NCBI GenBank assembly: GCA_963727525.1
Contig: CAVSGO010000005.1
Coordinates: 64,001 to 128,000, forward strand
Length of the DNA stretch: 64,000 nt
Source of the DNA: an uncultured bacterium
Lineage (GTDB): Bacteria; Krumholzibacteriota; Krumholzibacteriia; LZORAL124-64-63
Direction of reading: 5' to 3'
Shown one piece after another: positions 1 through 64,000 of this stretch; the stretch's first letter is position 1; each line of letters starts with the position of its first letter. The notes under the pieces were generated by a model. That model worked only from the letters and a program-made list of their open reading frames with translations, was not told where the DNA came from and did no database searches. The position numbers were made by a program, and so were the translations under genes.

Positions 1-625
1 GCTTCACCAGGGCGTTGACCGCCAGCAGGCTGGTCCGATAGGCCCGATCCGCGGCAATGAGTCCACCGGGAAACGCCCCCTGCAGCCGATCGAGCGAGGG
101 CAGATCGCCCTCGAAGATGACCTGGACCGTGTCGGTCCAGCGCCACTGACCCGACCAGCGCATCGCCGCTCCCTCGTGTAGCCACGTGGGCAGCCGTACC
201 CCTTGCGAGCCCTGCATGAGCAGCGCGTGCACCATCTCGTGCAGGAAGACGTCGCCCACGCCGGGACCGGTGGCTCGCGACCGCTGGTCGTCGACAGCCA
301 CGAACCGCCCCGGCGGGATAGCGACCCCCACGCCCCAGTCGGGCAAGGCGCCGGCGAAGTGGGCGCGAAACGCGGCGGTGGGCAGGACGGCGCACACCAC
401 GGTGTCCAGCGCGGCGATCTCCGGCACGAGTTCCGCCGTCATCGCGACACCGAACTCCCGCCAGGCCTGGGCGCAGCGATCGGCCGCCGCGCGATCGCCC
501 GCGTCTCCGAGTTGAAACACGACAACCGGCGGCGACGCCTGGGCCCGCGCGTGCCCACTCCCGATGACGGCAAGCACCGTGATCAGCGCAACAACCGTGA
601 CCTCGAAACGACGGAAATGACGCAA
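1..625 (-). CDS. Peptidase MA-like (gluzincin) metallohydrolase, partial (runs off the left edge)
   Basis: Manual minus-strand translation from TTG at 625 (GGGAGAG upstream): hydrophobic signal-like N-terminus, then VFLHEMVHALL (HExxH) and LPTWLHEGAA. Not in the ORF track because it is truncated. Confidence 0.75.
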   Translation of the reverse strand, partial: MRHFRRFEVTVVALITVLAVIGSGHARAQASPPVVVFQLGDAGDRAAADRCAQAWREFGVAMTAELVPEIAALDTVVCAVLPTAAFRAHFAGALPDWGVGVAIPPGRFVAVDDQRSRATGPGVGDVFLHEMVHALLMQGSQGVRLPTWLHEGAAMRWSGQWRWTDTVQVIFEGDLPSLDRLQGAFPGGLIAADRAYRTSLLAVNALVK

Positions 626-710
626 CCGACTCTCCCGGTTGACACCCAACAACCTGGCCGGGATCATGGGTCCAGATTCGCGACGCCGCAACCACGCGCC
701 GGGGGTGACC

Positions 711-1436
711 ATGGACGACGCCATTCGCGCGCAACTCGACGCGCTACGCGCCACGATCACCCCGGCGACCCGCGTGGCCGCACTCACGGGCGCCGGCATC
801 TCCGCGGCCAGTGGCATCCCCACCTTCCGCGGCGCCCAGGATAGTCTGTGGAGCCGGTACTCGCCCCAGGACCTCGCCACGCCCGAAGCCTTCGCGCGCG
901 ATCCCGAGCTGGTGTGGCGCTGGTACGACTGGCGGCGCGGCCGCATCGCGGCGAGCTCACCGAACGCGGCACACGACGCGCTCGCCACGCGCGCGTCGCT
1001 GACACTGATCACTCAGAATGTCGACGGGTATCACCAGCAGGCAGGCAGCCGCGGCGTGATCGAGTACCACGGGTCGATCTGGCGCGTCCGCTGCCAGCGG
1101 TGCCGTCACGACGAGATCGACCGCCGGGTGCCGATCCCCATCCCGCCCACCTGTCCACACTGCGACGGACGCCTGCGCCCGGGCGTGGTGTGGTTCGGCG
1201 AGGGCATCGATCCCGCGGTGCACGAGGCCGCCACGCTGGCGGCCGCCGGCGCCGAGATCTTTCTCGTGATCGGCACGGCCGGCGCCGTCTATCCCGCGGC
1301 CGGCCTGGCGGAGCTGGCCCGCAGCCGGGGCGCCCGGGTCGTGGAGTTCAACCTGGAGCCGAGCGCCCTCACCCGCATCGCTCACCTCTTCGTACCGGGC
1401 AGCGCGGCCGACACCGTACCGTCCCTCTTGCGCTGA
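711..1436 (+). CDS. cobB: Sir2-family NAD-dependent protein deacylase (class III, CobB-like)
   Basis: GAGISAASGIPTFRG, TQNVDGYH, HGS, zinc pairs CQRC and CPHC, LRPGVVWFGE, GTAGAVYPAAG. YDWR matches the class III YxxR motif. Confidence 0.93.
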   Translation: MDDAIRAQLDALRATITPATRVAALTGAGISAASGIPTFRGAQDSLWSRYSPQDLATPEAFARDPELVWRWYDWRRGRIAASSPNAAHDALATRASLTLITQNVDGYHQQAGSRGVIEYHGSIWRVRCQRCRHDEIDRRVPIPIPPTCPHCDGRLRPGVVWFGEGIDPAVHEAATLAAAGAEIFLVIGTAGAVYPAAGLAELARSRGARVVEFNLEPSALTRIAHLFVPGSAADTVPSLLR

Positions 1437-1490
1437 CGGTCGACGACCGCCGGAGCGAACACGCGCAGCTCGAGGCGCGCGGGGCTCAAA

Positions 1491-4400
1491 TCACTCGGCG
1501 ACCGCGATCGGCACCTCCAGCACCAGGCGGCCGGTGCGATCGCCGGCGGCCTTGTCGGCGAGATCGCGGTCGAGGAACCGCACGCGGCCCGTGTAACCCA
1601 TCCCGTCCGGCGCGGCCGGCCACTCGCCGGCGAAGCTGAGCGACACCTCGGTGGGCATGCCGCAGTAGAGGCGCAGGCCGTCGCGTCCGGCCTGCTTGGC
1701 CGTGCCGCGCACCGGCTGCGCGAACGCGGTCGTCTGCTCCGCACGGAAACCCCAGTCCTTCATGTCCGGAGCCAGGGCGAACGCACCCACGACCTGCAGC
1801 TTGTACGAGGCCGAGTCGACGCCATCGGGCAGGCTGGTCGCGATGTCCACTTCGAGCCCATTGAAGCCCGTCTGCGCCACGGCCACGCCGTCACTGTCGA
1901 GGATGTTGACGGCGCAGTCGGTGAAGAGATTGCCCGTATTCTTGTCCATCACCAGGCGAAAGCTGGCGCGCGGCGTCGCGGCATCGAGAGAGAACGCGTA
2001 GGTCCAGGTGTCGCTGTCCTTCACGGTGACATCCCAGGCGCGATGGAAGCCGACGAGCGCCGCGTCGATATCGCCGCGAAACGCGCCGGGAAAGGTGCGG
2101 GTGACGGTGAGCGTAGCCTTCGCGGGCTCGCCGGGTCCCTTGCGCGGCAGAGCCGCAAGCGTGTCCGGCGTCGCGTCGTAACCGTCGCAGCTCGCCGTGA
2201 GGCGGTACGCGCCCCTGTCCTCGGCGATACGGCTCGAGGCCACGGTGATCTCCCACGTGCCCGGCGTCAGTTCGGGCCGCGTGACCACGTGATCAGTGAT
2301 CGGGTTGCCCTCCAACGAGGCATAGCCTGCGAAGCCCCCATGCACGTGCCCCTCAGGATCGTTGATCTCCGACAGCACGCGCGCGCCGCGGCTGGCGCCG
2401 ACCTCCTTGTCCACCTCCAGGCGTACGCGCAATGCGCTCGAACCGGCAGGCACGTTCACGTAGTAATGATGGACCCAGCTCGCGGGCAGATCCTTGCTCG
2501 TCCACGTGCGGCTGAAGCCGTTATCCGCATTCAACGGCTCGCCCACGACCACGGAGTTCCACAGCGCGAACTCGCGGGCGGCGAGGCCGCTCAGATCGCC
2601 GCCGTCGAGGCTGGCGATGACGCGCGCGGCGTGCAGGCCCGGTTCCTTCAGCTTCGTACCGTCGTACTCGACGTTGACCGTCATGCCCATGTCGCCGCGA
2701 ATGTACCGCTTGCCGGAGATCACGCGCAACCAGTCGGCCTCGCTCTTGAAGGTGAAGCTGCGGAAGTAGGTGTCCTTCTGGTCGGGCGTCAGGTCGGGAT
2801 TGAAGATCGGATGCACGGTGAAAGTCACCTGCTCCGGCTTCACCGGAGCGCCGCCCGGCGTGCGCCAGTAGGCCGCCTCGGCAAGCCCGTCGCTCTGCAG
2901 CGGGCACGCCGTCTCGATGCGGTACCACAGGATGTCGTGCGCGCTCTTGCTCTTCGCCAGCGTCTCCAGCAGGGGCCAGGTGCTCGACAGCGTGACCAGA
3001 CCGCCGCCCTGGTCCAGCAGCGACAGCCCCTCCACCCGCGTGGCGCCGGCGATGAGGGCGCGCTTCATCATGCCCCAGTGCGTCTTCAACCCCTCCTGCT
3101 GCGCGGCGCTGAGCAGGCAGGCCACGGCGCCGGCCGTCTCGGGGCTGGCCATGCTGGTGCCGTTGTAGCGCGCCATGCCCTCGACGTAGCCGGGCACCGT
3201 CGATAGGGCCGACCCCGGCGATACCACGTCCGGCTTGGCCGATTCGCCACCACGACTGCTGAAGGCGAAGAGGGTGTTGCGGTCGAGGTGCGTGTCGTAG
3301 AGATCGGCGCCGGTGCCCACGGAGAGGTAGGCGCCGCTGGAGATCACGCTGGGACTGGTGGCCGGCAGGCCGATGGAAGACAGACCCGGTCCCTCGTTGC
3401 CGGCACTCTGGCACACGTAGAAGTCGGGATTGTCGGCCAGGAGATCGTCGAGCCACTTGCCCATATGATCCTCGCCCTCCTCCACCGCCGCGATGCCGAA
3501 GCTCATGTTCACGACCACCGGCAGGCCGTAGCGCTTGCCGAAGTCGACGGCATATTCGTACGCCTTCTTCATCGACTCGGTGCGCGTGGCACCCCCGGAA
3601 AGGCGGTTGTCACCCAGCTTGCAGGAGATGACCCAGGCCCCGGGCGCCACTCCGTCGAGCCCCTCCTGGCCGCTCACGGCGCGTCCGGCCGCGATGCCGG
3701 CGCAGTGCGAGCCGTGGCTGCCGTCATCGAAGTGGAACTCGGCCGTGGGGGCCTTGGGTGTACCGCGCTGGTCCTCGTTCTCACGCACGTTCACTTCCCA
3801 CGACATCATCGTGTGCGCGTCCGGCGCGTCGAGCCCGCCGAGGGCGAACGTGTCGAAGTTTACGTGATAGTCGCGCAGGCAGGTCTCGGTCGAGAGATCG
3901 CCATCGCCATCGGTATCCACGGCGACGAGCCATACCTTGGCGCTCTGCCGTTCCTCGTCCACGGTCCGCGCCGCCGTGGCGTTGAGCCCGCGCGCGAACT
4001 CCGTGCCCTTCCCCTGGCCCAGCGCCGCCTCCGCGATGGAGCGGTCGACGAGATAGACGACGAAGGCAAAGACGTCGGTCTGGTCGCCATCGTCGTTGAG
4101 GTCGGTGACTTCGGGGTTGTTCACGAACTGGTGCTCGCGGATGGCGCCGATGAACACGGGGTGCCCCACCGGATCGCTGGAGACCGGCGGCACCCGCAAT
4201 CCATCCGCGCCGCGCAGCGCGAGATCACCGTCCTCGTTCTTGACGACGCCGTCGGCGACCGTCGCCTTCTGCGTCTCCCAGTCGCCCTCGGTGGAGAAGT
4301 CGCGCACCTCGATGAGCTTGGTCCGACCCGTCGTGGTGGTCTGCATGCCGGGCATGAACGCGTCGACCCCGGTGTCGAGGATCGCCACCACCACACCGCG

Positions 4401-4565
4401 GCCGTCCCACGTGGGGTGCGCCTGCTTGAACGCCACCGCCCCCATGTCGTCGTTCGGCAGGTAGTTCCAGCCCTGCCCCGGCGCTGCGGCCAGGATGGGC
4501 GAAGCCACCACGAGGATGGCGACGAGGACAGCGAGACGACGACCGGACCGCAATGCACGACGCAT
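1491..4565 (-). CDS. Secreted S8 subtilase, tripeptidyl-peptidase II-like
   Basis: Signal peptide; catalytic ILDTGVD, HGSHCAGIAAG and NGTSMASP; TPPII-like GVAPGAWVISCKLGDNRL, SAGNEGPGLSSIGLP and FSSRG; long insert between the catalytic Asp and His. Confidence 0.9.
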   Translation of the reverse strand: MRRALRSGRRLAVLVAILVVASPILAAAPGQGWNYLPNDDMGAVAFKQAHPTWDGRGVVVAILDTGVDAFMPGMQTTTTGRTKLIEVRDFSTEGDWETQKATVADGVVKNEDGDLALRGADGLRVPPVSSDPVGHPVFIGAIREHQFVNNPEVTDLNDDGDQTDVFAFVVYLVDRSIAEAALGQGKGTEFARGLNATAARTVDEERQSAKVWLVAVDTDGDGDLSTETCLRDYHVNFDTFALGGLDAPDAHTMMSWEVNVRENEDQRGTPKAPTAEFHFDDGSHGSHCAGIAAGRAVSGQEGLDGVAPGAWVISCKLGDNRLSGGATRTESMKKAYEYAVDFGKRYGLPVVVNMSFGIAAVEEGEDHMGKWLDDLLADNPDFYVCQSAGNEGPGLSSIGLPATSPSVISSGAYLSVGTGADLYDTHLDRNTLFAFSSRGGESAKPDVVSPGSALSTVPGYVEGMARYNGTSMASPETAGAVACLLSAAQQEGLKTHWGMMKRALIAGATRVEGLSLLDQGGGLVTLSSTWPLLETLAKSKSAHDILWYRIETACPLQSDGLAEAAYWRTPGGAPVKPEQVTFTVHPIFNPDLTPDQKDTYFRSFTFKSEADWLRVISGKRYIRGDMGMTVNVEYDGTKLKEPGLHAARVIASLDGGDLSGLAAREFALWNSVVVGEPLNADNGFSRTWTSKDLPASWVHHYYVNVPAGSSALRVRLEVDKEVGASRGARVLSEINDPEGHVHGGFAGYASLEGNPITDHVVTRPELTPGTWEITVASSRIAEDRGAYRLTASCDGYDATPDTLAALPRKGPGEPAKATLTVTRTFPGAFRGDIDAALVGFHRAWDVTVKDSDTWTYAFSLDAATPRASFRLVMDKNTGNLFTDCAVNILDSDGVAVAQTGFNGLEVDIATSLPDGVDSASYKLQVVGAFALAPDMKDWGFRAEQTTAFAQPVRGTAKQAGRDGLRLYCGMPTEVSLSFAGEWPAAPDGMGYTGRVRFLDRDLADKAAGDRTGRLVLEVPIAVAE

Positions 4566-4662
4566 GATCGACCTCCAGGAAACGTAGCGCGGACGCGAAA
4601 GGGCCCGTCCATGATAGGACGGGCCCGGACGCAGGACAAGGAAGCACGGCGATGGACCGCCA

Positions 4663-6051
4663 TCAATGGAAGAGCGACTTCACCGCGCCCCAGCTCGCCG
4701 GTTCGATGGACATGCTGTTGTCCTCGATCCGCGTCTGCAGGTCGCTCGCCGTGAGCCCCGTGATGTTCGCGAGGTCGAGCGCCGACTGGAAGTCCGCCAT
4801 GGCGCCGCCCAGTTCCGGGCTGCCCACTTCGGCGAACTCGTTCATCACGCCCACGAGGGCGGCCTGCATCTCGGCGGTGATGAGGAAGCTGTCGCCCTGC
4901 CCGCCGACCTCGGCCCCCACGGCCGGCAGCCAGAGGTCCCACGCTTCAGCCACGCGGTGAATGAGCGCGGGGCGCTGCAGGACCGCCACGGCGAGATCGT
5001 CGGAGAGATCGTGGTAGAGCTGCACGTAGTAATCGCCCACGGTCGACGGCACCAGGATCTCGTCGCGGTACCGGCGCAACATATCCAGGTCTGGCCCCGG
5101 GTTGAACGTCTTGTCGCCGGCGGGATATTCCGTCTCAGCGTCGTCGAGCCGTTTATCGGGACAGGGCAGGCCGCAAATGTCAGCGATCGGTGCGCAATCC
5201 GCCGGACGCATGATCGAATACATGTAGGCGAACACGCAGGCGAAGCAGTAGTCGGCGGATCCGTTGATTTCGTCGGCGAGGAATGCGAAGAGCACGAACC
5301 AGTTGGATGAGGAGACGCGCTTGTTCGTCTGATTCAGGAGACGGAGCTCGTGGGTCGCGGACAGGTCGCCGCCACTCACCGCGGCGGCCGGCACCTGCAA
5401 CGTCTGCCGGGTGCTGCCGCCGAACTCGAGGGCGTGCAGGCCGCCATCGATCGAACTTGTGTACCAGACCACCGCGCCACCGGGCGGCAGGGTGTCGATC
5501 ACCACGTCCACCGCGACCGTGGTGCCGGGCGCGGTGGCCTCGGTCAGGCGTCCCAACGGGTCGAGCGGGATGTCGTCCGACACCTCGAAGTGGGCCGGCG
5601 GCGTCTGCGAGTCGTCGTCGACGATCGTCAGGACCGCGGCCGAGGGCTCGCCCACCTGGTAGAGGGCGCCCCCGTCGATGAGGCTGAGCAGGATGGTTTC
5701 CGGCGGCTCCAGCACGCTATCATCGTAAATCTGTATGCTGGCGTAGACGGTGTCGGCAACGCCGGGTTCGAAAATCGTGAAGGTGGTGCCGGACACGAAG
5801 TCGTCGCCGAACGTCGCCGTACCGGGGTCGATCTGCACGTACACCGAGATGGCCGCCGACGGCGGTTCGGAGATGACGAGGGCCACCATAGCGTTCGTAT
5901 TCTGTTCCACGACACTGTACTGCGTGAAAGCGAAGCTCACGGTGGGCTGGGCGACCACCATACTCGCGGACGCGAGCAGGACGGCGCCGGCCAGGACGCT
6001 GACGGAAACAAGGATCGGGCGCCGACTGCGGCGCGGTGCGCGGGTGCTCAT
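4663..6051 (-). CDS. Secreted Calx-beta domain protein with a CFI-box-CTERM-like segment and SWGAVKSLFH tail
   Basis: ATG at 6051 inside ORF 4663..7500, whose N-terminal half is a shadow of the opposite-strand gene. Signal peptide; Calx-beta-like SVVEQ...GTATFGDDF...IYDDSVLEPPETILLSL...LTIVDDD; LRRYRDEILVPSTVGDYYVQLY. Confidence 0.75.
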   Translation of the reverse strand: MSTRAPRRSRRPILVSVSVLAGAVLLASASMVVAQPTVSFAFTQYSVVEQNTNAMVALVISEPPSAAISVYVQIDPGTATFGDDFVSGTTFTIFEPGVADTVYASIQIYDDSVLEPPETILLSLIDGGALYQVGEPSAAVLTIVDDDSQTPPAHFEVSDDIPLDPLGRLTEATAPGTTVAVDVVIDTLPPGGAVVWYTSSIDGGLHALEFGGSTRQTLQVPAAAVSGGDLSATHELRLLNQTNKRVSSSNWFVLFAFLADEINGSADYCFACVFAYMYSIMRPADCAPIADICGLPCPDKRLDDAETEYPAGDKTFNPGPDLDMLRRYRDEILVPSTVGDYYVQLYHDLSDDLAVAVLQRPALIHRVAEAWDLWLPAVGAEVGGQGDSFLITAEMQAALVGVMNEFAEVGSPELGGAMADFQSALDLANITGLTASDLQTRIEDNSMSIEPASWGAVKSLFH

Positions 6052-6339
6052 TGCGAAACTCCTCACTGGCGAGTCGCGGCGAAGCCGGCGACGGAATCGG
6101 TACTGGTAAACGGTGCGCGAGCGCGCTGTCCCTGATATGAGACAGTTTTCGTCCCCGCGAATCACAGAGCCCGGGCAATTTCTTGCCGCCAGCCCCCGCG
6201 TTGGCGAGGCGCCGCACCGCTGCCTATTATTGAGTGGCCGTCTCGAGACCGGCCCGGGCTCGCCACGCCGCGTCCTGGCCGCGATTCGCCGACAAATCTC
6301 GCCGTCGGGCGCCCCGCGCCACCCTGGGAAGGATCGATC

Positions 6340-7530
6340 ATGCGCGATGTCAGCAAGCTGGGACCGATGACCCGCATCATCCACGCCGGACAGCACCCCG
6401 ACCCGGTCACGGGTGCGGTGTCCACCCCGATCTACCAGTCGTCCACCTTCGCTTTCCGCGATGCCGATCATGGCGCGGCCTGTTTCCGCGGCGAGGTGGC
6501 CGACGGTTTCATTTACACCCGGCTGGGCAATCCCACGACCCGCGCGCTCGAGGAGAGCATCGCCACGCTGGAACATGGCTGTGGTGCCCTCGCCTGCGCC
6601 TCCGGCATGGCGGCGGTGAATCTGGTGTACTACGCGTTGCTGAGCCAGAACGACCACGCCGTTTGCACCGAGTCGCTCTACGGTCCGAGCCGCATGGTGC
6701 TGGAGACCGAGTACCCGCGCTTCGGCATCAGCGCCACGTTCGTCGACACCGCCGACGTGGCCAAGGTGGAGCAGGCCATCACGAAGCACACGAAGCTCGT
6801 CTATCTGGAGACGCCAGCCAACCCCACGCTGAAGCTGGCCGACGTCGAGGCCATCAGCGCCATCGCCCATGCGGCCGGCGCCGTGGTCTGCGTCGACAAC
6901 ACCTTCGCCTCGCCGGTACTGCAGAACCCTCTGCTGCAGGGCGCCGACATCGTCTTGCACAGCATGACCAAGTTCATCAACGGTCACACCGACGTGGTGG
7001 CCGGCGTGGTGGTGGCCAAGGAACCGGGAATGTACGCGCGCCTGCGCAAGGTGCATGTGAACCTGGGCGGTACGATGGATCCGCACCAGGCCTGGCTGGT
7101 GCTGCGCGGCGTCAAGACGCTGGGTCTGCGCATGGAGAAGGCGCAGGAGAACGCGCTGCGGCTGGCTCGGTGGCTCGAGAAACACCCCAAGATCTCCTGG
7201 ATCCGCTACCCCTTCCTCGAGAGCCACCCGCAGCACGCGCTCGCGAAGCGCCAGATGCGCGGCGGCGGCGCCGTGTTCTCCTTCGGCGTGAAAGGAGGCC
7301 TCGAGGCGGGCAAGATGCTGATCAACAACGTCGAGGTGGCCACGCTCGCCGTGAGCCTGGGCGGCATCGAGACCCTCATCGAGCATCCGGCCAGCATGAC
7401 CCATGCCGGCATCCCGGCCGCGGAACGGCTCAAGGCCGACATTTCCGACGACCTGGTGCGCATCGCCGTGGGCTGCGAGGACTACGCGGATATCGAGCAT
7501 GACCTGGCGCGGGTCCTGGACACGCTCTGA
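6340..7530 (+). CDS. Cys/Met metabolism PLP-dependent enzyme (methionine gamma-lyase / cystathionine gamma-lyase family)
   Basis: PIYQSSTF, YTRLGNPT, ETPANPT, VDNTFASP, HSMTKFINGHTDV (PLP lysine), AVSLGGIETLIEHPASMTH. Confidence 0.93.
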   Translation: MRDVSKLGPMTRIIHAGQHPDPVTGAVSTPIYQSSTFAFRDADHGAACFRGEVADGFIYTRLGNPTTRALEESIATLEHGCGALACASGMAAVNLVYYALLSQNDHAVCTESLYGPSRMVLETEYPRFGISATFVDTADVAKVEQAITKHTKLVYLETPANPTLKLADVEAISAIAHAAGAVVCVDNTFASPVLQNPLLQGADIVLHSMTKFINGHTDVVAGVVVAKEPGMYARLRKVHVNLGGTMDPHQAWLVLRGVKTLGLRMEKAQENALRLARWLEKHPKISWIRYPFLESHPQHALAKRQMRGGGAVFSFGVKGGLEAGKMLINNVEVATLAVSLGGIETLIEHPASMTHAGIPAAERLKADISDDLVRIAVGCEDYADIEHDLARVLDTL

Positions 7531-7532
7531 CC

Positions 7533-8816
7533 ATGCACAATCCGTGGGTCACACCGGACCGGATCCTCCCCCAGAATGGCGCGATCGATTGGGCCGTGGA
7601 CTACACGGCCCATCCCTTCCTCGATCCCACCATGCCCGACCGCGCGTCCCGGCTGCGCCGGTTCACCCAGCTCACCTGGGAGCGCATCCGCGACGACGAC
7701 GCGATCTACCGGCGCGAGGCCGCCCGCCTGCTGCGTCCGCTGCGCGGCGTACCGGGCGAGATCCAGCCGTGCCACGACGACATCGTCATCATCTCGGAGT
7801 ACCTGCAGGAAGCCGACGTCTACCTCTATTCCACCATCGACCTCTTGCCCGAGCCCTCGCGCGACGCGGTGCTGCCGCACGAGGACGTGAATCGCTGCCA
7901 CGACCTGCGCGAGCTGCTCGCCATGGTCTTCGGCGACGATCCCGGGCGCCGGCGCTTCGAGGCCCAGCGCAAGCTCTACCTGGCCAACCTGCTACTCGAC
8001 ATCGACCACTCGCGCCTGGTCCAGGACGGACCGCTCCACCTCGCGTACTTCGAGGAGTTGCTCGACAACGTGCTCTGGCGGCACAAGAAGCAGGAGTACG
8101 AGATCAAGATCGGTTTTCACATCGCGGACGATGGCGAGACGATCCGCTACTCGGCGCGGCCGCGGCGCAACGATCAGGTGTGGACGTTCCACTCCGCGTA
8201 CCTGGAGACGCCGAACGCGGGGGCGATGACGTCGCTCGACATCCTTTACTGGAATTGCCGCTTCAAGCGTTCGGTCGATCGCGTGAGCTTCGAGGTGGTG
8301 GATGGTCAGCACAAGGTGCTGGAACGGGTGCGCTGGAGCGAGATGCGCCAGCACCGCAGCGGGTCGATTCTCTCCAAGATGATCCGCCGCGGCATCAACA
8401 ACCCCGGGGAGATCGCCGACATGCTCGGCGCGATGTTCATCGTGCACGACGACGACGCCCTCAACGATCTCCTGGCGCTCCTCGACGCCGGCATCGGCAA
8501 CCCCTTCGGCTGGCGCAACGTCACCGACACCTTCGGCGCCGAGCCCGCGGGCAGCCGCCTCAATCGGCACAGCGCTGCCGGCTTCAAGGTCTTCAAGGGC
8601 GACGTCGACATCCTCATCCCGGGCCGCGGACCGGGCCAGCCGCCGTATCGATTCTCGGTGGAGATCCAGATCCACACGCTCGAGAGCTTCCTGCGGACGG
8701 TGTGCTCGGCGCACGCCGCCAGCCACCTGGCGCTCAAGCTAAGGCAGTTCGTGAGCGGGCTGGTACCGTACCTTTTCCCCACATCGGTCTACGGCGAGGA
8801 ATGGCTGCGCTACTGA
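7533..8816 (+). CDS. Stand-alone RelA/SpoT-like nucleotidyltransferase-domain protein (TIGR04552/TIGR04562-like)
   Basis: C-terminal half reads SILSKMIRRG...IADMLGAMFIV...NRHSAAGFKVFK...VEIQIHT, paralleling RelA/SpoT synthetase motifs. Starts 2 nt after the upstream stop. Confidence 0.6.
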   Translation: MHNPWVTPDRILPQNGAIDWAVDYTAHPFLDPTMPDRASRLRRFTQLTWERIRDDDAIYRREAARLLRPLRGVPGEIQPCHDDIVIISEYLQEADVYLYSTIDLLPEPSRDAVLPHEDVNRCHDLRELLAMVFGDDPGRRRFEAQRKLYLANLLLDIDHSRLVQDGPLHLAYFEELLDNVLWRHKKQEYEIKIGFHIADDGETIRYSARPRRNDQVWTFHSAYLETPNAGAMTSLDILYWNCRFKRSVDRVSFEVVDGQHKVLERVRWSEMRQHRSGSILSKMIRRGINNPGEIADMLGAMFIVHDDDALNDLLALLDAGIGNPFGWRNVTDTFGAEPAGSRLNRHSAAGFKVFKGDVDILIPGRGPGQPPYRFSVEIQIHTLESFLRTVCSAHAASHLALKLRQFVSGLVPYLFPTSVYGEEWLRY

Positions 8817-8836
8817 GCGGCGCCGTACGACCCGGG

Positions 8837-9895
8837 TCAGTGCGTCCCCGGCGTGATGAGGTGGCACTTCTCGCAGAGCGGCCCCTGCTCCGGATCCCCG
8901 TAGGGATTCGGTAGCGGGAAGGACCCCGAGACTTCCCCATCGTCCTCGAGCAACGACACGTGGAAATCCCAGCGCCCCGCCGCCGGCGCCGACGAGGCGT
9001 GCGCGCGGTGGCAACTCAGGCACATGACGCGGCTGTTGCCGATCGGTCCGATCGTGCTCGTGGTGGCGGCACGAGTGTCCTCGAAGGGAACCTCGGGCAG
9101 GTAGGCGAGCGCAAAGGTACCGCCGCCCGGGTTGCGGGTGCCGTCGTAGTTGTTGTAGTTGCGCGCCGTGCCGTGGGACAGCGTGCTGTCGGTGGGGTGC
9201 TGGAAGACGCTGACCTGTTCCTCGTGATAGCGTCCATGGCAGTTCGCGCACCAATCGGACATGCCCGCGCGATAGGCGGTATGGGATTCCGGCGTCTCGC
9301 CCGAGGCGAACCCCTGCGGCGGCAGCCCCACGGCCGTGGGTGCCGGATGGCTGAACTGGTAGCGTCCGCCCTGGATCTCGCCCACGCCGTACAGCATCCG
9401 GAAGTTGTCGTTGCCGTGCGGATCGTGGCAACTCGTGCAGCCGAGCCAGGCGCTCGGATAGGTGCCTCCGGGTGCCTCGGTGAAGCGCGTGTCGGCGTCG
9501 GCCCCGCGGTCCGGCGCCACGATGCTGTGGCCGGCCGCCTCGCCGGCGATGGGCTGCGTCAAACCGTCCGGACCATCGTTGATGTTGTCCTCGAGCAAGA
9601 AGACGAAGTTGCCGGCGCCGCGCTCGACCGGCGGGGTGAGCGGATTCTCCCCGAATACGCCACCCTGTCCGCCGTGGCACATCAGGCACACGTCGCTCGG
9701 ACTCGCCGCCACGAGCAGGGCCTCCCCGCCGTCGATCAGGACATCGCCGTCGCGTTCACCGTGGGTGACGTGGCAGGATGCACAGCTGGCGACACCCTTG
9801 TCGTGGAACGCGCGCGCCGTGGGTCCCGCGAGCAGGACCAGGAGCCCCAGGCCAACGCCGGTCAGGCGGGTCATGCTGGGTCGTATGGACTTCAT
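8837..9895 (-). CDS. Hexaheme c-type cytochrome, OmcS/OmcT family paralogue
   Basis: Signal peptide, then FHDKGVASCASCHVTH. Six CxxCH motifs (CASCH, CLMCH, CTSCH, CANCH, CLSCH, CEKCH); APGGTYP, GMSDWCANCH and VMCLSCHRAHAS as in OmcS. Start could also be 9874. Confidence 0.88.
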   Translation of the reverse strand: MKSIRPSMTRLTGVGLGLLVLLAGPTARAFHDKGVASCASCHVTHGERDGDVLIDGGEALLVAASPSDVCLMCHGGQGGVFGENPLTPPVERGAGNFVFLLEDNINDGPDGLTQPIAGEAAGHSIVAPDRGADADTRFTEAPGGTYPSAWLGCTSCHDPHGNDNFRMLYGVGEIQGGRYQFSHPAPTAVGLPPQGFASGETPESHTAYRAGMSDWCANCHGRYHEEQVSVFQHPTDSTLSHGTARNYNNYDGTRNPGGGTFALAYLPEVPFEDTRAATTSTIGPIGNSRVMCLSCHRAHASSAPAAGRWDFHVSLLEDDGEVSGSFPLPNPYGDPEQGPLCEKCHLITPGTH

Positions 9896-10013
9896 GATGG
9901 TCAGGAAGGCTCCCCGGGATGCGTGTTCGTTGCGAGCCGTATGCCCGCCCCCCACAATATGATAGCACATTGACCGCGTGTTTCCAGCAGCATTGTCGCC
10001 GAACGGCTTTGGG

Positions 10014-10050
10014 AAAAAGGAGACCCCGCGGAGCACGCCGCGGGGTCCCC
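10014..10050 (-). terminator. Rho-independent terminator after the first omcS-like gene
   Basis: Minus strand GGGGACCCCGCGG-CGTGCT-CCGCGGGGTCTCC followed by TTTTT. Confidence 0.85.
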
Positions 10051-10088
10051 TGTCAGCAATCCCGTCGAGACGGGCCGAAGGTCCGCGA

Positions 10089-11192
10089 CTACTCGTTCGG
10101 GGCGTCGAACTCGTCCTTGACGTGGCACTTGTTGCACAGCGAGCGCTGGTTGTCGCTGAACGTGTACTGGTAGTACTTGTTCGTCACATCGTCAGCCGTC
10201 GCGCCGTCGTCGGTGATCTGCGGGTGGGATTCATTGATGAACGTCGTGCCCATGTCCCAGCGCGCGATGTCGGAGAAGGCCGACGCGTGCGCGCGGTGGC
10301 AGCTCAGGCACATGACCTTGTCGACGCTGTCCGGGCCCAGCGTGTAGTCCATGGAATCGACGGTCTCCAGGTCGACGTTGACGGCCTCGAACGGCACCAG
10401 ACCGGCGTACGCCGTCGCCTGATCGCCACCATTCGGGTCGTCGGTGCTGATGTAGGCGTTGTAGATGGCGGCCACGGTGCTGCCCAGGTTCTCGCCGGCA
10501 GGATGCACGTGGTTGGTCGTGTTGTCGGTCAGGAAGTTCGGGTGGCAGTTGGCGCACCACTCGCTCATGCCGCTCTTGTACACGGTGTGCTTGGCATCGG
10601 TCTCGTTGCCGTTGGTGTCGCCCACCATCGTGCGGCGGCTGTTGCCCTTGGCCAGCGGCGCCGCGCTGGTGAACGGGAAGCGGGTGCCGTCGTAGCGGGG
10701 GCCGGCACCGGCGCCGTAGAGCAGGCGGAAGTTGGCGTTGCCATGGGGATCGTGGCAGCTGGTGCACGCGAGGCGGCTGCTCAGGAAGTCGCCGCCGGGG
10801 GCATGCTCGAGCGTCTGGTCGACGTCGATGCCGTAGGCCGCGGACACGACGTTGTGGCCGTGGGAATCACCGGAGCTGACCGTGGTGTGGCCATGAGCGC
10901 TCCAGCTGTAGTCCTTGGTGACCCAGTAGAAGTCGCCGCCGGGGCCGTAGCCGGCGCCGCCATAGAACTGGCCGTAGTCGGCGTGGCAGCTCAGGCACAC
11001 GTCGGTCGGCGTCGCCGCGACGAGCAGGAACGGATAGCCGGTGGCGCTGTCGGTCACCTGCTCGCCGTCCTGGCTGTTGTGCATGGTGTGGCAGCCGGCG
11101 CACTCGGCGACGCCGCCAGCGTGAAACGCGAGCACCGCGTTGGCGCTCAGCGAGAGAGCGATGATGAGAGCAATCTTGAACGTGGTCTTCAC
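10089..11192 (-). CDS. omcS: Hexaheme c-type cytochrome, OmcS nanowire-subunit homologue
   Basis: GTG start with GGAGG RBS; signal peptide; mature N-terminus FHAGGVAECAGCHTMHNS (Geobacter OmcS as recalled: FHSGGVAECEGCHTMHNS); PGGDFYWVTKDYSW, GHNVV, APGG, CTSCHDPHG, GMSEWCANCH, HPAG, CLSCHRAHAS, QRSLCNKCHVKD. Six CxxCH motifs. Confidence 0.93.
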   Translation of the reverse strand: MKTTFKIALIIALSLSANAVLAFHAGGVAECAGCHTMHNSQDGEQVTDSATGYPFLLVAATPTDVCLSCHADYGQFYGGAGYGPGGDFYWVTKDYSWSAHGHTTVSSGDSHGHNVVSAAYGIDVDQTLEHAPGGDFLSSRLACTSCHDPHGNANFRLLYGAGAGPRYDGTRFPFTSAAPLAKGNSRRTMVGDTNGNETDAKHTVYKSGMSEWCANCHPNFLTDNTTNHVHPAGENLGSTVAAIYNAYISTDDPNGGDQATAYAGLVPFEAVNVDLETVDSMDYTLGPDSVDKVMCLSCHRAHASAFSDIARWDMGTTFINESHPQITDDGATADDVTNKYYQYTFSDNQRSLCNKCHVKDEFDAPNE

Positions 11193-11391
11193 GGGTCTGC
11201 CTCCAACGGATTGCTACCAGGTTGTTCCGAACACCCGCGGTGCCCGGAGCGTTCGTGCCGTCAATCTCGATCACTGTCTGACACGACGAATCTCATATCG
11301 GTCGCTGCGGACTTTGCGTGCTTGGTTGCCGGTCTTCACTCCTTTCGTCATTCTTGCGCAGGCACATGCTGCAGGTTCGTGAGTGCCGCAA

Positions 11392-12324
11392 TCAGCGACG
11401 CCCGAGTTCTCGCATCCTGAAAACCTGCACGCGGCCCTCGAAGCCCTGAGCCACGTAGATCCGCCCCTCCGGCGTCGCGGCGAGCGCCAGCGGGTGATAG
11501 AGCTGTCCGGGTCGGAAGCCGAGCTTGCCGAACTCCGTGACGAACGTGTGGTCGCTGTCGAAGACGAGCACGCAGGCGCGCATGCGATCGAGCACCAGGA
11601 CCTCGCCCTGCGGCCCGAAAGCCACGGCGACCGGAAAGCTCATGCGGCCCGGCGACGAGCCGAAGCGTCCAAACGTGTCGAGCAAGGCGCCATCGGCGGC
11701 CAGGACGATGATGTGACGCAGATCGCCGCCGGGAACGTAGATGCGACCATCCGACGCCTCGGCCGGGCGCCCCATCGCCGTGAACGAGCGGCCTTCGCTG
11801 ATGTCGCGCTGCCACAGGAGTGCGCCGGTGTGCGCATCGTGCTTCGCCAGCACGCCGGAAGCCGAGTCCAGGGTCAGGTAGTCGCCATCGCGCGTGATCA
11901 GCAGATGGTCGGGATTCCAGTCGGCGATGGGCGGTTGCGCCGCGTAGGCGACGGGCTCGCCGAATACGTTCAGACGGCGGATCTCCGTGTGGAAATCGCG
12001 GCCGCGATCGGTGAACACGAATCCGCCATCGCGATCGATTGCGCCATCGGCGGGGTACGAGAGATCGGCGAGACGACTCGTGCGGAAAACCTCGACATCG
12101 CTCGGGTTGAGCAGGTGGAATATGGACTGGCGTACATCGGTGACGCAGATCTCGCCGTTGGTAGGATCGATGGAGATGGCCACCGGCCGCGGCTTGCCGA
12201 CGCTGCCCACGGAGAGCGGCAGCGTCGCCTCGTAGTCGAAGGCGTAGCCCGCGGCGCAGACCACGGCGTCGAGCAAGGCGGCAGTGATCGTTGTAAAAAC
12301 TACCAATTTCGTCAGCGTATTCAC
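11392..12324 (-). CDS. NHL-repeat beta-propeller protein (OscD-like companion of OmcS)
   Basis: Signal-like N-terminus; repeated P-x-x-I/V-A-x-D/G-x-x-G-x-I/V-Y-V units and FGRFGSSPGRMSFP / FGKLGFRPGQLYHP NHL motifs. Start GTG 12324 or TTG 12357. Confidence 0.85.
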   Translation of the reverse strand: MNTLTKLVVFTTITAALLDAVVCAAGYAFDYEATLPLSVGSVGKPRPVAISIDPTNGEICVTDVRQSIFHLLNPSDVEVFRTSRLADLSYPADGAIDRDGGFVFTDRGRDFHTEIRRLNVFGEPVAYAAQPPIADWNPDHLLITRDGDYLTLDSASGVLAKHDAHTGALLWQRDISEGRSFTAMGRPAEASDGRIYVPGGDLRHIIVLAADGALLDTFGRFGSSPGRMSFPVAVAFGPQGEVLVLDRMRACVLVFDSDHTFVTEFGKLGFRPGQLYHPLALAATPEGRIYVAQGFEGRVQVFRMRELGRR

Positions 12325-12415
12325 AACTCGCGAGCCTCGGAATGCGAAATCGGACAATTATCGACCAGTTACAGGCCCACCAATCCGCAGCACCTGTTCA
12401 TTCCCGACGCCATCG

Positions 12416-12471
12416 AGCATATCAAACAAAAAGTAACTGTCAAACTATTTGCACAAAGGTTAACACCTTTG
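12416..12471 (-). promoter_or_regulatory. Sigma70-like promoter with an upstream palindrome, driving the NHL-omcS genes
   Basis: Minus strand TTGACA (12443-12438), 16 nt, TG-extended TATGCT (12421-12416). Palindrome CAAAGGT-TAAC-ACCTTTG at 12454-12471 in an AT-rich gap. Confidence 0.65.
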
Positions 12472-12552
12472 ATGTTTCTTTTTGCAATGGCCGAGAACCC
12501 CCCTCCAAATACCTATGAATTAAGGAATTCTGGAATTGTGAGAATGAACACT

Positions 12553-12582
12553 AGCGGCGGGCCCCCAAAAGAACCCGCCGCT
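12553..12582 (-). terminator. Hairpin, possible terminator after the giant multiheme gene
   Basis: AGCGGCGGG...CCCGCCGCT stem about 30 nt after the stop; weak U-tract. Confidence 0.5.
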
Positions 12583-12611
12583 GTCGCGATTTGCACCGTT
12601 TCCCGGAAAGC

Positions 12612-15600
12612 TCACTCCCGCTTCTGGCGCAGCTTGTCGGTGTGGCACTGTACGCAGAGGCGGCCGCCCGGGTCCGCAGTGAGGAACTTCGGGAAGGCAC
12701 TCCCGTGCTCATCGTGGCAGCTCGCGCACCCCATCGGACCACCCGTGCGCGGATCCGTGACAGACGGCCCGACCGGGTGGTCGGTGTGCTCGGCGTAGGT
12801 GTGGCAACCCAGACACGGTTCGCGCCGCGGCCCGGCGGCGGCTGCCTGCGTCGGCGCCGCGAGATGGGGATCGTGGCACATGCTACAGGTCCGGTCGTCG
12901 ATCACCGGATGCGTGTACGCGGCCTGGCGACGCTGGTCAACCTGCTCGGCATGGCACTGGCCGCATACGTCAGCCTGCTCGCGCGGCATCAGGGCCGCCT
13001 TCGGCGTGGTGTGAGGCGCATGGCACACGGTGCAGGCACCCCCGTTCGCGAGCGGAGCGTGCGGCACGCCCACTTTCAGGTCCTCACCCAGCCCGCGATG
13101 GCAGGTGAAGCACAACGCGGGTTCCGGCTTCACGAGATCGGTCTTGCCCGACACGTGACAGGCCGTGCACTGACCCTTGCGGTAGGGCGCATGAACGACG
13201 GCATGCGGCAGCGATTTCGCGTCCGACGCGTGCGGGGCGTGGCACGAGGCGCAGTCGGCCTCGGCCACCGGGAAGCCCTGGTGCTTGGACTTGAGGGCCG
13301 CGGCCGATTCACGGTGACAGTGGCCGCACACCTCTCGCGGCGCGGCGCGCAGGCTCATCGCCACGCGGCCGCCGTGCGCATCGTGGCACCCGAGGCAGTT
13401 GCCGGCGCGGAACGGGGCATGCACGAAGGCCTTCTTCTGTGCGGCCTGCAGGTCCGCGTGGCATTCCCAGCACAGCTTGCCGGCGGGTACGCGCAGCAAT
13501 GCCTTCTGCTGCGACGCGTGGGGCTCGTGGCAGGCGTCGCACTTGCCGTCGCGAACGGGCGTGTGCGCGAACGCGGGATTCGGTGCGAGATCCGCGAGGG
13601 CGTGGCACGACTCGCATGTCTCGGCCACGGTATCGGACACGAGCAAGTGCTCGCCGCGGCTGACATGAGGATTATGACAGGCTGAGCATTCGCCGGCCGC
13701 AACCGGGGCATGCACGACCGGAGCTGCCCCATGCCCCGTTACGGGATCCTCGTGGCAGCCCGCGCACAGGCTCGACTGGTCGACGATCGGCGCTTTCGAT
13801 TCGTGGCACACCGTGCAATCGCCGTCGGCGAATGGCGGGTGGCTGCGGGCGTGCAGCAGCGACGGTCTCGTGGAGCGGTGCGGTTCGTGGCACCACATGC
13901 AGTCGAGAGTACTGGGATCGCGGTCGAGATGCTTCTCCCGGAACGCGCTGGCGTTCTCGTCATGGCACTGGAAACAGAGCGCGGGCACCGGCTCGTTCAG
14001 GAAGCCCTTGCCCTCGCCGCCATGCGCCTGGTGGCAGGCGAGGCAATCGCCCTGGGCCGGCGCGTGGATGGACACCGCACCCTCGGTGGACGCGACGTCC
14101 TGATGGCAGAGTGTGCAGAGCACCTCGGTCGGGGCGACGAGGAGCTGCTTCTGCGGCGACCGGTGGGGATCGTGGCATGCCGTGCAGTCGCCGGTAGCCA
14201 CCGGCTGGTGCGCGTGCCAGTTCGGGCTCTGCGCAACCTGCACATCATGGCAGGTCGCGCAGATCTGCTGCGCGGGCTCGCGCAGGAATGCGGGGTTGTC
14301 GCCACCGTGCGGCAAGTGGCAGGTGCTGCACTCGCCGGCGGCCGTGGGCGCATGCACGCTGCCGCCGTCAGGCGCCGTCACCATGTCTTCGTGGCAGCGC
14401 TGACAGAGCTGCTCGGGCGCCGTATTCAGGAGCTGCGGCTGTCCCGCCGCGTGCGGCTCGTGGCAGGCCAGGCATTCACCGCGGGCCACCACGTCATGCG
14501 GATGGGCAGACGCGATCTGGAGCTGCGTACTCACGTGACAGCTCAGACAGAGCGCGCCGGGCTTGTCCCTGAGGAGCGAGGCCTCGCTCGCACTGTGGGG
14601 GTCGTGGCACTTCGTGCAGTCCTTCTTGACGACGGGCGCGTGGGTCGACGCCGCATCGGCCGGCACGACGTCGTCGTGGCAGGTCGTGCACAGGTCGCGC
14701 GAAGCGGCGACCAGGAGGTGCGGCTGCTGACCACCGTGCGGCGTATGGCACTCGGCGCAGTCGCCGTCGGCCACTGGCGCGTGCACGTCGGCGCGCTGGA
14801 AGGCGGCCGCATCGTGGCACGCAAGGCAGGTGCGCGCCTGGTCGCTGACCAGCAAGTGGGCATACGGACTGCCGTGCGGCGCGTGGCACGCCAGGCAATC
14901 GCCATCGGCCGCCGGCGGATGGGGCTCCGTGGCGCCGGCCGTCACGTCGTCATGGCACGCCTGGCAGAGCTGGGGCACCGTCGCCAGGAGCGCATGGTCG
15001 TCGCGCATGGCACCGTCGCTCGTGGTCTCGTGGCAGGAGGCGCAGTCGCCGTCGGCCACCGGCGCGTGGCGCACGACGTGCAGCATCGCCCGGGAGTCGG
15101 AGCTGTGCGGATCGTGGCACGAGATGCAGCCGCTGGGCGCGGTGGTCGCGTTGCCATGGGCGCTCGCCAGCTTCGCTGCGTCGTCATGGCACGAGGCGCA
15201 GAGCGCGTCGGGAGCCTCCTTGAGCATCGCCAGCTGGTCCGACCCGTGCGGGTCGTGACAGACCACGCAGCCGTCCTTCTTCAGGGGCTCGTGCACGTAC
15301 TTGCGCGCGAAGGCGCCGGCGTCATGGCAGCGGGTGCAATCCTTCGCACCGCGAGCCTGCAGGAGATAGGGCTGGCCCGAACCGTGCGGATCGTGGCACG
15401 CCGCGCAGCCATCGTCCTTGATCGGCGGGTGCGTCACCTTGCGCTTCACGGCCGTCGCCACATCGTCATGGCACTCGAGGCAAAGCGTGTTGCCCGGCAG
15501 CTTGAGCGCGAGCTTGCCCACCACGCCGTGCCGGATATGGCATGCCTCGCAGTCTGCCGCCTTGAACGGCTCGTGGGCGTACTTGTCCTTCACCTGCGAC

Positions 15601-15737
15601 TTCATCGTGTCGTGGCAGTCGAGACAGGCCTTCTGCTTGAACGGCCCCGCCTGAGCCGTCGCCGCCAGCATCACGACGACGGCGAGGCTCAGGAGAGCCC
15701 ACCGGCGAGCTTCGGTCATGAAGGAGGTGCGGACCAC
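12612..15737 (-). CDS. Giant multiheme c-type cytochrome, 42 CxxCH motifs (doubled-CXXCH repeats)
   Basis: Hand count of 42 CxxCH. Repeat unit HxP...CxxCHxPH.S...LL...LCxxCH; signal peptide ending ATAQA; GTG 15737 with GGAGG 7 nt upstream. Confidence 0.93.
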   Translation of the reverse strand: MVRTSFMTEARRWALLSLAVVVMLAATAQAGPFKQKACLDCHDTMKSQVKDKYAHEPFKAADCEACHIRHGVVGKLALKLPGNTLCLECHDDVATAVKRKVTHPPIKDDGCAACHDPHGSGQPYLLQARGAKDCTRCHDAGAFARKYVHEPLKKDGCVVCHDPHGSDQLAMLKEAPDALCASCHDDAAKLASAHGNATTAPSGCISCHDPHSSDSRAMLHVVRHAPVADGDCASCHETTSDGAMRDDHALLATVPQLCQACHDDVTAGATEPHPPAADGDCLACHAPHGSPYAHLLVSDQARTCLACHDAAAFQRADVHAPVADGDCAECHTPHGGQQPHLLVAASRDLCTTCHDDVVPADAASTHAPVVKKDCTKCHDPHSASEASLLRDKPGALCLSCHVSTQLQIASAHPHDVVARGECLACHEPHAAGQPQLLNTAPEQLCQRCHEDMVTAPDGGSVHAPTAAGECSTCHLPHGGDNPAFLREPAQQICATCHDVQVAQSPNWHAHQPVATGDCTACHDPHRSPQKQLLVAPTEVLCTLCHQDVASTEGAVSIHAPAQGDCLACHQAHGGEGKGFLNEPVPALCFQCHDENASAFREKHLDRDPSTLDCMWCHEPHRSTRPSLLHARSHPPFADGDCTVCHESKAPIVDQSSLCAGCHEDPVTGHGAAPVVHAPVAAGECSACHNPHVSRGEHLLVSDTVAETCESCHALADLAPNPAFAHTPVRDGKCDACHEPHASQQKALLRVPAGKLCWECHADLQAAQKKAFVHAPFRAGNCLGCHDAHGGRVAMSLRAAPREVCGHCHRESAAALKSKHQGFPVAEADCASCHAPHASDAKSLPHAVVHAPYRKGQCTACHVSGKTDLVKPEPALCFTCHRGLGEDLKVGVPHAPLANGGACTVCHAPHTTPKAALMPREQADVCGQCHAEQVDQRRQAAYTHPVIDDRTCSMCHDPHLAAPTQAAAAGPRREPCLGCHTYAEHTDHPVGPSVTDPRTGGPMGCASCHDEHGSAFPKFLTADPGGRLCVQCHTDKLRQKRE

Positions 15738-15764
15738 GGTGTATCCTCCCGCCACGTGGGCGAT

Positions 15765-17102
15765 CTATGGCGCGACGGCGCCTTCGCGACCAGTGCCTGC
15801 TGCCGCCACCCGCGCCGCGACCATGGCCTCGGCGTCGGGGACGATCGTGATCGGTGTGGCCGCCCTGAGCTTGGTGATGGCCTCGGACATCTGTGCCACG
15901 GACTGCTCCGTGCGCATGAGGCCGATGATCTTGCTACGGCAGGCGTCCAGCGGAGCGGGTTCGACCTTCTCGACGCCGTCGACCACGGCCACCACCCATC
16001 CGCCCGGCACCTCGAAGGGATCGAGCACCGTACCGGGCTTCATCTGCACCGCCTCGATGCCAAGCATCTGCGGGTCGAAGAAATCCTGCGGGAACGGCGG
16101 CGGCCCGTCGACGACGCCGGGCAGATTGCGCCGCAGCCAGCCGAGCATGGCCCCCTGCGCCAGCCGCGTCCGCATGGTCTCGGCCGCCTCCTTCGACTCG
16201 AGCTTGACGCTGTCGAGCTTCACCCGCGGCGCCGGTGTCACGTCCGACAGATGCTTCTCGTAAAACGCCTCGACCTCGGCATCGGTGGGCTTGGTGTCGA
16301 CCGCCGCGAAGATCTTCACCGACTCCTCCTGCACGAGCTGCCGCTCGAGCCGCCGCGCGTACAGGCGCAGGTCCGGCCGCTCATCGACATGCTCGATCTT
16401 GGCCTGATAGCGCACGAGAGCCTCATCGAGCCAGCTCGCGAAAATCTTGTCGCGCCGTTCGGCCGCGTCGGGCTTGCCCTCCATGCCGTGGTACTCGCGG
16501 AAACGTATCTCGCGCGAGAGATGCTTGACACGCATGGTCCCCGAAGGGATCCGGGTCAGCACGTCCTCGCTATCGTGCAGATGCTGCTGTATCGCCGGAT
16601 CGGCCGAGCCGTAGTCGAGCGACTTGAGGAGCGTCGTATCCACCGTGACGGCGTATTGCTCGCGGAGTCCCTGGATGTAGGCGTGCACCGCGGCCGTGCG
16701 CGACGGGACATCGGCGGCGGCGGTCGCGGCCACGGAATCGAGGAGCGCCTTGGAACACTGCGTACGCACCGCCTCCGTGACCTGATTCTTCACCGTGAAC
16801 TGCTGGTCCAGCCCCATCCGGTAGCCCTCCTGGATGATGAGCTGGTTCTCGATCATGCGTTTCAGGACGGCGGCCGGTTCCGGGAGCGCGATCGGCATAC
16901 CGGAGGGCGCACGCTGGCGCATGAGCGAGAGTTCGATATCAAGATCGACGACGCGCAGCGTGTCGTCGCCGATGAAGGCCAGGGGCTGCTCGGACGCGAC
17001 CGGCGTCGCAAGTGCCGGCACGGCCTGGACGCAGGCCACGGGCACCGCCGACAGGGCGATCAGCAGCAGTCCCGGCCACCAGGACAGGCGATGTACGGAC
17101 AT
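15765..17102 (-). CDS. SurA/PrsA/PpiC-like periplasmic chaperone / parvulin-type PPIase (OscH-like)
   Basis: Signal peptide; SurA-N-like VLKRMIENQLIIQEGYRMGLD and a second similar repeat; parvulin-like VKLDSVKLESKEAAE...MKPGTVLDPFEVPGGWVV. Confidence 0.75.
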   Translation of the reverse strand: MSVHRLSWWPGLLLIALSAVPVACVQAVPALATPVASEQPLAFIGDDTLRVVDLDIELSLMRQRAPSGMPIALPEPAAVLKRMIENQLIIQEGYRMGLDQQFTVKNQVTEAVRTQCSKALLDSVAATAAADVPSRTAAVHAYIQGLREQYAVTVDTTLLKSLDYGSADPAIQQHLHDSEDVLTRIPSGTMRVKHLSREIRFREYHGMEGKPDAAERRDKIFASWLDEALVRYQAKIEHVDERPDLRLYARRLERQLVQEESVKIFAAVDTKPTDAEVEAFYEKHLSDVTPAPRVKLDSVKLESKEAAETMRTRLAQGAMLGWLRRNLPGVVDGPPPFPQDFFDPQMLGIEAVQMKPGTVLDPFEVPGGWVVAVVDGVEKVEPAPLDACRSKIIGLMRTEQSVAQMSEAITKLRAATPITIVPDAEAMVAARVAAAGTGREGAVAP

Positions 17103-17103
17103 G

Positions 17104-18171
17104 TCAGGATTCCTTCCTCACCGAGCGAAGGTCTTGCCAGAGTCTATCGGCGGAGCGTTGCAAGATGCGCATGAGAGGCGTGGTGTCGGTGGACCCGAAC
17201 CACCGCACGTCGTCGCTGCGGTCGCGATACCGGGTGGCGCTGGCCGCCAGCAATCCGTCCGGAAGATCGATGGTCCGCAGCGTGAACGCGAAGTCGCGCA
17301 CACCCGTCGCATGCACACTGGGCGCGGCATCGTCGAACATGGCACTGCGCACGCCGCTGCCGCGCAGGTCGTCGAATGCGACCAGTTCCGGCCGCACGAG
17401 GGCGGACACGCCGAAATGGTCCTGGAGCTGCTGATACGCCGCGTGCTGCAATCGCTGCGGGTCGAATCCCGCGGCGAGCAGGTCGGACAGCACGAGCGCC
17501 GGATCGATGGGGCGGGCATCATGGCTGGCGAGCGCGGCGCCCAGGACGCAGAACGTCGCGGTCAGCGCCATGTCGGCATCACAACCCACGCCGATGGTCG
17601 GCATCACGAGCACCGATGCGGCACTCGTGGCGGGGGACACCGGGGAAGTGAGCTGAGCCATGACGCCTTGTACCGCCGCGAGCAAGGCCGCGGTCTCCCC
17701 CGCGGGATCCTCGCCGGTCAACCTCTCGGCCACTGGCTGCTCCGCGAGCCAGACCTGATTCACGCGTCCCGAACTCGTCTCGACGCCGCGAACCAGGGCC
17801 ACGACGCGCTGCGCCTCGACGATGACGTGCGCGACCACGAGATCAGCCACACCCACGCTATCGCGCGCAGCGGCGAGGAACGCCGGCGTCAAGAGCATGC
17901 TGCTGCGGATGCGCTCCTGCCGCGCAAGCGCCACGACTGCAGACGTCGGCGCGACATCGTGCCCCAGACGCTGCAATGCCGTCTCGCCGGCTCGCGTCAC
18001 GACGATGCGGAGCTGGCTCACGGTGATGGGCAGGACCGTTTCCGTACGGCCGCTGATGAAGACCAGGAGTCCCGTGCGCGCAGGAGCAGGCGCGGCCCAC
18101 ACCGGCCCGGCCGCCGCCAGCGTGGCGGCGAGCAGTCCGGCTGCGAATCGGTTGCGCGCGACGTCGGACAT
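17104..18171 (-). CDS. Exported protein, possibly with two TolB-N/CsgG-like alpha/beta domains
   Basis: ATG overlaps the upstream stop (TGATG); signal peptide ending PVWA; repeats ending VRGVETSSGRV and LRTIDLPDGLL resemble the l.l.d..tG strand of CsgG/LpoB folds. Confidence 0.55.
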   Translation of the reverse strand: MSDVARNRFAAGLLAATLAAAGPVWAAPAPARTGLLVFISGRTETVLPITVSQLRIVVTRAGETALQRLGHDVAPTSAVVALARQERIRSSMLLTPAFLAAARDSVGVADLVVAHVIVEAQRVVALVRGVETSSGRVNQVWLAEQPVAERLTGEDPAGETAALLAAVQGVMAQLTSPVSPATSAASVLVMPTIGVGCDADMALTATFCVLGAALASHDARPIDPALVLSDLLAAGFDPQRLQHAAYQQLQDHFGVSALVRPELVAFDDLRGSGVRSAMFDDAAPSVHATGVRDFAFTLRTIDLPDGLLAASATRYRDRSDDVRWFGSTDTTPLMRILQRSADRLWQDLRSVRKES

Positions 18172-18740
18172 CAGAACAACGTTTCCATGGCATCGTCGAC
18201 GGCCTCGCGTGTCACGTCGTAGAGACTCGCCGAGCCGCCACCGAAGAGCTTGCGCCAGATCGAGGTTCCGTTGCGATGGACCTGGCTCTGCCACACCAGG
18301 GACCCGGTCTGCGTCTCTGCCAATGCCAGCGTCAACGTCACTGCGTTGACGCGGTCGCCGCCGAGCTTCTCCGCCCCATAGTCCTCGACGGATCCGAAAA
18401 CGATGGCGTCGACACCGAGCTCCTTGCCGAGCGCCACGATCTGCTCGGACGAGGGATCCTGATTCGTGTCGAGCTTGAGGCTGCGGATCGCAGCGTAGAC
18501 CTGGCCTTCTTCGATCACACGCAGCGCGCCACGATCGAGCAGGTACGACATGACCACCGAGTAGACACGCGCGTCCGCGAACGGATCCGGTGTGCGATTC
18601 TGGAGGGGGTAGACAGCCGCGCGTTGGATGAAGCTGTAGTCGACATCCTCGCGCACGAAGGATGTCGGCCGAGAGGCGCAGCCTGGAAAGACCGCCCCCA
18701 CGACAAGCAGGATCCCCAGGCCGATTGTGGTTCGCTTCAT
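18171..18740 (-). CDS. Lipoprotein of the CsgG/PelC/GNA1162/LpoB-like fold
   Basis: Lipobox FPGC; AAVYPLQNRT, ALGKELGVDAIVFGSVEDY, LALAETQTGSLVWQ; GGGAGG RBS. Confidence 0.8.
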   Translation of the reverse strand: MKRTTIGLGILLVVGAVFPGCASRPTSFVREDVDYSFIQRAAVYPLQNRTPDPFADARVYSVVMSYLLDRGALRVIEEGQVYAAIRSLKLDTNQDPSSEQIVALGKELGVDAIVFGSVEDYGAEKLGGDRVNAVTLTLALAETQTGSLVWQSQVHRNGTSIWRKLFGGGSASLYDVTREAVDDAMETLF

Positions 18741-18795
18741 CGTACCGCCTCCCGTTCGTATTGACGAACGTCCCACGAAATCAGTGATTCCAGAC

Positions 18796-21006
18796 TCAGA
18801 AAGTCCAGGTCCCTCTCACGTTCCAGTTCGTCGGCGTATTACGATCTCCATGCTGCTTGACCAGAGTCCACTCCGCACCACCCTCGAAGCGCAGATGGCG
18901 GCGCGCCTTCCATACGGCGCCCCAGCCCGCGCCACGCTGCACGTAGTCGGTGCGGGTGTCCTGCTGGTCGGTGAGATAGAGTCGCAAATTCATGCTGCCA
19001 CCTGGCAGCGGGGTCCAGCTCAGGGTATTGCGTAGCAACCAGGCGTCTTCGTCGCGCACCTGGTACAGGACCTGACTGTTGAAGAACACGAGCGGCCGGA
19101 TGGACCAGTTGACATCGAGGCTCGTGTCGTTGAACGGCGTGAACCCGGAGCCCGCCTCCTGGTTGACCCAGCGATCGGCGCGACGCAGGTGCAGATCGAG
19201 GTAGGGCCGCGGCGCCCCGCGCACGTCGGACACGAGTACCCAGGAGTGGCTCTGCCCGTCCACGTCCTGCGCATCGCGAATGCCATAGGTGACCTTCTGG
19301 GCGAACGTGAGCCGCGGCTTGGCGTCCCAGGTCACGTCGCCCGTCCAGGAGTTCGTCGTACGGCGCTGGATGTCGCTCTGATCGTTCACGCGCGACCAGG
19401 CGACGCGCGCGCGCAGATCGGCCCGCCGGGCCGTGGCGACGGACACGTGCTGGGCCGTAACGTCCGTATTCTGCCGGGACGCGCTGATCACACGATTGAT
19501 CTGGTGGTCGGCCGACACAACCACGGGACCGGGCCGCCACGAGGCGCCGAACACATGGGCCATGCCGTAGACGTCGCGATCGTCGGTGTCGTAGTGGCGA
19601 CCAGTGAGGCTGGTGCTGTAGCGCACGCCGATGGTGGTCGTCAGGTCGTAGCCGATGTCGCCCTGCACACGATAGCGGTCGAGCGTGGAACGCACGCGCG
19701 TGTCGCCGCTGCCGGGCGCCGGTTCGTACACCTCCATCTCGTTCACGTAGAGGTCGGCCTCGGTGGGGCCGAACTTCTGATCGACGAGCTTGAGGCGACG
19801 ATGCGCGATCGGCGTGGCGAAGGTGAAGACCCAACCTTGACGGTTATCGGCCATCTCGTCCCAGACGACCGACACCTGACCCGCCGACAGCGGGTCGCCC
19901 CACTCACGCCCCTCGGGATCGTCGCTCACGTAGACCGACCAGGCGATCAGATCCGGGAAGCGGACGATGCGGTCGACGTAGAGGACGACCGACGCCATGG
20001 TCTGCGCCTCGCCGAAGTCGACGATGAGGTTGCGGAAGTCGCCGCCATACTGGCGCACGATCGAGGCCGAGTCGCCGATGTTGATCACGGTCGGCGTGTC
20101 GCGATCGCCGTCGGCCAGGGCCGTCACGGCCACGGGATCGAGCTCGAGCGGATCGAGGATCCCGGGCGTATCGTCGAGCGAGTAGCCGCTCCAGATCGGC
20201 GGCACGAGGATCGTGGCCCCGCTGCCGAATGCGGTGTTGGTCTGGCGGAAACGGCTGCCGGTGGCCTGGAGGGAATACCGTCCGCGGTGGTCGGCGAAGG
20301 CCCGCGCGCTACGCAGTTGCACCTCGTGGCTCACGTACTCGGTCTCATGGCCCTGAGTCTTGGCCCGCTGATCGCTGCGTGTGAACTGGTACTGCACGGA
20401 CTCGAACCGCGTGGGGTCGACCTCCACACGGCCCGACTGACGATGTTCGCGATTCTCCCGGCTCGTGCCGTTGGCCTCGCGCCACGATCCGATCTCGAGG
20501 GCGCGCGCCTCCAGTGAGATCTGCGCGAACTCGAGGCGCGACCAACCACCGTACTCCGCGTAGTCGTCCCGGCGGGACGTGCCGTCGGCATACCAGTAGT
20601 CGCGGCGCGAAGCGAGACCCGAGAGTCCGCTCCGCCACGCGCCCGTCTCGTAGTTCAGCAGCAGGCTCGGACTCGCGTACTCCGAATGCGACTTGCTGGT
20701 CGCGCCGTCGAAGCTGCTCTCGAGATGCTGGCGCCTCGCGACGGCACTGCTCAGGAGATCCAGGCCGCGCATGAATACGATACGTTGATCGAGGCGGTAG
20801 GTCTCGGTGAGCGTGGAGTTGTCGTAGGCCGTGAGTCCGGCGCCACCGCTCTGCCACGTATTCCAGAGGTCGGCGCGCCCGTTGAGGGCGAGCGCCGCAG
20901 GCGCGAGACCGGCAACCACGACGACGAGGAACAGGCAAGACGCCTGGACGTGCGCTCTGCTGCCCGCGCAGCACTCGTCGAATCGCGTTGCCGGAAGCAC
21001 TCGCAT
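18796..21006 (-). CDS. Predicted outer-membrane beta-barrel protein with an inserted discoidin-like domain
   Basis: Signal peptide; alternating polar/aromatic strands; C-terminal beta-signal WNVRGTWTF; central segment ALADGDRDT...LIVDFGEAQTMASVVLY...LYVNEMEVY. Start uncertain (21006 or 21066). Confidence 0.7.
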   Translation of the reverse strand: MRVLPATRFDECCAGSRAHVQASCLFLVVVVAGLAPAALALNGRADLWNTWQSGGAGLTAYDNSTLTETYRLDQRIVFMRGLDLLSSAVARRQHLESSFDGATSKSHSEYASPSLLLNYETGAWRSGLSGLASRRDYWYADGTSRRDDYAEYGGWSRLEFAQISLEARALEIGSWREANGTSRENREHRQSGRVEVDPTRFESVQYQFTRSDQRAKTQGHETEYVSHEVQLRSARAFADHRGRYSLQATGSRFRQTNTAFGSGATILVPPIWSGYSLDDTPGILDPLELDPVAVTALADGDRDTPTVINIGDSASIVRQYGGDFRNLIVDFGEAQTMASVVLYVDRIVRFPDLIAWSVYVSDDPEGREWGDPLSAGQVSVVWDEMADNRQGWVFTFATPIAHRRLKLVDQKFGPTEADLYVNEMEVYEPAPGSGDTRVRSTLDRYRVQGDIGYDLTTTIGVRYSTSLTGRHYDTDDRDVYGMAHVFGASWRPGPVVVSADHQINRVISASRQNTDVTAQHVSVATARRADLRARVAWSRVNDQSDIQRRTTNSWTGDVTWDAKPRLTFAQKVTYGIRDAQDVDGQSHSWVLVSDVRGAPRPYLDLHLRRADRWVNQEAGSGFTPFNDTSLDVNWSIRPLVFFNSQVLYQVRDEDAWLLRNTLSWTPLPGGSMNLRLYLTDQQDTRTDYVQRGAGWGAVWKARRHLRFEGGAEWTLVKQHGDRNTPTNWNVRGTWTF

Positions 21007-21089
21007 CCTCGTGAATCCTGTATCGCCGCGGCGATGCGTCCCCCACAACGCGTGACTTCGCTGCACGGTGCTGTCGAAATGTGGTTAAA

Positions 21090-21169
21090 AGCGTAACAGT
21101 ATGGCGTCACGGAATCAAATAATTCCTAATTATCAGTCGGATTTCTTGACAGACAACGTTCGGATTTCT
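21090..21169 (-). promoter_or_regulatory. Sigma70-like promoter with a 10-bp direct repeat
   Basis: Minus strand TTGATT (21118-21113), 17 nt, TG-extended TACGCT (21095-21090). TCGGATTTCT occurs at 21137 and 21160. Confidence 0.55.
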
Positions 21170-21996
21170 CAGAAGCCGGCCTGGGCGACCTGCGGCGACG
21201 GCACGCCTGGCGACGCGAATTGATGGCAACCGAGGCAGAGATCCCGCGGTGGGTCGAACGGGATCAGAAGGTCGCGCGTGGTCGCCGTCAGCAAGTGGCA
21301 CGTCTGGCACTCGAGCCGCCCCGCCGGCAACGGTAGGCGGCTGTCGAGATCGGCCCGCAAGCGGCTGCCGGGAATCGTCTGCCCCGCACGCACCGCGATG
21401 CCGAAGGGATGACTCGCGTGCTCGTCGAACCGCGGACCGGTCTCGGCCCCTCGTTCACGCCAGAACGACGCTTTGTTACCGGAATGGCAACCGAGACAAC
21501 CCTCGGACGGGGAGAGCCCGGCGAGCCGCTTCGCGTCCTCGTGATAGAGTCTCGCGGCTTCACGATGCGCATCCGAGACCTGGGCAAGATCGTGCCCCGG
21601 CCCGTGGCATGACCGGCAATGGGCCGCGTCCACGGTGCGCAGACTCGCCAGCGACAGGCTGCCGAGCGGCGTCGCGACGGCATCGGGCGCATGGAAGGCA
21701 TGGCAGCGCACGCAATCGGGAGCATCCGCGCCCCCGCCCCGCACCTGGTGGAACCAGGTCGCGAGCGCACGGGTCGAGGCCGGATGCGCGCCATGGCAAC
21801 TCCGGCACGCCGCCGTCGACGCGTTCCCGCCGGCCGACGCACCGCTGGCGGAACGGAGATGGCAGAGGCGGCAATCCACTCCGGAGTGCGCCGTCGCTTG
21901 GCCCGGATCGGCCGCGCCAGCCGACGCGGCGAGGAGGACCAGGGCTGCGAGGATCACCCCCGCCAACCGGCGATGCTTGATCACGTTGCTCATCAT
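21169..21996 (-). CDS. Exported heptaheme c-type cytochrome
   Basis: Signal peptide; seven CxxCH (CRLCH, CRSCH, CVRCH, CRSCH, CLGCH, CQTCH, CLGCH); C-terminal SHPFG...LPL..G.LECxTCH module. Confidence 0.88.
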   Translation of the reverse strand: MMSNVIKHRRLAGVILAALVLLAASAGAADPGQATAHSGVDCRLCHLRSASGASAGGNASTAACRSCHGAHPASTRALATWFHQVRGGGADAPDCVRCHAFHAPDAVATPLGSLSLASLRTVDAAHCRSCHGPGHDLAQVSDAHREAARLYHEDAKRLAGLSPSEGCLGCHSGNKASFWRERGAETGPRFDEHASHPFGIAVRAGQTIPGSRLRADLDSRLPLPAGRLECQTCHLLTATTRDLLIPFDPPRDLCLGCHQFASPGVPSPQVAQAGF

Positions 21997-22040
21997 GAAG
22001 CAACTTTTCGATCAAAAATTCATTTACTTGAGGGAATTCT

Positions 22041-23343
22041 TCAGTGACTGGATTCACTGTCGAGGCGGCGCAAGACCGAGTTCACCGACTCGGCATCGCC
22101 CTCGCGCGCCACGGCCAGGGCGAGGGCGCGCGCCATCGCGAGGTCGTCCTGCTCGCCGCTGGCCCGCCGGAGATTGCCGGCCACGAGGCCGACGACCTTT
22201 CGCATGAGCGACTGGGAGAAACGGTCGAGCTGCTCGTGGTCTTCAGGCTGGAAGCGTCGCTTCTGGCGGGCCACCTCGTCACTGCGCAGCGTCTCGAGCA
22301 CCTGGGCGAGCTGCTCCACCATCGGCGCCACGCGGTGCTCGCGATACCAGGCGACGAACTCCTCGACGTGTTTGTCGATGAGCTTCTCGGCGCGCTCGGC
22401 CTCGTGTTCGCGCGCCTTGAGGTTCGCGGCGACCAGCTCCTGGAAGTCGTCGACGTTGTAGAGATAGAGATCCGGCAGACCACGCACGTCCGGTTCGACG
22501 TCGCGTGGCACGGCGAGATCGAGGATGAGCTGCGGCCGCTTGCGCTTCTTGTTGGCCGGCGCCACCCGCTCGCGGGCGAGCACCGCCTCCGGTGATCCGG
22601 TGGCGCAGACCACGATGTCGGCCCACACGAGATCATCGAAAGCCGGCGGGTACGCGGTGGGGCGACCACCGAGCAGATCGGCGACGACGCGCGCGTTCGA
22701 CTCCGGTACGGTTGGCCACGCGCCAGTTCGCCACGCCGGCGCTCTGCAGATGCTTGGCCGCCAGCCGCGCCGTCTCGCCTGCCCCCACGAGCAGAACGTT
22801 GCGGCCTGCGAGATTGCCGAAGATCCGCTGGGCCATTTGCACCGAGGCGCTGGCCACCGACACGGCGCCCTGACTGATCCCCGTCCGGTGACGTGCGGCC
22901 TTGCCCGCCTCGATGGCGCGCAGCATGGTCTTGTTGAGCACGCTGTTGGTGGTGCCCAGCTCCTGGGCCTGCATGTACGCATTCTTGAGCTGGCCGAGGA
23001 TCTGCACCTCGCCCAGCATCTGGCTGTCGAGTCCCGCGGCGAGGCGCATGACGTGGCGGACCGCCTCGTCGTCGCGCAGGATGTACGCGCTGGCGGCCTC
23101 GGCGGGAGCGAGCCCCGTCAAGTCGCACAGGAGATCGCGCAATTCGTCGGCGTGGCAGTGCTGCAGGGGCGACAGGTAGAGCTCGGTGCGGTTGCACGTG
23201 CTGAGCACGACGGCACCCTCCACGCCCTCCTGCGTGACGAGGCGCTGCACCGCCTCGGCCACTTGCTCCGAACCCATGGCTGCCTTCTCACGCACCTCGA
23301 TGCTGCTGGTGCGGTGGTTCAGCCCGATCAGTTCGAGCCTCAT
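22041..23343 (-). pseudogene. hemA: Glutamyl-tRNA reductase with a +1 frameshift near 22704 (real lesion or sequencing error)
   Basis: N-part MRLELIGLNHRT, LSTCNRTE, GLDSQMLGEVQILGQ, VGAGETA, VANRT is in the frame of ORF 22633..24099. C-part ESNARVVADLLGG, DLAVPRDVEP, LYNVDD is in the frame of ORF 22041..22982. Removing one base at 22703/22704 gives 433 aa. Confidence 0.9.
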
Positions 23344-24167
23344 ACCACCCTCCCGACGAAGATCTCCACGACCGAGACCATCAGCAGCACCACGACCACC
23401 GCCGAGAGCACGAAGCTGATCCAAGCGAGACGCTGCACCGCGAGCCAGCGAAAGCGGTCGGCCAGTACCAGCAGGGTGATGAGCACGGCGAGCAGCAGCA
23501 TGGGATGCAGGTGGCTGATCACGGGGGCATGATCGGCGGCCGGCCGCAGTCGCAACCAGATCATCGCCGACACGAGACTCACGGAGATGAGCAGCCATCC
23601 GGCCACCAGGGTCACGCGGCGCAGACGATCGAGATCGCCGAGCGACGGTAGGCGCTGGAACCACACGTCGAAGTCTCGCTTGCGCAGATGGCCGTGCAGG
23701 ATGATCTGGCCGGCGCCGAAGACGCCGCTGCCCAGGAGCATCGCGATGCCCGCGAGCGAGAGCGTGATGTGCACCGACGCCTGGCCGCCCTTCAGGCCGT
23801 CCGGCACATGGGATGGGGTCGGCCCCGCCGCGAGACCGACCAGCACCAGCATCACGACGCCCGCCAGCGGCAGCAGCGTGAACAGGCGCTGATCCACGCG
23901 CCACTGCGCATACGCCTGGCCGATCCAGACGAGGCCGCCGAGGAAGAGCGCGAGTTGCCCGAAGTTGTAGACCGGCACCTGGCCCTGCCGCAGGGTGAGC
24001 GCCACCATCCAGGCCAGGTAGAGCAGCGCGCCCAGCCAGCCCACCCCTCTGGCAGCCGTTTCGAGGCGCGTATCCGCGCGGCGTACGAGCACGATCCACA
24101 GGCCGATGAGTCCGCTGAAGAACACGAGCAGGAGCAGCGGCACGATGTGGTAGAGCAGACGATCCAT
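23340..24167 (-). CDS. ccsA: Cytochrome c assembly family membrane protein (CcsA/HemX/YpjD-like)
   Basis: About 8 TM helices; SVHITLSLAG and RLPSLGDLDRL; ATGA overlap with hemA. The canonical WGxxWxWD motif is not evident. Confidence 0.7.
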   Translation of the reverse strand: MDRLLYHIVPLLLLVFFSGLIGLWIVLVRRADTRLETAARGVGWLGALLYLAWMVALTLRQGQVPVYNFGQLALFLGGLVWIGQAYAQWRVDQRLFTLLPLAGVVMLVLVGLAAGPTPSHVPDGLKGGQASVHITLSLAGIAMLLGSGVFGAGQIILHGHLRKRDFDVWFQRLPSLGDLDRLRRVTLVAGWLLISVSLVSAMIWLRLRPAADHAPVISHLHPMLLLAVLITLLVLADRFRWLAVQRLAWISFVLSAVVVVLLMVSVVEIFVGRVV

Positions 24168-24360
24168 GATGGCGATCCTCCGTACGGGCGACGCCGCCGG
24201 CGCACGCCGCGACGCCCCTGGAATGTAAGACCTAATTCGTGGTCGCGACAGGACGACATCGCCGACGCTGTTTCCGGGGGCGCCATGTGATATGATCGTG
24301 TTCCGTTCGCGTCGAGACCGTAGGACCAAGCCGATCACACCGTTTCAAGAGAGATCCGCC

Positions 24361-26535
24361 ATGACGTACCGTCCCCTCGCGGCCCTCGCGCTGGTCGCGA
24401 TCGCCACCACCACCGTCGCCATGGCGTCGGCAGGGACCAGCCCCTGGCGCGTGAGCGCCCAGGGTCGGGTCGCCCCGGACCTGGCGCGATACCACGACGT
24501 CTCACCGCTGGGCACCACCTCCGTCGACGTCGTCCCACGTCGGGTCGATTTCCACCTGCGCAGCGCCGACGTCACGGTCACCGGCCCCGACGGCATTCCC
24601 CACGTCATGCTCGACCTGGACGGCGCCACGTTCCTGCCGGCCGAGGACGGACTGCTGGTCGCGATCGACCCCTTTCCGGCCCAGGCGCGCATCCGCGTCC
24701 TCGACCTCACAGGCCGGGAACGGCTCGTGCGGCGGGTCCCGTCCCTGTCCGACCCGGCGCTGACGAGCGACGGGCATCACCTGGTCTACCGGCGGCGCGG
24801 CGGGGTGAGCGTGCTCGATCTCGCCCGTGGCACGGTGACCGACCATGCGCCGAGCGTCCTCTTCGCGGCCGGTCCATCCGGGCGATTCGCCGGCGTCGTG
24901 GCGGACGCACCCCGCACGGTCATGATCGACGACGGCGCGACCACGTTCACGCTCGCCGTTGATGTGCGCAAGCTCGCCTGGTCGAGCGACGGCGCGCAGC
25001 TCTGGGTGCTCGATGCCCGCACGCTCTCCCTCTACACACCGGCAGAAGGCAAGGTGGCGCCGGTGCTCGCGTGCCCCGCGGGAGCCGAATTCCGCGACCT
25101 GCGGCTGGGCAGCCGCGAGATGGCGGTGGGGCTGCGGCACATCGACGGCACGATCGCGCACGGCACCCTGATCGTCCTGGACACGGCCGGTCGCGTGCGC
25201 GCGCGGCGCAATGGCCCGAGCGCCGACATCACACCGGCGGCCTTCGGCGAGAACACCCACGAGACCATCCCCTGGCCCCTGCTGCCCAACGCGCAGCACG
25301 CCGTGGGCAACACCTACGGCGAGTACCAGAACTACGGCTCGGCCTACCTGCACCCCGGCTTCGACATCTTCGGTTCGCCCGGCCAGGCCGTGTACGCGGT
25401 GAAGGGCGGCGTGGTGAAGGCCATCCTCACGACGAGCGGCGCGTACCACTGGCGCATCGCGATCGGCGAGCCGGGCAGCGGCACCAGCGAGGGCTATCTC
25501 TATGCGCACGTCGACCAGCCCACCATCGCCGTGAGCGTGGGGCAGACCGTCACTACCGGCCAGTTCCTCGGCAACCTGGTGGAATGGCCCAACGACAACT
25601 TCACTCACTGCCATTTCGGGCGCATACGCGACGCCGGAACCGTCTGGTCGGGCAGCTGGCTCAACACCGACAACCCGCATCTCGACATGGAGAACCAGAA
25701 CGACCAATCCTGGCCGGTCTTCGTGCCGGCGGTGGGCAACGACATGTTCGCCTTCTGCACCAACCAGACGTCGAGTTACCAGAGTCCCGCGGCCCTACAC
25801 GGCGCCATCGACATCATCGCCCACGTGGGCGACACCATCAACTCGAGCTGGGTGTGCGCGGTGCAGTCGATCCGCTACAGCATCTACCCCGCTGGGCATC
25901 CCGAACAGCCGGTGGTGGACGACAAGCTCGCCGTGAACTTCGACATGCTGCTGGATACCTACCAGAACAGCACGATCGACCAGTTCCTCGTGGGACTGCT
26001 CTACAAGCGTGACACGACCTGCTTCACCGAGGGCGACTACGGCGCGCGCGAGTTCTATCACATCATCACGAACTCGAACGGCGACGAGATCTACGACGCG
26101 AGCGATCTGGCCGAGGCCTGGGATACGACGCAGCTCTACGACGGCGACTACGTGGTGGACGTCACCGCGCGCGATGCTTCGGGACGCGCGGCGAGCGCGA
26201 CGATGACGGTGACGACGCAGAACGGCAACTTCCCCACGGGCGTGGGCGAAGACCTCGCACCCTCGCTCACGTTGCGGGGCTTCCCGAACCCGACGCCGGC
26301 CGGCGTGAACCTGCGCTACGCATTGCCGCGAGCGGGCGCCACGACGCTCGCGGTATATGACCTCGGCGGCCGCCTCGTCCGTCATCTCGTGGGGGGCCTG
26401 GCCGTACCGGGTGCGTACGCGACGCGCTGGGACGGGCGCAACGACGCAGGTGTGCCCGTCGCCGGCGGCACGTATCTGCTGAAGCTGACGTCCACCGCGG
26501 GCGTGCGCACGGAGAAGGTGTTGCTGGTCAGGTGA
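24361..26535 (+). CDS. Secreted protein with a beta-propeller-like N-terminus, M23 peptidase-like domain and FlgD-Ig/T9SS-like CTD
   Basis: Signal peptide; LHPGFDIFG, YAHVD and HCHF M23-like motifs; FPNPTP...VYDLGGRLVRHL...WDGRNDAGVPVAGGTYLLKL. Confidence 0.75.
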   Translation: MTYRPLAALALVAIATTTVAMASAGTSPWRVSAQGRVAPDLARYHDVSPLGTTSVDVVPRRVDFHLRSADVTVTGPDGIPHVMLDLDGATFLPAEDGLLVAIDPFPAQARIRVLDLTGRERLVRRVPSLSDPALTSDGHHLVYRRRGGVSVLDLARGTVTDHAPSVLFAAGPSGRFAGVVADAPRTVMIDDGATTFTLAVDVRKLAWSSDGAQLWVLDARTLSLYTPAEGKVAPVLACPAGAEFRDLRLGSREMAVGLRHIDGTIAHGTLIVLDTAGRVRARRNGPSADITPAAFGENTHETIPWPLLPNAQHAVGNTYGEYQNYGSAYLHPGFDIFGSPGQAVYAVKGGVVKAILTTSGAYHWRIAIGEPGSGTSEGYLYAHVDQPTIAVSVGQTVTTGQFLGNLVEWPNDNFTHCHFGRIRDAGTVWSGSWLNTDNPHLDMENQNDQSWPVFVPAVGNDMFAFCTNQTSSYQSPAALHGAIDIIAHVGDTINSSWVCAVQSIRYSIYPAGHPEQPVVDDKLAVNFDMLLDTYQNSTIDQFLVGLLYKRDTTCFTEGDYGAREFYHIITNSNGDEIYDASDLAEAWDTTQLYDGDYVVDVTARDASGRAASATMTVTTQNGNFPTGVGEDLAPSLTLRGFPNPTPAGVNLRYALPRAGATTLAVYDLGGRLVRHLVGGLAVPGAYATRWDGRNDAGVPVAGGTYLLKLTSTAGVRTEKVLLVR

Positions 26536-26564
26536 TGGCCAGCATGGGCAGGAAAGAACGGCGG

Positions 26565-28184
26565 CTATTTCAGTAGCGCGATCTCGTCCCAGTCGAGGAA
26601 GCCCTCGGGTACGTCGACCATGGCGTTGACCACCAGTTCCACGAGACCGCCGTAGTGGATGCGGGCCCGGGGCCAGGCCTCGTAATGGTCGAGCAGGTCG
26701 CGCATCTGGCCCTTGCAGTTGGAGCAAGGCGCGCACACGTAGCGCGGCGTGGCGGGGTCGTCGATGCCGGTCTGGAAGGCCTCGAGGATCTGCTGGAACT
26801 TGCGGCGGCCACTCACCTTCATGCGCCAGTCGAGGAAGTTCAGCGAGTTCATGATCGCGAATCCACTGCCGCCGCCGCAGCAGTAGTTCTGCACGCCGTG
26901 CGGCGTCATCTCGCGGAAGTCGGCGCAGGCGGCGCGGATGACCTCGCGCTGCGGCTGGACCACGCCCATGCTGCGCACGACGTTGCAGGGATCGTGCAGC
27001 GTCACGGGGAACGGATTCCGCGCCGGATCGAGCTTGAGCCGCCCATCGCGCAGGAGCTGCGCGAGCAGCGTGAAGCAGCTCTCGCGCGGGATGTTCAGAT
27101 CGCCGAGCCACACGCGATCGCCCACCGCCATGGCGGCCTTGTGTGCATGCCCGCACTCGCCGATGACTACCTTGCGCACCCCCAGCGCCCGCGCCGCCTG
27201 CGCGTGCTTCACGCCGACCCGTGCGAGCTGCACGTCATCGTAGAAGAGGCCGTAGTTCACCGAATCGTAGCCGGCGATCTCGCTACTGAGGGTCCAGCTC
27301 AGGCCGGTCTGGTGGAAGATGATCGCGAAGGCGGCCAGATTCTCGGGCCAGCTCAGGAACTCCCCCGCGTTGTGCATCACGAGGATTTCGGCACCCGCCT
27401 CGTCGACCGGGATGGCCACGTCGAGACCGAGGCGATCCTTGATGTCCTCATGCACGAACGCGACGACATCCAGGAATCCACGCGGATTCATGCCTGTCGA
27501 TGAGCCCACGCTGAGTTGCTTGACGGTGCCGTCGGCATGCAGCTCGGGCGGCGACCAGCCGAGTTCCTGGCTGAAGAGCTTGCGCAGTTCGCGCGCGATG
27601 AGACCGTTGTCCACGCCCATGGCGCAGCTCTGCGCGCAGCGCCGGCAAAGGGTGCAACGATACGACAGATCGGCCAGTCGTGCGACGAGATCCCAGGTGA
27701 CATCGATATCGTTGCCGTTCAGCCGCGCGAACAGGCGGCCCAGTCCACCACGGCGCCGACCCACCAGGCGGCGCAGCGTCTCGCCGCGCAGGAGCGGACG
27801 GTACGCCTCGTTACCGCCACTGCTCTCGTAGACGGGGCAGGCGGCGGCGCAGGTGTCGCACTTCACGCAGTTCTCGAGCGAGAGTACGAGCGGTTGCAGA
27901 AACGTCCAGTTGGCTTCGCGATCGAGCAGCTTGTCGAGACCCATCAGGAAGCGGTCCACATGGACGGCACGTTGCGCATCGCTGTCCGGACGCGCAACGC
28001 GCAGACCCACCACACCGTCGAGGCTGTGCTCGAGACGGCCGGCGGCATCGGCGGAGAGCGCCGCGATCGGTTCATCGCGCCAGTCCTCGTAGGGATGCGG
28101 CAGCGGCGGGAGCGCCTGCGGATCGACAGGCGACAGGACCTCGGCGGGTTGCGCGAGGTCGCGCGGGCGCAGGGCGTCCGTCAT
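26565..28184 (-). CDS. DsrK/HmcF/TmcB-like Fe-S protein (HdrD family, CCG domain)
   Basis: CVKCDTCAAACP and CTLCRRCAQSC ferredoxin motifs; IGECGHAHK, HDPCNVVR, YCCGGGSG, CAPCSNCKGQ. Confidence 0.88.
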   Translation of the reverse strand: MTDALRPRDLAQPAEVLSPVDPQALPPLPHPYEDWRDEPIAALSADAAGRLEHSLDGVVGLRVARPDSDAQRAVHVDRFLMGLDKLLDREANWTFLQPLVLSLENCVKCDTCAAACPVYESSGGNEAYRPLLRGETLRRLVGRRRGGLGRLFARLNGNDIDVTWDLVARLADLSYRCTLCRRCAQSCAMGVDNGLIARELRKLFSQELGWSPPELHADGTVKQLSVGSSTGMNPRGFLDVVAFVHEDIKDRLGLDVAIPVDEAGAEILVMHNAGEFLSWPENLAAFAIIFHQTGLSWTLSSEIAGYDSVNYGLFYDDVQLARVGVKHAQAARALGVRKVVIGECGHAHKAAMAVGDRVWLGDLNIPRESCFTLLAQLLRDGRLKLDPARNPFPVTLHDPCNVVRSMGVVQPQREVIRAACADFREMTPHGVQNYCCGGGSGFAIMNSLNFLDWRMKVSGRRKFQQILEAFQTGIDDPATPRYVCAPCSNCKGQMRDLLDHYEAWPRARIHYGGLVELVVNAMVDVPEGFLDWDEIALLK

Positions 28185-29098
28185 CGCGGTTCCTCCGCGA
28201 CCGTCGTGGCTGCATCCTGCCACGTGCGCCCCTCACCCACATGCGGCGCCGACCAGCCGACGCCGAAGGTCATGGCCTGCTGCAGTCGCCGCTCGAGGGC
28301 ACCGCCGCGGGGATTGGGCGCATCCTCCCAGCGAACGCGGTGGTAGAGGAAATACTTGGCCACGAAGTGGAACATGCGCGAGAGCGGCAACCACACCAGC
28401 ACGACACCGCCCAGCGCCAGCTCGACCTGCACGCCCGCCGGCGCCGCGAGCGGTTGAAACGCGACGAGAGCGGCCGCGGCCGTCACGAGGGACGCGAATC
28501 CGCGCTCCACCGCGTGCACGCCCAGGGCCGTGCCGAGCCAGGCGACGAAGACCGCCAGGTTCAGGATGTCGCTCGGCGCGTTGTAGGCGCGCAGGGCGGG
28601 GTCGACGAGTCGGCGGTGCGCCAGCGCCACAGCACCTCCTAGCGCCAGGACGAGGCCCGTGAAACCGACCACCGTCGTCGCCGTGCTCGCGGCCGTCGAC
28701 AGAGTGCCGCCGCCGTGTCCCGTTGCCACCGCGATTCCCTGCCCGAGGTTGCCGAGAAGCCAGACGATCAGCAGGTAGAGGCCGGCATGGAAGGGCCAGC
28801 TTCGCCGCCACAGCGCCGGGTTGTGATGCCGTACGCCCGCCAGCAGGACGATCTCCGCCGCCATCGCGCGAAGAGCGCCGCCGTGATCCGGCCGCCGCGT
28901 CCGGGTCCACCAGTCGCTCTCCTCGAAGATCGAGCCGCCATAGTGGGCCCGACCTCGCTCGTGCGCCACGGGATACAGCTCCCAGCGCAGGTGGACCGGC
29001 GCGCGCCCATAGCGCAGGCTCCTCACGACGACGGCGACGAGGCAGAACACCACGGCGGCATACACGAAGATCTGCACGGGAAGCTGAAGTTGCGGCAT
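28181..29098 (-). CDS. DsrM/NarI-like membrane cytochrome b
   Basis: HLRWELYPVAHE, YGGSIFEESDWW, WPFHAGLY, PLSRMFHFVAKY; about 6 TM helices; ATGA-coupled to the DsrK-like gene. Confidence 0.82.
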   Translation of the reverse strand: MPQLQLPVQIFVYAAVVFCLVAVVVRSLRYGRAPVHLRWELYPVAHERGRAHYGGSIFEESDWWTRTRRPDHGGALRAMAAEIVLLAGVRHHNPALWRRSWPFHAGLYLLIVWLLGNLGQGIAVATGHGGGTLSTAASTATTVVGFTGLVLALGGAVALAHRRLVDPALRAYNAPSDILNLAVFVAWLGTALGVHAVERGFASLVTAAAALVAFQPLAAPAGVQVELALGGVVLVWLPLSRMFHFVAKYFLYHRVRWEDAPNPRGGALERRLQQAMTFGVGWSAPHVGEGRTWQDAATTVAEEPR

Positions 29099-29199
29099 GA
29101 TCGGCTCCGATGGCGACGATGCGAGGGCACGGCGCGAGCAACGGATGGCGGGCCAAACATAATCGGCGGCACCAGGGCGGGCAAACCGGACTCGCAGGA

Positions 29200-29910
29200 T
29201 CAGGCGGGGCGGACCACCGCGATCTCGGCGGGCAACGCCAGGCGCGCGATTGCCGCGGTGCGGGCGAGATCCGGCTCGAGCAGGGCGGCCGGCCAGGGCA
29301 CCGTGTCCCGCAAAGCTTCGGGCAGCGGTGACGGCAGGTCGTCCTCGCCGCGGCAGGCGCGCACGGCGACCTCGCGCACCCCTCGCGTGCGCGCGTGCAG
29401 CTCGCGCACGTGCGTCAGCAGTTCGACACGCTCGGGATACACCTCGAGGTGCCCGATCACCAGGGTGACACCCAGCGTCACTCCGCCGCGCGTCAGATCG
29501 TGGGCCGCCTTGAGCCAGGCCGTCGTGCCCGGCGTGAGTCCGAGCAGCGACCGCGCGCGGTCGCTGAGCAGCCAAGTTTCGCCGGCCACGATCTCGCGCA
29601 GGGCGGGTGGCAGGGGCAGGTCGCCCGGCGTCGCCACGGCGGGGCCCGCCGGTCGTCGCGGCACCGGCCCCGCGGCAGCCTCGAGGTCGGCGAGCGCGGC
29701 CTCCTCGAAGAGCACCAGCAGCTCGCCGCTCTCAGGCAGCCGCGTGCGCAACTCGTCCAGCAGCGTGCGGGCGAAGGCCGACGACGTCGGCGGCGGCGCG
29801 AGCCGGTCCGGCGGGAAGACCCGCGGCCCCTCACCGCTGGTCTCGTCCTCGCGACGCGCGAGTAGCTCGTGGAACCGATCCGGGGGCATGGGCAGTTCGC
29901 GGTCGGTCAT
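29200..29910 (-). CDS. Hypothetical protein
   Basis: ORF fills the gap 4 nt downstream of the sulfotransferase on the same strand; no motif recognised. Confidence 0.5.
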   Translation of the reverse strand: MTDRELPMPPDRFHELLARREDETSGEGPRVFPPDRLAPPPTSSAFARTLLDELRTRLPESGELLVLFEEAALADLEAAAGPVPRRPAGPAVATPGDLPLPPALREIVAGETWLLSDRARSLLGLTPGTTAWLKAAHDLTRGGVTLGVTLVIGHLEVYPERVELLTHVRELHARTRGVREVAVRACRGEDDLPSPLPEALRDTVPWPAALLEPDLARTAAIARLALPAEIAVVRPA

Positions 29911-29914
29911 GGCA

Positions 29915-30781
29915 TCAGACGGCCGTCGTCTCCATCCGTCGCCGGTAGGCACGGACGGCGGGATTCACGCGGAACTTCCAGTAGAGACGATTGAGCCGAT
30001 CGTGCACGTGATTGAAACCGCGACCACGATGCGCCTGGAAGCGGGCGAGGTCGTCGGCCAGCGACGGGCCGTAGGCGGCGCGGTGACGCGGCATGAGCAC
30101 GTTGGCCACATGGTCGTACAGTGGCTGTTCGCGGCGGTTCAGATGGGCGAGCTGCTCGCGCCGCACCGGATCGTCGAGGATGCCACGCGCCACGTCGTTG
30201 CGCTCGGCCACGTTGGATCGCAGGTAGGCGATGTTCAGTTCGGGCGCCACCAGCTTGCGCAGCAGGAGCAGCGATTCGTCGAAGTGCTCGAGCAGACCCA
30301 CGAAGATCCCCAGCTCCTCGATCGCGGCGATCGCGGCCGCCGCGTCGCTCTCGCGCGTGAAGTACTTGAGCTGATGATTATGCGGCTCGTTCCAGACACA
30401 CCACTGCGCCCAGTCGAGCGGGTCTTTTTCCGTCGCCACATGATACTGGTAGTGCGACGCCGCGCGCTTCAGGGGATCGCGCACGAAGGCGAAGTACCGT
30501 ACGGGTTGCAGATCGTGCAGTCCGCCGGGGACAGTGACGGCATGGCCGCCGATCGCCTTCATACCGGGGCACACCGACATCAGCCGGCGGAAGTCGTCAT
30601 GGTCGTACGAGGCGACCGATAGCGCGCGCTCCTCGGCGCCGGGCACGAGATGGCTCCGCCAGGGCACGGCGTGGCAGTAGGCGATGCCGAACGTGGAGCG
30701 CAGCAACGTCTCCACCGAGCGGCCGCCGGTCTTGGCCAGGTGCAAGAATGTCAGCAGAGAACGCGACTCTTGGCTCATCAC
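29915..30781 (-). CDS. PAPS-dependent sulfotransferase (Sulfotransfer_2 / Gal-3-O-sulfotransferase-like)
   Basis: FLHLAKTGGRSV (5'-PSB loop), FVRDPLKRAASHYQY (3'-PB), VGLLEHFDESLLLL. Confidence 0.82.
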   Translation of the reverse strand: MMSQESRSLLTFLHLAKTGGRSVETLLRSTFGIAYCHAVPWRSHLVPGAEERALSVASYDHDDFRRLMSVCPGMKAIGGHAVTVPGGLHDLQPVRYFAFVRDPLKRAASHYQYHVATEKDPLDWAQWCVWNEPHNHQLKYFTRESDAAAAIAAIEELGIFVGLLEHFDESLLLLRKLVAPELNIAYLRSNVAERNDVARGILDDPVRREQLAHLNRREQPLYDHVANVLMPRHRAAYGPSLADDLARFQAHRGRGFNHVHDRLNRLYWKFRVNPAVRAYRRRMETTAV

Positions 30782-32169
30782 ATGTACCCCAGATCCTTCA
30801 TCTCGCGCTCGATCTTTGCGCGCATCGCGTCGTCGGCGTCGGCGACGGCCCCCGGGTCGGCGCCCGCCTCCAGCGACGCCGCCAGCAGCGCCCTCAGGCG
30901 CTGCGTCCGCGCGCGATCCCGCCGCAGGTTGTGGCGCTCGTGCGGATCGGCCGTGAGGTCGTAGACCTCATCGCCGTGCTGCCTCAGATAGAGCATGCGC
31001 GCGCGTTTGCGCAAGCGCTGGTTGCGCGTGAGATGCGGACTCGGCAGGGAAGCGATGAGCTTGTCACGACCGGCGCGAACCGCAGCCTTGAACATGCCGT
31101 GACAGTACACCGGCGCCGCGATGGACGGATCGTCGTCGACCTCGCCGCGGATCAAGGGCGCACACGAGCGCGCGGCCAGACCGGGCGGCAGGGCGACGCC
31201 GGCCAGGTCGAGCAGGGTGGGCAGCAGGTTCACGTGGCTCACCGGGCTGACGACGCGCCGGCCCGCCCGCTCCAGGCGCGGATCGACGATGATGCCCGCG
31301 GTGCGGATGACCTCCTCGTGCAGGCCGACCTGCCCATGAGTAAATCCGCCATGATCCAGGAATTCCTCGCCGTGGTCAGACAGCACGCAGATGATCGTGT
31401 TCTGATCGAACCCCAGATTCGCGAGCGACTCCACCAGGTCGCCGATGACACCGTCATTGTACTGCACCGCCGCGTCGTACTTGTCGATCAGCCACTGGAG
31501 GGTGTCGGGCGCGAGCCGCTTCCACTTCAGGTTCACGTCGCGAATGAGGCGCATCAGCTTCTGATGGTTCGCATCGTCGCCCGTGTTCAGCCGTTCGCGT
31601 TCCTGGGGAAAGGCGATCTGCCGGATCGCGGCCGGCACCGCGTCGGGAGCGACGGTGTCGAACGCCTCGGCGAACTCGTCGGGTAGCCGGTAGGGTAGGT
31701 GCGGCCCGTCATAATGAAGGAAGAGACAGAAAGGCGCGTCGTGACCGTGTTGGGACAGCCACTCCACCGCTCCCTGCGTGACGGTCCGGGGCAGTTCCTT
31801 GCTGTAATCGAAGCTGCGCCCCTGCGTCACCACCTCGAGCGGTCCCCAGATATCGCCCAGCAAGTGCTCGAAGAAGTTGAAGGTGACGACGCCGGCCGTA
31901 CGCATGCCGGCTTCCGTCAGAGCCGCCGTGACGGGCGACTGGATAGCTCGACGGGTGAAGGCGAAGACACCGTGCTGGCGCGGGTACACGCCGGTGAACA
32001 GACTGGTGAACGCGGGGGCCGTGAAGTTCGAGGCCGACCAGCAGGCATCGAGCACGACGCCGCGGCGGGCCAGGGCATCGATACAGCTCGAGGTGGGACG
32101 ACGGTAGCCGTAGCAACCCAGGTGGTCGGCACGGAGCGTATCGACCACGATGAGCAGGATGTTGCGCAC
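30778..32169 (-). CDS. Sulfatase-like alkaline-phosphatase-superfamily protein with Thr at the nucleophile position
   Basis: NILLIVVDTLRADHLGCYGY, FTAPAFTSLFTG, HYDGPHLPY, SDHGEEFLDHG, YDLTADPHE; GTG start with AAGGAG RBS. Confidence 0.85.
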   Translation of the reverse strand: MRNILLIVVDTLRADHLGCYGYRRPTSSCIDALARRGVVLDACWSASNFTAPAFTSLFTGVYPRQHGVFAFTRRAIQSPVTAALTEAGMRTAGVVTFNFFEHLLGDIWGPLEVVTQGRSFDYSKELPRTVTQGAVEWLSQHGHDAPFCLFLHYDGPHLPYRLPDEFAEAFDTVAPDAVPAAIRQIAFPQERERLNTGDDANHQKLMRLIRDVNLKWKRLAPDTLQWLIDKYDAAVQYNDGVIGDLVESLANLGFDQNTIICVLSDHGEEFLDHGGFTHGQVGLHEEVIRTAGIIVDPRLERAGRRVVSPVSHVNLLPTLLDLAGVALPPGLAARSCAPLIRGEVDDDPSIAAPVYCHGMFKAAVRAGRDKLIASLPSPHLTRNQRLRKRARMLYLRQHGDEVYDLTADPHERHNLRRDRARTQRLRALLAASLEAGADPGAVADADDAMRAKIEREMKDLGYM

Positions 32170-32208
32170 GGGCGCTCCTTTGCCCGAGTACGGACTCAAA
32201 GAACGATC

Positions 32209-34296
32209 TCAGCGAACGAGCACGAGCTTCGTGTTCACCGTCGGCTGACCCGCCACCTCGAGCCGCGCCAGGTAGACGCCCGTCGCGACACCCCGACCTG
32301 CCTCGTCGGTCCCATCCCAGATCCACGCATGGTCACCGGCGGGCAGGTCGCCCCGGTACAGCGCCGCGACCTCGTGACCCCGCGGATCGTAGATCCGCAG
32401 CCGCACGGCCGCCGGCGCCGCGAGACGGCAGCGCACGGTCGTGTGAGGGTTGAACGGATTCGGGAACGACGTCAAGGACGGAATCGCCGGCACCTCGCGC
32501 GCGCCGATCGCGGTCGGCGCCACCCACTCGAAACACCCGATATCGGGCGCGCCGCCGAAGGGCACGGCCTGGCCGTCGAGATCCTGCGTGAGCCCCAGAT
32601 CGAGGCCGGCATCGATGATGGGCGCCCCCGTGAGCGGGTGCAGGTCGAGGCCGCCCACGAATGGCGAGGCCGTGAGAGTGACCATGTTCTCCCAGGTCAC
32701 GTCCGGTGCGATGATCTGGTCGCTCGCCACCGCAACGTTCGAGATCTGCGCCATGCCGCCGAATTCGGAATGGATCTGCACATCGTTGCCGGTCCCCCAG
32801 AACGCGCAGTTGATCAGCGAGCAGAGCTGGTCGGGTTCCCAGCCACCGCCCTCGAGCGCCGAGCAGAAGCCGTCACCGATCGCATACGACGCGCTGTTTA
32901 CCCTGTTGTCGACGAAGGTGCAGTTGCGCATGATGGCACGGGGATAGTGACGCACGATCATCCCACCACCGCGGCTGTACTCCAGGGTCTCGGTGCCGTC
33001 GGGGCGCACGCCCGCGCGGTTGCCGCGGAACTCGCAGTAGTCGTAGGTCGCCAGCTCGCCCTGGTTCGTGACCAGCGCCCCGCCTTTCATCGAACCGCCG
33101 CCCTGGTACCAGGCGGCGTTATCGATGAAACGGCAGTCGACGACGTGTCCCACGGCGTAGCGCCCGATGTACAGCCCCGCGCCCTGGGCGTTGTAGTTGT
33201 CCTGGAACAGGCATCCCGTCACCGTCACGTCGACGAGGCGGTCGAGATCGCCTTTGATGATGACGGCGCCGCCGTCGCCCGCCTGGGAGCCGTGGTCCAT
33301 CAGGCCACGGTTGTCGTGGAACTCGCAATTCTCGGCGGTGAACGACACCGGCAACATGTGACCGGCGTCGCGATGGACACGGATGCCCGCGCCCCCGCAC
33401 CAGTTGAGCGACGGCACGGTGCCCGAGCGCGAACCGTTGAGATTGCATCGGCGCATCGTGAACGAGCTGCTGTCGATGTCGATGGCTCCGGCAGGTCCGG
33501 CCGAAGAGCTGTCCAGGATATCCGTGTCTTCGCAGGTGACGACCGTCGGCACGGAATTGCCGGCGATCGCCATGGCCCCACCCTTGCCGTTGCCGACCGC
33601 AGCATTCTGCTCGAAGGTGCACGAAAGGATCTGGAGCTGGTAGCCACCACCCACCCAGAGGGCGCCACCGTTGCCGCTGGTCTGGTTGCCGACGAAAGTG
33701 CAATGTTCGAGAGTGAGGTTTGCATCGACGCCCGGGGTCAGCGCGGCGATGGCGCTGCCGGCCGAGCCGCCGGTGCGCTGGGCGCCGCGCAGGTTCTCGA
33801 AACGGCAGCGCGCGAAGAGCACCGACTGCACGAGCGAGTCCGGATTCGCCACCGTGAACGCAGCCGGCGTCCGCGGCACGCCATTGCCCAGGAAGTTCAC
33901 GGCGCGCACCTCGGTGCCCGCCAGCGTCGTCGGGACAGTGAAGGTACCGTTCGTTCCGACCTGGACCTCGGTGGCACCGGGTTCGTATTCGAGGTACCGG
34001 TTGGTGAGCAACGCCGTCAGCGTGACCGGTTCGTCGAGTACGTGCGTCTCGGGGTAGAGCAGCACCGTGTCCTGGGCCGCCGCCGACGCCAGCGCCGCCG
34101 CGAGCGTCGGGTAGCAATTCTCCGGCAGCCAGATGGAAGGCGTACTCGGCCCACCCGCCAGTGTCCCGCTGGTCCGGACATGGAACACGGCGGCACCGGC
34201 GGAACCCGCCGACACGAGCAACGACACGAACAACGACACGAGGCCCCACAACACCAGGTTCACGGCACGCGCGAACCGTACCTGCTTCATGGCCAT
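32209..34296 (-). CDS. Secreted right-handed beta-helix (pectin-lyase-like) protein with choice-of-anchor-Q-like and FlgD-Ig CTD
   Basis: Signal peptide; repeated CxFxxNxA...GGA motifs; PIIDAG...DLDG...APDIGCFE; FPNPFNP...IYDPRG...WDGTDEAGRGVATGVY. Confidence 0.8.
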   Translation of the reverse strand: MAMKQVRFARAVNLVLWGLVSLFVSLLVSAGSAGAAVFHVRTSGTLAGGPSTPSIWLPENCYPTLAAALASAAAQDTVLLYPETHVLDEPVTLTALLTNRYLEYEPGATEVQVGTNGTFTVPTTLAGTEVRAVNFLGNGVPRTPAAFTVANPDSLVQSVLFARCRFENLRGAQRTGGSAGSAIAALTPGVDANLTLEHCTFVGNQTSGNGGALWVGGGYQLQILSCTFEQNAAVGNGKGGAMAIAGNSVPTVVTCEDTDILDSSSAGPAGAIDIDSSSFTMRRCNLNGSRSGTVPSLNWCGGAGIRVHRDAGHMLPVSFTAENCEFHDNRGLMDHGSQAGDGGAVIIKGDLDRLVDVTVTGCLFQDNYNAQGAGLYIGRYAVGHVVDCRFIDNAAWYQGGGSMKGGALVTNQGELATYDYCEFRGNRAGVRPDGTETLEYSRGGGMIVRHYPRAIMRNCTFVDNRVNSASYAIGDGFCSALEGGGWEPDQLCSLINCAFWGTGNDVQIHSEFGGMAQISNVAVASDQIIAPDVTWENMVTLTASPFVGGLDLHPLTGAPIIDAGLDLGLTQDLDGQAVPFGGAPDIGCFEWVAPTAIGAREVPAIPSLTSFPNPFNPHTTVRCRLAAPAAVRLRIYDPRGHEVAALYRGDLPAGDHAWIWDGTDEAGRGVATGVYLARLEVAGQPTVNTKLVLVR

Positions 34297-34341
34297 GACG
34301 CATGCGTCCTTTGGTCGGGTGATGGTCAGCAGTTTTTTTAT

Positions 34342-34370
34342 ACTATAACGTATTTTTAGATCTATTTCAA
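34342..34370 (-). promoter_or_regulatory. Near-consensus sigma70 promoter for the beta-helix/sulfatase/sulfotransferase genes
   Basis: Minus strand TTGAAA, 17 nt, TATAGT, in an AT-rich gap. Confidence 0.75.
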
Positions 34371-34434
34371 TATGCCAGTCGGGGTGCGGCGGGGTGCCGA
34401 ACCGAGGTCGGCGCATACCACCGTTTTACGGCCG

Positions 34435-35811
34435 TTATTCTCCGTTTTTCAGGACATGGCACTCCTCCGCCCCATCCAGGACGGGAACCATCCGGGCCCG
34501 GCGCCGACCACGGTCGAGCACGACGCTCGCGAACACGCCGACGGCGAGGCCCAGGACGGCGACCAGGCCAGCGTAGGCCAGGGCCTGCATGGCCGACGGT
34601 TCTGTCGCCACCTGGGGATCGGTGATGCATGTCACGCGCTGGCTACGGGCGACCGCGAGTTCGGCCAGATGCACGTCGTCGCTCGTGACCTGCAGGTGCT
34701 CGAGGGCGTCGCTCCTGGCCGTGATCTGGGCATCGAGCTGCGTGATGCGCTCGTGGGCCTCCCGCGCATCCGCGCCCCGCGCCTGGACATCGGCGATCTG
34801 GGTCTGTAGTGCACGGCCTCGCGCACGCAAGCTCGCGAGTTCATCGGCGCGGGTCTGAACGTAGTCCGCCACCGCGCCACGCACCTGCACACGGAGATCC
34901 GCGACGACGCCGGCCTGCCGCAGCGCTACCCGGCTGCTCTCCGGGTGGTCGGCGAGCAGTTTCGTGTAGGCGACCACCTCGGCATCGAGGCGCGATCGTG
35001 CGTCGGCCAGGGGACCGACCGTGATGTCGGAAGGCACGAAATCGGGTTGCGATACCAGCGTCTCGTGCAATCGGTGAAGGGCCATCTCATGTTGAGAGAT
35101 CGTAGCGGACGTCTGCGCAAGCTCGCTGCGGAGCTGCGGCACCAGCCCGGCGTCGTCGCCCGCGCCGGCGCCGGCGGCCACGCTCCGCCTCACGGCCAGC
35201 AGGCTGTCGATCCGGGTCGTCAAGTGCGCGATCCGCGTACGGCAGTACGCGCTCGCCTGCTCATCGCGCCGATCCTGCACCAGGTAGGCGATCACCGCGT
35301 CGCGGATGGTGCGATCGACCATGATCGCCACGCGCGGCTCGGACGACGCGAAACGGATATCGAGGGCGCTGCGGTCCAACCGAGGCGCCACGTCCAGCCG
35401 GGACTGCACGAACGACCGCATGGCCAGCGGATCGCGAAGTCGGACGAGCGCCGAGTCGATCGCCATCAGCGCTGGCAGGGAATCGCGGAGAGCGGCGGCG
35501 GCGCGCTCGGCGACGGGAACGCTCATGGCGAGCTGGGCGAGGCTGTGCAAGGTGGTCGCATCGGCCACGGGTTGCCACGTCGCCGATGCTCCGTCCGTCG
35601 CCTGCTGCTCGATCAGCACGCGGCTGGTGGCGACGAACGCGCTGTTCGCCCGCAGCACCGCGAAGGCGCCGATCAGGAGCGCGGCGGCAAGGACGAGAAA
35701 CAGCCAGCCCCGGCGCCTGACGACCACGACACTCAGGCTGCGAACACCGCCAGACGCCTCGGTGACCGGCAGCGTACGTGCGTCCCGGGGAACCAGTTTC
35801 GACACGGTCAT
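34435..35811 (-). CDS. Polysaccharide co-polymerase (GumC/Wzc-like) without a tyrosine-kinase domain
   Basis: N- and C-terminal TM helices, FVATSRVLIE, coiled-coil with YTKLLADHPESS; ATGA-coupled to wza. Confidence 0.75.
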   Translation of the reverse strand: MTVSKLVPRDARTLPVTEASGGVRSLSVVVVRRRGWLFLVLAAALLIGAFAVLRANSAFVATSRVLIEQQATDGASATWQPVADATTLHSLAQLAMSVPVAERAAAALRDSLPALMAIDSALVRLRDPLAMRSFVQSRLDVAPRLDRSALDIRFASSEPRVAIMVDRTIRDAVIAYLVQDRRDEQASAYCRTRIAHLTTRIDSLLAVRRSVAAGAGAGDDAGLVPQLRSELAQTSATISQHEMALHRLHETLVSQPDFVPSDITVGPLADARSRLDAEVVAYTKLLADHPESSRVALRQAGVVADLRVQVRGAVADYVQTRADELASLRARGRALQTQIADVQARGADAREAHERITQLDAQITARSDALEHLQVTSDDVHLAELAVARSQRVTCITDPQVATEPSAMQALAYAGLVAVLGLAVGVFASVVLDRGRRRARMVPVLDGAEECHVLKNGE

Positions 35812-36572
35812 CTCCTGATGAGATTGCCGTCCAGGATGTAGCGCATGTCCACCGCGAGCTGGGTGTACTGGAGCAGATTCCTGATCAGACCGTCGGTGAA
35901 GGCGGCAAAATCGCCGATCGCGGACCGCGACACGTAGATGACGTCGTAGGATTGCAGATCGATGAGGGCCGGGTCGAAGCCCTTGCCGGCCGCGAAGCCG
36001 GCGAGGTTGAGTTCGCGGAAGAGGTAGCCCTGGGGCGTCACGCGGACGAGCACCACCGAGCCCTTGTCCGCATACTTCGTGAATCCGCCCGCGAGCGCAA
36101 GCGCGGCGACCACCGAGAAACCGGCGCCGGGAATCTCGTAGGCTCCGGGTCGCTCGACCTCGCCCAGGACGTAGACGTCGTTAGCGCCCAGTTCCCTGAC
36201 GGACACCGCGATTCTCGGCTCCCGGAACTCCTTGGCATAAGCGCGCGTGAGGACATCATCAAGTTCGGAGAGCGTGAGACCGGCCACCATGATCTGGTCC
36301 AGGCCGAAGAAGCTCGCGCGTCCGTCAGGCAGTACGAGCACGGAGTCCTGATTGAGCTGTTCGTTAAACATATCCTGCACGCCGAGGGTATCGCCGCGCC
36401 GGATCAGGTACTCGCGCTTGTCGAGCGCCTGCATCCGGGCCTGCTGCTCGGGCGAGAACCCCAGGGTCATCTCCCGCTTCACGGCCGGCCCCATCGCCGC
36501 ACCGCTGCAGCCGCTCAGGATCGCGAGGCCGCACAATCCGACCATGACTCTCAACACCGCGCGCATGACCAT
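35808..36572 (-). CDS. wza: Polysaccharide export lipoprotein (Wza/OPX family)
   Basis: Lipobox LSGC; YLIRRGDTLGV, VLPDGRASF, VYVLGEVERPG, ALALAGGF (SLBB); GAGGAG RBS. Confidence 0.88.
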   Translation of the reverse strand: MVMRAVLRVMVGLCGLAILSGCSGAAMGPAVKREMTLGFSPEQQARMQALDKREYLIRRGDTLGVQDMFNEQLNQDSVLVLPDGRASFFGLDQIMVAGLTLSELDDVLTRAYAKEFREPRIAVSVRELGANDVYVLGEVERPGAYEIPGAGFSVVAALALAGGFTKYADKGSVVLVRVTPQGYLFRELNLAGFAAGKGFDPALIDLQSYDVIYVSRSAIGDFAAFTDGLIRNLLQYTQLAVDMRYILDGNLIRR

Positions 36573-36672
36573 GGACTCCTCTGGTACGCAAACCACCCGG
36601 ACAGATGACAACGTTGAATGCGGGGAAACCGGAATGGCAAATCGCCTGCGAGGCGATACTTTCAGGGGCGAG

Positions 36673-36701
36673 ACTCTAGGCCTAATACCGGGATGTGTCA
36701 A
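36673..36701 (-). promoter_or_regulatory. Sigma70 promoter upstream of wza
   Basis: Minus strand TTGACA, 17 nt, TAGAGT; a small hairpin ATCGCCT-GCG-AGGCGAT lies in the leader (36641-36657). Confidence 0.7.
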
Positions 36702-36724
36702 CCGCCGGCCCCCCTCGCCGGATC

Positions 36725-38056
36725 TCACCCTGGCGCGGCGCGTAGACGGCGCCAGTCGCGGACCTTCTGCCGCCCCTTGAGCCAGCTCTCGCGGTAGAAC
36801 GCGAGCACCTCCCGCGGCGCGACCACGTAGGGCAAACGCGCGTCCCCCAGCCGGTTGAGAATGGCGAGGCACACCAACCGCCCTCCCAGCATGAGCAGCA
36901 CCTGGCCGGTGATGACGCCGGCCATACCGCCCAGGTGCAGGCACCCCAGGAGCACGAAGGGAGAGATCAGGAGCAAGCCGCCATAGATGTAGAGGTTCAC
37001 GTCGTTGCGGCGCATGGCCCGCAGGACGAGCTGGGCGTTCCAGAGCAGGCTGAACATGGCCAGCGCATTGATCCGGAAGATCGGCACCGCCGCCGCGTAC
37101 TGCTCCGTGAACATGGCCAGCACGAGCGGTCGGGCGATCACGATGAGCAGGATCACGAACGGCACGACCACGCCATACATGCCGGTGAGGATCTCGCGCC
37201 AGAGCTTCCGGATGCCGTCCCAGTCGTCCTGCTGCTCCAGGACGGCGAACTGACCGAGAGAGACCACGGTGAGCGCTTGCAGGTAGTACGCCACGATCGG
37301 CAGCTCGGTGATGCCGTTCGAGTACACGGCGAACGCCTCGACCCCGAGGTACCGGCTCACGACCACCGGGTGCACGCGCAGCAGGAGCGACCAGGCCGCG
37401 CCTCCGAGCCCGAGCACCACCCCGTAGCCGAGTTGCGCCCGCAGCCCATGGAAGTAGCGCCGCGCCCGCAGTCCGTGCAGGCGCAGATGGACGTAGAGCA
37501 CCATGGCCAGGAAATGCGCGAGCCTCGCCACGACCAGGGTCGTGAAGATCTGGCCGATATCGCGCGTCAACGCGGCCACCACGAGCGTGGCGCCGCTCAC
37601 GCCGAGCTGCCCGACCACCTCGAACACCGCCGACGGCAGGATGCGCTGCCGGGCGCAGAGATAGCAGTCGGTCGCGGTGATCAGCATGAGGATGACGGTG
37701 TAGCACACGAGTTGCGGGTAGTGCGACGCCAGGGCCACCATGTTGAGGGCCGCGGCCAGGGGTCCCCGCACCGGCGTGATCACGGCGAACGCCACCGAGT
37801 ATACCAGCACGTTCATCGCGAGGCTGTTGACGAAATAGGCGCCGGCGTTGGCCTCGTCGCGCGGGATGAAGTAGAAGAGCGACTGGTTGATGCCGAACTG
37901 GAAGAGGATGGCGACGATCTGCTCGAGCAGGAAGAACTGGCGGTAGGCACCGTAGTCGGCCTGGACCAGGATACGCACGAGGAAGATCGGCAAGACGATG
38001 CGGATGGCGTAGCCGGCCATCTTGGACGCGAAGATGTAGAGCGACCGGTTCAGCAT
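36725..38056 (-). CDS. wzx: Oligosaccharide flippase (Wzx / MOP family)
   Basis: PIFLVRILVQADYGAY, multiple TM helices, MFTEQYAAAVPIFRI. Confidence 0.82.
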   Translation of the reverse strand: MLNRSLYIFASKMAGYAIRIVLPIFLVRILVQADYGAYRQFFLLEQIVAILFQFGINQSLFYFIPRDEANAGAYFVNSLAMNVLVYSVAFAVITPVRGPLAAALNMVALASHYPQLVCYTVILMLITATDCYLCARQRILPSAVFEVVGQLGVSGATLVVAALTRDIGQIFTTLVVARLAHFLAMVLYVHLRLHGLRARRYFHGLRAQLGYGVVLGLGGAAWSLLLRVHPVVVSRYLGVEAFAVYSNGITELPIVAYYLQALTVVSLGQFAVLEQQDDWDGIRKLWREILTGMYGVVVPFVILLIVIARPLVLAMFTEQYAAAVPIFRINALAMFSLLWNAQLVLRAMRRNDVNLYIYGGLLLISPFVLLGCLHLGGMAGVITGQVLLMLGGRLVCLAILNRLGDARLPYVVAPREVLAFYRESWLKGRQKVRDWRRLRAAPG

Positions 38057-39270
38057 CGGGCACCGCGCGATGCGCTCAGCTCGCCATAGAGCGCGCCGAG
38101 CCGCGCCGAGACCTGGGCGAACGCATAGTCCCGCTCGATCGTCGCCCGGGCGCATTGCCCGCAGTCGCGACGCCGCTGCGGATCGTCGAGCAGCGCCGCC
38201 ATGGCGTCTGCCAGCGCCGCATCATCGCCGGGCGCCACGAGCAGGCCGGCGCCCGACGCCTCCACCAGCTCCGGCAAACCATCGAGCCGGGTCGCCACCA
38301 CCGGCAACCCCCGCGCCATGGCCTCGAGCAACACCAGCGGCAGCCCCTCCCAGCGCGAGGACAGCACGAAGAGATCGGCGGCCCCCAGTTGGTCGTCGAG
38401 ATCGGTGAGGTTGCCCGGCAGCCGCACCGTGGGCGCGAGATCGGACGCCGCGATCTGGGCAGTGAGTTCCGGTCGCAACTCGCCCTCGCCACCGATCACC
38501 AGGTGGAAAGGCCGGCCCAGGTCGCGCAGGCGGGCTGCCGCCGCGACCAACGTGGCGAAATCCTTCTGTGGCGTGAGGCGACCGGCGCCCACCACGTAGG
38601 GCACGCCCGCGGCGACTCCGGCGGCCGCCCGGACGGCCGCGCGCCTCTCCGGCGTGCACGGTGGTGGCACGGTCACCCCGTTGGTGATCACCGCGAAGCG
38701 CCGCACCTCGTCCGGTGTCACGTCCAGCTCGGCGAGCAGGCTGTCGCGCACCCTCGCACTGACGGCGACGACGGCATCACATCGTCGCAGGATACGCCGG
38801 TAGGCCGCGCGGCGCAGTCGTCGGCGTACGGGGTGGTCGGCATCCCCGTAGTCGAATTCGCGCGTGTTGTGGATCGTGGCCGCCACCGCGCACACGCGGC
38901 GCTCGGCGAGCAGGAGCCCCCAGAAATTCGCGCCGGGCAGATGCGACTGCACGACCTGCACCCCATCGCTGCGGATCTGGGCGGCGAGTCGGCGATAGCC
39001 GCCGATCACCGTGCCGAAGAACGGACCCACGGAGCCGATCGGCGCCCGCGCGAGGCCGAGTGCACGCACCGTCACGCCGGGTGCGACCCGGTCGGCGAGG
39101 GGGCCGTTCGCGTCGGTGAGCACATAGAGGTAAGCCGCATCCCCGGCTTCGGCCCGGGCGTTGGCGATCTGGATCGCCAGGTTCTCGGCGCCGCCCATCC
39201 CGAGAGTCTCGATGAGCTGGGCGACAGCGAGTGGATCCCGAGCGTCTGGCCTCGGCACTTCTGGCCTCAT
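38050..39270 (-). CDS. GT4 glycosyltransferase
   Basis: LIETLGMGGAE, VITNGV, GRLTPQKDF, FVLSSRWEGLPLVLLEAMARGLPVVAT (EX7E). Confidence 0.92.
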   Translation of the reverse strand: MRPEVPRPDARDPLAVAQLIETLGMGGAENLAIQIANARAEAGDAAYLYVLTDANGPLADRVAPGVTVRALGLARAPIGSVGPFFGTVIGGYRRLAAQIRSDGVQVVQSHLPGANFWGLLLAERRVCAVAATIHNTREFDYGDADHPVRRRLRRAAYRRILRRCDAVVAVSARVRDSLLAELDVTPDEVRRFAVITNGVTVPPPCTPERRAAVRAAAGVAAGVPYVVGAGRLTPQKDFATLVAAAARLRDLGRPFHLVIGGEGELRPELTAQIAASDLAPTVRLPGNLTDLDDQLGAADLFVLSSRWEGLPLVLLEAMARGLPVVATRLDGLPELVEASGAGLLVAPGDDAALADAMAALLDDPQRRRDCGQCARATIERDYAFAQVSARLGALYGELSASRGARC

Positions 39271-39280
39271 GGCGAGACCA

Positions 39281-40744
39281 TCACTCCCCGTACGGGATGA
39301 GCTGCGTGTAGGCCAACGAGGCCGTCTGATGGAGCCGCGACTCCGCTGCCGTCGCAGCCGCGCGATCGGCGAACGGACCAATGCAGACCCGGTACCAGGT
39401 CTTGCCGTCCACGGCCCGCGGCCGCGAGAACGCGGCATAGCCCTGGGCCTGGAGGCGTGACACGAGCCGACTGGCGCCCGCCGGATCGCGGAATGACGCC
39501 ACATGGACGGCAACCTTCCCGGCGACCCCCGGCGCCGTCGTCGAAGCCGGCGCCGCCATCGCGTCCGATGCCAGGGGCGAACCGTGGTCCCCCGCGTCAT
39601 TGCCCACCTCGGCACGCGCGGGCATCATCGCATCGGTGGTGTTCGTCGGCTGTCGCGTGAAGGTCCGCACGAGGTCGGGACCTTTCCAGAAACCCAGGAC
39701 CACCAGGGTCGCCACCACGGGCAACAGGATCGCAAGCGCCAGGCGCCCGCGGCCCCTGCGGGTCGGTTCGCGGCCGAACGCCGCGGTGGGCCCCGGATAG
39801 GGCACCGCGTTCACCGGTCGCACGGTGTCTTCGATGCTCGGTCCGCCGGGCGTGTGCAGCGGCGGTCGGGGCGTCGCTTCGGCCGGCGCGGCGGTCGCAC
39901 CGGCGAAAGGAGCCGCGGCGGGCTTGAAGAGCGGGGTCTCGTCAGTCACCGGCGGCAGATCCTCGGCGCGCACGTGCTTCGCTTCCACTTGCCGCTTGCC
40001 GTCGACGAAGGCCGCCAGGAGGCCACGGGAGGCCAGAATGTTCACCACGCGCGGGATCCCCTGGCTCAGTTCATAGATTCGATCGAAGGCGCCGCTCTTG
40101 AACAGAGGCTCCGGACAGCCGGCCACGCGGTCGCGGTGGTCGATATACTCCTCCACCTCACGCCGGCTCAGGGGCTCCAGACGATAGCGGACGCGAATGC
40201 GCTGGTTGAGCTGCGCGAGCTGCGGCCGACCGATCGTGGACTCGAGGGCGGGCTGCCCCACCAGGATGAGCTGCAACACCTGCTCCTCGGGCGACGACAG
40301 GTTCAGCACCAGGCGCAACCCCTCGAGCGTATCGGCGTCGAGCTGCTGCGCCTCATCGATGATGATCAGGACCTTGCGGCCGTCGCGCCGCATGTCGCGC
40401 AGCACGGCCTTGAGTTGCTGCAGCAGGTCGGGAATATCGGGTCGACCCTCAACCCGCTGGTCCAGCTCCAGCAAGATGTACTTGAGCAGTTCCTCGAACG
40501 TCATGCGTGTGACGTTCACGAGCACAGGCCGCAAATGGCGCGCCACCTGATTCAGCAGATAGTGGACGGCAAGGGTCTTGCCCGTGCCGATCCCACCGGT
40601 GATGAGAATGATGTCCTCGTCCTGCTCGATGCCGTAGACGAGATGGGCCATCGTCTCCCCGAAAGCCTTGGACTGATACACGAAGACGAGCTTGGGGGAG
40701 AGAGGGAACGGGTCGGTGTGCATCCCGAAGTGCGCGTGGTACAT
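39281..40744 (-). CDS. ExeA/GspA-like AAA ATPase with a TM helix and C-terminal SPOR domain
   Basis: MYHAHFGMHTDPF, Walker A GGIGTGKT, Walker B LIIIDEAQ, LILVGQP, SQGIPRVVN; SPOR-like VHVASFRD...WYRVCIGPF. Confidence 0.88.
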   Translation of the reverse strand: MYHAHFGMHTDPFPLSPKLVFVYQSKAFGETMAHLVYGIEQDEDIILITGGIGTGKTLAVHYLLNQVARHLRPVLVNVTRMTFEELLKYILLELDQRVEGRPDIPDLLQQLKAVLRDMRRDGRKVLIIIDEAQQLDADTLEGLRLVLNLSSPEEQVLQLILVGQPALESTIGRPQLAQLNQRIRVRYRLEPLSRREVEEYIDHRDRVAGCPEPLFKSGAFDRIYELSQGIPRVVNILASRGLLAAFVDGKRQVEAKHVRAEDLPPVTDETPLFKPAAAPFAGATAAPAEATPRPPLHTPGGPSIEDTVRPVNAVPYPGPTAAFGREPTRRGRGRLALAILLPVVATLVVLGFWKGPDLVRTFTRQPTNTTDAMMPARAEVGNDAGDHGSPLASDAMAAPASTTAPGVAGKVAVHVASFRDPAGASRLVSRLQAQGYAAFSRPRAVDGKTWYRVCIGPFADRAAATAAESRLHQTASLAYTQLIPYGE

Positions 40745-40929
40745 GCACCGCTCCTGCAAGCCGTGGGGTCGAGGTTCATGGCGACGGACGCCTCCCATGA
40801 TAACCCCTGGGCGCCGTTCCGGTACACCATTTCGTCAAAATCCTGGGCACGATGCGGGTTCCTGTCTAGAATGACGGCAGCCACCCCGTGACGCGGCAAC
40901 CGGACGGGACGAGTCGTCAGGAGCCGATC

Positions 40930-41949
40930 GTGAAGACCTTTCCTTGCTCGGCGCGCGGTTCGCGGACCGTGCGCATGCTGTGCCCCTTGGTGTTGCTGCT
41001 GGCCGGTGCTCCAGCAGCCGCCGGAGCCGTGCATCTTGGCGGCGTGGCGCCCGACCGCCCCGACGAACCGGGATTCGCCTGGCTACGCGAGTCCTTCACG
41101 TGCGCGCCGGTCGACACGTTGACGGTGGGCGTGGCGTGGCGGGACACGGTCCACGGGGACACGTCCGGGGGGACGAACGCGGCCACGACCTACGCCTGCC
41201 GCGCCTGGACGGAGGATGGTCCGGAGCTGACGTATCGCCTGGAGGTGGCCGAGACGACGGAGCTGGTGGCTGTCCTGAGCGATCTCGGGGGCATCGACCT
41301 CGACCTCGTACTGCTGACCACCTGCGACACGGATGCGTGCGTCGCACAGGAGAACACGGGATTCGTGGCCGTGCTCGACCCGGGCACGTACATCCTCGTC
41401 GTCGACGGCTACGACGGCGACGCGGGCCCGTTCACCCTCACCTTCGCTGGCAGCTACCCCGGCGTACCCCCGCAGGTATGCGAGGCGGGCGGCGCCACAC
41501 CCCTCGACCTCGTCGCGCCATCGCACTCCGTCGATGGCGACCTCTTCGGCAAGCCGAACGAGATCTCCGCTTACCCCCCGTGCAGCGACGTGGCTCACCT
41601 CGGCGGCGAGGACTGGTTCGCCCTCACCGTCCCCGCCGACAGTGTCGGCGCCCACCGGCGCATCGCCATCGTCGCCACCGGACAGAACGCCGCGCTCGAC
41701 CTCGCGCTCTGGCTCTTCGACGGCTGTGGTCCGGACGCCACGTGTCTCGACTTCGCCGACGCGGGCGTGGGGGGAACCAGCGAGTCCCTGGAACTGGAAA
41801 GTGCGGGCGACACCGCGCGTATCGTGTACCTCGCCGTGGACGCCCTGCGGTCTGTCACCGAGGGCGGCGGCGCGTATACCCTGCAAGCGAACACGACGTT
41901 GCCTGTCGAGAGCCGCTCCTGGGGCGACGTGCGCACGTTATTTCGCTAG
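40930..41949 (+). CDS. Secreted Cys-rich protein with PPC-like beta-sandwich repeats and SWGDVRTLFR tail
   Basis: GTG start with AGGAG; hydrophobic signal; two repeats of G.E..Y/F.L...DL.L.L...C...C...GTY/VYL.VD. Confidence 0.65.
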   Translation: MKTFPCSARGSRTVRMLCPLVLLLAGAPAAAGAVHLGGVAPDRPDEPGFAWLRESFTCAPVDTLTVGVAWRDTVHGDTSGGTNAATTYACRAWTEDGPELTYRLEVAETTELVAVLSDLGGIDLDLVLLTTCDTDACVAQENTGFVAVLDPGTYILVVDGYDGDAGPFTLTFAGSYPGVPPQVCEAGGATPLDLVAPSHSVDGDLFGKPNEISAYPPCSDVAHLGGEDWFALTVPADSVGAHRRIAIVATGQNAALDLALWLFDGCGPDATCLDFADAGVGGTSESLELESAGDTARIVYLAVDALRSVTEGGGAYTLQANTTLPVESRSWGDVRTLFR

Positions 41950-42242
41950 CCGCCGTGGCGCCGGACGGGCACTTTGCGAGCGTCCACCCGCCGCAATGGG
42001 GCGCCGACGGACGCGGCGGGACACGATGGACCACGCGGACGGAGCGGGCATTGTCCGTGCATGACCGGGAGCACGCCTCCCGGGGTTCCTGCCCGATGGA
42101 TCCTGCCGTGGACCGCCTGGTCCTCCATGCGTTCCCCGGGAGGCGGCACCCGCCCGCCGCCAGGACTTGATCCGCGTCCACTCAGTGCTTAATCTCCCTT
42201 GATTCGCACGGACGCTCCTCGTATGCGGAAGGATCCTGGGGC

Positions 42243-43940
42243 ATGGCCACCGCCAAGGGCAAGACATCGTCGGCATCCGCGCGGAATCGCACGGCCGAGA
42301 CCCTCGCAGAGAAGCAACGCGAGATCTCGATCAGCGAGTTCTTCACCAAGAATCGCCATCTCCTGGGCTTCGACTCCCCTGCCAAGGCTCTCCTGACCAC
42401 GATCAAGGAAGCCGTGGACAACAGCCTCGACGCCTGCGAGGAGGCCGGCATCCCGCCACGCATCGTCGTGGAGATCCACCCCGTGGCCGACTCCTTCAAG
42501 GGGCTCGACCTGCCCAGCCTCGCCGGGTCCGATCCGGCCGACGCCGCCGGTGGCGGCCGCAACGGCAAGAATCGGCGCAACGCACCGCCGGCGCGCGAGG
42601 AGGAGTACCGCGTCATCATCGAGGACAACGGCCCGGGCATCGTGGCCGCCCAGGTGCCGCGGATCTTCGGCAAGCTCCTCTACGGATCCAAATTCCACTC
42701 GCTCAAGCAAAGCCGTGGGCAGCAGGGCATTGGCATCTCCGCGGCGGGGATGTACGGCCAGCTCACCACCGGCAAGCCCGTCGTCGTCTACAGCCGCACG
42801 GGCCCGAAGCAACCGGCGCACCGCTTCCAGCTCCTGCTGGACATGAAGCGCAACGAGCCGGTGGTGCTGAAGGACGAGGAGACGATCTGGGACGTCGACC
42901 ATGGCACGCGCGTGGAGATCCACCTCACGGGCAGCTACAAGCGAGGCCAGCACAGTGTCGACCGCTATCTCGAGCAGACGGCGATCGCCAATCCGCACCT
43001 CCACCTCACCTACGTCAACCCGAAGGACGAGAAGTCCGTCTACGCCAACGCCACCTCGGCACTGCCGGTGGAGGCGCGTGAGATCATGCCCCACCCGTAC
43101 GGCGTGGAGCTGGGAATGCTCGCGCGCATGCTCAAGGACACGGCGTGCCGCACGATGACGTCGTTCCTGCGCGACGAGTTCTGCCGCGTAGGACCCAAGA
43201 CCGCCGAACAGATCCTGCAGCTCGCCCAGATTCTCGATCGCAAGAATCCGCACAAGCTGGTTCAGGACGACGTGCAGAAACTCATGGCCGCGATCAACGA
43301 GACGCGCATTCCGGCCCCGCCCACCGATTGCCTCTCGCCCATCGGCGAGGAGCTCGTGATGGCGGGTCTCAAGCACGGCGTGCCGGCCGACTTCACCACC
43401 AGCGTCACGCGACCGCCCGCCGTGTACCGCGGCAATCCGTTCCAGGTGGAGGTCGGCCTGGCCTATGGTGGGCAGCTGCCAGGCGACGACCTCGCCGAGG
43501 TCCTGCGTTTCGCGAACCGGGTGCCTCTGCTCTACCAGAACTCCGCCTGCGCGATCACCAAGGCGGTGCTCACGAGCAACTGGCGCGCCTACGGTCTACA
43601 GCAGAGCAAGGGCGCCTTGCCCTCGGGGCCGCTCGTGATCCTGGTCCACATGGCCTCGGTGTGGGTACCGTTCACGAGCGAGAGCAAGGAAGCCGTGGCG
43701 CACTACCCGGAGATCCTCAAGGAGATCAAGCTGGCCCTGCAGGAAGCCGGCCGACAACTCCACCGCCACATCCGACGTCGGCAGCGCGAGAAGGAAGCAC
43801 ACCAGAAGCAGAGCTATATCCAGAAGTACATTCCTCACATCGGCGACGCCTTGCAGGAGATCCTGACGCTCAGCAGCGCCGAGAGAGACGAGATCATCGC
43901 CACGCTGACCGACACCCTGGAACGCAGCCGCAAGGTCTGA
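42243..43940 (+). CDS. top6B: DNA topoisomerase VI subunit B
   Basis: [91 protein letters not shown]. Confidence 0.96.
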
Positions 43941-43976
43941 GCGGCGCGAGATCCGGGCGAACCTTGGAGGCTCATC

Positions 43977-45488
43977 ATGTCCAGCGCATACGAGAAATTT
44001 CAGGCGGCGGTGCAGACGATCCATCAGCTCGGAGGCGCCATGGCGTTGCTCGGCTGGGATCAGGAAGTCTGCCTACCGACGGCCGGGAGCCCCTCGCGCG
44101 CCGGGCATCGCATGGCCCTGGCCACGGTGATCCACGAGAAGATCGGCCAGCCGCGCCTCGGCGCGCTGATCGACCGGCTGCAGGACATGCCCCTCGACCC
44201 GGTCGCCGCCGCCAACGTGCGGGAGATGAAGCGCAGTCGCGACCGGGCGATCCGAATACCGGCCCGCCTCGTATCCGACCTGGCGCAGGCCACCTCCCTG
44301 GCCCATCGCGACTGGGTCGTCGCACGCGAGCGCAACGACTGGCGGCTCTTCGCCCCCCATCTGGCGCGGCTGGTGGAACTCAAGCGCCAGGAGGCCGAGG
44401 CCGTCGGTTATGTCGACGAGCCGTACGACGCCCTGCTCGACGAGTACGAACCGGGCGCCCGGGTCGCGCACCTGTTGCCGCTCTTCGACGAGTTGCGAGA
44501 GGCCCTACGCGCGCTGGTGGACGCGATAGGCGCCAGACCGCCACATACGAGCGTGATCCTGCAGGGCGACTTCCCGACCGCGCGCCAGCAGCACCTCGGC
44601 AGGCGCGTGCTCGCCGCCATGGGTTTCGATTTCCACACCGGACGACTCGACGAATCGGCCCATCCGTTCACCGAGGCCATGGGCATCGACGACGTACGCA
44701 TCACGAGCCGGTACCATGAGGGTGACCTCGGACCCGGCCTGTACGCCAATCTGCACGAGGGTGGTCACGCGCTGTACGAGCAGGGGCTGCCGCAGACGTG
44801 GCGCGAGCAGGCGGTAGGCCAGGCCGTGAGCCTGGGCATCCACGAGTCGCAGTCACGCCTGTGGGAGAATCACGTGGGGCGTAGCCGCGAGTTCTGCACG
44901 TGGCTGCTTCCGATGCTACGCGAGGACTTTCCCGACGCCTTCGCCGACGTGACGGGAGATGCGCTCTATCACGCCGCCAACGTCGTGGCGCCATCGCTCA
45001 TCCGGATCGAGGCCGACGAGGTCACCTACAACCTGCACATCATCCTGCGCCTGGAGATCGAGCGTGCCCTGGTGCGGGGCGAACTCGCGGCGGACGACGT
45101 GGCCGCCGTATGGCGCGAGCGCACGAGCAGCGACCTCGGCATCGCGCCGACCACGGATGCCGAGGGCGCCCTCCAGGATATCCACTGGAGCACCGGCAGC
45201 ATCGGGTACTTCCCCACTTACACGCTCGGCAACCTCTACGCAGCGCAGCTCTTCACCGCCGCGCGCCAGCAGATCCCCGACCTCGACGCGAGCGTGGCGC
45301 GCGGCGATTTCGGCCCCTTGCTGGGCTGGCTACGCCGGGAGATCCACGGCCGGGCCAGCCTGCTGATGGCCGGCGATCTCTGCCGCGAGGTGACGGGTGC
45401 CACGGTGAGCACCGAACCGTATCTGAGCTACCTGCGCGCGAAGTTCGGCGAGATCTACGACCTGCCGTCACCGGACGGCCGTGCATGA
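43977..45488 (+). CDS. M32 carboxypeptidase (Taq family)
   Basis: LGWDQE, YDALLDEYEPG, AHPF, DVRITSRY, LHEGGHALYEQG, IHESQSRLWEN, IRIEADEVTY, QDIHWS, GYFPTYTLG. Confidence 0.95.
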   Translation: MSSAYEKFQAAVQTIHQLGGAMALLGWDQEVCLPTAGSPSRAGHRMALATVIHEKIGQPRLGALIDRLQDMPLDPVAAANVREMKRSRDRAIRIPARLVSDLAQATSLAHRDWVVARERNDWRLFAPHLARLVELKRQEAEAVGYVDEPYDALLDEYEPGARVAHLLPLFDELREALRALVDAIGARPPHTSVILQGDFPTARQQHLGRRVLAAMGFDFHTGRLDESAHPFTEAMGIDDVRITSRYHEGDLGPGLYANLHEGGHALYEQGLPQTWREQAVGQAVSLGIHESQSRLWENHVGRSREFCTWLLPMLREDFPDAFADVTGDALYHAANVVAPSLIRIEADEVTYNLHIILRLEIERALVRGELAADDVAAVWRERTSSDLGIAPTTDAEGALQDIHWSTGSIGYFPTYTLGNLYAAQLFTAARQQIPDLDASVARGDFGPLLGWLRREIHGRASLLMAGDLCREVTGATVSTEPYLSYLRAKFGEIYDLPSPDGRA

Positions 45489-46171
45489 GCGTACCTGGCG
45501 CGGCGATCGTCGAACGCGTGCTCGCCGACCATGAGCGGACGCTCGGCCATGAGCTGACGATCCTCGAGGCCGGCAGCGGTCGCTACCGCCACTTCGACTA
45601 TCCCGCGGGTTCGCGCATCACCGGGCTCGATATCTCGGCGGAGCAGCTCGCCGCCAACGACTACGCGCACGAGAAGATCGAGGGCGACATCCAGACCTGG
45701 CAGACCGATCGCCAGTGGGACGTCGTGATCAACATCTACGTGCTCGAACACGTGGAAGACCCGCGCCGCGCCCTGGCCAACCTCCTCGCCTGGACCCGCC
45801 CGGGTGGCTACCTCGTGGTCGCCGTACCCAATCTGTTCTCGCTCAAGGGCCTGGCGACGAAAGCCACGCCCTTCTGGTTCCACCACTGGTTCTACCGTCA
45901 CATCTATCGCCGGCCCTATGCGATCTTCCCCACCACGCTGAAGCTCGCCGTGGCGCCCCGCCATCTCCGACGTCAACTGGCCGGCACCCGCATCGTGTGC
46001 GAGCATTACACGCAGGAGCGCCTGTCGCCGAGGTTCCAGCCGCTCTACCGCGCGGCGATCGCCGTGCTGAAGCTCCTGAGCCTCGGGCGCTGGCGGCCCG
46101 AGGACGCGAACTACCTGCTGGTGGTCCGGCGCCACGACGCGGACACGCCCGCGACCCGAGAGGTGGACTGA
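45485..46171 (+). CDS. Class I SAM-dependent methyltransferase
   Basis: ILEAGSG, GLDIS, YVLEHVEDP, RPGGYLVVAVPN; ATGA overlap with the M32 gene. Confidence 0.85.
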   Translation: MSVPGAAIVERVLADHERTLGHELTILEAGSGRYRHFDYPAGSRITGLDISAEQLAANDYAHEKIEGDIQTWQTDRQWDVVINIYVLEHVEDPRRALANLLAWTRPGGYLVVAVPNLFSLKGLATKATPFWFHHWFYRHIYRRPYAIFPTTLKLAVAPRHLRRQLAGTRIVCEHYTQERLSPRFQPLYRAAIAVLKLLSLGRWRPEDANYLLVVRRHDADTPATREVD

Positions 46172-46172
46172 G

Positions 46173-47516
46173 TTGCCCCCGAAGAAGAAAACGAAAGCGC
46201 CCCCCCGCGGCCGCAAACCGAGCCAGGCGAGCGGCGCGCGCAAGCCGTCGGAGCCACAGCAGGAGCTGCTCTTCGGCGCACCGCGCACGAGTGCCGGCGA
46301 CACGAGCGACAAGCCGTCCCGGGCGAGAACGAAGAAGACACCGGTGGCAAGAGCGACGCCGACGAGCGTCACGTCGAGAACGACGGCCGCGGACAGGGCC
46401 GACGCGGACACGACGGCCGGCAGGACGCCGTCGTTCAAGCCGGTGGCGCGGCGCATCCGCGGCCAGGCCGGCGTCATCCAGCAATCGATCCTCGCCGGCA
46501 ACAAGCCCAATCTCAAGTTCCCCCTGCGCTCGCTACAGAACGTGAGCTACGAGCCCCGCAGCGGTTACTTCAAGCTCCGCGGGCGGTTCAAGGAACGCAC
46601 GCTCACGGTCGCCACCGTCAAGACCTTCGCGCAGACGCTCAAGATGATGGCCCTGGCCAAGGAGCTGGTGGACACCGACGACATCGCCACCAAGCGAGAA
46701 GCCTATTACGTCTCTAAGAACTGGGCCGACGCGCGCTTCAAGGAACAACCCGAGAGCGACACGGTGATGGAGGACGTCGAGGCGCTCTTCGGCGTCAACC
46801 GCGAGCAGCTCGGCTTCGTGCCCGAGGAGAAGGGCGGCGACGTCGCCGGCAAGCTCGTCGTGGTCGACCGCGACCGCGACACCGGCGAACGTCTGGAGAT
46901 CGACTGCACCCGTTTCGGAAGCGGCGCCTACTCGGTGCCCGTCGCGGTCGAGGCGCTGGAGTTCGAAACCGACGCCACGTTCATCCTCTGCATCGAGACC
47001 GCCGGCATGTTCCAGCGCCTCGTGAAGCATAACTACTGGAAGCATGCCGATTGCATCCTGATCTCCATGGGTGGCGTGCCCACACGTGCGTGCCGGCGTT
47101 TCGTGCGGCGACTGGCCGACGACAAGGGTCTGCCCGTGTACGTCTTCGTCGACGGCGACCCCTATGGCTATTCGAATATCTACCGCACGCTCAAGGTGGG
47201 CAGCGGTAACGCGGCTCACCTGAACGAGTACTTCTGCGTCCCGCAGGCGCATCTGCTGGGCATCACGCCCCAGGACATCATCGAGTACGAGTTACCCACG
47301 CATCCGCTGAAGGAAGTTGACATCAAGCGTGCCAAGGACGCGCTGAAGAACGACCCCTTCATCCTGCATCACAAGCCATGGCAGGACGCGCTCCTGCAGA
47401 TGATCAAGATGGGCGTGCGCGCCGAGCAGCAGGCGCTGGCGAAACATGGACTCAACTACGTGATCGACGAATACCTGCCGCAGAAGCTGGCGCGCGTTTC
47501 GCGCTTCCTGCCCTAG
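46173..47516 (+). CDS. top6A: DNA topoisomerase VI subunit A (Spo11 family)
   Basis: TKREAYY (catalytic Tyr region), QPESDTVMEDVE, Toprim CIETAG and DGDPYG, GVPTRACRRF, AEQQAL. Confidence 0.95.
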   Translation: MPPKKKTKAPPRGRKPSQASGARKPSEPQQELLFGAPRTSAGDTSDKPSRARTKKTPVARATPTSVTSRTTAADRADADTTAGRTPSFKPVARRIRGQAGVIQQSILAGNKPNLKFPLRSLQNVSYEPRSGYFKLRGRFKERTLTVATVKTFAQTLKMMALAKELVDTDDIATKREAYYVSKNWADARFKEQPESDTVMEDVEALFGVNREQLGFVPEEKGGDVAGKLVVVDRDRDTGERLEIDCTRFGSGAYSVPVAVEALEFETDATFILCIETAGMFQRLVKHNYWKHADCILISMGGVPTRACRRFVRRLADDKGLPVYVFVDGDPYGYSNIYRTLKVGSGNAAHLNEYFCVPQAHLLGITPQDIIEYELPTHPLKEVDIKRAKDALKNDPFILHHKPWQDALLQMIKMGVRAEQQALAKHGLNYVIDEYLPQKLARVSRFLP

Positions 47517-47541
47517 CCCGGACGATCCGGGCCACACACGA

Positions 47542-47571
47542 GAGCCGCGCGTCGATCGCGACGCGCGGCTC
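47542..47571. terminator. 13-bp GC hairpin between convergent genes
   Basis: GAGCCGCGCGTCG-ATCG-CGACGCGCGGCTC; no U-tract. Confidence 0.5.
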
Positions 47572-47593
47572 CGCGGTTCCTGTCCCATGTGCT

Positions 47594-48394
47594 CTACTCG
47601 AACCGCGCCTTCACGTCGCTCCAGGTCGCGGGCTCGGCAGCCACGTTGGCCTCCGGCAGCATGATCACTTCACCGCTCGGCAAGGCCGCGTAGAGCCCGA
47701 ACGAGGCGAGCGTCTTGCCCGACAGGAAGCCCGAGGCAAACACGACCGCACCCGCCCCGCCGAAACCGGACAGGGGAGCCTCGTAGCTCGCCACGATGGT
47801 GCCGTTGTCGCCGGCCGGCGTCACGCGCAGCGTATAGTCGGCCGCCGGCACGCTGATGTAACCGGCGAATTCGCCGTAGCCGAGATCGGGCACGAGCACG
47901 CCTGCGCCATCAGCCAGGATGTCGACGGTGGGCGCGTCGGGCGCACCATGGTAGGCCAGGAGCGCCACCTGATCAGAAGGCGCCGACGTCGTGAGCGGCG
48001 TGAAGATCTTCAGCGTGAAGCTCGTGTCCCGGCCTTCCGGATTGGGGGGCAAGCTGGTGTCGAGCACGCCGCCCGCCATCACCACGTAGCGTTCGCCCGC
48101 GGTGAGGGTGACGGGAAATGCGGCGATGATATCGGCCGGCCCGCTGCTGTTGCCCGGCGCCACGCCGATCGACAGCTCCACGCCCGCGTCCAGCGGCAAG
48201 ACAGGGGTGGCGGCGCGGAACGCGAAATCGTCGATGGCCAGATTGTCGTCGATGTAGATGTCGACGACGGCCGCAGCCGGGTCCGGGGCGTTGTGGATGA
48301 CCTGGACGTCGGCCGTCTGGGCCGACGCCGTCGCCGCGAGTAGCAGCAGTGTGCTCGTCAATCCGATCAGGGAATGCACCATCGTGGTACGCAT
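47594..48394 (-). CDS. Secreted DUF4397-domain protein with TWSDVKARFE tail
   Basis: GAGGAGG RBS; signal peptide; tandem VQVIHNAPDP..VDIYI and LAYHGAPDAPTVDI repeats typical of DUF4397. Confidence 0.82.
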   Translation of the reverse strand: MRTTMVHSLIGLTSTLLLLAATASAQTADVQVIHNAPDPAAAVVDIYIDDNLAIDDFAFRAATPVLPLDAGVELSIGVAPGNSSGPADIIAAFPVTLTAGERYVVMAGGVLDTSLPPNPEGRDTSFTLKIFTPLTTSAPSDQVALLAYHGAPDAPTVDILADGAGVLVPDLGYGEFAGYISVPAADYTLRVTPAGDNGTIVASYEAPLSGFGGAGAVVFASGFLSGKTLASFGLYAALPSGEVIMLPEANVAAEPATWSDVKARFE

Positions 48395-48488
48395 GGAAGC
48401 CTCCTCGGCTTTGCGGACGGGACCGAGTCCCGGATGTTGTCCGTCTTGCACCCGGCGCTTCATGGCACCCGGCGCCTCTCTGCGAAAC

Positions 48489-48543
48489 ACGATAAGAAAA
48501 GTCCATCTAATGTCAATATTTTATCTAGACATATCTTGGACAT
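48489..48543 (-). promoter_or_regulatory. Sigma70 promoter of the DUF4397 gene overlapped by CarH-type 11-bp repeats
   Basis: Minus strand TTGACA, 16 nt, TATCGT. 11-mers AATATTGACAT and TAGATGGACTT on minus; TATCTAGACAT and ATCTTGGACAT on plus (48522-48543). Confidence 0.72.
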
Positions 48544-48586
48544 TATCACGCGGGCGCGGCAAGCCGGCCCGTGCGACCGGCGACGA

Positions 48587-49540
48587 TCAGGCTGCCAGGT
48601 TCTGGAGATGGCCCTTGAGACGATCGAGGTCGGTGGTCACGAGGATGGCGCTGGATCCCTGCAGATCCCGATAGGATTCCGCGGCACGCCCCCCCGCGAA
48701 GATCGGCAAGCCGGGGCCGAGGAGCTGCCCGAGTCGAACGATCTCCTGTGCCGTCCGGGCGTCATTGGCCGGAAACACGAGCGAGATGAGCACGGCACGG
48801 GCTCGCCGTGCCAGCGTCACGGCCGCGATCTCTTCACTAGGCACGTCGGGACCGAGATAAACCACCGACCATCCCTGCTCGGCCGCCACCGCCATGGCCA
48901 GCAGCAGCCCAAGTTCGTGACGGTGCCCGCTCGGCGTCGCGGCGACCACCACCGGGGCTTCGGTGCCGCTGACCGCGCGGCGGTGCATGTCCCACAGGAA
49001 CGCGCGCAGCACCGCCGACGCGAAGTGCTCGTGGGCCACCCGCCAGGTTCCGTCCTGCCAGCGCGCCCCGATCAGGGTCAGCAGAGGCACCACGACCTCG
49101 TCGCGCACGCGCGGGGGACTCATCGCCAGCGCCGCCTGCCCCAGGCTGCCGTTGAGACCGTCCTCGTCGAGTTCCTCGATTGCCTTGGCGCAGCGCACGA
49201 GATACGAGTCGCCCTCGGTCGACAGGCCATCGCTTCGCACGGCCAGGGGGTGGCGCGCTTCGAGCTGATCCTCCTGCGCAAGCGAGGTGAGTGCGGCGAT
49301 GTCGAGATCGGCGACGTCGCTGATCCGCCGTCCGCCATCCACGAGCAGCTTGAGCAGCCGCAGCTTCTCGATGTCGCGATCGGTATAGATTCGCCGCCCC
49401 GTGGCGGTGCGCCTCGGCACCACGGCATGGTAGCGCTTCTCCCAGGCGCGCAGAAGATCCTGCGTCAACCCGGTCCGGCGCGTCACCACGCTGATGGGGT
49501 GCCCTTGGCGGGGCTGCGGCGCATCGGGCGGCTGTGCCAT
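48587..49540 (-). CDS. carH: CarH/LitR-like MerR-family cobalamin-binding photoreceptor repressor
   Basis: MerR HTH (LRAWEKRY...PRRTATGRRIY); W-x9-EH motif WQDGTWRVAHEH; B12-binding HRHELG...YLGPDVP. Confidence 0.87.
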   Translation of the reverse strand: MAQPPDAPQPRQGHPISVVTRRTGLTQDLLRAWEKRYHAVVPRRTATGRRIYTDRDIEKLRLLKLLVDGGRRISDVADLDIAALTSLAQEDQLEARHPLAVRSDGLSTEGDSYLVRCAKAIEELDEDGLNGSLGQAALAMSPPRVRDEVVVPLLTLIGARWQDGTWRVAHEHFASAVLRAFLWDMHRRAVSGTEAPVVVAATPSGHRHELGLLLAMAVAAEQGWSVVYLGPDVPSEEIAAVTLARRARAVLISLVFPANDARTAQEIVRLGQLLGPGLPIFAGGRAAESYRDLQGSSAILVTTDLDRLKGHLQNLAA

Positions 49541-49546
49541 CGCACA

Positions 49547-49578
49547 AGCATATCGTTTGTCCATCTTTTGTCAATGTT
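49547..49578 (-). promoter_or_regulatory. carH promoter/operator, probably leaderless
   Basis: Minus strand TTGACA, 16 nt, TATGCT, 6 nt, ATG. Tandem 11-mers AACATTGACAA and AAGATGGACAA. Confidence 0.72.
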
Positions 49579-49648
49579 GGAACCCGACGGGCGACCGTGG
49601 TACCTTCGCATCCGGAGCACCTGGCCACCCGAGCCGAAGGACGCAACC

Positions 49649-50308
49649 GTGCGCACCATCCTCGTCGTCGAACGCAAGCATCTCTTCCCCGGACTCAGCC
49701 CCCAGGGGTTCCTGCCGCCCGCGGTCGTGGACCTCGAGGCGATCGGCCCATACCTGTTCTTCGCCGAACGGTCGTACATGGAGCGCAACGCGCACTACAA
49801 GCAGATCATCCCGTATCTGGTCCTGACCCGGGGAGCCGCGGGCACCCGGAGGGTTCTCGCCTACCAGCGGCAGGTGAAGCACACCGAACAACGCCTCGGC
49901 GGCCTGTGGTCGGTGGGATTCGGCGGCCATATCGAACCTCTCGATCGTGGCCAGGCCACGGTCGCCACCGCCGGTCTCGTGTGCGCTGCCGCCCTGCGTG
50001 AACTTGCCGAGGAGACCGGTATCGACCGCACTCCGGACGCCATCTTGCCGCTGGGTTTCATCAACTCGGACAGTGAGGACGTCTCGAGCGTCCACTTCGG
50101 CGTCGTCTTCCAGGTTCCGCTCGACGATCTGCCGGGTGACGATGGGGATGTCATGACCCGCGTGAGCGCCCAGGCTGAACCCCACCAGGCGCGCTGGCTT
50201 CCCGGAGCGGCGTTGCCGGAATTGCTCGGTCCGGAATGCGGCCCCGACGGCGGCACGTTCGAGGACTGGTCGCGCATCGTGATCACCGGCAGCCCGCTCG
50301 GCCGCTAG
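49649..50308 (+). CDS. Predicted NUDIX-family phosphoesterase
   Basis: GTG start with GAAGGA; ERSYMERNAHYKQIIPY, SVGFGGHIEP, ALRELAEETG, SSVHFG. Confidence 0.82.
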   Translation: MRTILVVERKHLFPGLSPQGFLPPAVVDLEAIGPYLFFAERSYMERNAHYKQIIPYLVLTRGAAGTRRVLAYQRQVKHTEQRLGGLWSVGFGGHIEPLDRGQATVATAGLVCAAALRELAEETGIDRTPDAILPLGFINSDSEDVSSVHFGVVFQVPLDDLPGDDGDVMTRVSAQAEPHQARWLPGAALPELLGPECGPDGGTFEDWSRIVITGSPLGR

Positions 50309-50430
50309 GCCACCGTGCCGGCACTTGGCTAGCCGGGGGAATCATAGTAGAGTCCCCGCGTTCACGTGACACGGGCGCGGCCGATCGGGTCGCGTCCGCT
50401 GAACCGGACCCGCACCCAGGGAGGCGGCGC

Positions 50431-51390
50431 ATGATTGAGAAGATTGCAGTGATCGGTGGCGGCAACATCGGTGGCGTTCTCATCTCGGAGATCGCGTCAC
50501 GCCGCCTGGCCCGCTGCGTGGGACTCGTGGACATCAAGCCACCCGAACTGGCCAAGGGCAAGTGCCTCGACATCGCCGAGGGCACGTCCGTGATCGGCCG
50601 CGACGTGGTGCTCGAGGGGTCGAAGTCGTACGACGTCCTCACCGGCGCCCAGTTCGTGATCAACACGGCGGGCGTCCCGCGCACCGTTCGCCCCGACGGC
50701 TCCTTCCCCAGCCGCGAGGAACTGCTGACCACCAACCTCAAGATCACCGACGCGGTGGCAGCCGGCATCAAGGAGTTCTGCCCCGGCGCGACGATCATCT
50801 CCATCGCCAATCCTCTCGACGCCATCGTCTACCGCCTCCACAAGAAGCTGCAGAAGCTCGTGCCGACGACCAGGCTCATGGGCATGGCCGGCGTGCTCGA
50901 CTCGGCGCGCTACAAGTACTTCGTGGCCGAGGCGGCCGGCGTGTCGGTGGAGAACGTGGAAGCGGTGGTGCTCGGCGGCCATGGCGACACGATGGTGCCC
51001 ATCCGCAGCGCGTGCCGTATCTACGGCCTGCCGGTCGAGGAGTTCGTCTCGGCGAAGAAGCTGGAGGCGATCGAGGTGCGCACCCGCAAGGCGGGCGGCG
51101 AGATCGTCGGCCTGCTCGGCAGCGGTTCGGCCTTCGTCTCGCCGGCGTGGTCGGCCCTGGAGATGGTCGAGGCCATCGCCTTCGACAAGAAGAAGATCGT
51201 GCCCGTCTGCGCGTATCTCAACGGCGAGTACGGCGTGAAGGGACTCTTCGTGGGCGTGCCGGCGATCCTGGGCAAGAACGGCATCGAGAAGATCATCAAG
51301 ATCAAGTTGACGCCCGAGGAGAAGGCGGCCCTGAAGAACTCGGTGAATGCGGTCAAGAAGACCTGCGCCGAGGTGGACAAGATGAAGTAG
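50431..51390 (+). CDS. mdh: Malate dehydrogenase (LDH-like MDH)
   Basis: IGGGNIG, KGKCLD, TAGVPR, ANPLD, MAGVLDSARY, LGGHGDTMVP, RTRKAGGEIV, GSAFVSPA; GGGAGG RBS. Confidence 0.93.
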   Translation: MIEKIAVIGGGNIGGVLISEIASRRLARCVGLVDIKPPELAKGKCLDIAEGTSVIGRDVVLEGSKSYDVLTGAQFVINTAGVPRTVRPDGSFPSREELLTTNLKITDAVAAGIKEFCPGATIISIANPLDAIVYRLHKKLQKLVPTTRLMGMAGVLDSARYKYFVAEAAGVSVENVEAVVLGGHGDTMVPIRSACRIYGLPVEEFVSAKKLEAIEVRTRKAGGEIVGLLGSGSAFVSPAWSALEMVEAIAFDKKKIVPVCAYLNGEYGVKGLFVGVPAILGKNGIEKIIKIKLTPEEKAALKNSVNAVKKTCAEVDKMK

Positions 51391-51412
51391 GCGCCTGCTC
51401 GCGCCTGCAGAC

Positions 51413-51452
51413 CGCGTGGCCCGGTACGACAGGTGCCGGGCCGCGTTCTTTT
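51413..51452 (+). terminator. Rho-independent terminator after mdh
   Basis: CGCGTGGCCCGGTAC...GTGCCGGGCCGCG followed by TTCTTTT. Confidence 0.7.
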
Positions 51453-51591
51453 GTCACGACGGCGTGATTTTCTGCCATTTGAGCCTCACGCTGAATTCTG
51501 TTAGACTGGATGGGCGAAATCCTCGACGGCCGACCCTCCGACATGTCTCGCGCCGCCGTCGCTCCTTCTGTTCCACCCCGGAGGCCACTCC

Positions 51592-54195
51592 ATGCGCTCG
51601 AAGTTGATCCTGTTGCTCGGTCTGCTGGTCGTCGCCCTCACCGCCACGGCGGCCAGCGCGGCGTCCGACCCGTATGCGCTCGTGCGCATCTCGCTCGACA
51701 CGGCCGTGGGCCAGGCATTCCTGCAATCCCACGGTTACCTCGACATCGCCGGCGTGAAACCCGGCGTCAGTGCCGACATCGTTGCGCAGGCGCGCGACCT
51801 GGCCACCATTCGCGAGAGCGGCGTGCCCTTCGAGATCGTCCACGACGATCTGGCGACCTTCTACGCCAGCCGCATCACGACCAAGGACGCCGGAGCCTTC
51901 GGCATCTTTCACAGCTACAGCGAGAACGTGGCCTTCGTGGACAGCCTGCGCCTGCTCCATCCGGAGATCGTGAGCGAGAAATGGTCGCTGGGCCAGACCG
52001 GCCAGGGTCGCGACATCTGGTGCTTCCGCGTGTCCGACAACCCGGACGTGGACGAGAGCGAACCCGAGGTGCTCATCGACGGCATGCACCACGCGCGCGA
52101 GATCATGGCCAGCGAGTTCCCCATCATGTTCGCCGACTACCTCTGCCAGAACTACGGCACCGATCCCGTGATCACCTGGCTGGTGAACAACCGCGAGCTG
52201 TACATCGTGCCCATCATGAACCCCGACGGCGTGGTCTACAACGAGCAGACCGACCCCAACGGCGGCGGCATGTGGCGCAAGAATCGCCGCAACAACAACG
52301 ACGGCAACTACGGCGTCGACCTCAATCGCAACTACCCCTATCGGTGGGCCTACGACGACAATGGCAGCAGCCCCTACACATGGGACGAGACATACCGCGG
52401 TCCTTCCGCCGCCAGCGAACCCGAGGTCCAGGCGCTCATGGGCCTGATCAATGCCCATCAGTTCGTCACCCACAACTCGTTCCACTCGTACTCCGGCCAG
52501 ACGCTGTTCCCCTGGGGCTACACGTCGACACCGTCTGCCGACGACGCAATCTTCCAGCACATGGGCCAGATCATGACCCAGTTCAACGGCTACGAGTATG
52601 GCGCGCCGCCGGTCATCCTCTACTCGACCAACGGCTCCACGACCGACTGGGCCTACGGCGCCACCACGCATCCCAAGATCTACACGTTCAGCAACGAGAT
52701 CGGACGCACGGGCTTCTGGCCGGCCGAGAGCGAGCGCGGCTCGTTGTTCCAGGAGAACATCTGGCCGACGATCTACCTGATGATGGCCGCGGGGCCGTTC
52801 GTCCAGGTGTCCGACGCGGTGGCCACCGACACCGGGGGCGGAACGCTCGACCCCGGCGAGGCCGGTGCGCTCGATCTGAGTGTCACCAACCAGAGCGTGG
52901 CGGCCGATCTGAACGACCTGCTCCTCACCTTCGCCTGCGACGATCCCTACGTGCAGCTCGGCGCGGCCACGCGCACCATCGCATCGCTGCCGGCCATGGG
53001 TACCGTCGGCCTCGGCGCTGATCCGGTGCCCTTCACGGTGAGCGCGAACTGCCCCAGCGGCCATCTCGTGCAGCTCACCGTCACGGCGAGCTGGACGGGC
53101 GGCAGCATCGACTACCCCATCGGCTTCCTGGTAGGCAGCCCCAGCGTCATCTTCTCGGACGACTTCTCAGGCGACACCGGCAACTGGACACTCGCCGGCG
53201 GCCCATGGGGGCTCACATCGACGGCGCACTCCGCCCCGTCGGCCCTCACCGACTCGCCGAGCGGCAACTACGCCGACCAGATCAGCGCCACGGCCACGCT
53301 CAATGGTACGTTCTACGCGTCGACGCTCACGTTCTGGCAGCGCTACTACGTCGAGTCCGGCTACGACTACTGCCGCGTGCAGGTCTCGGCCAATGGCGGA
53401 GCCTGGAACACGCTGGCCAATTACACCGGCAGCAACACGTCGTGGCACCAGGTCTCGTTCGATCTCAGCGCCTTTGCCGGACAGCCGCTACGGTTCCGAT
53501 TCCTGCTGGAATCCGACTACTCGCTCCACTACGACGGCTGGTACATCGATGACGTGGAGCTTCTCGGCGCCGGCGGCAACAACGTGACTCCCGCGCCACC
53601 GGCTCTGCTCGCACCTGCCGACGGCGCATCCGTGAGCGGCCCCGTGACACTGACGGTTGCCAACAGCATCGATCCAGACGGTAGCGACGCACTGACCTAC
53701 GGCTTCCGCGTCTACAGCGACGCCGACCTCACCCAGGTCGCCGCCACGACCGACGGTGTGACCGAAGGCGACGGCGGCCAGACGAGCTGGGACGCCGGCA
53801 ACCTCGGCACCGGCACCTACTGGTGGCGGGCCTACGCGGCTGACGCCAGCGAGTGGGGCCTGCTCGGCGATGTCCGCAGCTTCAGCATCTCCACCTCCAC
53901 GGGCGTGGACGGCGTGGTCATCGGTGGCCCGCGCCTGTCCGTGCTGGGCAACGGCGAGGGATCCGCGCGCCTGCAGCTCTCCCTCACCCAGGCCGGCGCG
54001 GCGCAGGTGAAGATCTACAATGCGCGCGGCATGCTCGTGCGCGACCTGTTCAGCGGCGACCTCGGCGCCGGCGCCCACATTCTGGTGTGGGACGGCCGCG
54101 ATCGGCAGGGCGGCGCAGCCGCCTCGGGCGTGTATTTCGTACGCGCGACGGCGAGCGAACGGACACTCGTGAATCGCGTCGTGATCGTGCGTTAG
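51592..54195 (+). CDS. Secreted M14 zinc carboxypeptidase (carboxypeptidase T-like) with accessory beta domains and FlgD-Ig CTD
   Basis: Signal peptide; [33 protein letters not shown]-terminal [12 protein letters not shown]...WDGRD...ASGVYF. Confidence 0.92.
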
Positions 54196-54207
54196 TCCAG
54201 GCAGAGC

Positions 54208-54244
54208 AAGGCGCCCCGCTGCCTGCGCAGCGGGGCGCCTTTTT
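54208..54244 (+). terminator. Rho-independent terminator between convergent genes
   Basis: AAGGCGCCCCGCTGC...GCAGCGGGGCGCCTT followed by T-run. Confidence 0.85.
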
Positions 54245-54261
54245 CTCGCCGGCGACGCGAC

Positions 54262-55266
54262 CTACATGCCCCGCCAGTCGGCCGGGGGAGCCGGGCGATT
54301 GCCGGCGATCGTCTCGATCCTCTCCATCACGTCGTCCGTGAGCTGCGGGACCACCGCCAGCGCCGCCATGTTCTCCACCACCTGCTCCGGCCGCGAGGCG
54401 CCCGTGATCACGGTGGACACGTGCGGGTTCTTCAGGCACCACGCCAGAGCGAGCTGCGCGCGCGTGCAGCCCAGGTCCCTGGCCACCGCGCCCAGCGCAC
54501 GCGAGACATCGAGCTTCCGGGCTCCTTGCTCGCCCTCGATGGTGCGGCGCAGCCACGCGTAACGTTCGTGACCGAAGCGGCTGTCGTCGGGCACGCCGTC
54601 GTCGTACTTGCCGGTGAGGATGCCGCTGGCCAGGGGCGACCAGATGGTGGTGCCCAGGCCGTAGTCGCGGAAGAGATCGCGATACTCGCCATCCACCTTC
54701 TCGCGCTGCAGCAAGTTGTACTGGGGTTGCTCCATCGTCGGCGGCACGAGGTGCTCGCGCTCGGCGATGAGGTAGGCGGCGCGGATGGACTCGGCCGACC
54801 ATTCGCTGGTGCCCCAGTAGAAGGCCATGCCGCTGGTGACGACGTCGCTCATCGCCCGCACCGTCTCTTCCAGCGGCGTGTGCAGATCGGGACGGTGGCA
54901 GAAGACGAGGTCGACATAATCGACGTCGAGGCGATCGAGCGCGCCGTACATGCCCTCCATGATGTGCTTGCGCGAGAGTCCCCGATCGTTGGGACCGCTG
55001 CCGCCCCAGAAGATCTTCGTGGAGATCACCAGGTCGCTGCGGGTCCACGCAGCCCGCTTGATGACCTTGCCCATGATGCGTTCCGCCTCGCCCTGCGCGT
55101 AGGCCTCGGCATTGTCGAAGAAGTTCACGCCCGCATCATAAGCGGCCTTCATGCAGGCATAGGCCTCTTCTTCGCCGTACTGGTCGCCGAAGGTGACCCA
55201 CGCGCCGAAGCTCAGCGCCGACACCCGCAATCCACTGCGTCCAAGACGCCGGTACTCCATGTCCAT
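54262..55266 (-). CDS. Aldo/keto reductase (Kv-beta-like family)
   Basis: [61 protein letters not shown]. Confidence 0.93.
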
Positions 55267-55296
55267 GTCTTGTCCTTTCGCTCGTCATCGCCGTCG

Positions 55297-56136
55297 TCAA
55301 TGCGTCAAGACTCCCTGGCGCGCCGTCACCCCGATGACATTGGGTACGGGCGGACTTTCGATGCCGGTGGGGAACCGGGTCCGGTAACCCGGCGCCGCCA
55401 CCTGCAACTGTGCGGGGAGATTGCCATCCAGGTGCTGCGCACACACCACCCCCACGGGCAGGGCCAGCAACACGGTGTTGAAATCATGCATCGATAGCGG
55501 CGTGGCGCAGAGGATGAGCAACGCGTTGCCCTGCGTGTCCTCGCCGAGCGCCGCTTCCATCCAGCGTCGATCCTGCGGTTGCCAGCGATTGAGGCGCGAC
55601 CGCTTGATGAGGCGAAGATTCTGCACGACGCAGTCGTAGCGCGCGCGGATCTCGTCCAGAGGCGTCTCGTCGAGATCGAAGAGACGGAACGGGGGATCGC
55701 CGTCATCGTACGGCGAGAAAGCCGCGGCCGAGAGGTAGCCGTTTGGCGTCGCCTGCCGCACCTCGCCGCCGAGCTTCAGGAACCCCACGTGGGTGGAACC
55801 GTCGGCCTGGTACATGCCGGCATTGATCGCCGCCACCAGATCGAGATCCTCGCACCACTGCGACACCGACCGCGGCTTGCCGCCGTGATCGCGCGCCGCG
55901 AGATAGCGCAGCTCGTAGCGCCGCGGATCCACGCGCAGCACGACGAGATCGCCGCCGGCGTCGGCACGCCGTGTGGCGACGGCGAAACGGCCGAGATCGA
56001 GTCCCGGCGCCAGCTCCCGCCAGGTGTCGCCCCGGGCCGCGAACGCTGCCGCCATGGCGACAACAGCCGCCACCAGCGCTCGTAACCGACGCGCGGCGAG
56101 ACGACGACGGGGATCAAAGGCCGCGGTGCGTGCCAT
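55297..56136 (-). CDS. Phosphodiester glycosidase (NAGPA-like) family exported protein
   Basis: WRELAPGL, VLRVDP, AAINAGMY, AALGED, AQHLDG; signal-like N-terminus. Confidence 0.7.
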   Translation of the reverse strand: MARTAAFDPRRRLAARRLRALVAAVVAMAAAFAARGDTWRELAPGLDLGRFAVATRRADAGGDLVVLRVDPRRYELRYLAARDHGGKPRSVSQWCEDLDLVAAINAGMYQADGSTHVGFLKLGGEVRQATPNGYLSAAAFSPYDDGDPPFRLFDLDETPLDEIRARYDCVVQNLRLIKRSRLNRWQPQDRRWMEAALGEDTQGNALLILCATPLSMHDFNTVLLALPVGVVCAQHLDGNLPAQLQVAAPGYRTRFPTGIESPPVPNVIGVTARQGVLTH

Positions 56137-56323
56137 CGCAATACGGCGGCGTGCTCGTACGCTTGCACTGGCAGAGCGATGCACGCGAGGGCTCGATCAC
56201 CTCGAGGTCGACCACGGCGGGTTTCTTGTCGGCTAGTCGCGGTTCGCTCACGTGTTCCTCGCTTCATGGGACGGGTTCGAGTTGATGATACCCGATTTCT
56301 GGTCGTCCGCACCTCCAACCCCA

Positions 56324-57223
56324 CTACGCCGGGTGCCAGCCCCAGCCTGGATACCAGCGATTGGCGATCATGAAGAACAGGATCGAATCGAACATCAGAT
56401 GCAGCACCAGGATGTAGAGCAGGCTATGTGTGCGCTTGTAGGTGAAGCCCTGGATGAGGGCGAAAACGCCAATGATCACGGGACCCCAGCCGACGAATGC
56501 CATCTCGTGCAGGAAGCTGGTGAAGAACACCGCCTGCGCCGCGTTGGCCTCGCGGAAACCGATCCGCCGATGCAGCAGGACGAAGACCACGTTGATGAAA
56601 CACAGCTCGTCCCAGGCGCCGACGAGGTTGCATCCCCAGAACAGGCGTCCCATCTCCTCGGTGCGCGAAGGATCGCCGATCGGCGGCAACGGCCAGCTTC
56701 GGTGCAGGGTGGGAGTGAGCACGTGGAAATACAGCCAGAGCCCGCCGAAGGCCATACCGACGGCCGCGACCAGCCACATGACCATGCGCGGCGTCCAGCG
56801 TCCGTTCGACCAGCGGTAGGGCAACGGTTCGCGCAGCCACCAGCGGGCGAGCACCGTGGGCACGAGCAGCAGGCCGAGCCCCAGCTTCGCCGCGAGCTCG
56901 AGGACGTGCGCGTTCGAGGTGTCGCCGTCGATCCGCGTGGCGAAGAGCGTGACGACGACGTATGCCAGGATGACCGCCGTGCGCCACCAGTTGCGATCGG
57001 CATCGCGGTGCGCGAGGACCAGCCCGGCCACGAGAGCGAGCGCCGCCGGCAGCGCCCACGGCACGCCCGGCGCCGGCACCGACTTCAGACCGATGGCCAG
57101 GAGCATGGCCGCAGCAAGCAGCCAGAGCGAGATATGACGCAGAGGCGGCACCGATCCGTGGTGCTCGTCCGCCGGGTCTTGACCGCGCGGAGCCCCGGCG
57201 AACGCAGCGGCCAGCCTACTCAT
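56324..57223 (-). CDS. CPBP (Abi/CAAX) intramembrane glutamic protease
   Basis: Multi-TM; VGAWDELCF, FTSFLHE, LHLMFD. Confidence 0.75.
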   Translation of the reverse strand: MSRLAAAFAGAPRGQDPADEHHGSVPPLRHISLWLLAAAMLLAIGLKSVPAPGVPWALPAALALVAGLVLAHRDADRNWWRTAVILAYVVVTLFATRIDGDTSNAHVLELAAKLGLGLLLVPTVLARWWLREPLPYRWSNGRWTPRMVMWLVAAVGMAFGGLWLYFHVLTPTLHRSWPLPPIGDPSRTEEMGRLFWGCNLVGAWDELCFINVVFVLLHRRIGFREANAAQAVFFTSFLHEMAFVGWGPVIIGVFALIQGFTYKRTHSLLYILVLHLMFDSILFFMIANRWYPGWGWHPA

Positions 57224-59180
57224 CCGCCCCTTCTCCCAGGACGAACTCGTTGAACCAACCCAGCACCTGCTCGAGGTAGAAAACCTGATTCGTTCGAACG
57301 CGCAGACCGTGTCCCTCACCCGTGAAACGCAGCAGGCGCGACGGGACGCCGAGAGACTGCAGGGCGCTGAACCAGGTCTCACTGCCGCTCAACGGGCAAC
57401 GATAGTCGTCCGCGCCGCCGGAGATGAGCGTCGGCGTCGTCACCCGCTCCACGTTCGCAAACGGCGAGTTGGCGTGATACGCGACGCGGGCCTGCGGATC
57501 GAATGGTCGCCCCCCGAATTCCCACTCCGGAAACCACTTCTCGTCGGTCGTGCCCCAGAAGCCTGTCAGCTCCGGATACATGCGGTCGCAGGCCGCCGCC
57601 TTGAAGCGGTCGGTCATGGTGGTGAGCACCGCAGCGAGATAGCCGCCATAGCTGCCACCCATCACGGCGAGCGCCTGCGGGTCGGCCCAACCCTGCGCCA
57701 CCGCCCAGTCGACACAGGCGAGCAGCTCGTGCGCCGGCCGACCATTCCAGTCGCCGCGCACGCCGTCCTGGAACACGCGGCCGTAGCCCGTGCTGCCGGT
57801 GGGGTTGGCCGCGATCACGGCGTAGCCGAAGGTCGCCAGCACCTGGAATTCGGGGAGGAAATAGCCTCCGTACATCCACTCCGGTCCGCCATGGATACTC
57901 AGCACCGTGGGAACGCGCGTGCCGGGCGCGCGATCGGGCGGCAGAAAGACCCAGCCGTGGATCTCACGATCGTCCACGGTGATGACGAAATCCCGCGGTT
58001 CCACGAGGCCGGCACGCTCCGCCCAGCGCGCGTTGGGATCGATCAGGGTCTTCAAATCGCCGGAGTCGAGGTCGAGGACCTGGAGTGCTCCGGGCTGCAT
58101 CATCGTTCCGCCCCGCAGAACGGCGCGCCGGCCTCCGTAGCAAACGTCCCAGAAGTCGTAGCCGCCGTGCGTGAGCGCCTCGCCGCCGGTGGCAGTGGCA
58201 CGGAAGATGTCGATGCACCCCCGACGAAAGCCACGGTAGTAGAAGGCTCCATCGTGGTAGGTGAACCCCCACATCACGTCCGCGTTGTCGCGGACGAGGC
58301 GGGCGACCTCGGCCCCGCTGTCAGGGTCGAGGACCACGATGTGCCCCGGCTCGCTCTCGTGCAGGGGATCGGCGTGGCTCTGACAGGCGATCCGTCCGTC
58401 CGCAATCCACGCCGGATGCTCATCAGGGCCGGGATTCGTGGTGAGCGCGCGCGGCGCACCCCCGGCGCTGTCGACCACGAAGAGGTCGGTGTTGAGATCG
58501 CGTCCGAGATCCTCGCGACGCTTGGCGCTGAACACGAGCCGAGACGCGTCTGGCGACCAGGCCACCTCACGCACATCCAGAGCGGTCGTGGGAATGGTCG
58601 TGTCCTCGCCCGTGGCCACGTCGATCACGTGCAGTTGTTTCAGCGTTCCCTCGCGATAGCCGACGTCGAGGTGGCGATAGCCCAGATCATCTGCCACGAT
58701 GATCGCATCGGGCACGCCGGCGTAGCGTCCCACCGTGTTCGGGACCACATGCGCGAGCGCGTGACCATCGGGAGCCCAGACGAACGGGCCGTATTGCCCG
58801 GCCGGCGCGAGCAGCCGTCGCTCGCCGCCGGCGGCGTCCATCAGCCAGACCTCGCGTGTGGCCCCCGCCGCCGGTCGCGTGTAGACAACCACGTTCCCAT
58901 CCGGACTCCAGACGAATCCGGTCGCGGCGTCGTCGGGCGTGAAGAGAACGGTGTCCTTGCCCGTATCGAGGTCGCGCAAGATCACGGTGGTGTTCGCCCG
59001 GTCGCTCACCTGATCGAAGCTGCTCCGGGTGTAGATGAGCCGACGACCGTCGGGAGACAGCGCGCCGATCCCCACCTTCTGCAAGTTGTAGAGGTCCCGC
59101 GGCTGCAGGGCCCGAGCGGGTCCTGCCCAGATGACCGCTGCGGCAACGACCAAACCCGCGTTCAACAAGAAACGGCGCAT
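57216..59180 (-). CDS. S9 family peptidase (dipeptidyl/acylaminoacyl peptidase) with PD40 propeller
   Basis: Signal peptide; repeated WSPDG; IHGGP, NPTGSTGYG, MGGSYGG, DYRC, GEGHG. Confidence 0.92.
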   Translation of the reverse strand: MRRFLLNAGLVVAAAVIWAGPARALQPRDLYNLQKVGIGALSPDGRRLIYTRSSFDQVSDRANTTVILRDLDTGKDTVLFTPDDAATGFVWSPDGNVVVYTRPAAGATREVWLMDAAGGERRLLAPAGQYGPFVWAPDGHALAHVVPNTVGRYAGVPDAIIVADDLGYRHLDVGYREGTLKQLHVIDVATGEDTTIPTTALDVREVAWSPDASRLVFSAKRREDLGRDLNTDLFVVDSAGGAPRALTTNPGPDEHPAWIADGRIACQSHADPLHESEPGHIVVLDPDSGAEVARLVRDNADVMWGFTYHDGAFYYRGFRRGCIDIFRATATGGEALTHGGYDFWDVCYGGRRAVLRGGTMMQPGALQVLDLDSGDLKTLIDPNARWAERAGLVEPRDFVITVDDREIHGWVFLPPDRAPGTRVPTVLSIHGGPEWMYGGYFLPEFQVLATFGYAVIAANPTGSTGYGRVFQDGVRGDWNGRPAHELLACVDWAVAQGWADPQALAVMGGSYGGYLAAVLTTMTDRFKAAACDRMYPELTGFWGTTDEKWFPEWEFGGRPFDPQARVAYHANSPFANVERVTTPTLISGGADDYRCPLSGSETWFSALQSLGVPSRLLRFTGEGHGLRVRTNQVFYLEQVLGWFNEFVLGEGADE

Positions 59181-59276
59181 GGGACGACAGCTCCTTCGCA
59201 AACGCATTGCATCCATGGTACGCGCGCATCGCCGTCCGGGGCAAGGCCGGGCCCGCGGCGATCGGCGCAAACGTTG

Positions 59277-60504
59277 GGTTGTACCTGCGAAATTGTGCAT
59301 GGCCCGGTGCTTGCCTGACCCGAGGCCATGTGCTCACCGACTTCGCCCTCAGCTCAACCCTGGTCCCCGCCTCACTGCCCCAACCCCAACTGCCACCACC
59401 ACCACCACATGCACGGCCCCTGGCCCTTCCTCAGGCGCGGGTACTTCCGACGACTCAACCCGCCCCACCTCGTCCCCCGCTTCCAGTGCCGACACTGCGG
59501 CCGATCCTTCTCCAAGCAGACCTTCTCCACCACCTACTGGCTCAAGAAGCCGCTTCTGCTGCCCCTGATCCTCGATCTCTCCGTCAACGCCATGGCCAAC
59601 CGCCAGGCGGCCCGGACGCTCAAATGTGCTCCCGCGACCGCCGATCTCCAGCTCGCCCGCCTCGGCCGCCACTGCCTGCTCTTTCAGCGACACATGCTCA
59701 CCGGAGCGTCTCCCCCCGCTGACATCGCCATCGATGGCTTCGTCACCTTCGAGTACAGCCAGGACTACCCGTTCGAGTTCCTGGTCGCCGTCAACCGGGA
59801 CAACAGCTTCGTCGAGCACTTCACCGAGGCGCCGCAGCGGCGAAGCGGCCGGATGAGCGAGGCCCAGAAGATGCGTCGAGCGGCGCTCGAAGCCGCGTTC
59901 GGGACGCCTGACCCGAAAGCTGTCGAGCAAGGGATGCGCGAGGTGCTCGAGGTCACCCTGGCGGGGGCCACCGTGGCGACGGTGCATAGCGACGAGCATC
60001 AGGCCTATCCGCGGGCGATGCGGGGACTGGCCGTTGAAATCGACCACCAGACGATCAGTTCGCGGGCGAAGCGGGATGCTCGCAATCCGCTGTTCGAGAT
60101 CAACGCGCTGGATGCATTCATCCGGCACAGTCGGGCGGATCATCGGCGGGAGACGATCGCGTTCGCACGGCGCCGTCAGGCCGCGGCGGAGCGATTCGCG
60201 GTGTTCGTGGTGTGGAAGAACTTCGTGAAGAAGCGCTGGGAGAAGCGGTGCTTGTCGACGCCGGCGATGTTGCGGGGGCTGGTGGCGCGGCGGTTGACGG
60301 TGGCAGACATCCTGGAGACGCGGTTGTTTCCGGGGCGGATCGGGTTGCCTGAGAGGTGGCGGGAGTACTACTGGGGTCTGGTGGAGACGCCGGTGGTGGG
60401 GGTGAATCGGCGGCACGAGCTGAAGTACGCGTTCTAGAAGCGGATGCCGCGGTCGGTGAATTCCGACCGTGGAACCAGCCATGCACAATTTCGCAGGTAC
60501 AACC
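59277..60504 (+). mobile_element. Insertion sequence (IS1-like) with perfect 27-bp terminal inverted repeats
   Basis: GGTTGTACCTGCGAAATTGTGCATGGC at 59277-59303 and its reverse complement at 60478-60504. Flanks CAAACGTTG and GAAGCGTTG match at 7 of 9. Confidence 0.85.
59328..60437 (+). CDS. Transposase with N-terminal zinc ribbon, HTH and DDE-like domain (IS1-like)
   Basis: CPNPNC...RFQCRHCGRSFS, NRQAARTL, IAIDGFVTFE, VHSDEHQAY, TPAMLRGL; enclosed by the inverted repeats. Confidence 0.8.
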   Translation: MCSPTSPSAQPWSPPHCPNPNCHHHHHMHGPWPFLRRGYFRRLNPPHLVPRFQCRHCGRSFSKQTFSTTYWLKKPLLLPLILDLSVNAMANRQAARTLKCAPATADLQLARLGRHCLLFQRHMLTGASPPADIAIDGFVTFEYSQDYPFEFLVAVNRDNSFVEHFTEAPQRRSGRMSEAQKMRRAALEAAFGTPDPKAVEQGMREVLEVTLAGATVATVHSDEHQAYPRAMRGLAVEIDHQTISSRAKRDARNPLFEINALDAFIRHSRADHRRETIAFARRRQAAAERFAVFVVWKNFVKKRWEKRCLSTPAMLRGLVARRLTVADILETRLFPGRIGLPERWREYYWGLVETPVVGVNRRHELKYAF

Positions 60505-60562
60505 GAAGCGTTGCTTTGACCTGCGTGTAGCGGCAGGCTACCCTCGACGCGAGGTGAATCCC

Positions 60563-62071
60563 ATGCGATCACGCGCGCTTCCATACTTCGTCCTGCTAGT
60601 GGGGATGGCCGCCGGCTGCGCCCACCGCGGCGAACTGGTCGGTCCAGTCACCCCGCCCGGCGAGGGGTGGCCCGGCCCCGGCATCTGCGACCTCATGCCC
60701 GGCGAGGCGGCTCCCACCGATACACTCACCGTCGCCCTGGGCGATACCGTGCGGCCCGACGACGCGCCCGTCCCGCTGAACCAGGCCGAGCGCATCGTCT
60801 TCGCGAATCTCTACGAGACGCTCACGCGGGTCGACTGTGCAGGACGCCTCGTGCCGGGCCTCGCCGAACGCTGGGAACGCCAGGCTGACGGTGCGCGCTG
60901 GGTCTTCATCCTGCGCGAGGACGCGCACTTCTGGGACGGCACGCCGGTCACCGCCAGCGCGGTCATCACCGCCTGGCGGCACAACCAGGAGCTGTCGCGC
61001 CATGCCGGGCGGCTGGGCCCCGGCCTGTGGGTGGACGCGAACGTGCACAGTGTGCTGGCTACCGACGCCCGCCATGTCGTCATCCTGCTGCCGGAACCTC
61101 AGGACGATATCCCGCGCCTGCTCGCGCATCCGGCCCTCGCCGTTGCCGCGACGCGGCGCGGCTGGACCTGGCCCGTTGGCACCGGACCGTGCCGCCTGAG
61201 CGCCGAGAGCGGTGCGCCCGCGCCGGATCTCGTGTGCCGGCCCCACGTGGAACACCCGGACCGGCCCGTCTGGCGGCGGCTCGTCTTCCACATCGTGCCC
61301 GGCGCCGATGCGCGCGACCTGATGCCGCGCGGTGTCGACGTCGCCGTGATCCGCGACCGCGGCGCCGCCGCCTACTACCGCGACGTGCCCGGCGTCGCGA
61401 GCGCTCCCTTGCCGTGGGATCGCCTGCTCGTGCTGCTCACTCCACCGCGAATGGACACCGTGGCGACGCCCGCCCATCCCACCCTCGAGGCGATGAGCGA
61501 AGCCACCGCAGCCGAGGCCCGCCCCTGGGAGCGCCTGCTGTTCCATACTTGCGAGTCGGGTCCATGTCCCCAGCTCGCGGGCCCCATCGATCCGGGTGAC
61601 GGGCGTGCCACGGCACTCTGGGATCCGCTCTACGGCGCGGCCGCCGCGCATGAGATCATGTACGCGGAGGGCGACGTCGACGCGCGGGCGATCGCCGAGC
61701 GCGTCACCGCGTTCGCCGGCGCTGATCGGCGGCCCCGTGCGGTGCCCCCGACCGACCTCGCGGCCGCCATCGCGAGTGGCACCGCCTCCGGTTACGTGGT
61801 CACCTTGCGCGCGACATTCCCCACGGCCTGCCTCACGCTCAGCTCTCTCCTCGGCCGAGCCGCCTGGTTGCAGGCCGCCGTGGCCGGCGAGCGCGCCGAC
61901 GATCCCTGCGTGGTGGCCGAGCGTATGGTGGCCAGCGGCGTCGCCGAACCCCTCGTGCAGACGCGGGCGCGCCTGGTCTGGCGGGGCCACCTCGCCGGCT
62001 TGCGCCTGGGCCACGACGGGACGCCCTGGCTGGCCACGCTCGGACGCGCCCGCCCCGGCAGCCTGCCATGA
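60563..62071 (+). CDS. Family 5 ABC-type solute-binding-like lipoprotein
   Basis: Lipobox AAGC; NLYETLTRVD, PGLAERWE, FILREDAHFWDGTPVTA, GTGP; GAGGTG RBS; TTGACC-17-TACCCT at 60516-60544. Confidence 0.75.
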   Translation: MRSRALPYFVLLVGMAAGCAHRGELVGPVTPPGEGWPGPGICDLMPGEAAPTDTLTVALGDTVRPDDAPVPLNQAERIVFANLYETLTRVDCAGRLVPGLAERWERQADGARWVFILREDAHFWDGTPVTASAVITAWRHNQELSRHAGRLGPGLWVDANVHSVLATDARHVVILLPEPQDDIPRLLAHPALAVAATRRGWTWPVGTGPCRLSAESGAPAPDLVCRPHVEHPDRPVWRRLVFHIVPGADARDLMPRGVDVAVIRDRGAAAYYRDVPGVASAPLPWDRLLVLLTPPRMDTVATPAHPTLEAMSEATAAEARPWERLLFHTCESGPCPQLAGPIDPGDGRATALWDPLYGAAAAHEIMYAEGDVDARAIAERVTAFAGADRRPRAVPPTDLAAAIASGTASGYVVTLRATFPTACLTLSSLLGRAAWLQAAVAGERADDPCVVAERMVASGVAEPLVQTRARLVWRGHLAGLRLGHDGTPWLATLGRARPGSLP

Positions 62072-63810
62072 GCATCCGCACGCGTATCCTCCTGGGCGCC
62101 GTGCTGTTGATCGTGGTGCCGCTCGCCGCGCTCACGAGCGTGGTGCGCCAGCGCCTCGCGTCCCGCGAGTCGGGCCGCTTCACCGCGCTCGTCGACGATC
62201 AACTCGCCCGCGCGTCGGGCGTGCTCAGCCAGGAAGCCACCCGCGTGCAGCAACGGCTCGCCGCGCTCGCGCGCGCCACCGGCGACGACGACCGCCTGCG
62301 CCTCGCCCTCGTCGGCGGGCGCGACGACCTGCGCCCCTACGTGCGGGACTACGCCGGCTTCGCCCGCGATCTGACGGGTCTCGAGGTGCTCCAGCTCCAG
62401 GATTCCGCGGGCCGGATCCTCAGCTCCGGACACTATCGCAACGAGTACGATCGGCGTGAGCCGGCCCTGCCCCGCCTGCTCCGCGAAACCGCTTGGGCCC
62501 GCCTGCCCGCCACCGGTGCGACCACCGGAGCGATGGTCGTCGATCGCGATCCCGACGGCACGTTCCTCGCCCTCGAACACGCCGAGACGCTGACGCTCGG
62601 CGGCCAGGGCTTCACGCTGGTGGGCGGCGTGCGCGTGACCGCAAGCTCGCTGAGCGCGTTGCGCCAGTCACCGCTCCTGAACCTCGTCATCGTGGCCGAC
62701 GACGGTCCGCTCGTGGGCGTGGAACCGCTGCCCCGCGCCTTCGCCGATTTCCGGGCCTGGAACGATGGCGAAGCCTTGCGGGAGCAGTCCACCACCGCCG
62801 GCTTCGCCGCCGCCGCATGGGCCATCCCCCTGGTGCGCGACGACGCGCTGCAGTGGGCGCACCTGCTGGTGACGTACCCGCGCGCGCCACTGCGGCGACG
62901 CTTACGTGAGCTCGACATGACGCTCGGACTCGCACTGTTGATCACGCTGGCGGGAGCCCTGCTCCTCGCCCTCTGGGTAGCCGATCGTCTCAGCCATCCG
63001 CTGCGCGACCTCGCACGCCGGGCGGAGAAGGTCGATCTCGCCGCTCCCGGGCCGCCCCTGGCCAGGGGACGGCGCGACGAGGTGGGCCGTCTGGCCACCG
63101 TGCTCGACGCGATGATCGCGCGCCTGCGCGAGGGTGCGCTGCGCCTGCAAGATGCCGAGCGCCGTGCCACCCAGGGAGAGATTGCCCGGCAGGTGAACCA
63201 CGACGTACGTAACGGGCTCACCCCGCTGCGCAACGTGTTCCGGCATCTCATCGAGGTGGCCGAGCGCGAGCCACAGGCGTTGCCGGCCATCCTCGCCGAG
63301 CGTCGCGGCACGCTGGAGAGCGGACTCTCGTACCTCGAGGATCTCGCCTCGAACTACGCCCGCCTGTCGCCCCCCCGACGCCGGGAGTCGTGCGATCTCG
63401 TGGCCATCGCCCGCGCGGCAGCGGCCACCGCCGCGCCCGCCACGGTGCTGGCCGACGACGACCTGCCGCCCGTCGTGGCCGATCCGGTGAGCCTGCGCCG
63501 CATCCTCGACAACCTCCTGCGCAACGCCCAGGACGCGCTGCCTGGCGATGGCGGCACCATCACGGTGACCCTGCGCCGCGCCGGCGATGCCCTGGTGTGT
63601 GAGATCGCCGACAACGGACGAGGTATTGCGCCGGCCGATCAGGAGCGCATCTTTCAGGACTTCTACACCACCAAGGCGCACGGCACCGGCCTGGGCCTGA
63701 GCAACGTGCGCCGGCTGGTCGCCGATTGCGGCGCCCACATCGCCGTGCGGAGCGCGGAGAACGAGGGCACCACCTTCACCATCACCCTGCCCGCGGAGGC
63801 CGACGCATGA
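62068..63810 (+). CDS. HAMP-domain sensor histidine kinase
   Basis: Two TM helices, HAMP (RRDEVGRL), H-box VNHDVRNGLTP, NLLRNA, DNGRG, FYTTKAHGTGLGL. Confidence 0.92.
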   Translation: MSIRTRILLGAVLLIVVPLAALTSVVRQRLASRESGRFTALVDDQLARASGVLSQEATRVQQRLAALARATGDDDRLRLALVGGRDDLRPYVRDYAGFARDLTGLEVLQLQDSAGRILSSGHYRNEYDRREPALPRLLRETAWARLPATGATTGAMVVDRDPDGTFLALEHAETLTLGGQGFTLVGGVRVTASSLSALRQSPLLNLVIVADDGPLVGVEPLPRAFADFRAWNDGEALREQSTTAGFAAAAWAIPLVRDDALQWAHLLVTYPRAPLRRRLRELDMTLGLALLITLAGALLLALWVADRLSHPLRDLARRAEKVDLAAPGPPLARGRRDEVGRLATVLDAMIARLREGALRLQDAERRATQGEIARQVNHDVRNGLTPLRNVFRHLIEVAEREPQALPAILAERRGTLESGLSYLEDLASNYARLSPPRRRESCDLVAIARAAAATAAPATVLADDDLPPVVADPVSLRRILDNLLRNAQDALPGDGGTITVTLRRAGDALVCEIADNGRGIAPADQERIFQDFYTTKAHGTGLGLSNVRRLVADCGAHIAVRSAENEGTTFTITLPAEADA

Positions 63811-64000
63811 GCCGCATCCTGATCGTCGACGACGTCGCCGCCATGCGGGAGCAATACGCCTACGACCTGCAGCGCCTCGGCCACCACGACGCGTTCACCG
63901 CCGCCGGCGGACAGGTCGCCCTCGACCTGCTGGAGACCGAGCCGGTGGACTGCATCATCCTAGATCTCGAGATGCCGGGTCTGGACGGCTTCCAGGTGCT
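63807..64000 (+). CDS. Response regulator receiver domain, partial (runs off the right edge)
   Basis: MSRILIVDD...DCIILDLEMPGLDGFQVL; ATGA overlap with the kinase. Confidence 0.9.
   Translation, partial: MSRILIVDDVAAMREQYAYDLQRLGHHDAFTAAGGQVALDLLETEPVDCIILDLEMPGLDGFQV

Follow-up and report, generated by a model that had tools for sequence, protein, structure and literature searches.

Does a bacterium outside the Geobacteraceae carry the machinery for OmcS-like cytochrome filaments, and which genes around its cytochromes belong to that machinery? The question arises from a 64,000-nucleotide stretch of the genome of an uncultured bacterium (GCA_963727525.1, CAVSGO010000005.1:64001-128000; hereafter the window), in which 11 genes, all on the minus strand, occupy positions 8837-24167. 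The first-pass annotation had described ten co-oriented genes here; the layout and common orientation were confirmed, and the number was corrected to 11. Its total of 61 CxxCH motifs agrees with the count per reading frame, namely 7 (21169-21996), 42 (12612-15755), 6 (10089-11192), and 6 (8837-9895). The whole 4.66-Mb genome contains 22 high-GC3 frames with at least three CxxCH motifs (226 motifs in total), and 4 of these frames with 61 of the motifs fall within a 13-kb stretch of the window, a clustering far from chance. Multiheme frames are also present on contig C6 of the genome and suggest a separate Mtr-type module outside the cluster.

The host is probably an uncultured Krumholzibacteriota bacterium. 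The nearest named homologues are from Krumholzibacteriia, and the Geobacteraceae homologues are only 32-35% identical and belong to the family tree's other major clade. By these relationships the genome is not Geobacterales, in line with the initial description of a non-Geobacter genome.

Both hexaheme cytochromes are, on alignment, genuine OmcS homologues. Copy A (10089..11192, minus strand; 367 aa, six CxxCH) matches OmcS (PDB 6ef8) over its full length at E 7.4e-55, with its mature N-terminus aligned from OmcS residue 1. Copy B (8837..9895, minus strand; 352 aa, six CxxCH), with a signal peptide and a mature N-terminus of Phe-His, also matches over its full length, at E 2.4e-28. The two copies are 42% identical to each other and are placed in different subclades of the family tree. 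The OmcS-family alignment (n = 116) shows no variation in any of the six CxxCH motifs or in four of the six distal histidines that serve the bis-His hemes (H91, H128, H208, and H280); the other two, His2 and His16 in mature numbering, reach at least 90% conservation. All twelve heme ligands are present in both window copies. The window H16 aligns with H16 of OmcS, which we take to be the residue that ligates a heme of the neighboring subunit. A His-heme bond across subunits is described for OmcS filaments in the accessible parts of PMC9473688 and PMC12307469. The AF2 model of copy A (pLDDT 92.5, pTM 0.90) adopts the OmcS fold, and a Foldseek search of the PDB with this model returned 6ef8_A as the sole match (E 1.5e-26, TMq 0.82, 35% identity in the Foldseek alignment), the next having an E-value of 0.48. 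The earlier OmcS-like label is thus borne out by alignment for both copies and by model for copy A, which is probably the filament subunit.

The companion genes are homologous to osc genes, and they are colinear with them. The reference osc locus was that of Geomonas silvestris (L089), standing in for Geobacter sulfurreducens, and Osc letters were given by position, following the gene order described in the accessible parts of PMC12977616 and PMC13194489. Positions E, F, G, H, and I/J are matched in the window, colinear with the Geomonas block. At the OscE position lies a large predicted outer-membrane beta-barrel into which a beta-sandwich domain is inserted (18796..21006, minus strand), identified by profile and model; a Pfam search assigned it no family. 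A profile of the window protein and four close matches detected the syntenic Geomonas gene (762 aa) with E 8.3e-36, the match spanning residues 40-782. Its AF2 model (pLDDT 86.8) has about 28 long strands and gave 226 PDB matches at E ≤ 0.001, of which the best 47 are, with few exceptions, outer-membrane barrels, as the barrel call from the bare sequence had implied. The lipoprotein at the OscF position (18171..18740, minus strand) carries PF13036 (LpoB) and PF05643 (GNA1162-like) domains and a lipobox cysteine, Cys21, that is invariant among 37 OscF-like sequences. It matches the syntenic Geomonas 199-aa gene (phmmer E 1.3e-23; blastp E 4.8e-27), and its family profile finds the PelC structures 5t11, 5t10, and 9h80_C with E-values from 2e-9 to 8e-9 (2.1e-9 for 5t11_A and 7.9e-9 for 9h80_C). 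The PelC-like part of the CsgG/PelC-like assignment stands: by sequence the protein is a PelC homologue, which may assemble into a ring.

The next gene, at the OscG position, encodes an exported 355-aa protein (17104..18171, minus strand) in which an iterated profile suggests two PelC/LpoB-like domains. It had been called a second CsgG-like protein; profiles do relate its family to that of the OscF-like lipoprotein, but no family was found for it in a Pfam search. A profile of 12 relatives, which did not yet include the syntenic Geomonas gene (388 aa), reached it at E 1.2e-56. The chaperone at the OscH position (15765..17102, minus strand) is a PpiC-type prolyl isomerase (PF13145, E 3.4e-12) that matches the syntenic Geomonas 600-aa gene (phmmer E 9.5e-14). 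The NHL-repeat beta-propeller (11392..12357, minus strand; PF01436; start codon uncertain) is closer to the Geomonas propeller upstream of omcS (phmmer E 7.3e-16) than to the one at the OscK position (7.3e-8), and in most related loci the OmcS-like gene has an NHL gene directly upstream. Both the SurA/PpiC and the NHL labels were sound. In the osc block, the beta-propeller-like OscD is encoded between the hexaheme and OscE. No propeller gene holds that place between the OmcS-like and barrel genes here, and a tblastn search of the genome with the Geomonas OscD-position query gave no match at E ≤ 0.01.

The 42-heme cytochrome (12612..15719, minus strand; 42 CxxCH) corresponds, by homology, to the 26-heme (OscI) and 16-heme (OscJ) proteins, a widely conserved pair, fused into one. 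The Geomonas 26-heme protein at the OscI position aligns with its residues 7-639 (E 4e-136), and the neighboring 16-heme protein at the OscJ position with residues 669-1031 (E 9e-61). The two matches occupy consecutive halves of one chain, and the reciprocal search agrees. Among related loci the pair always accompanies the barrel, with heme counts fixed. The two are separate in most phyla and fused in loci L006 and L010, and the fusion occurs in 32 of 90 genomes with the family. The 7-heme periplasmic cytochrome (21169..21996, minus strand; seven CxxCH) is an accessory member of the cluster, with homologues of 30-38% identity in 5 of 76 related loci (L019, L022, L023, L041, and L065). All five loci have frames of equal heme count, which in four of them immediately precede the NHL gene; that of L019 is at the far end and on the other strand. 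A terminator-like hairpin (12553..12582, minus strand; a 13-pair stem with nine GC pairs and a T-rich tail) lies just after the 42-heme gene, in a region where the number of such hairpins is not above that in shuffles. Before the NHL and OmcS-like genes lies a promoter-like site (12416..12443, minus strand; TTGACA-16-TATGCT, 10/12), which is a consensus match only.

Taken on homology, the cluster is likely to be an osc-type machinery that builds OmcS-like filaments, in a probable Krumholzibacteriota. In G. sulfurreducens, the osc machinery serves to fold, export, and shape the OmcS filaments. From the window we infer an export route, polymerization, a direction of electron flow, and parts for copy B and the NHL propeller. 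The cytochromes would be exported by Sec and receive heme from a System II synthase encoded elsewhere in the genome. The OscH-like chaperone may aid the folding of the proline-rich, loop-dominated hexaheme, and the barrel of about 28 strands, together with the OscF-like and OscG-like proteins, may form an outer-membrane channel for export or anchoring, the closest analogy being PelB/PelC. Copy A would then polymerize head to tail outside the cell, its conserved N-terminal histidine ligating a heme of the next subunit, while the fused 42-heme OscI/J protein and the 7-heme cytochrome would relay electrons through the periplasm to the base of the filament.

The same machinery could instead deliver hexahemes that form no filament. 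The two copies would then be monomeric or small-oligomer surface cytochromes handled by the E-H proteins, perhaps in an ancestral role of the GSU2501 type. The accessible part of PMC12977616 reports that the eight-gene block may occur with only a GSU2501-like hexaheme and raises a possible secretion function before OmcS wires. Both window copies also fall in a clade apart from all Geobacteraceae sequences, OmcS included, at only 35% identity. However, the cross-subunit N-terminal histidine, at least 90% conserved in the family, is kept in A and B, one heme would lack its sixth ligand in a monomer, and copy A shows unusually high conservation (63-71% identity across 119 listed clusters, the window's own left out). 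We regard a filament-free function as possible but unlikely.

Two further proposals concern the route of electrons through the barrel. One extends the filament reading: the 42-heme OscI-J protein would form one unbroken heme wire across the periplasm and through the barrel, under a PelC-like ring, into the base of the copy A filament, with copy B as a base or cap adaptor. If true, the circuit from inner membrane to filament would be hard-wired, without soluble periplasmic carriers or OscD; we consider this extension distinctly improbable. The other, which we rate as slightly more doubtful still, is a porin-cytochrome complex, in which the barrel sheathes the 42-heme protein as MtrB does MtrA and the resulting trans-outer-membrane wire feeds surface hexahemes. 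MtrB (6r2q_B) gives the best TM-score of the barrel model among PDB barrels (0.40/0.42), the constant association of the 26-heme and 16-heme pair with the barrel would fit, and the joining of the two in one chain is what an uninterrupted wire would call for. A TM-score of 0.40 is nevertheless weak, and the top E-values among the best 47 of the 226 matches belong to TonB-dependent receptors. Moreover, the PelC-like ring lipoprotein and the prolyl isomerase chaperone point to export, and papers citing Shen et al. 2025 propose OscE, OscF, and OscG in OmcS secretion. The porin-cytochrome and export readings of the barrel can both hold.

The hemA gene and its membrane-protein neighbor are housekeeping genes outside the filament system. 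The first-pass annotation had read them as a dedicated heme supply and a ccsA-like gene, and neither claim survived. The hemA gene (22041..23343, minus strand; GlutR_N, GlutR_dimer, TIGR01035) encodes glutamyl-tRNA reductase and is frameshifted, with TIGR01035 positions 3-217 and 236-400 in two frames and the switch at a short CG repeat near 22,690. The break, if real, would argue against any cytochrome being made; hemA is intact in all five relatives. The membrane protein (23340..24167, minus strand), whose stop overlaps the hemA start, scores 14.7 bits against PF01578, below the gathering cut-off of 29.9, and had no match in a general Pfam search. It is a distant relative of PF01578, because all 30 of its nearest Atlas clusters carry that domain. 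The cytochrome c synthase CcsA/ResC has a tryptophan-rich WWD heme-handling motif, and no W-rich motif of this type was seen in the translation; a CcsA-type PF01578 match of 121 bits, in an open frame of 1189 codons, lies on contig C6. Size and the stop/start overlap with hemA fit the HemX-type family, and the protein is best read as HemX-type, not as the synthase. That the pair is dedicated to heme supply and attachment for nanowires is so improbable that we set it aside. In its favor, the two genes are co-oriented with the cluster, hemA is 44 nt from the 7-heme gene, and L010 has hemA some 6 kb away from its OmcS-like gene. There, however, it is on the opposite side of the cluster; in a relative with 63% identity (G005), the ~9.5 kb upstream of the barrel gene contain no hemA; the window copy is the only hemA in the genome, hence housekeeping; and in the 21-kb locus L054 a homologous pair, with no E-J companion families found, precedes a lone B-type OmcS-like gene by ~5 kb.

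The osc-type system is already known outside Geobacter, and the novelty first attached to the locus was overstated. OmcS-encoding genes in Krumholzibacteria were reported "for the first time" in 2021, with iron cycling proposed, in the accessible part of PMC7914226, and Shen et al. 2025 (Cell Chem Biol 32:239, as represented in the available text) present the osc machinery as "widespread and ancient". Consistent with this, 36 of 76 related loci contain E, two F/G genes, and H, with at least eight phylum labels represented, and the arrangement E, F, G, H, I/J, NHL is widely repeated. Secretion of OmcS through OscE, OscF, and OscG is proposed or suggested in papers citing Shen et al. 2025. Among the Geobacter hexaheme paralogues, OmcS is the only one known to make wires, and sequence cannot separate wire-formers, according to the available text of PMC12977616. 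In the present locus, two of the helper cytochromes are joined in one 42-heme protein.

Compared with known systems, the window resembles MtrCAB (PDB 6R2Q) in having a large barrel encoded beside multiheme cytochromes, and MtrB gives the barrel model its highest TM-score; this is only 0.40, however, and the cluster is without an MtrA- or MtrC-type decaheme. As in the PelB/PelC exporter of Pseudomonas aeruginosa (PDB 5T11 and 9H80), a PelC-type lipoprotein gene adjoins a large outer-membrane barrel gene, but the cargo here would be a folded heme protein instead of a polysaccharide, and the barrel is without a detectable sequence family. The krumholzibacteria_1 MAG (Dalcin Martins et al. 2021, PMC7914226) likewise places OmcS genes in Krumholzibacteria, a report that, in its accessible part, rests on a FeGenie marker match for the cytochrome alone and describes neither companion genes nor a fusion or structure. 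The osc cluster GSU2505-GSU2493, compared via Geomonas, shares with the window the barrel, the PelC-like lipoprotein and its two-domain relative, PpiC, the 26- and 16-heme cytochromes, NHL, and their relative order. It differs in that the window has OscI and OscJ fused, no OscD found, an extra 7-heme cytochrome, and its OmcS genes downstream of the block, whereas in the G. sulfurreducens arrangement they are upstream. Copy A is 35% identical to G. sulfurreducens OmcS (GSU2504, PDB 6EF8/6NEF), with the window copies in a separate clade, yet the hexaheme fold, the twelve heme ligands, and the mature N-terminus are alike.

The gene cluster at 8837–24167 is a real OmcS cluster of the osc (omcS-companion) type in a non-Geobacter lineage, as its homology and synteny show; what we infer for it is export, polymerisation and which way the electrons flow. 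Gene picking by third-position GC and motifs, the window having a G+C content of 65–72%, gave eleven genes, all on the minus strand, and confirmed the co-oriented set with 61 CxxCH motifs (7 + 42 + 6 + 6) described in the first-pass annotation. Genome-wide, only 22 high-GC3 frames carry at least three CxxCH (226 motifs in all), four of them within this cluster. The flanking genes, encoding a subtilase, a Cys/Met PLP enzyme, an M23 peptidase and a sulfatase, are unrelated to it. A 427-aa high-GC3 frame at 7533–8816 (+), convergent with the second hexaheme gene, has no Pfam family at E ≤ 0.001. The M23 peptidase and a beta-helix protein (24292–26535 and 32209–34425) both carry an FlgD_ig-type domain at the C-terminus and are possibly type IX-like secretion cargo.

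The two hexaheme cytochromes are homologues of OmcS. Copy A (10089–11192, minus strand, 6 CxxCH) and copy B (8837–9895, minus strand, 6 CxxCH) are the only OmcS-like copies in the genome, and OmcS (PDB 6ef8) is the sole PDB sequence match for each, with E values of 7.4e-55 and 2.4e-28, respectively. The alignment of copy A begins at residue 1 of mature OmcS, right behind the predicted signal peptide. In 116 aligned family members, all six CxxCH motifs are invariant, as are four other His, and both window copies retain all family heme ligands. His2 and His16 (mature numbering) are kept in 90% or more of these members, and we take His16 to be the residue making the cross-subunit heme bond in OmcS. 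The AlphaFold2 model of mature copy A (pLDDT 92.5, pTM 0.90) matched 6ef8_A alone in a Foldseek search of the PDB (E 1.5e-26, TMq 0.82, 35% identity), the next match having E 0.48. The sequence matches of both copies and the fold match of copy A thus bear out their earlier description as OmcS-like. A two-copy complex prediction for mature copy A, run without controls, scored 0.01 (mark 0.42) and counts neither for nor against polymerisation. According to PMC9473688 and PMC12307469, OmcS filaments are partly held together by a His of one subunit ligating a heme of the next; PMC13712944 gives background on OmcE filaments and a porin-type secretion hypothesis.

The lineage lies outside Geobacter, as had been proposed. 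The nearest name-bearing homologues of copy A (70–71% identity) come from 'Candidatus Krumholzibacteriia' and then Eisenbacteria. A 97-row tree pairs copy A with a Krumholzibacteriia sequence as its sister (SH-aLRT 97) and puts every Geobacteraceae sequence in the other major clade. Going by this tree and loci L016 and L019, the OmcS family in the non-Geobacter lineages divides into three subclades: an A-type subclade that is cluster-linked with permuted gene order, one whose members immediately precede the barrel gene in canonical order, and a B-type subclade of mostly lone genes or the first of two copies. The lineage had been described earlier as 'FCB-like'; the NCBI taxonomy does not place Krumholzibacteriota under an FCB node.

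The companion genes are homologous to those of a Geobacteraceae osc block, in line with the earlier comparison. The Geomonas silvestris locus L089, standing in for G. sulfurreducens sequences, served as the reference, with Osc letters given by position. It reads NHL, two OmcS-like genes, a 467-aa gene, a 762-aa gene, a 199-aa lipoprotein, a 388-aa lipoprotein, a 600-aa PpiC protein, a 26-heme cytochrome, a 16-heme cytochrome and NHL. This order agrees with the osc block as described in PMC12977616 (GSU2501, then the eight genes GSU2500–GSU2493, GSU2495 having 26 hemes) and PMC13194489 (oscC, oscI and oscJ being GSU2501, GSU2495 and GSU2494), the latter giving proposed roles in folding for OscH, secretion for OscE/F/G and morphology for OscD. 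The 189-aa lipoprotein (18171–18740, minus strand) matches the Geomonas protein at the OscF position (31.6% identity, E 4.8e-27), and the PpiC-domain protein (15765–17102, minus strand), for which a sequence search of the PDB found no relative at E ≤ 1, matches that at the OscH position (phmmer E 9.5e-14). The 736-aa barrel protein (18796–21006, minus strand) and the 355-aa exported protein (17104–18171, minus strand) gave no match to the Geomonas genes by direct BLAST and were bridged solely by close-relative profiles, in which the Geomonas gene was found prior to its entry into the model: a profile of the window protein with four close hits reached the OscE position (E 8.3e-36, residues 40–782), and one of 12 relatives reached the OscG position (E 1.2e-56). 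The NHL propeller (11392–12357, minus strand) is closer to the propeller upstream of omcS (E 7.3e-16) than to its counterpart in the OscK position (E 7.3e-8). The query from the OscD position had no match at E ≤ 0.01 in tblastn of the genome.

The large cytochrome (12612–15719, minus strand, 42 CxxCH) is, judging by sequence, an OscI–OscJ fusion. Its residues 7–639 match the Geomonas 26-heme protein at the OscI position (E 4.4e-136) and residues 669–1031 the 16-heme protein at the OscJ position (E 9.4e-61); both matches were confirmed reciprocally, and the consecutive halves add up to the full heme number (26 + 16 = 42). At L040:5300–8800, a related locus, the 42-heme gene is broken into frames with 18, 8, 9 and 6 CxxCH, probably by assembly frameshifts.

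Mechanistically, the closest analogue of the OscE/F/G set would be an outer-membrane exporter of the PelB/PelC type. In the OscF-like lipoprotein family, the lipobox Cys is invariant (37 sequences), and the profile of these sequences matches PelC structures (E 2.1e-9 to 5e-8), GNA1162 (1.6e-7) and LpoB (6e-3), so the earlier 'PelC-like' call was correct. The 736-aa protein belongs to no Pfam family, and even with E values up to 10 allowed, Pfam searches had no useful match for it, the 355-aa protein or the membrane protein beside hemA. The model of the 736-aa protein (pLDDT 86.8) shows about 28 long strands forming a barrel, into which a beta-sandwich is inserted. Foldseek returned 226 PDB matches at E ≤ 0.001, and the best 47 of these 226 are nearly all outer-membrane barrels, with TonB-dependent receptors at the top by E-value and MtrB at the top by TM (0.40). 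In the Atlas, the clusters closest to this protein comprise unannotated Thermodesulfobacteriota proteins and a 'PEP-CTERM-associated outer membrane protein' cluster. For the 7-heme cytochrome (21169–21996, minus strand, 7 CxxCH), the iterated profile spread to all multiheme cytochromes and was left out of the comparison.

Dedicated heme supply, proposed earlier for the cluster, was rejected. The hemA gene (22041–23343, minus strand) is the only such locus in the genome (TIGR01035), and it is divided between two frames that align to profile positions 3–217 and 236–400, with the switch at a short CG repeat near 22,690. In 5/5 relatives searched, hemA is in one frame, and with 226 heme-binding motifs in the genome the break looks more like an assembly error than a real slip. 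A relative (G005) whose copy-A homologue is 63% identical has about 9.5 kb upstream of its barrel gene without hemA, a HemX-type gene or any cytochrome, and at locus L010 hemA is on the opposite side of the cluster. The 'ccsA-like' label for the membrane protein (23340–24167, minus strand) did not hold either: it scores 14.7 bits against PF01578 (cut-off 29.9), and a 121-bit match lies instead in a 1189-codon frame on contig C6. PF01578 is found in 30/30 of its nearest Atlas clusters, its stop overlaps the hemA start, and we take it for a HemX-type protein that partners hemA. The pair are housekeeping neighbours of the cluster. In a MAG labelled Alphaproteobacteria, a label that may be wrong, L054:3700–11000 holds a HemX-type/hemA pair 40–53% identical to that of the window and a B-type OmcS-like gene with 7 CxxCH, without companion genes.

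Consensus matches to a terminator-like hairpin 3' of the 42-heme gene and a promoter-like site 5' of the NHL gene suggest a machinery operon and a separate NHL/OmcS transcription unit; terminator-like sites are no commoner here than in shuffles. A search of sequencing runs with 10 kb of the cluster found no run and no RNA run. Elsewhere in the genome, three adjacent frames with 10, 6 and 19 CxxCH (contig C6:104256–110719) appear to form a separate Mtr-type conduit, which would bring its extracellular electron-transfer modules to two or more.

The cluster type is spread across many phyla. The OmcS family includes 4190 proteins at E ≤ 1e-10 among 8000 scored and 878 clusters (50% identity) at E ≤ 0.001, and GTDB species genomes hold at least 331 stretches with relatives, from which 76 loci were kept for comparison. 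Phylum labels among them are Thermodesulfobacteriota, Nitrospirota, Acidobacteriota, Krumholzibacteriota, Ignavibacteriota, Fibrobacterota, Myxococcota, Zixiibacteriota and Deferrimicrobiota. One or more companion families are present in 45/76; the barrel (E), two F/G proteins and the chaperone (H) occur together in 36/76, with the large cytochrome too in 26 of those 36, and 12 loci of at least 20 kb have a lone hexaheme. The commonest order is NHL, OmcS, (OmcS), propeller, E, F, G, H, I, J; the permuted order E, F, G, H, I/J, NHL, OmcS is found in the window, L006, L010, L040 and L068 (a Geobacter-labelled MAG). The heme counts of the 26-heme/16-heme pair, fused in the window, L006 and L010, are constant across phyla: over loci L013–L089 they are fixed under the labels Thermodesulfobacteriota, Acidobacteriota, Zixiibacteriota and Ignavibacteriota and in several phylum-unlabelled loci, which is unusually strict conservation for multiheme cytochromes.

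Within the GTDB phylum of the window, an OmcS-like gene occurs in 58/208 genomes, the window's own included: 47/90 other species genomes of its own family, 5/12 and 5/10 in two further families and 0/95 in six families; an incomplete genome without a match may still have carried the gene. The large cytochrome is matched at E ≤ 1e-40 in 50/90 others of the own family, full-length, fused and uninterrupted in 32/90 and with one in-frame stop in two more; seven genomes of the family have the 26-heme part only, in a frame of 654–756 aa. OmcS/osc machinery with all heme ligands intact is thus present in about half the species of one Krumholzibacteriota family. The counts of 47/90 and 50/90 support the view that extracellular electron transfer of the cytochrome-filament type is widely shared by uncultured heterotrophs of sediments and soils rather than being a Geobacter speciality.

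In PMC7914226, genes for OmcS and Cyc2 are reported 'for the first time' from a MAG of Krumholzibacteria, for which iron cycling is proposed. An activated-sludge paper describes Krumholzibacteriota as rich in multiheme proteins, without OmcS clusters of this phylum, and a peat preprint has nothing on such clusters. Our literature search found no paper describing a companion cluster, or a nanowire in this sense, for Krumholzibacteri*. Shen et al. 2025 presented the osc machinery as 'widespread and ancient', and the fusion and clusters from Krumholzibacteriota may already be included in its supplements. The 26 + 16 heme counts kept across phyla, the 42-heme fusion in this lineage and the PelC-like OscF offer handles for experimenters. 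They bear on filament export and charging, still speculative according to the papers citing Shen et al. The earlier claim of novelty was overstated: the cluster kind is known and already widely reported, and forms no new category. Its lineage-typical twists, compared with usual osc clusters, are that no OscD was found here, OscI and OscJ are fused, the hexahemes lie downstream and an extra 7-heme cytochrome is present.

Follow-up and report, generated by a model that had tools for sequence, protein, structure and literature searches.

A short-connector OmcS-family hexaheme cytochrome as a filament candidate in a Krumholzibacteriota-like bacterium

Does the omcS-like gene in this window (the whole 64,000-nucleotide stretch of DNA analyzed) encode the subunit of a cytochrome wire, and would such a wire be a reduced version of the one built by OmcS? 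A sequence-only reading had taken the gene, here P0001, for an OmcS homologue that keeps the polymerization histidine, lacks a long loop, and forms a minimal, more solvent-exposed wire. It pointed to a superposition on the OmcS cryo-EM model and a map of all 12 axial histidines as ways to check this. The gene and its flanking signals are as follows.

10089..11192, minus strand: P0001, omcS-family hexaheme cytochrome gene (open reading frame and translation; 367-aa precursor, 345-aa mature chain)
11200..11204, minus strand: GGAGG ribosome-binding site, read from the sequence, 7 nt upstream of the P0001 GTG
11127..11192, minus strand: predicted Sec-type signal peptide, residues 1–22, predicted AVLA/FH cleavage (hydrophobic; aligned to OmcS)
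10008..10051, minus strand: intrinsic-terminator-like hairpin from RNA folding, ~38 nt past the P0001 stop codon

P0001 starts with GTG, and its third-position GC (0.92) is the highest among the listed frames of the window. The N-terminus reads MKTTFKIALIIALSLSANAVLA and then FHAGGVAECAGCHTMHNS, split at the predicted cleavage site, with which residue 1 of the mature OmcS chain aligns in both phmmer and BLASTP. The signal peptide is thus probably cut before F-H, so that the mature chain would start F-H, and the protein is predicted to be Sec-exported. Since the cleavage site corresponds to OmcS mature residue 1, precursor His38 is mature His16. The 367-aa precursor, its N- and C-terminal strings, and the histidine at mature position 16 are therefore as the sequence-only reading had them.

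The hairpin 3′ of P0001 has a 14-bp G+C-rich stem and a 6-nt loop, followed by CCUUUUUCCC; RNA folding over the whole 106-nt stretch 3′ of the gene gave a z of −2.4. This hairpin was seen by RNA folding and was absent from the output of a consensus promoter/terminator scan. A consensus scan of the 200-bp gap upstream of P0001 found no sigma-70-like site. In three sequencing runs, the word shares of P0001 are small (0.07–0.16), and most of the pieces are 40–60-nt conserved stretches of relatives (heme motif 4, C-terminal regions). A few are near-identical to the gene: 301 nt with 2 differences in run X1, 151 nt with 0 in X3, and 151 nt with 2 in X2. The first of these, a metatranscriptomic contig corresponding to 10331–10631, offers a faint hint that P0001 is transcribed.

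[quoted passage not shown] A phmmer search of the PDB returned OmcS (6EF8/6NEF; E 7.4e-55) as the only match at E ≤ 1, aligning P0001 residues 23–360 with OmcS 1–407 in two stretches. BLASTP against the OmcS precursor of Geobacter genome G022, which itself matches 6ef8_A with 937.8 bits over residues 1–407, gave 36% identity (161/444 aligned positions, E 1e-72). Both searches uphold the proposed homology, and the two ends are indeed close to OmcS: 16 of the first 18 mature residues are identical, and the C-terminal strings, QRSLCNKCHVKD in P0001 and QRALCNKCHAKD in OmcS, match at 10 of 12 positions. The AF2 model of P0001 has a pLDDT of 93.4 and a pTM of 0.88. Foldseek retrieved 6ef8_A as its sole match at E ≤ 0.001 (E 6e-27, TM 0.78/0.70), and VIA superposition of the predicted model on 6ef8_A gave Z 33.2 and 2.2 Å over 323 residues. 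In this model, P0001 has the OmcS fold.

The six heme motifs and the histidine at issue map to the gene as listed here.

11088..11102, minus strand: heme motif 1, CAGCH, residues 31–35 (invariant in the 130-row alignment)
10983..10997, minus strand: heme motif 2, CLSCH, residues 66–70 (motif scan, 130-row alignment)
10752..10766, minus strand: heme motif 3, CTSCH, residues 143–147, followed by DPH(150)G (motif scan, alignment)
10542..10556, minus strand: heme motif 4, CANCH, residues 213–217 (motif scan, 130-row alignment)
10296..10310, minus strand: heme motif 5, CLSCH, residues 295–299 (motif scan, 130-row alignment)
10122..10136, minus strand: heme motif 6, CNKCH, residues 353–357 (motif scan, 130-row alignment)
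11079..11081, minus strand: codon of His38, mature His16 (CHTMH), candidate inter-subunit heme ligand (aligned to OmcS His16)

The CxxCH columns are invariant in the 130 rows, except C213 (at least 90%). Among the other histidines, H113, H150, H230 and H302 of P0001 are likewise invariant, and H24 and H38 are conserved in at least 90% of rows. P0001 H24, H38, H113, H150, H230 and H302 align to OmcS H2, H16, H110, H148, H257 and H335, the six distal histidines as assigned from family invariance. With this assignment, all 12 inferred OmcS axial-His positions are present in the P0001 alignment, His16 included, as the sequence-only reading anticipated. His16 is found in 95/101 family rows from species-level genomes, and its column holds His in 93 of 101 cluster representatives; each of the other five non-motif histidines is present in 101/101 family rows. 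That His16 is the sole one of the six ever lost fits a role as an inter-subunit ligand. Where it is missing (7 of 106 rows), no consistent replacement His or Met emerges; the few Met-enriched columns come mainly from one small clade (L031, L032, L039, L040). P0001 also carries His202, conserved in 85/101 rows and absent from OmcS.

In OmcS, His16 is reportedly the trans ligand to the heme of the neighboring subunit, and it presumably pairs with His332 on heme 5′. The accessible text of Filman et al. 2019 states that one of the 12 heme ligands, that on heme 505, the counterpart of the motif 5 heme, is donated by the neighboring molecule, and that of Wang 2022 eLife also has the adjacent subunit supplying one OmcS heme ligand. 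The residue number of this ligand does not appear in the accessible parts of Guberman-Pfeffer 2022 or of the Filman 2019 main text.

We regard as the best explanation, and as reasonably probable, that P0001 is an exported OmcS-fold hexaheme cytochrome whose subunits polymerize into an OmcS-type wire. Once exported and loaded with heme, the subunits would stack head-to-tail like those of OmcS, with His16 (His38) of one subunit completing the coordination of the next subunit's heme 5 (C295–H299) and heme 6 stacking on heme 1 of the neighbor. Respiratory electrons from periplasmic 42-heme and 7-heme cytochromes would enter the continuous heme chain through a barrel-like protein and be carried past the outer membrane. 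We infer polymerization, and consider P0001 a good but unproven filament candidate. A dimer prediction (two copies of residues 23–367, the 130-row alignment, 4 hemes), run without controls, is uninformative in either direction (score 0.00; mark 0.42).

Conservation of His16 is not diagnostic of wire formation. A wire is known for OmcS alone among the four Geobacter paralogs (bioRxiv 10.1101/2025.11.06.686851, in its accessible part), yet all four keep His16. P0001 might be a non-polymerizing outer-surface or periplasmic cytochrome, a monomer or small oligomer, like those OmcS paralogs that possibly form no wire. It could then be the terminal or intermediate carrier of a porin-cytochrome-type conduit with the 756-aa barrel-like and 42-heme proteins encoded nearby. 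The co-occurrence of a barrel-like protein and multiheme cytochromes in one cluster, as in porin-cytochrome systems, speaks for this account, as does the family tree. P0001 is equally far from the Geobacter paralogs compared, OmcS, OmcT and the GSU2501-position gene (35–36% identity), and belongs to a separate 21-row clade (98% SH-aLRT), outside the 18-row clade (100% SH-aLRT) that unites the four G022 paralogs. It is thus co-orthologous to that whole group, and the tree gives no specific orthology to wire-forming OmcS over the other Geobacter paralogs. On the other side, the hemes of OmcS stack in sequence order (Filman 2019, accessible text), and if P0001 has the OmcS fold, His16 lies beside heme 1, unable to reach heme 5 of its own chain. 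Its retention across the family, in a position from which it cannot serve the same-chain heme 5, argues for an inter-subunit contact. Relatives of the PPIase and NHL proteins of a wire-maturation block are also present in the cluster. On balance, we consider a non-polymerizing role possible but rather unlikely.

The genes that accompany P0001 are as follows.

8837..9895, minus strand: P0002, paralogous OmcS-family hexaheme gene, mature chain about 323 aa (42% identical to P0001)
11392..12357, minus strand: NHL-repeat beta-propeller protein (Pfam NHL, E 3.5e-10)
12612..15755, minus strand: 1047-aa cytochrome with 42 CxxCH (motif count; relatives in 50/80 loci)
15765..17102, minus strand: PPIase-domain (Rotamase_2) protein with signal peptide (Pfam, E 3.4e-12; in 17/80 loci)
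17104..18294, minus strand: 396-aa protein, signal-peptide-like stretch after residue 40 (in 11/80 loci)
18796..21066, minus strand: 756-aa outer-membrane-barrel-like protein ending ...GTWTF (C-terminal aromatic; in 21/80 loci)
21169..21996, minus strand: 275-aa cytochrome with 7 CxxCH, head of the cluster (in 7/80 loci)

Geobacter is said to have an omcS-companion block of eight genes, GSU2500–GSU2493, and several window proteins have relatives in the corresponding block of G022. The 42-heme cytochrome matches the G022 26-heme protein (33% identity, E 3e-126) and its 10-heme neighbor (E 4e-34), and the PPIase protein matches a 578-aa protein (E 3e-13). Relatives of the NHL protein adjoin an OmcS-like gene in 59/80 loci; the window copy matches the gene that closes the G022 block (301 aa, E 8e-8) and the one preceding the OmcS-like gene in a Geomonas locus (L074; E 1e-19). 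The 756-aa protein has no Pfam match and is probably an outer-membrane barrel. It matches a 744-aa protein of L074 (E 4e-8), which in turn matches a 729-aa protein of G022 (E 1e-138). The 396-aa gene, also without a Pfam match, lies between the PPIase and 756-aa genes at every occurrence among the loci listed; it is similar in place and size to a G022-block gene, with no BLAST link detected to the block. For three proteins of the G022 block (498 aa with one heme, 199 aa and 392 aa), BLAST found nothing comparable in the window, a point against the wire reading. The order 756-aa, 396-aa, PPIase, 42-heme-like, NHL, OmcSa, OmcSb recurs in L003, L005, L013 and L021 among the 18 loci listed, and L017 departs from it only in lacking a match to the 396-aa protein. 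The GSU2500-2493 block has been linked to maturation and secretion of the OmcS nanowire (bioRxiv 10.1101/2025.11.06.686851, in its accessible part). We count this link, the recurring gene order and the BLAST matches in favor of the wire reading. Genome-wide, 21 open frames have at least four CxxCH.

The adjacent paralog P0002 falls in a different deep clade from P0001 (44 rows, 100% SH-aLRT), and the consensus scan placed a promoter-like site upstream of it at 9986..9959. Both proteins could enter one filament, either alternating or with P0002 in a minor role as base, cap or nucleator, although we find this improbable. A P0002-type gene comes after a clade-A gene in the window and in L003, L004, L005, L010, L011, L013, L017 and L021, and both P0001 and P0002 keep His16 and all ligands. 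We also count in favor of a joint filament the separate signals of the two genes, namely the terminator-like hairpin after P0001 and the promoter-like site before P0002. Against it, no second copy was seen nearby in five loci of the P0001 type (L006, L014, L015, L016, L028), and the second paralog is a different one in L007, L008 and L012.

The sequence-only reading was right that P0001 lacks the long loop after CHDPH. The connector from CHDPH to the R(L/I)L anchor has 5 residues, compared to 39 in OmcS, and phmmer aligns P0001 residues 153/154 to OmcS 150/185. The view drawn from this, that P0001 is a derived, loop-trimmed 'minimal' OmcS wire with hemes more solvent-exposed than those of OmcS, has some points in its favor. 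The mature protein has 57.5 residues per heme, compared to 67.8 in OmcS (345 and 407 residues, six hemes each), and 84 OmcS residues are without structural counterpart (323/407 aligned). A family root placed within the long-loop clade would also make the short state the derived one. However, the connector is exactly 5 residues in 69/106 family rows, including all 21 rows of the P0001 clade. The long loop (25–53 aa) is limited to a single 37-row clade (99% SH-aLRT) that holds OmcS, OmcT, OmcJ and the GSU2501-position gene. Because of this restriction, the loop is, under midpoint rooting, a gain on the OmcS side rather than a loss in P0001. One caveat here is that this polarity rests on the midpoint, as the true root of the family tree is not established. 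The mature length of P0001 (345 aa) is the exact median of the 101 rows from species-level genomes, and P0002, like many of the other rows, is even shorter. These data argue against a specially trimmed variant, and we consider the minimal-wire view very unlikely. In a set of 101 full-length sequences, each representing a 50%-identity cluster, 86 have the long loop and 12 a connector of at most 8 residues, so whether short is the norm depends on the sample. In P0001's own branch of the family, the connector after heme motif 3 is normally short, and P0001 is an ordinary member of a widespread family. The solved OmcS-family filaments in the PDB copy searched are all OmcS itself, in the long-loop form, which counts against the wire reading of P0001.

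If P0001 polymerizes as we favor, wires can form without the 34-residue loop that Geobacter OmcS carries, and cytochrome wires occur in Krumholzibacteriota-like bacteria that live in sediments and marshes; this would bear on who exchanges electrons with minerals there. At 57.5 residues per heme, the short form could also serve structural studies or engineering as a simpler scaffold. A bolder proposal, to which we give little credence, is that the short-connector clade forms two-component OmcS-type filaments, with P0002 as the minor subunit, in Krumholzibacteriota-like bacteria outside the Desulfobacterota, the loop being a later and dispensable Desulfobacterota addition. It was already known that OmcS homologs and companion genes are widespread and that Krumholzibacteria have OmcS genes, so the gain is incremental. 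MAGs labeled Krumholzibacteriia hold the top homologs, 70% identical to P0001, and OmcS- and Cyc2-encoding genes have been reported from a Krumholzibacteria MAG via FeGenie (Dalcin Martins et al. 2021, PMC7914226). In its accessible text, the OmcS report is a marker-gene call, without the structural or cluster analysis given here.

Among known systems, the closest is OmcS of Geobacter sulfurreducens (GSU2504; 6EF8, 6NEF), which shares with P0001 the order of the six CxxCH, the positions of the six non-motif histidines, and a signal peptide that ends before FH. The mature P0001 chain is 62 residues shorter (345 versus 407 aa). Apart from the connector, the segment after heme motif 2 (14 versus 31 residues) and that before heme motif 6 (50 versus 64) are reduced, whereas P0001 has seven additional C-terminal residues. 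OmcT, OmcJ and the GSU2501-position gene of G022 belong to the same family, with the same motifs and His16. Unlike P0001, these paralogs all have the long loop and 403–410 aa; by BLAST, P0001 is 35% identical to the two of them compared, OmcT and the GSU2501-position gene. The tetraheme nanowire protein OmcE (7TFS) has four hemes and no sequence homology to P0001, yet its heme-binding core weakly matches the P0001 model (Z 4.2, 131 residues), and an inter-subunit His ligand is present there too, according to the accessible text of Wang 2022 eLife.

At the level of gene clusters, the P0001 locus and the Geobacter omcS-companion block have at least five gene kinds in common: hexaheme cytochrome(s), an NHL propeller, a PPIase, a giant multiheme cytochrome and a barrel-like protein of ~750 aa. 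The two clusters run in opposite order: the cytochrome genes come at the end in the window and at the start in Geobacter, a difference that also weighs against the wire reading. The 26-heme and 10-heme proteins of Geobacter correspond to one 42-heme protein in the window, where, unlike in the Geobacter block, a 7-heme cytochrome heads the cluster.

P0001, the hexaheme OmcS homologue, is encoded by a 367-codon open frame that starts with GTG (10089–11192, minus strand). GGAGG lies 7 nt 5′ of the start, and no other long frame of the window has a third-position G+C as high as that of P0001 (0.92). The translation begins with a hydrophobic leader of 22 residues ending in AVLA, continues with FHAGGVAECAGCHTMHNS and terminates in ...QRSLCNKCHVKDEFDAPNE. 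It contains 19 histidines and six CxxCH motifs, at residues 31, 66, 143, 213, 295 and 353, and every string quoted in the sequence-only reading is present in it. A 301-nt contig of a metatranscriptomic run (X1) matches window positions 10331–10631 with 2 differences, and two DNA runs contain 151-nt pieces that match the P0001 region with 0 and 2 differences. Because these pieces match so closely (0–2 differences), a near-identical strain is present in X1 and in the two DNA data sets.

Among all PDB chain sequences, OmcS (6EF8/6NEF), the Geobacter nanowire subunit, was the sole match to P0001 at E ≤ 1 (E = 7.4e-55), with residues 23–153 aligned to OmcS 1–150 and residues 154–360 to OmcS 185–407. 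As the precursor reference we used the OmcS gene product of the Geobacteraceae genome G022, which scores 937.8 bits to 6ef8_A over residues 1–407. BLASTP of P0001 against this precursor gave 161/444 identities (36%, E = 1e-72), with the signal-peptide cleavage sites aligned in register. The initial assignment of P0001 as an OmcS homologue is borne out by both comparisons. An AlphaFold2 model of P0001, based on a 130-row alignment, had a mean pLDDT of 93.4 and a pTM of 0.88. Foldseek returned 6ef8_A as the sole match to this model at E ≤ 0.001 (E = 6e-27, TM 0.78/0.70). The proposed structural alignment to the OmcS cryo-EM model, made here with the predicted structure (VIA-align, P0001 23–360 versus 6ef8_A 1–407), gave Z = 33.2 and an rmsd of 2.2 Å over 323 residues; the next-ranked structural match, OmcE, reached a Z of only 4.2. 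The mature chain of 345 residues is thus predicted to share the OmcS core over 323 of them, and the 84 residues of OmcS beyond these are extra in OmcS.

Filman et al. (2019) describe all 12 axial ligands of OmcS as histidines, 11 from the same subunit and one (heme 505) from the neighbouring molecule. OmcS has 17 histidines, of which those at 13, 51, 145, 243, 332 and 404 belong to CxxCH motifs; exactly six of the remaining 11 (H2, H16, H110, H148, H257 and H335) are invariant or nearly so in the family, and this conservation is how the distal positions were picked. The trans ligand is reportedly His16, paired with His332, an observation said to come from Wang et al. in 2019. P0001 has histidine at all six matching positions: H113, H150, H230 and H302 are invariant, and H24 and H38 at least 90% conserved, across 130 rows. 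These inferred distal histidines and the six CxxCH histidines together complete the 12-ligand map that had been proposed as a check, and P0001 His38 aligns to OmcS His16, whose retention had been claimed.

To follow these columns through the family, 113 OmcS-like frames were extracted from the best 80 genome loci and the window, and 101 were kept (recognisable mature N-terminus, at least six motifs, at least 300 residues, one frame per start). Five non-motif histidines are present in 101/101 rows and His16 in 95/101. A second sample, 101 full-length representatives of 50%-identity clusters from the best 150 of 869 matches, has His16 in 93. His16 is the only one of the six ever lost, a pattern that fits a role as between-chain ligand. 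The genome rows lacking it are L031, L032, L039, L040, L061 and L062 (6/101), or 7/106 with a 384-aa Geomonas paralog (L088, genome G001) in an enlarged set, which comprises the 101 rows minus a very long branch (L020_12155) plus four G022 and two G001 paralogs. These rows are scattered over at least three separate places in the tree. No consistent compensating His or Met was found in the seven, and such members may be non-polymerising or chain-ending forms. A seventh conserved non-motif histidine of P0001, His202 (10587–10589, minus strand; ...DAKHTVYKSGMSEWCANCH), is kept in 85/101 genome rows versus only 33/101 cluster representatives and is without a counterpart in OmcS.

We propose that P0001 would be exported and have its hemes attached, and that its subunits would polymerise head-to-tail, with His38 of one chain ligating heme 5 in the chain that follows. 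OmcS hemes stack in motif order (Filman 2019), and because of this order heme 5 of the same chain is out of reach for a histidine three residues past the heme 1 motif; since His16 is conserved nonetheless, a partner chain is implied. The argument is weakened by the Geobacter paralogs. The products of OmcT, OmcJ and the GSU2501-position gene retain the same His16, no wire is known for them (10.1101/2025.11.06.686851), and in our tree P0001 is co-orthologous to all four G022 paralogs, not to OmcS alone. The analysis establishes the family of P0001, its heme motifs and ligand positions, its predicted fold and the genes that accompany it; filament formation by P0001 we consider somewhat favoured.

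The sequence-only reading also held that P0001 has trimmed loops and hence forms a minimal, more solvent-exposed wire. Mature P0001 is indeed shorter than OmcS (345 versus 407 residues).

Segment lengths in residues, counted between conserved anchors
After CHDPH of heme motif 3: P0001 5, OmcS 39
After heme motif 2: P0001 14, OmcS 31
Before heme motif 6: P0001 50, OmcS 64

The remaining segments differ by a few residues each. However, the short form is not peculiar to P0001: the median mature length of the 101 rows is exactly 345, and of the 106 rows, 69 have a connector of exactly 5 residues after CHDPH and the other 37 one of 25–53. The long-connector rows equal in number a 37-row clade (SH-aLRT 99) to which all four G022 paralogs belong, along with rows from Thermodesulfobacteriota, Myxococcota and Nitrospirota, and from this equality it follows that connector length changed once. 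The midpoint root falls between a 60-row and a 44-row group; under this rooting we infer that the long loop arose on the OmcS side, a polarity that hinges on the root. Whichever root is taken, the short connector is common to the whole 21-row P0001 clade (SH-aLRT 98) and to the 44-row clade of P0002, the adjoining paralog. The cluster representatives point the opposite way: connectors of at least 15 residues occur in 86/101 and of at most 8 in only 12/101. At this level the long forms are the more diverse, and the short forms, though numerous, resemble one another closely, with the best 120 90%-identity clusters spanning 359–431 aa at 62–100% identity. Residues per heme (57.5 in P0001 versus 67.8 in OmcS) are only suggestive of more solvent-exposed hemes. 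Overall, the observation behind the sequence-only reading is confirmed and its interpretation partly supported.

P0001 belongs to a known, widespread family. The closest homologs among the matches listed (70% identity) belong to Krumholzibacteriia-labelled MAGs; others come from MAGs labelled Gemmatimonadota, Fibrobacteraceae, Zixibacteria, Ignavibacteria, Calditrichaeota, Acidobacteriota and Desulfobacterota, and from Geomonas and Anaeromyxobacter. In a species-level genome set, at least 529 pattern-matched stretches encode a relative (529/600 among the matches listed). Genes for OmcS and Cyc2 had already been described from a Krumholzibacteria MAG by Dalcin Martins et al. 2021 (PMC7914226), Portela et al. 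2024 and a 2026 review describe OmcS homologs as widespread, and further metagenome surveys name OmcS alongside phyla holding P0001 homologs.

The window genome has 21 frames with at least four CxxCH motifs and two OmcS-family members, both at this locus.

Cluster genes in transcription order, with loci containing relatives among the best 80 (tblastn of window genes; counts are lower bounds, as a large share of the loci is short or truncated)
21996–21169, minus strand: seven-heme cytochrome (CxxCH motifs); at least 7 loci
21066–18796, minus strand: 756-aa protein without Pfam match, ending ...GTWTF; at least 21
18294–17104, minus strand: ORF for a 396-aa protein, family unassigned; at least 11
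17102–15765, minus strand: PPIase-domain protein; at least 17
15755–12612, minus strand: 1047-aa cytochrome with 42 CxxCH motifs; at least 50
12357–11392, minus strand: NHL-repeat protein, P0001 being next; at least 59
9895–8837, minus strand: P0002, second OmcS-family gene, 42% identical to P0001

A promoter/terminator scan placed a terminator-like hairpin 3′ of the 42-heme gene. Promoter-like sites lie 5′ of the NHL gene (TTGACA-16-TATGCT) and 5′ of P0002, and RNA folding gave a G+C-rich hairpin of 14 bp, with a U-run after it, ∼38 nt past the P0001 stop. The GTWTF terminus of the 756-aa protein resembles ends frequent in outer-membrane barrels. Directly upstream of the cluster is a glutamyl-tRNA reductase-like gene (heme biosynthesis; 22041–22982, minus strand), relatives of which occur near an OmcS-like gene in at least 6/80 loci. 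Just outside the cluster lie genes for a 427-aa protein with neither a Pfam match nor relatives across the 80 loci (7533–8816, plus strand) and a Calx-beta-domain protein (4663–6150, minus strand).

Among 18 loci listed, the full gene order recurs in four (L003, L005, L013 and L021), and L017 has all of it except the 396-aa match. In L005, L010 and L013 the P0002-type neighbour has seven CxxCH motifs, not six. The P0001-type gene of L021 (9998–11168, a Krumholzibacteria-labelled MAG) is broken into two frames that overlap and carry 2 and 3 heme motifs, the result of a frameshift or of an error in assembly.

In Geobacter, the GSU2500-2493 block has recently been tied to OmcS nanowire maturation and secretion (10.1101/2025.11.06.686851, citing Shen et al. 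2025). The G022 block downstream of these two hexaheme genes, OmcS and OmcT, encodes a 1035-aa protein, the GSU2501-position hexaheme protein, a 498-aa one-heme protein, 729-, 199-, 392- and 578-aa proteins, 26-heme and 10-heme cytochromes and a 301-aa protein. By BLAST, no counterpart of the 498-, 199- or 392-aa protein was found in the window. The window 42-heme protein matches the 26-heme (E = 3e-126) and 10-heme (E = 4e-34) proteins, aligning repeatedly to both, as if the two had been fused or expanded into one chain. The PPIase protein matches the 578-aa protein (E = 3e-13) and the NHL protein the 301-aa protein (E = 8e-8). A 744-aa Geomonas protein (L074) matches both the window 756-aa protein (E = 4e-8) and the G022 729-aa protein (E = 1e-138), pointing to a distant relationship between the latter two. 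The gene kinds in the window agree with the components that the abstract of Shen et al. is said to name: a PPIase chaperone, channel-like proteins and a β-propeller.

Follow-up and report, generated by a model that had tools for sequence, protein, structure and literature searches.

We find that the minus-strand gene at 12612..15737 of the window (the whole stretch of 64,000 nucleotides that was analysed) very probably encodes a soluble cytochrome, exported by the Sec route and carrying 42 c-type hemes, that corresponds to OscI and OscJ of the omcS-companion (osc) cluster in one chain. The explanation that we consider best overall joins this identity to a mechanism in which the chain conducts electrons through the cell envelope, and to the two together we assign a probability of about 0.5.

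The reading frame spans 12612..15755, stop codon included, and offers three candidate starts: GTG at 15755, GTG at 15737 and ATG at 15719. The GTG at 15737 has the sequence GGGAGGA 7 nt upstream and yields a product of 1041 aa, followed by the stop. This product contains 42 CxxCH motifs, which take up all 84 of its cysteines, while a motif scan of the whole chain returned no CxxxCH, CxxxxCH or CxxCK variant. By chance, about 0.6 motifs would be expected (arithmetic from 84 C and 95 H in 1041 aa; 53 of the histidines lie outside the motifs). The density is one heme per ~25 residues, and the motif-to-motif spacing ranges from 17 to 29 residues, chiefly 23 and 25 in alternation, with 28-residue steps at 8→9, 25→26 and 34→35. 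The Pfam family Paired_CXXCH_1 (PF09699) matches 21 stretches of the protein (E 2.9e-207) and NCBIfam TIGR01905 matches 22; searches of both libraries suggested no chaperone or enzyme domain besides the heme-type ones. These results bear out the preliminary description, which had reported 42 motifs in about 1040 aa, a build of doubled CXXCH repeats and irregular linkers after hemes 8-9, 25-26 and 34-35. The 42 motifs fall into 21 doubled-CXXCH units, and the chain, made of di-heme units that resemble those of MtrA, runs (BA)x4-A'-(BA)x8-A'-(BA)x4-A'-(BA)x3-B.

Across 85 aligned homologues, all 42 motifs form invariant alignment columns. Within this family, a conservation of at least 80% is seen for 41 histidines outside the motifs and for no methionine. 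Nearly all hemes of the chain are probably bis-His ligated.

A gene so repetitive at the protein level could have arisen from shorter cytochrome genes joined or expanded by repeat-driven mis-assembly. However, the DNA repeats within the gene are merely 60-77% identical and Tandem Repeats Finder detects no tandem array in it, so that repeat collapse or expansion during assembly is unlikely. The 42-site layout is moreover found again in 26 independent genome loci, as well as in most of the database homologues considered below, and the probability that we leave to an artefact is negligible.

The N-terminus presents an RR n-region, a hydrophobic stretch and then AQA|G. We predict a Sec signal peptide at residues 1-30 (15648..15737, minus strand), which ends in ...ATAQA and is cut before G, with the cleavage site judged by eye; AF2 models this region as a helix at residues 2-22 (numbering from ATG 15719). 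Windows of 19 residues with hydrophobicity above 1.5 occur at the N-terminus only, and the protein has no lipobox because it has no free cysteine, in agreement with the cleavable signal peptide and missing lipobox or transmembrane anchor described beforehand. Family and hydrophobicity scans of the osc cluster genes found neither a membrane anchor nor a quinol dehydrogenase. A reading as an NrfH/CymA-like membrane-anchored quinol dehydrogenase, prompted by a sub-threshold NrfH profile match at residues 18-79 (61.9 bits; cut-off 134.2), was set aside: the helix runs into AQA|G, and the family consensus does not keep the Met that follows heme 1.

The protein could also be a secreted or surface cytochrome with an extracellular role, either as a terminal reductase or within the filament. 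There are other large multihemes outside the cell, and a passage of PMC13194489 takes the neighbouring barrel to export OmcS. On the other hand, the 42-heme protein has no lipobox and no sorting domain, the table of that paper gives a predicted periplasmic location for OscI and OscJ, and the protein is unlike OmcS itself, its best PDB match being MtrA. Taken together, we consider a role outside the cell highly improbable.

The identification as an Osc protein draws on the gene neighbourhood, for which we use the osc gene names as they appear in PMC13194489. On the minus strand, the order is a 7-heme cytochrome, OscE-, OscF-, OscG- and OscH-like genes, the 42-heme gene, an NHL propeller and two OmcS homologues. 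The block begins with the 7-heme periplasmic cytochrome (21169..21996; 7 CxxCH, Cytochrom_c3_2), which is conserved in the closest loci. It is followed by a large outer-membrane beta-barrel of OscE type that contains an inserted beta domain (18796..21066; AF2 model, PDB match MtrB), and by an OscF-like, LpoB-like lipoprotein (18171..18776; LpoB, E 2.3e-8) that matches syntenic ORFs in most loci. The OscG-like protein (17104..18294) matches no Pfam or NCBIfam family, and in Geobacter-type loci its profile picks out the ORF in the same place, between F and H. The OscH-like periplasmic prolyl isomerase (15765..17102; Rotamase_2, E 3.4e-12) matches, in split loci, the ORF immediately before the 26-heme gene. 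Overall, searches with profiles of E and G and with the F and H proteins hit ORFs at the corresponding positions of split loci, those of Geobacter and Geomonas among them.

Directly 3' of the 42-heme gene lies a terminator-like hairpin (12553..12582, minus strand; 13-pair stem, 9 GC), and a sigma-70-like promoter (12416..12443, minus strand; TTGACA-16-TATGCT, 10/12) precedes the NHL and OmcS-like genes, both being consensus matches only. The genes that follow on the same strand encode an OscD-like NHL beta-propeller (11392..12357; NHL, E 3.5e-10, with syntenic matches), a 6-heme OmcS homologue (10089..11192; 6ef8_A, the OmcS structure, E 7.4e-55) whose alignment begins at residue 1 of the 6ef8 OmcS chain, and a second OmcS-like hexaheme cytochrome (8837..10036; 6ef8_A, E 4.6e-29, 6 CxxCH). 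The 42-heme gene thus sits directly 3' of the OscH-like gene, in an E-F-G-H block accompanied by the NHL gene and OmcS-like hexahemes, which is the position of OscI and OscJ.

The comparison with related loci reveals two architectures. Among 78 related genome loci, 27 carry the 42-heme single chain, while 35 carry a 26-heme gene of OscI type followed directly by a 16-heme gene of OscJ type; these 35 pairs comprise 30 clean 26+16 pairs and 5 near-pairs (25+16 or 26+15). The 26-heme ORFs of the pairs end 2-12 residues past their last motif, and the 16-heme ORFs have their own signal peptide, with a hydrophobic leader shortly 5' of the first motif as judged by eye. In one split locus (L071), the first site of the downstream ORF reads CLDSH.

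The heme spacing, including the three 28-residue steps, is collinear in 27 fused and 30 split systems. The OscI-like part of our protein (hemes 1-26; 13803..15647, minus strand) follows the spacing of the 26-heme ORFs of split loci and scores 329-461 bits in phmmer against 26-motif ORFs (340-461 in the 30 clean split loci). The OscJ-like part (hemes 27-42; 12615..13766, minus strand) is collinear with the 16-heme ORFs downstream of the 26-heme ORFs and scores 196-340 bits against 16-heme ORFs. Between them, the joint of hemes 26 and 27 (13767..13802, minus strand) consists of the 12 residues ESKAPIVDQSSL and holds no second signal peptide, whereas in the split forms a stop codon closes the first ORF here and the second opens with its own start and signal peptide. 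The spacing across this joint, 17 residues, is the shortest in the protein and amounts to 17-24 in fused homologues. The 26+16 gene pairs and the collinear spacing therefore indicate that the 42-heme protein is OscI and OscJ in one chain.

The closest known system is accordingly that of G. sulfurreducens, where OscI (GSU2495) and OscJ (GSU2494) likewise come after the prolyl isomerase OscH, in an E-F-G-H block homologous to this one; the 26 heme motifs of GSU2495 are stated in passages of PMC2996986 and PMC12977616. The pair shares with our protein the 26+16 sites, their spacing, the three junctions and clear sequence homology, so that the suspected link to the separate large multihemes near Geobacter omcS holds heme for heme. 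The differences are that the protein described here is one polypeptide with a 12-residue linker and no second signal peptide, that the OmcS-like genes are located 3' of it, behind a promoter-like site of their own, instead of upstream as in G. sulfurreducens osc, and that identity to Geobacter-type loci is 33-38% only, over the best tblastn segment.

The rarity of the chain that the preliminary description had implied did not hold up. By the refuting condition given there, it fails: chains with 42 hemes are the ordinary case in about half of the related clusters. They make up 27 of the 78 loci, and of the best 120 database homologues 85 carry exactly 42 motifs, with 23 others carrying 26. Other bacterial phyla commonly have the single-chain form, and dozens of same-length homologues are public under generic names. 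Both architectures preserve the count of 42 sites and their spacing, in loci whose labels cover at least 10 phyla. The tree of these sequences is explained by a single putative event, fusion or fission; under midpoint rooting the fused form is paraphyletic, and the tree, which has no outgroup, shows the number of changes (one) only. P0104, a metagenome protein of 1217 aa, combines 26 hemes with rotamase domains.

In the literature, no relevant title on 42-heme cytochromes appeared among the matches listed, and PMC13194489 was the sole relevant paper among those listed that names OscI/OscJ. The searches for the osc cluster with OmcS and for an OmcS companion nanowire NHL protein matched no papers. 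No passage on osc was found in the Front Chem 2025 review PMC12307469 and the ANME paper PMC13748539, and a term search of the 2026 review PMC13591261 gave no mention of osc cytochromes.

Structure prediction relates the chain to MtrA. The AF2 model of the 42-heme protein has a pLDDT of 85.5 and a pTM of 0.56, and in the PDB fold search MtrA (6r2q_A) alone comes in under E 0.001 (E 4.2e-6, TMt 0.45); MtrA is the best PDB match by sequence too (E 1.7e-14). The OscE-like barrel, whose C-terminal ...WTF is conserved, is modelled with ~28 long strands (pLDDT 84.7) and finds its best PDB match in MtrB of the same entry (6r2q_B, E 4.1e-10, TM 0.32-0.35), with nearly equal scores for 22-strand TonB-dependent receptors. 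The low TM values to MtrA (0.45) and MtrB (0.32-0.35) imply that the barrel likeness is generic. With MtrA/DmsE (TIGR03508; 6R2Q chain A) the protein shares the doubled-CXXCH units, exceeding the TIGR03508 cut-off of 192.2 bits with 440.1 bits summed over 9 repeated stretches, and its gene lies three genes (~3 kb) from that of the barrel whose best PDB match is MtrB. However, it has 42 hemes in 1041 aa where the decaheme MtrA/DmsE has 10 in ~330 aa, and OmcS homologues stand in place of an MtrC-type surface decaheme. Very large periplasmic multihemes beside porins, with 21-24 hemes in iron oxidisers and an 86-heme protein, are described in a section of PMC7096707; by that description they share the idea of a peptide-minimised heme chain bridging the periplasm, but the 42-heme gene, unlike theirs, sits in an OmcS-type filament cluster.

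We tentatively propose, at somewhat less than an even chance, that the 42-heme chain is a fixed-length electron conduit across the periplasm into the OscE barrel, feeding an OmcS-like filament. One end of the chain, possibly the OscJ-like C-terminal part, would be inserted in the MtrB-like OscE barrel of the outer membrane and the remainder would span the periplasm. Electrons would pass from inner-membrane or periplasmic donors through the chain to the OmcS-like filament assembled at the OscE channel; in split loci, end-to-end docking of OscI and OscJ would restore the same 42-heme chain. The reading as an envelope-spanning wire, along the lines of the preliminary description, is a plausible inference, and the dimensions agree with it: about 27 hemes are given for a periplasm of ~200 Å in one passage of a review (PMC7096707), and 42 hemes come by arithmetic to ~310 Å, roughly periplasm plus outer membrane. 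Against it stand the pTM of only 0.56, the low TM values to MtrA and MtrB, the cluster's lack of a membrane anchor or quinol dehydrogenase, and the three A' junctions, which could fold the chain back on itself. We co-folded the OscI C-part and the OscJ N-part of Geobacter sp. AOG1 and obtained a score of 0.35 (best control 0.00), with at least 93% of contacts shared between runs and a partner pLDDT of at least 82. Of 157 solved complexes, 116 attain this co-folding mark, as do 2 of 215 mismatches; with the score limited to 0.60 or less, only 18 of the 157 are left, along with both mismatches. This model gives a weak indication that the two may dock end to end.

Alternatively, the chain could be a periplasmic electron reservoir, which buffers electrons for the filament and neither bridges the membranes nor enters the barrel. 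A soluble protein with no anchor, so dense in hemes and with a global fold that is not confidently extended (pTM 0.56), would suit such a store. A store would tolerate a varying heme number, though, yet the 42 sites and their spacing are kept across the phyla labels, and the MtrA/MtrB likeness of the protein and the neighbouring barrel suggests insertion; we consider a reservoir unlikely. It is likewise doubtful that the chain is an assembly factor aiding filament biogenesis, for instance by keeping OmcS-like subunits in the correct redox or ligation state or by starting polymerisation at the OscEFG channel. Passages of PMC13194489 and PMC12977616 that cite Shen et al. 2025 do describe the osc cluster as machinery that serves the folding, secretion and morphology of OmcS, the gene comes straight after that of the OscH-like prolyl isomerase, and P0104 joins such rotamase domains to hemes. 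Against this, the sequence gives no hint of a chaperone or enzyme domain beyond the hemes, and 42 hemes would be costly for a helper protein.

The supply of OmcS-type filaments with electrons from the periplasm is called poorly characterised in a passage of PMC13591261. The conserved count and the MtrA/MtrB likeness provide a concrete, testable model for this step. In a stronger version, which we think rather unlikely, the 42-heme count would be a molecular ruler for the envelope and OscIJ a hard-wired conduit from the inner membrane through OscE to the surface, charging the filaments directly. The published charging route, as outlined in PMC10954620 and PMC13591261, uses the diffusible cytochromes PpcA-E, which speaks against the conduit; if the stronger version were true, PpcA-type shuttles would be unnecessary for the route through OscIJ. 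A further point against the conduit is that the table of PMC13194489 lists oscJ as frameshifted in an electroactive G. sulfurreducens line, so that oscJ is not essential there for current production; the same paper states that OmcS itself is dispensable on anodes.

The fused form serves as a natural "Rosetta stone" for the OscI/OscJ pair and predicts that OscI and OscJ of Geobacter act as one 42-heme unit. Finally, the machinery is complete in the osc-type clusters of Krumholzibacteria, Eisenbacteria, Zixibacteria and their relatives.

A recount confirmed the 42 CxxCH motifs of the preliminary description: all 84 cysteines of the window protein lie inside motifs and 53 histidines lie outside them. 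A motif scan of the whole ORF (called at 12612..15755, minus strand) found no variant heme motif, and a chance estimate from the composition of the protein itself gives only about 0.6 CxxCH. The family is equally clear, with 21 Paired_CXXCH_1 stretches (Pfam, E 2.9e-207) and 9 DmsE/MtrA-like stretches (NCBIfam). GGGAGGA stands 7 nt upstream of GTG 15737, the start codon chosen in the preliminary description. The sole hydrophobic segment is N-terminal and terminates in AQA|G, and judged by eye the signal peptide is probably cleaved; since the protein has no free cysteine, it has no lipobox, as had been noted. Motif-to-motif spacing mainly alternates between 23 and 25 residues, and the irregular linkers reported after hemes 8-9, 25-26 and 34-35 correspond to 28-residue steps at hemes 8->9, 25->26 and 34->35; the minimum gap, 17 residues, occurs at hemes 26->27. 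Repeat mis-assembly of the gene appears unlikely because identity among its internal DNA repeats is only 60-77% and a tandem-repeat search found no array inside it.

The rarity that had been implied did not hold, as relatives of the same length are ordinary. The protein search scored 8000 candidates, 1086 of them with E <= 0.001; among the best 120 of these 1086, exactly 42 CxxCH are present in 85, exactly 26 in 23 and other numbers in 12, at an identity to the window protein of only 26-39%. All 42 motifs are invariant columns when the window protein is aligned with 84 of the 42-heme homologues. The named 42-heme proteins among the best 120 belong to Zixibacteria, Krumholzibacteria, Latescibacterota, Gemmatimonadaceae and the FCB group; the form is already widespread in public data sets, where it bears generic names. 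A 1629-aa relative (P0019) carries 52 CxxCH and 127 cysteines, so still larger variants exist. In P0104, a metagenome protein of 1217 aa, 26 CxxCH share a chain with rotamase (prolyl isomerase) domains, apparently because OscH and OscI are fused, unless a stop codon was missed.

The genome scan gave 607 confirmed stretches, from which 78 loci were retained. The 42 hemes are fused in a single ORF in 27 loci, including one (L032) with a 43rd motif upstream of its signal peptide, and divided between consecutive ORFs of 26 and 16 hemes in 30. Near-pairs of 25+16 or 26+15 account for 5 loci, three of which have a CxxxCH or CxxxxCH variant at the site of the apparently missing motif; the other 16 show contig-end cuts, frameshifts or other differences. 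Each of the 35 split pairs has an upstream protein that stops 2-12 residues past its last motif and a downstream ORF whose hydrophobic leader, read by eye, lies just ahead of its first motif; in one locus (L071) the first downstream site is CLDSH. Because the heme-spacing profile, with its three 28-residue steps, is identical in the 27 fused and 30 split systems, sequence comparison identifies the window protein as OscI and OscJ in one chain, which bears out the earlier guess of fused large multihemes near omcS. Here hemes 26 and 27 flank an OscI/OscJ joint of 12 residues. In a Nitrospirota-labelled MAG (L065, 9983-13168) the fused protein retains 41 motifs and has lost heme 27, directly at this joint.

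The surrounding genes, judged by homology and order, form an omcS-companion (osc) cluster. In order of transcription, all on the minus strand like the 42-heme gene, a 7-heme cytochrome (21169-21996) is followed by a 756-aa OscE-like barrel without known family (18796-21066), an LpoB-like lipoprotein (18171-18776), a 396-aa protein without known family (17104-18294) and, directly before the 42-heme gene, a prolyl isomerase (15765-17102). Behind the gene, an AT-rich 254-bp spacer (12358-12611), in a genome of ~67% GC, holds a terminator-like hairpin and a sigma-70-like promoter site (TTGACA-16-TATGCT) ahead of an NHL propeller (11392-12357) and two OmcS-like hexaheme cytochromes; the hairpin and promoter-like site suggest two transcription units divided at this spacer. 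The hexaheme cytochromes (10089-11192 and 8837-10036) match OmcS (6ef8_A) at E 7.4e-55 and 4.6e-29; for the first, the alignment begins at residue 1 of solved OmcS and takes in the CHTMH stretch. The genome that carries both has Krumholzibacteria MAGs as its nearest relatives. The closest locus, in a Krumholzibacteria MAG (L036), is 57-59% identical. The order from barrel gene through OmcS-like genes is common to 10 close loci (L001-4, 6, 9, 12, 15, 16, 36), six of which have the upstream 7-heme cytochrome; OscF- and OscH-like proteins and OscE and OscG profiles match syntenic ORFs in Geobacter, Geomonas and other split loci. Immediately upstream of the cluster lies a glutamyl-tRNA reductase-like heme-synthesis gene (22041-22982, minus strand; 313 aa), in which matches are confined to the NAD-binding and dimerisation domains.

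Passages of PMC13194489 and PMC12977616 describe OscC (GSU2501) as OmcS-like, OscD as influencing filament morphology, OscEFG in secretion, OscH in folding, and OscI and OscJ as GSU2495 and GSU2494; the 26 heme motifs of GSU2495 appear in parts of PMC2996986 and PMC12977616. Our literature search, which stopped short of the primary 2025 description, brought up no mention of the fused form or of the 26+16 sum. As a kind of system, the osc cytochromes were published in 2025.

On trees of the 57 complete systems, for which the two ORFs of each of the 30 split loci were concatenated and added to the 27 fused chains (21 cut or deviating loci excluded), a single change of architecture suffices, on a branch with support of 73 (FastTree) and 88 SH-aLRT (quick IQ-TREE run). 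The window falls in a fused clade of 11 rows; the other fused clade, of 16, contains Eisenbacteria, Zixibacteria, Ignavibacteria, Gemmatimonadota and one Geobacteraceae-labelled MAG. Midpoint rooting renders the fused form paraphyletic, as would be the case after a fission. With its 17-24 residues, the joint resembles the never-split junctions 9->10 and 35->36, a likeness that fits fission of an originally fused chain; neither observation is proof of direction. The Geobacteraceae-labelled MAG (L019), with a fused 42-heme form, pairs with a Myxococcota-labelled one (L068) within the FCB-type fused clade, a placement that points to horizontal transfer or binning error.

Unit-by-unit scoring over 85 sequences reveals two heme types, B and A, in alternation along the chain; hemes 9, 26 and 35 are additional A-type hemes, A'. 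The three triplets centred on them (8-9-10, 25-26-27 and 34-35-36) are mutual best matches, and hemes 1-16 resemble hemes 27-42, as the best long diagonal lies at offset 26. The split point falls exactly behind an A' heme, at a module boundary. Since 41 non-motif histidines are conserved at >=80% (39 at >=99%) and a conservation count found no conserved methionine in the family, the hemes are suggested to be bis-His almost throughout.

We infer that the 42-heme chain would be a conduit across the envelope that enters the OscE barrel and supplies the OmcS-like filament. The AF2 model (85-row alignment; pLDDT 85.5) has MtrA (6r2q_A) as its sole PDB fold match with E < 0.001 (E 4.2e-6, TMt 0.45), and MtrA is also the top PDB sequence match. 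A review passage (PMC7096707) equates a ~200 A periplasm with ~27 hemes; on that scale, by simple arithmetic, 42 hemes would extend ~310 A. The OscE-like neighbour is modelled (pLDDT 84.7) as a barrel of ~28 strands into which a beta domain is inserted, and its C-terminus, WTF, is conserved in eight of nine relatives, the ninth ending in WHF or WRY. The insert (residues ~265-430) is beta-rich and matched no Pfam family. Against the conduit stand a pTM of only 0.56 for the 42-heme chain, the lack of a membrane anchor or quinol oxidase among the cluster genes examined, and the generic nature of the barrel's likeness to MtrB: this best match, from the same entry as MtrA (E 4.1e-10, TM 0.32-0.35), is nearly equalled by TonB-dependent receptors. 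Also against it, passages of PMC10954620 and PMC13591261 give PpcA-E as the published route, and a table in PMC13194489 reports oscJ frameshifted in an electroactive Geobacter line. The protein could instead be a periplasmic electron store, an assembly factor or a secreted cytochrome.

A complex prediction for the C-terminal part of OscI with the N-terminal part of OscJ (Geobacter sp. AOG1) scored 0.35 (best control 0.00), with contacts agreeing at >=93% between runs and partner pLDDT >=82. Among solved complexes, 116 of 157 came up to this mark, as did 2 of 215 mismatches; with scores no higher than 0.60 there were only 18 of the 157, together with both mismatches. The prediction hints that the two parts may dock.

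Elsewhere in the window, topoisomerase VI B and A subunits (42243-43940 and 46173-47516, plus strand) occur in bacterial DNA with an M32 carboxypeptidase gene between them. A FlgD Ig-like domain forms the C-terminal end of three large predicted enzymes, an M23 peptidase (24292-26535, plus), a beta-helix protein (32209-34416, minus) and an M14 carboxypeptidase (51592-54195, plus), and may be a common C-terminal sorting or attachment module.
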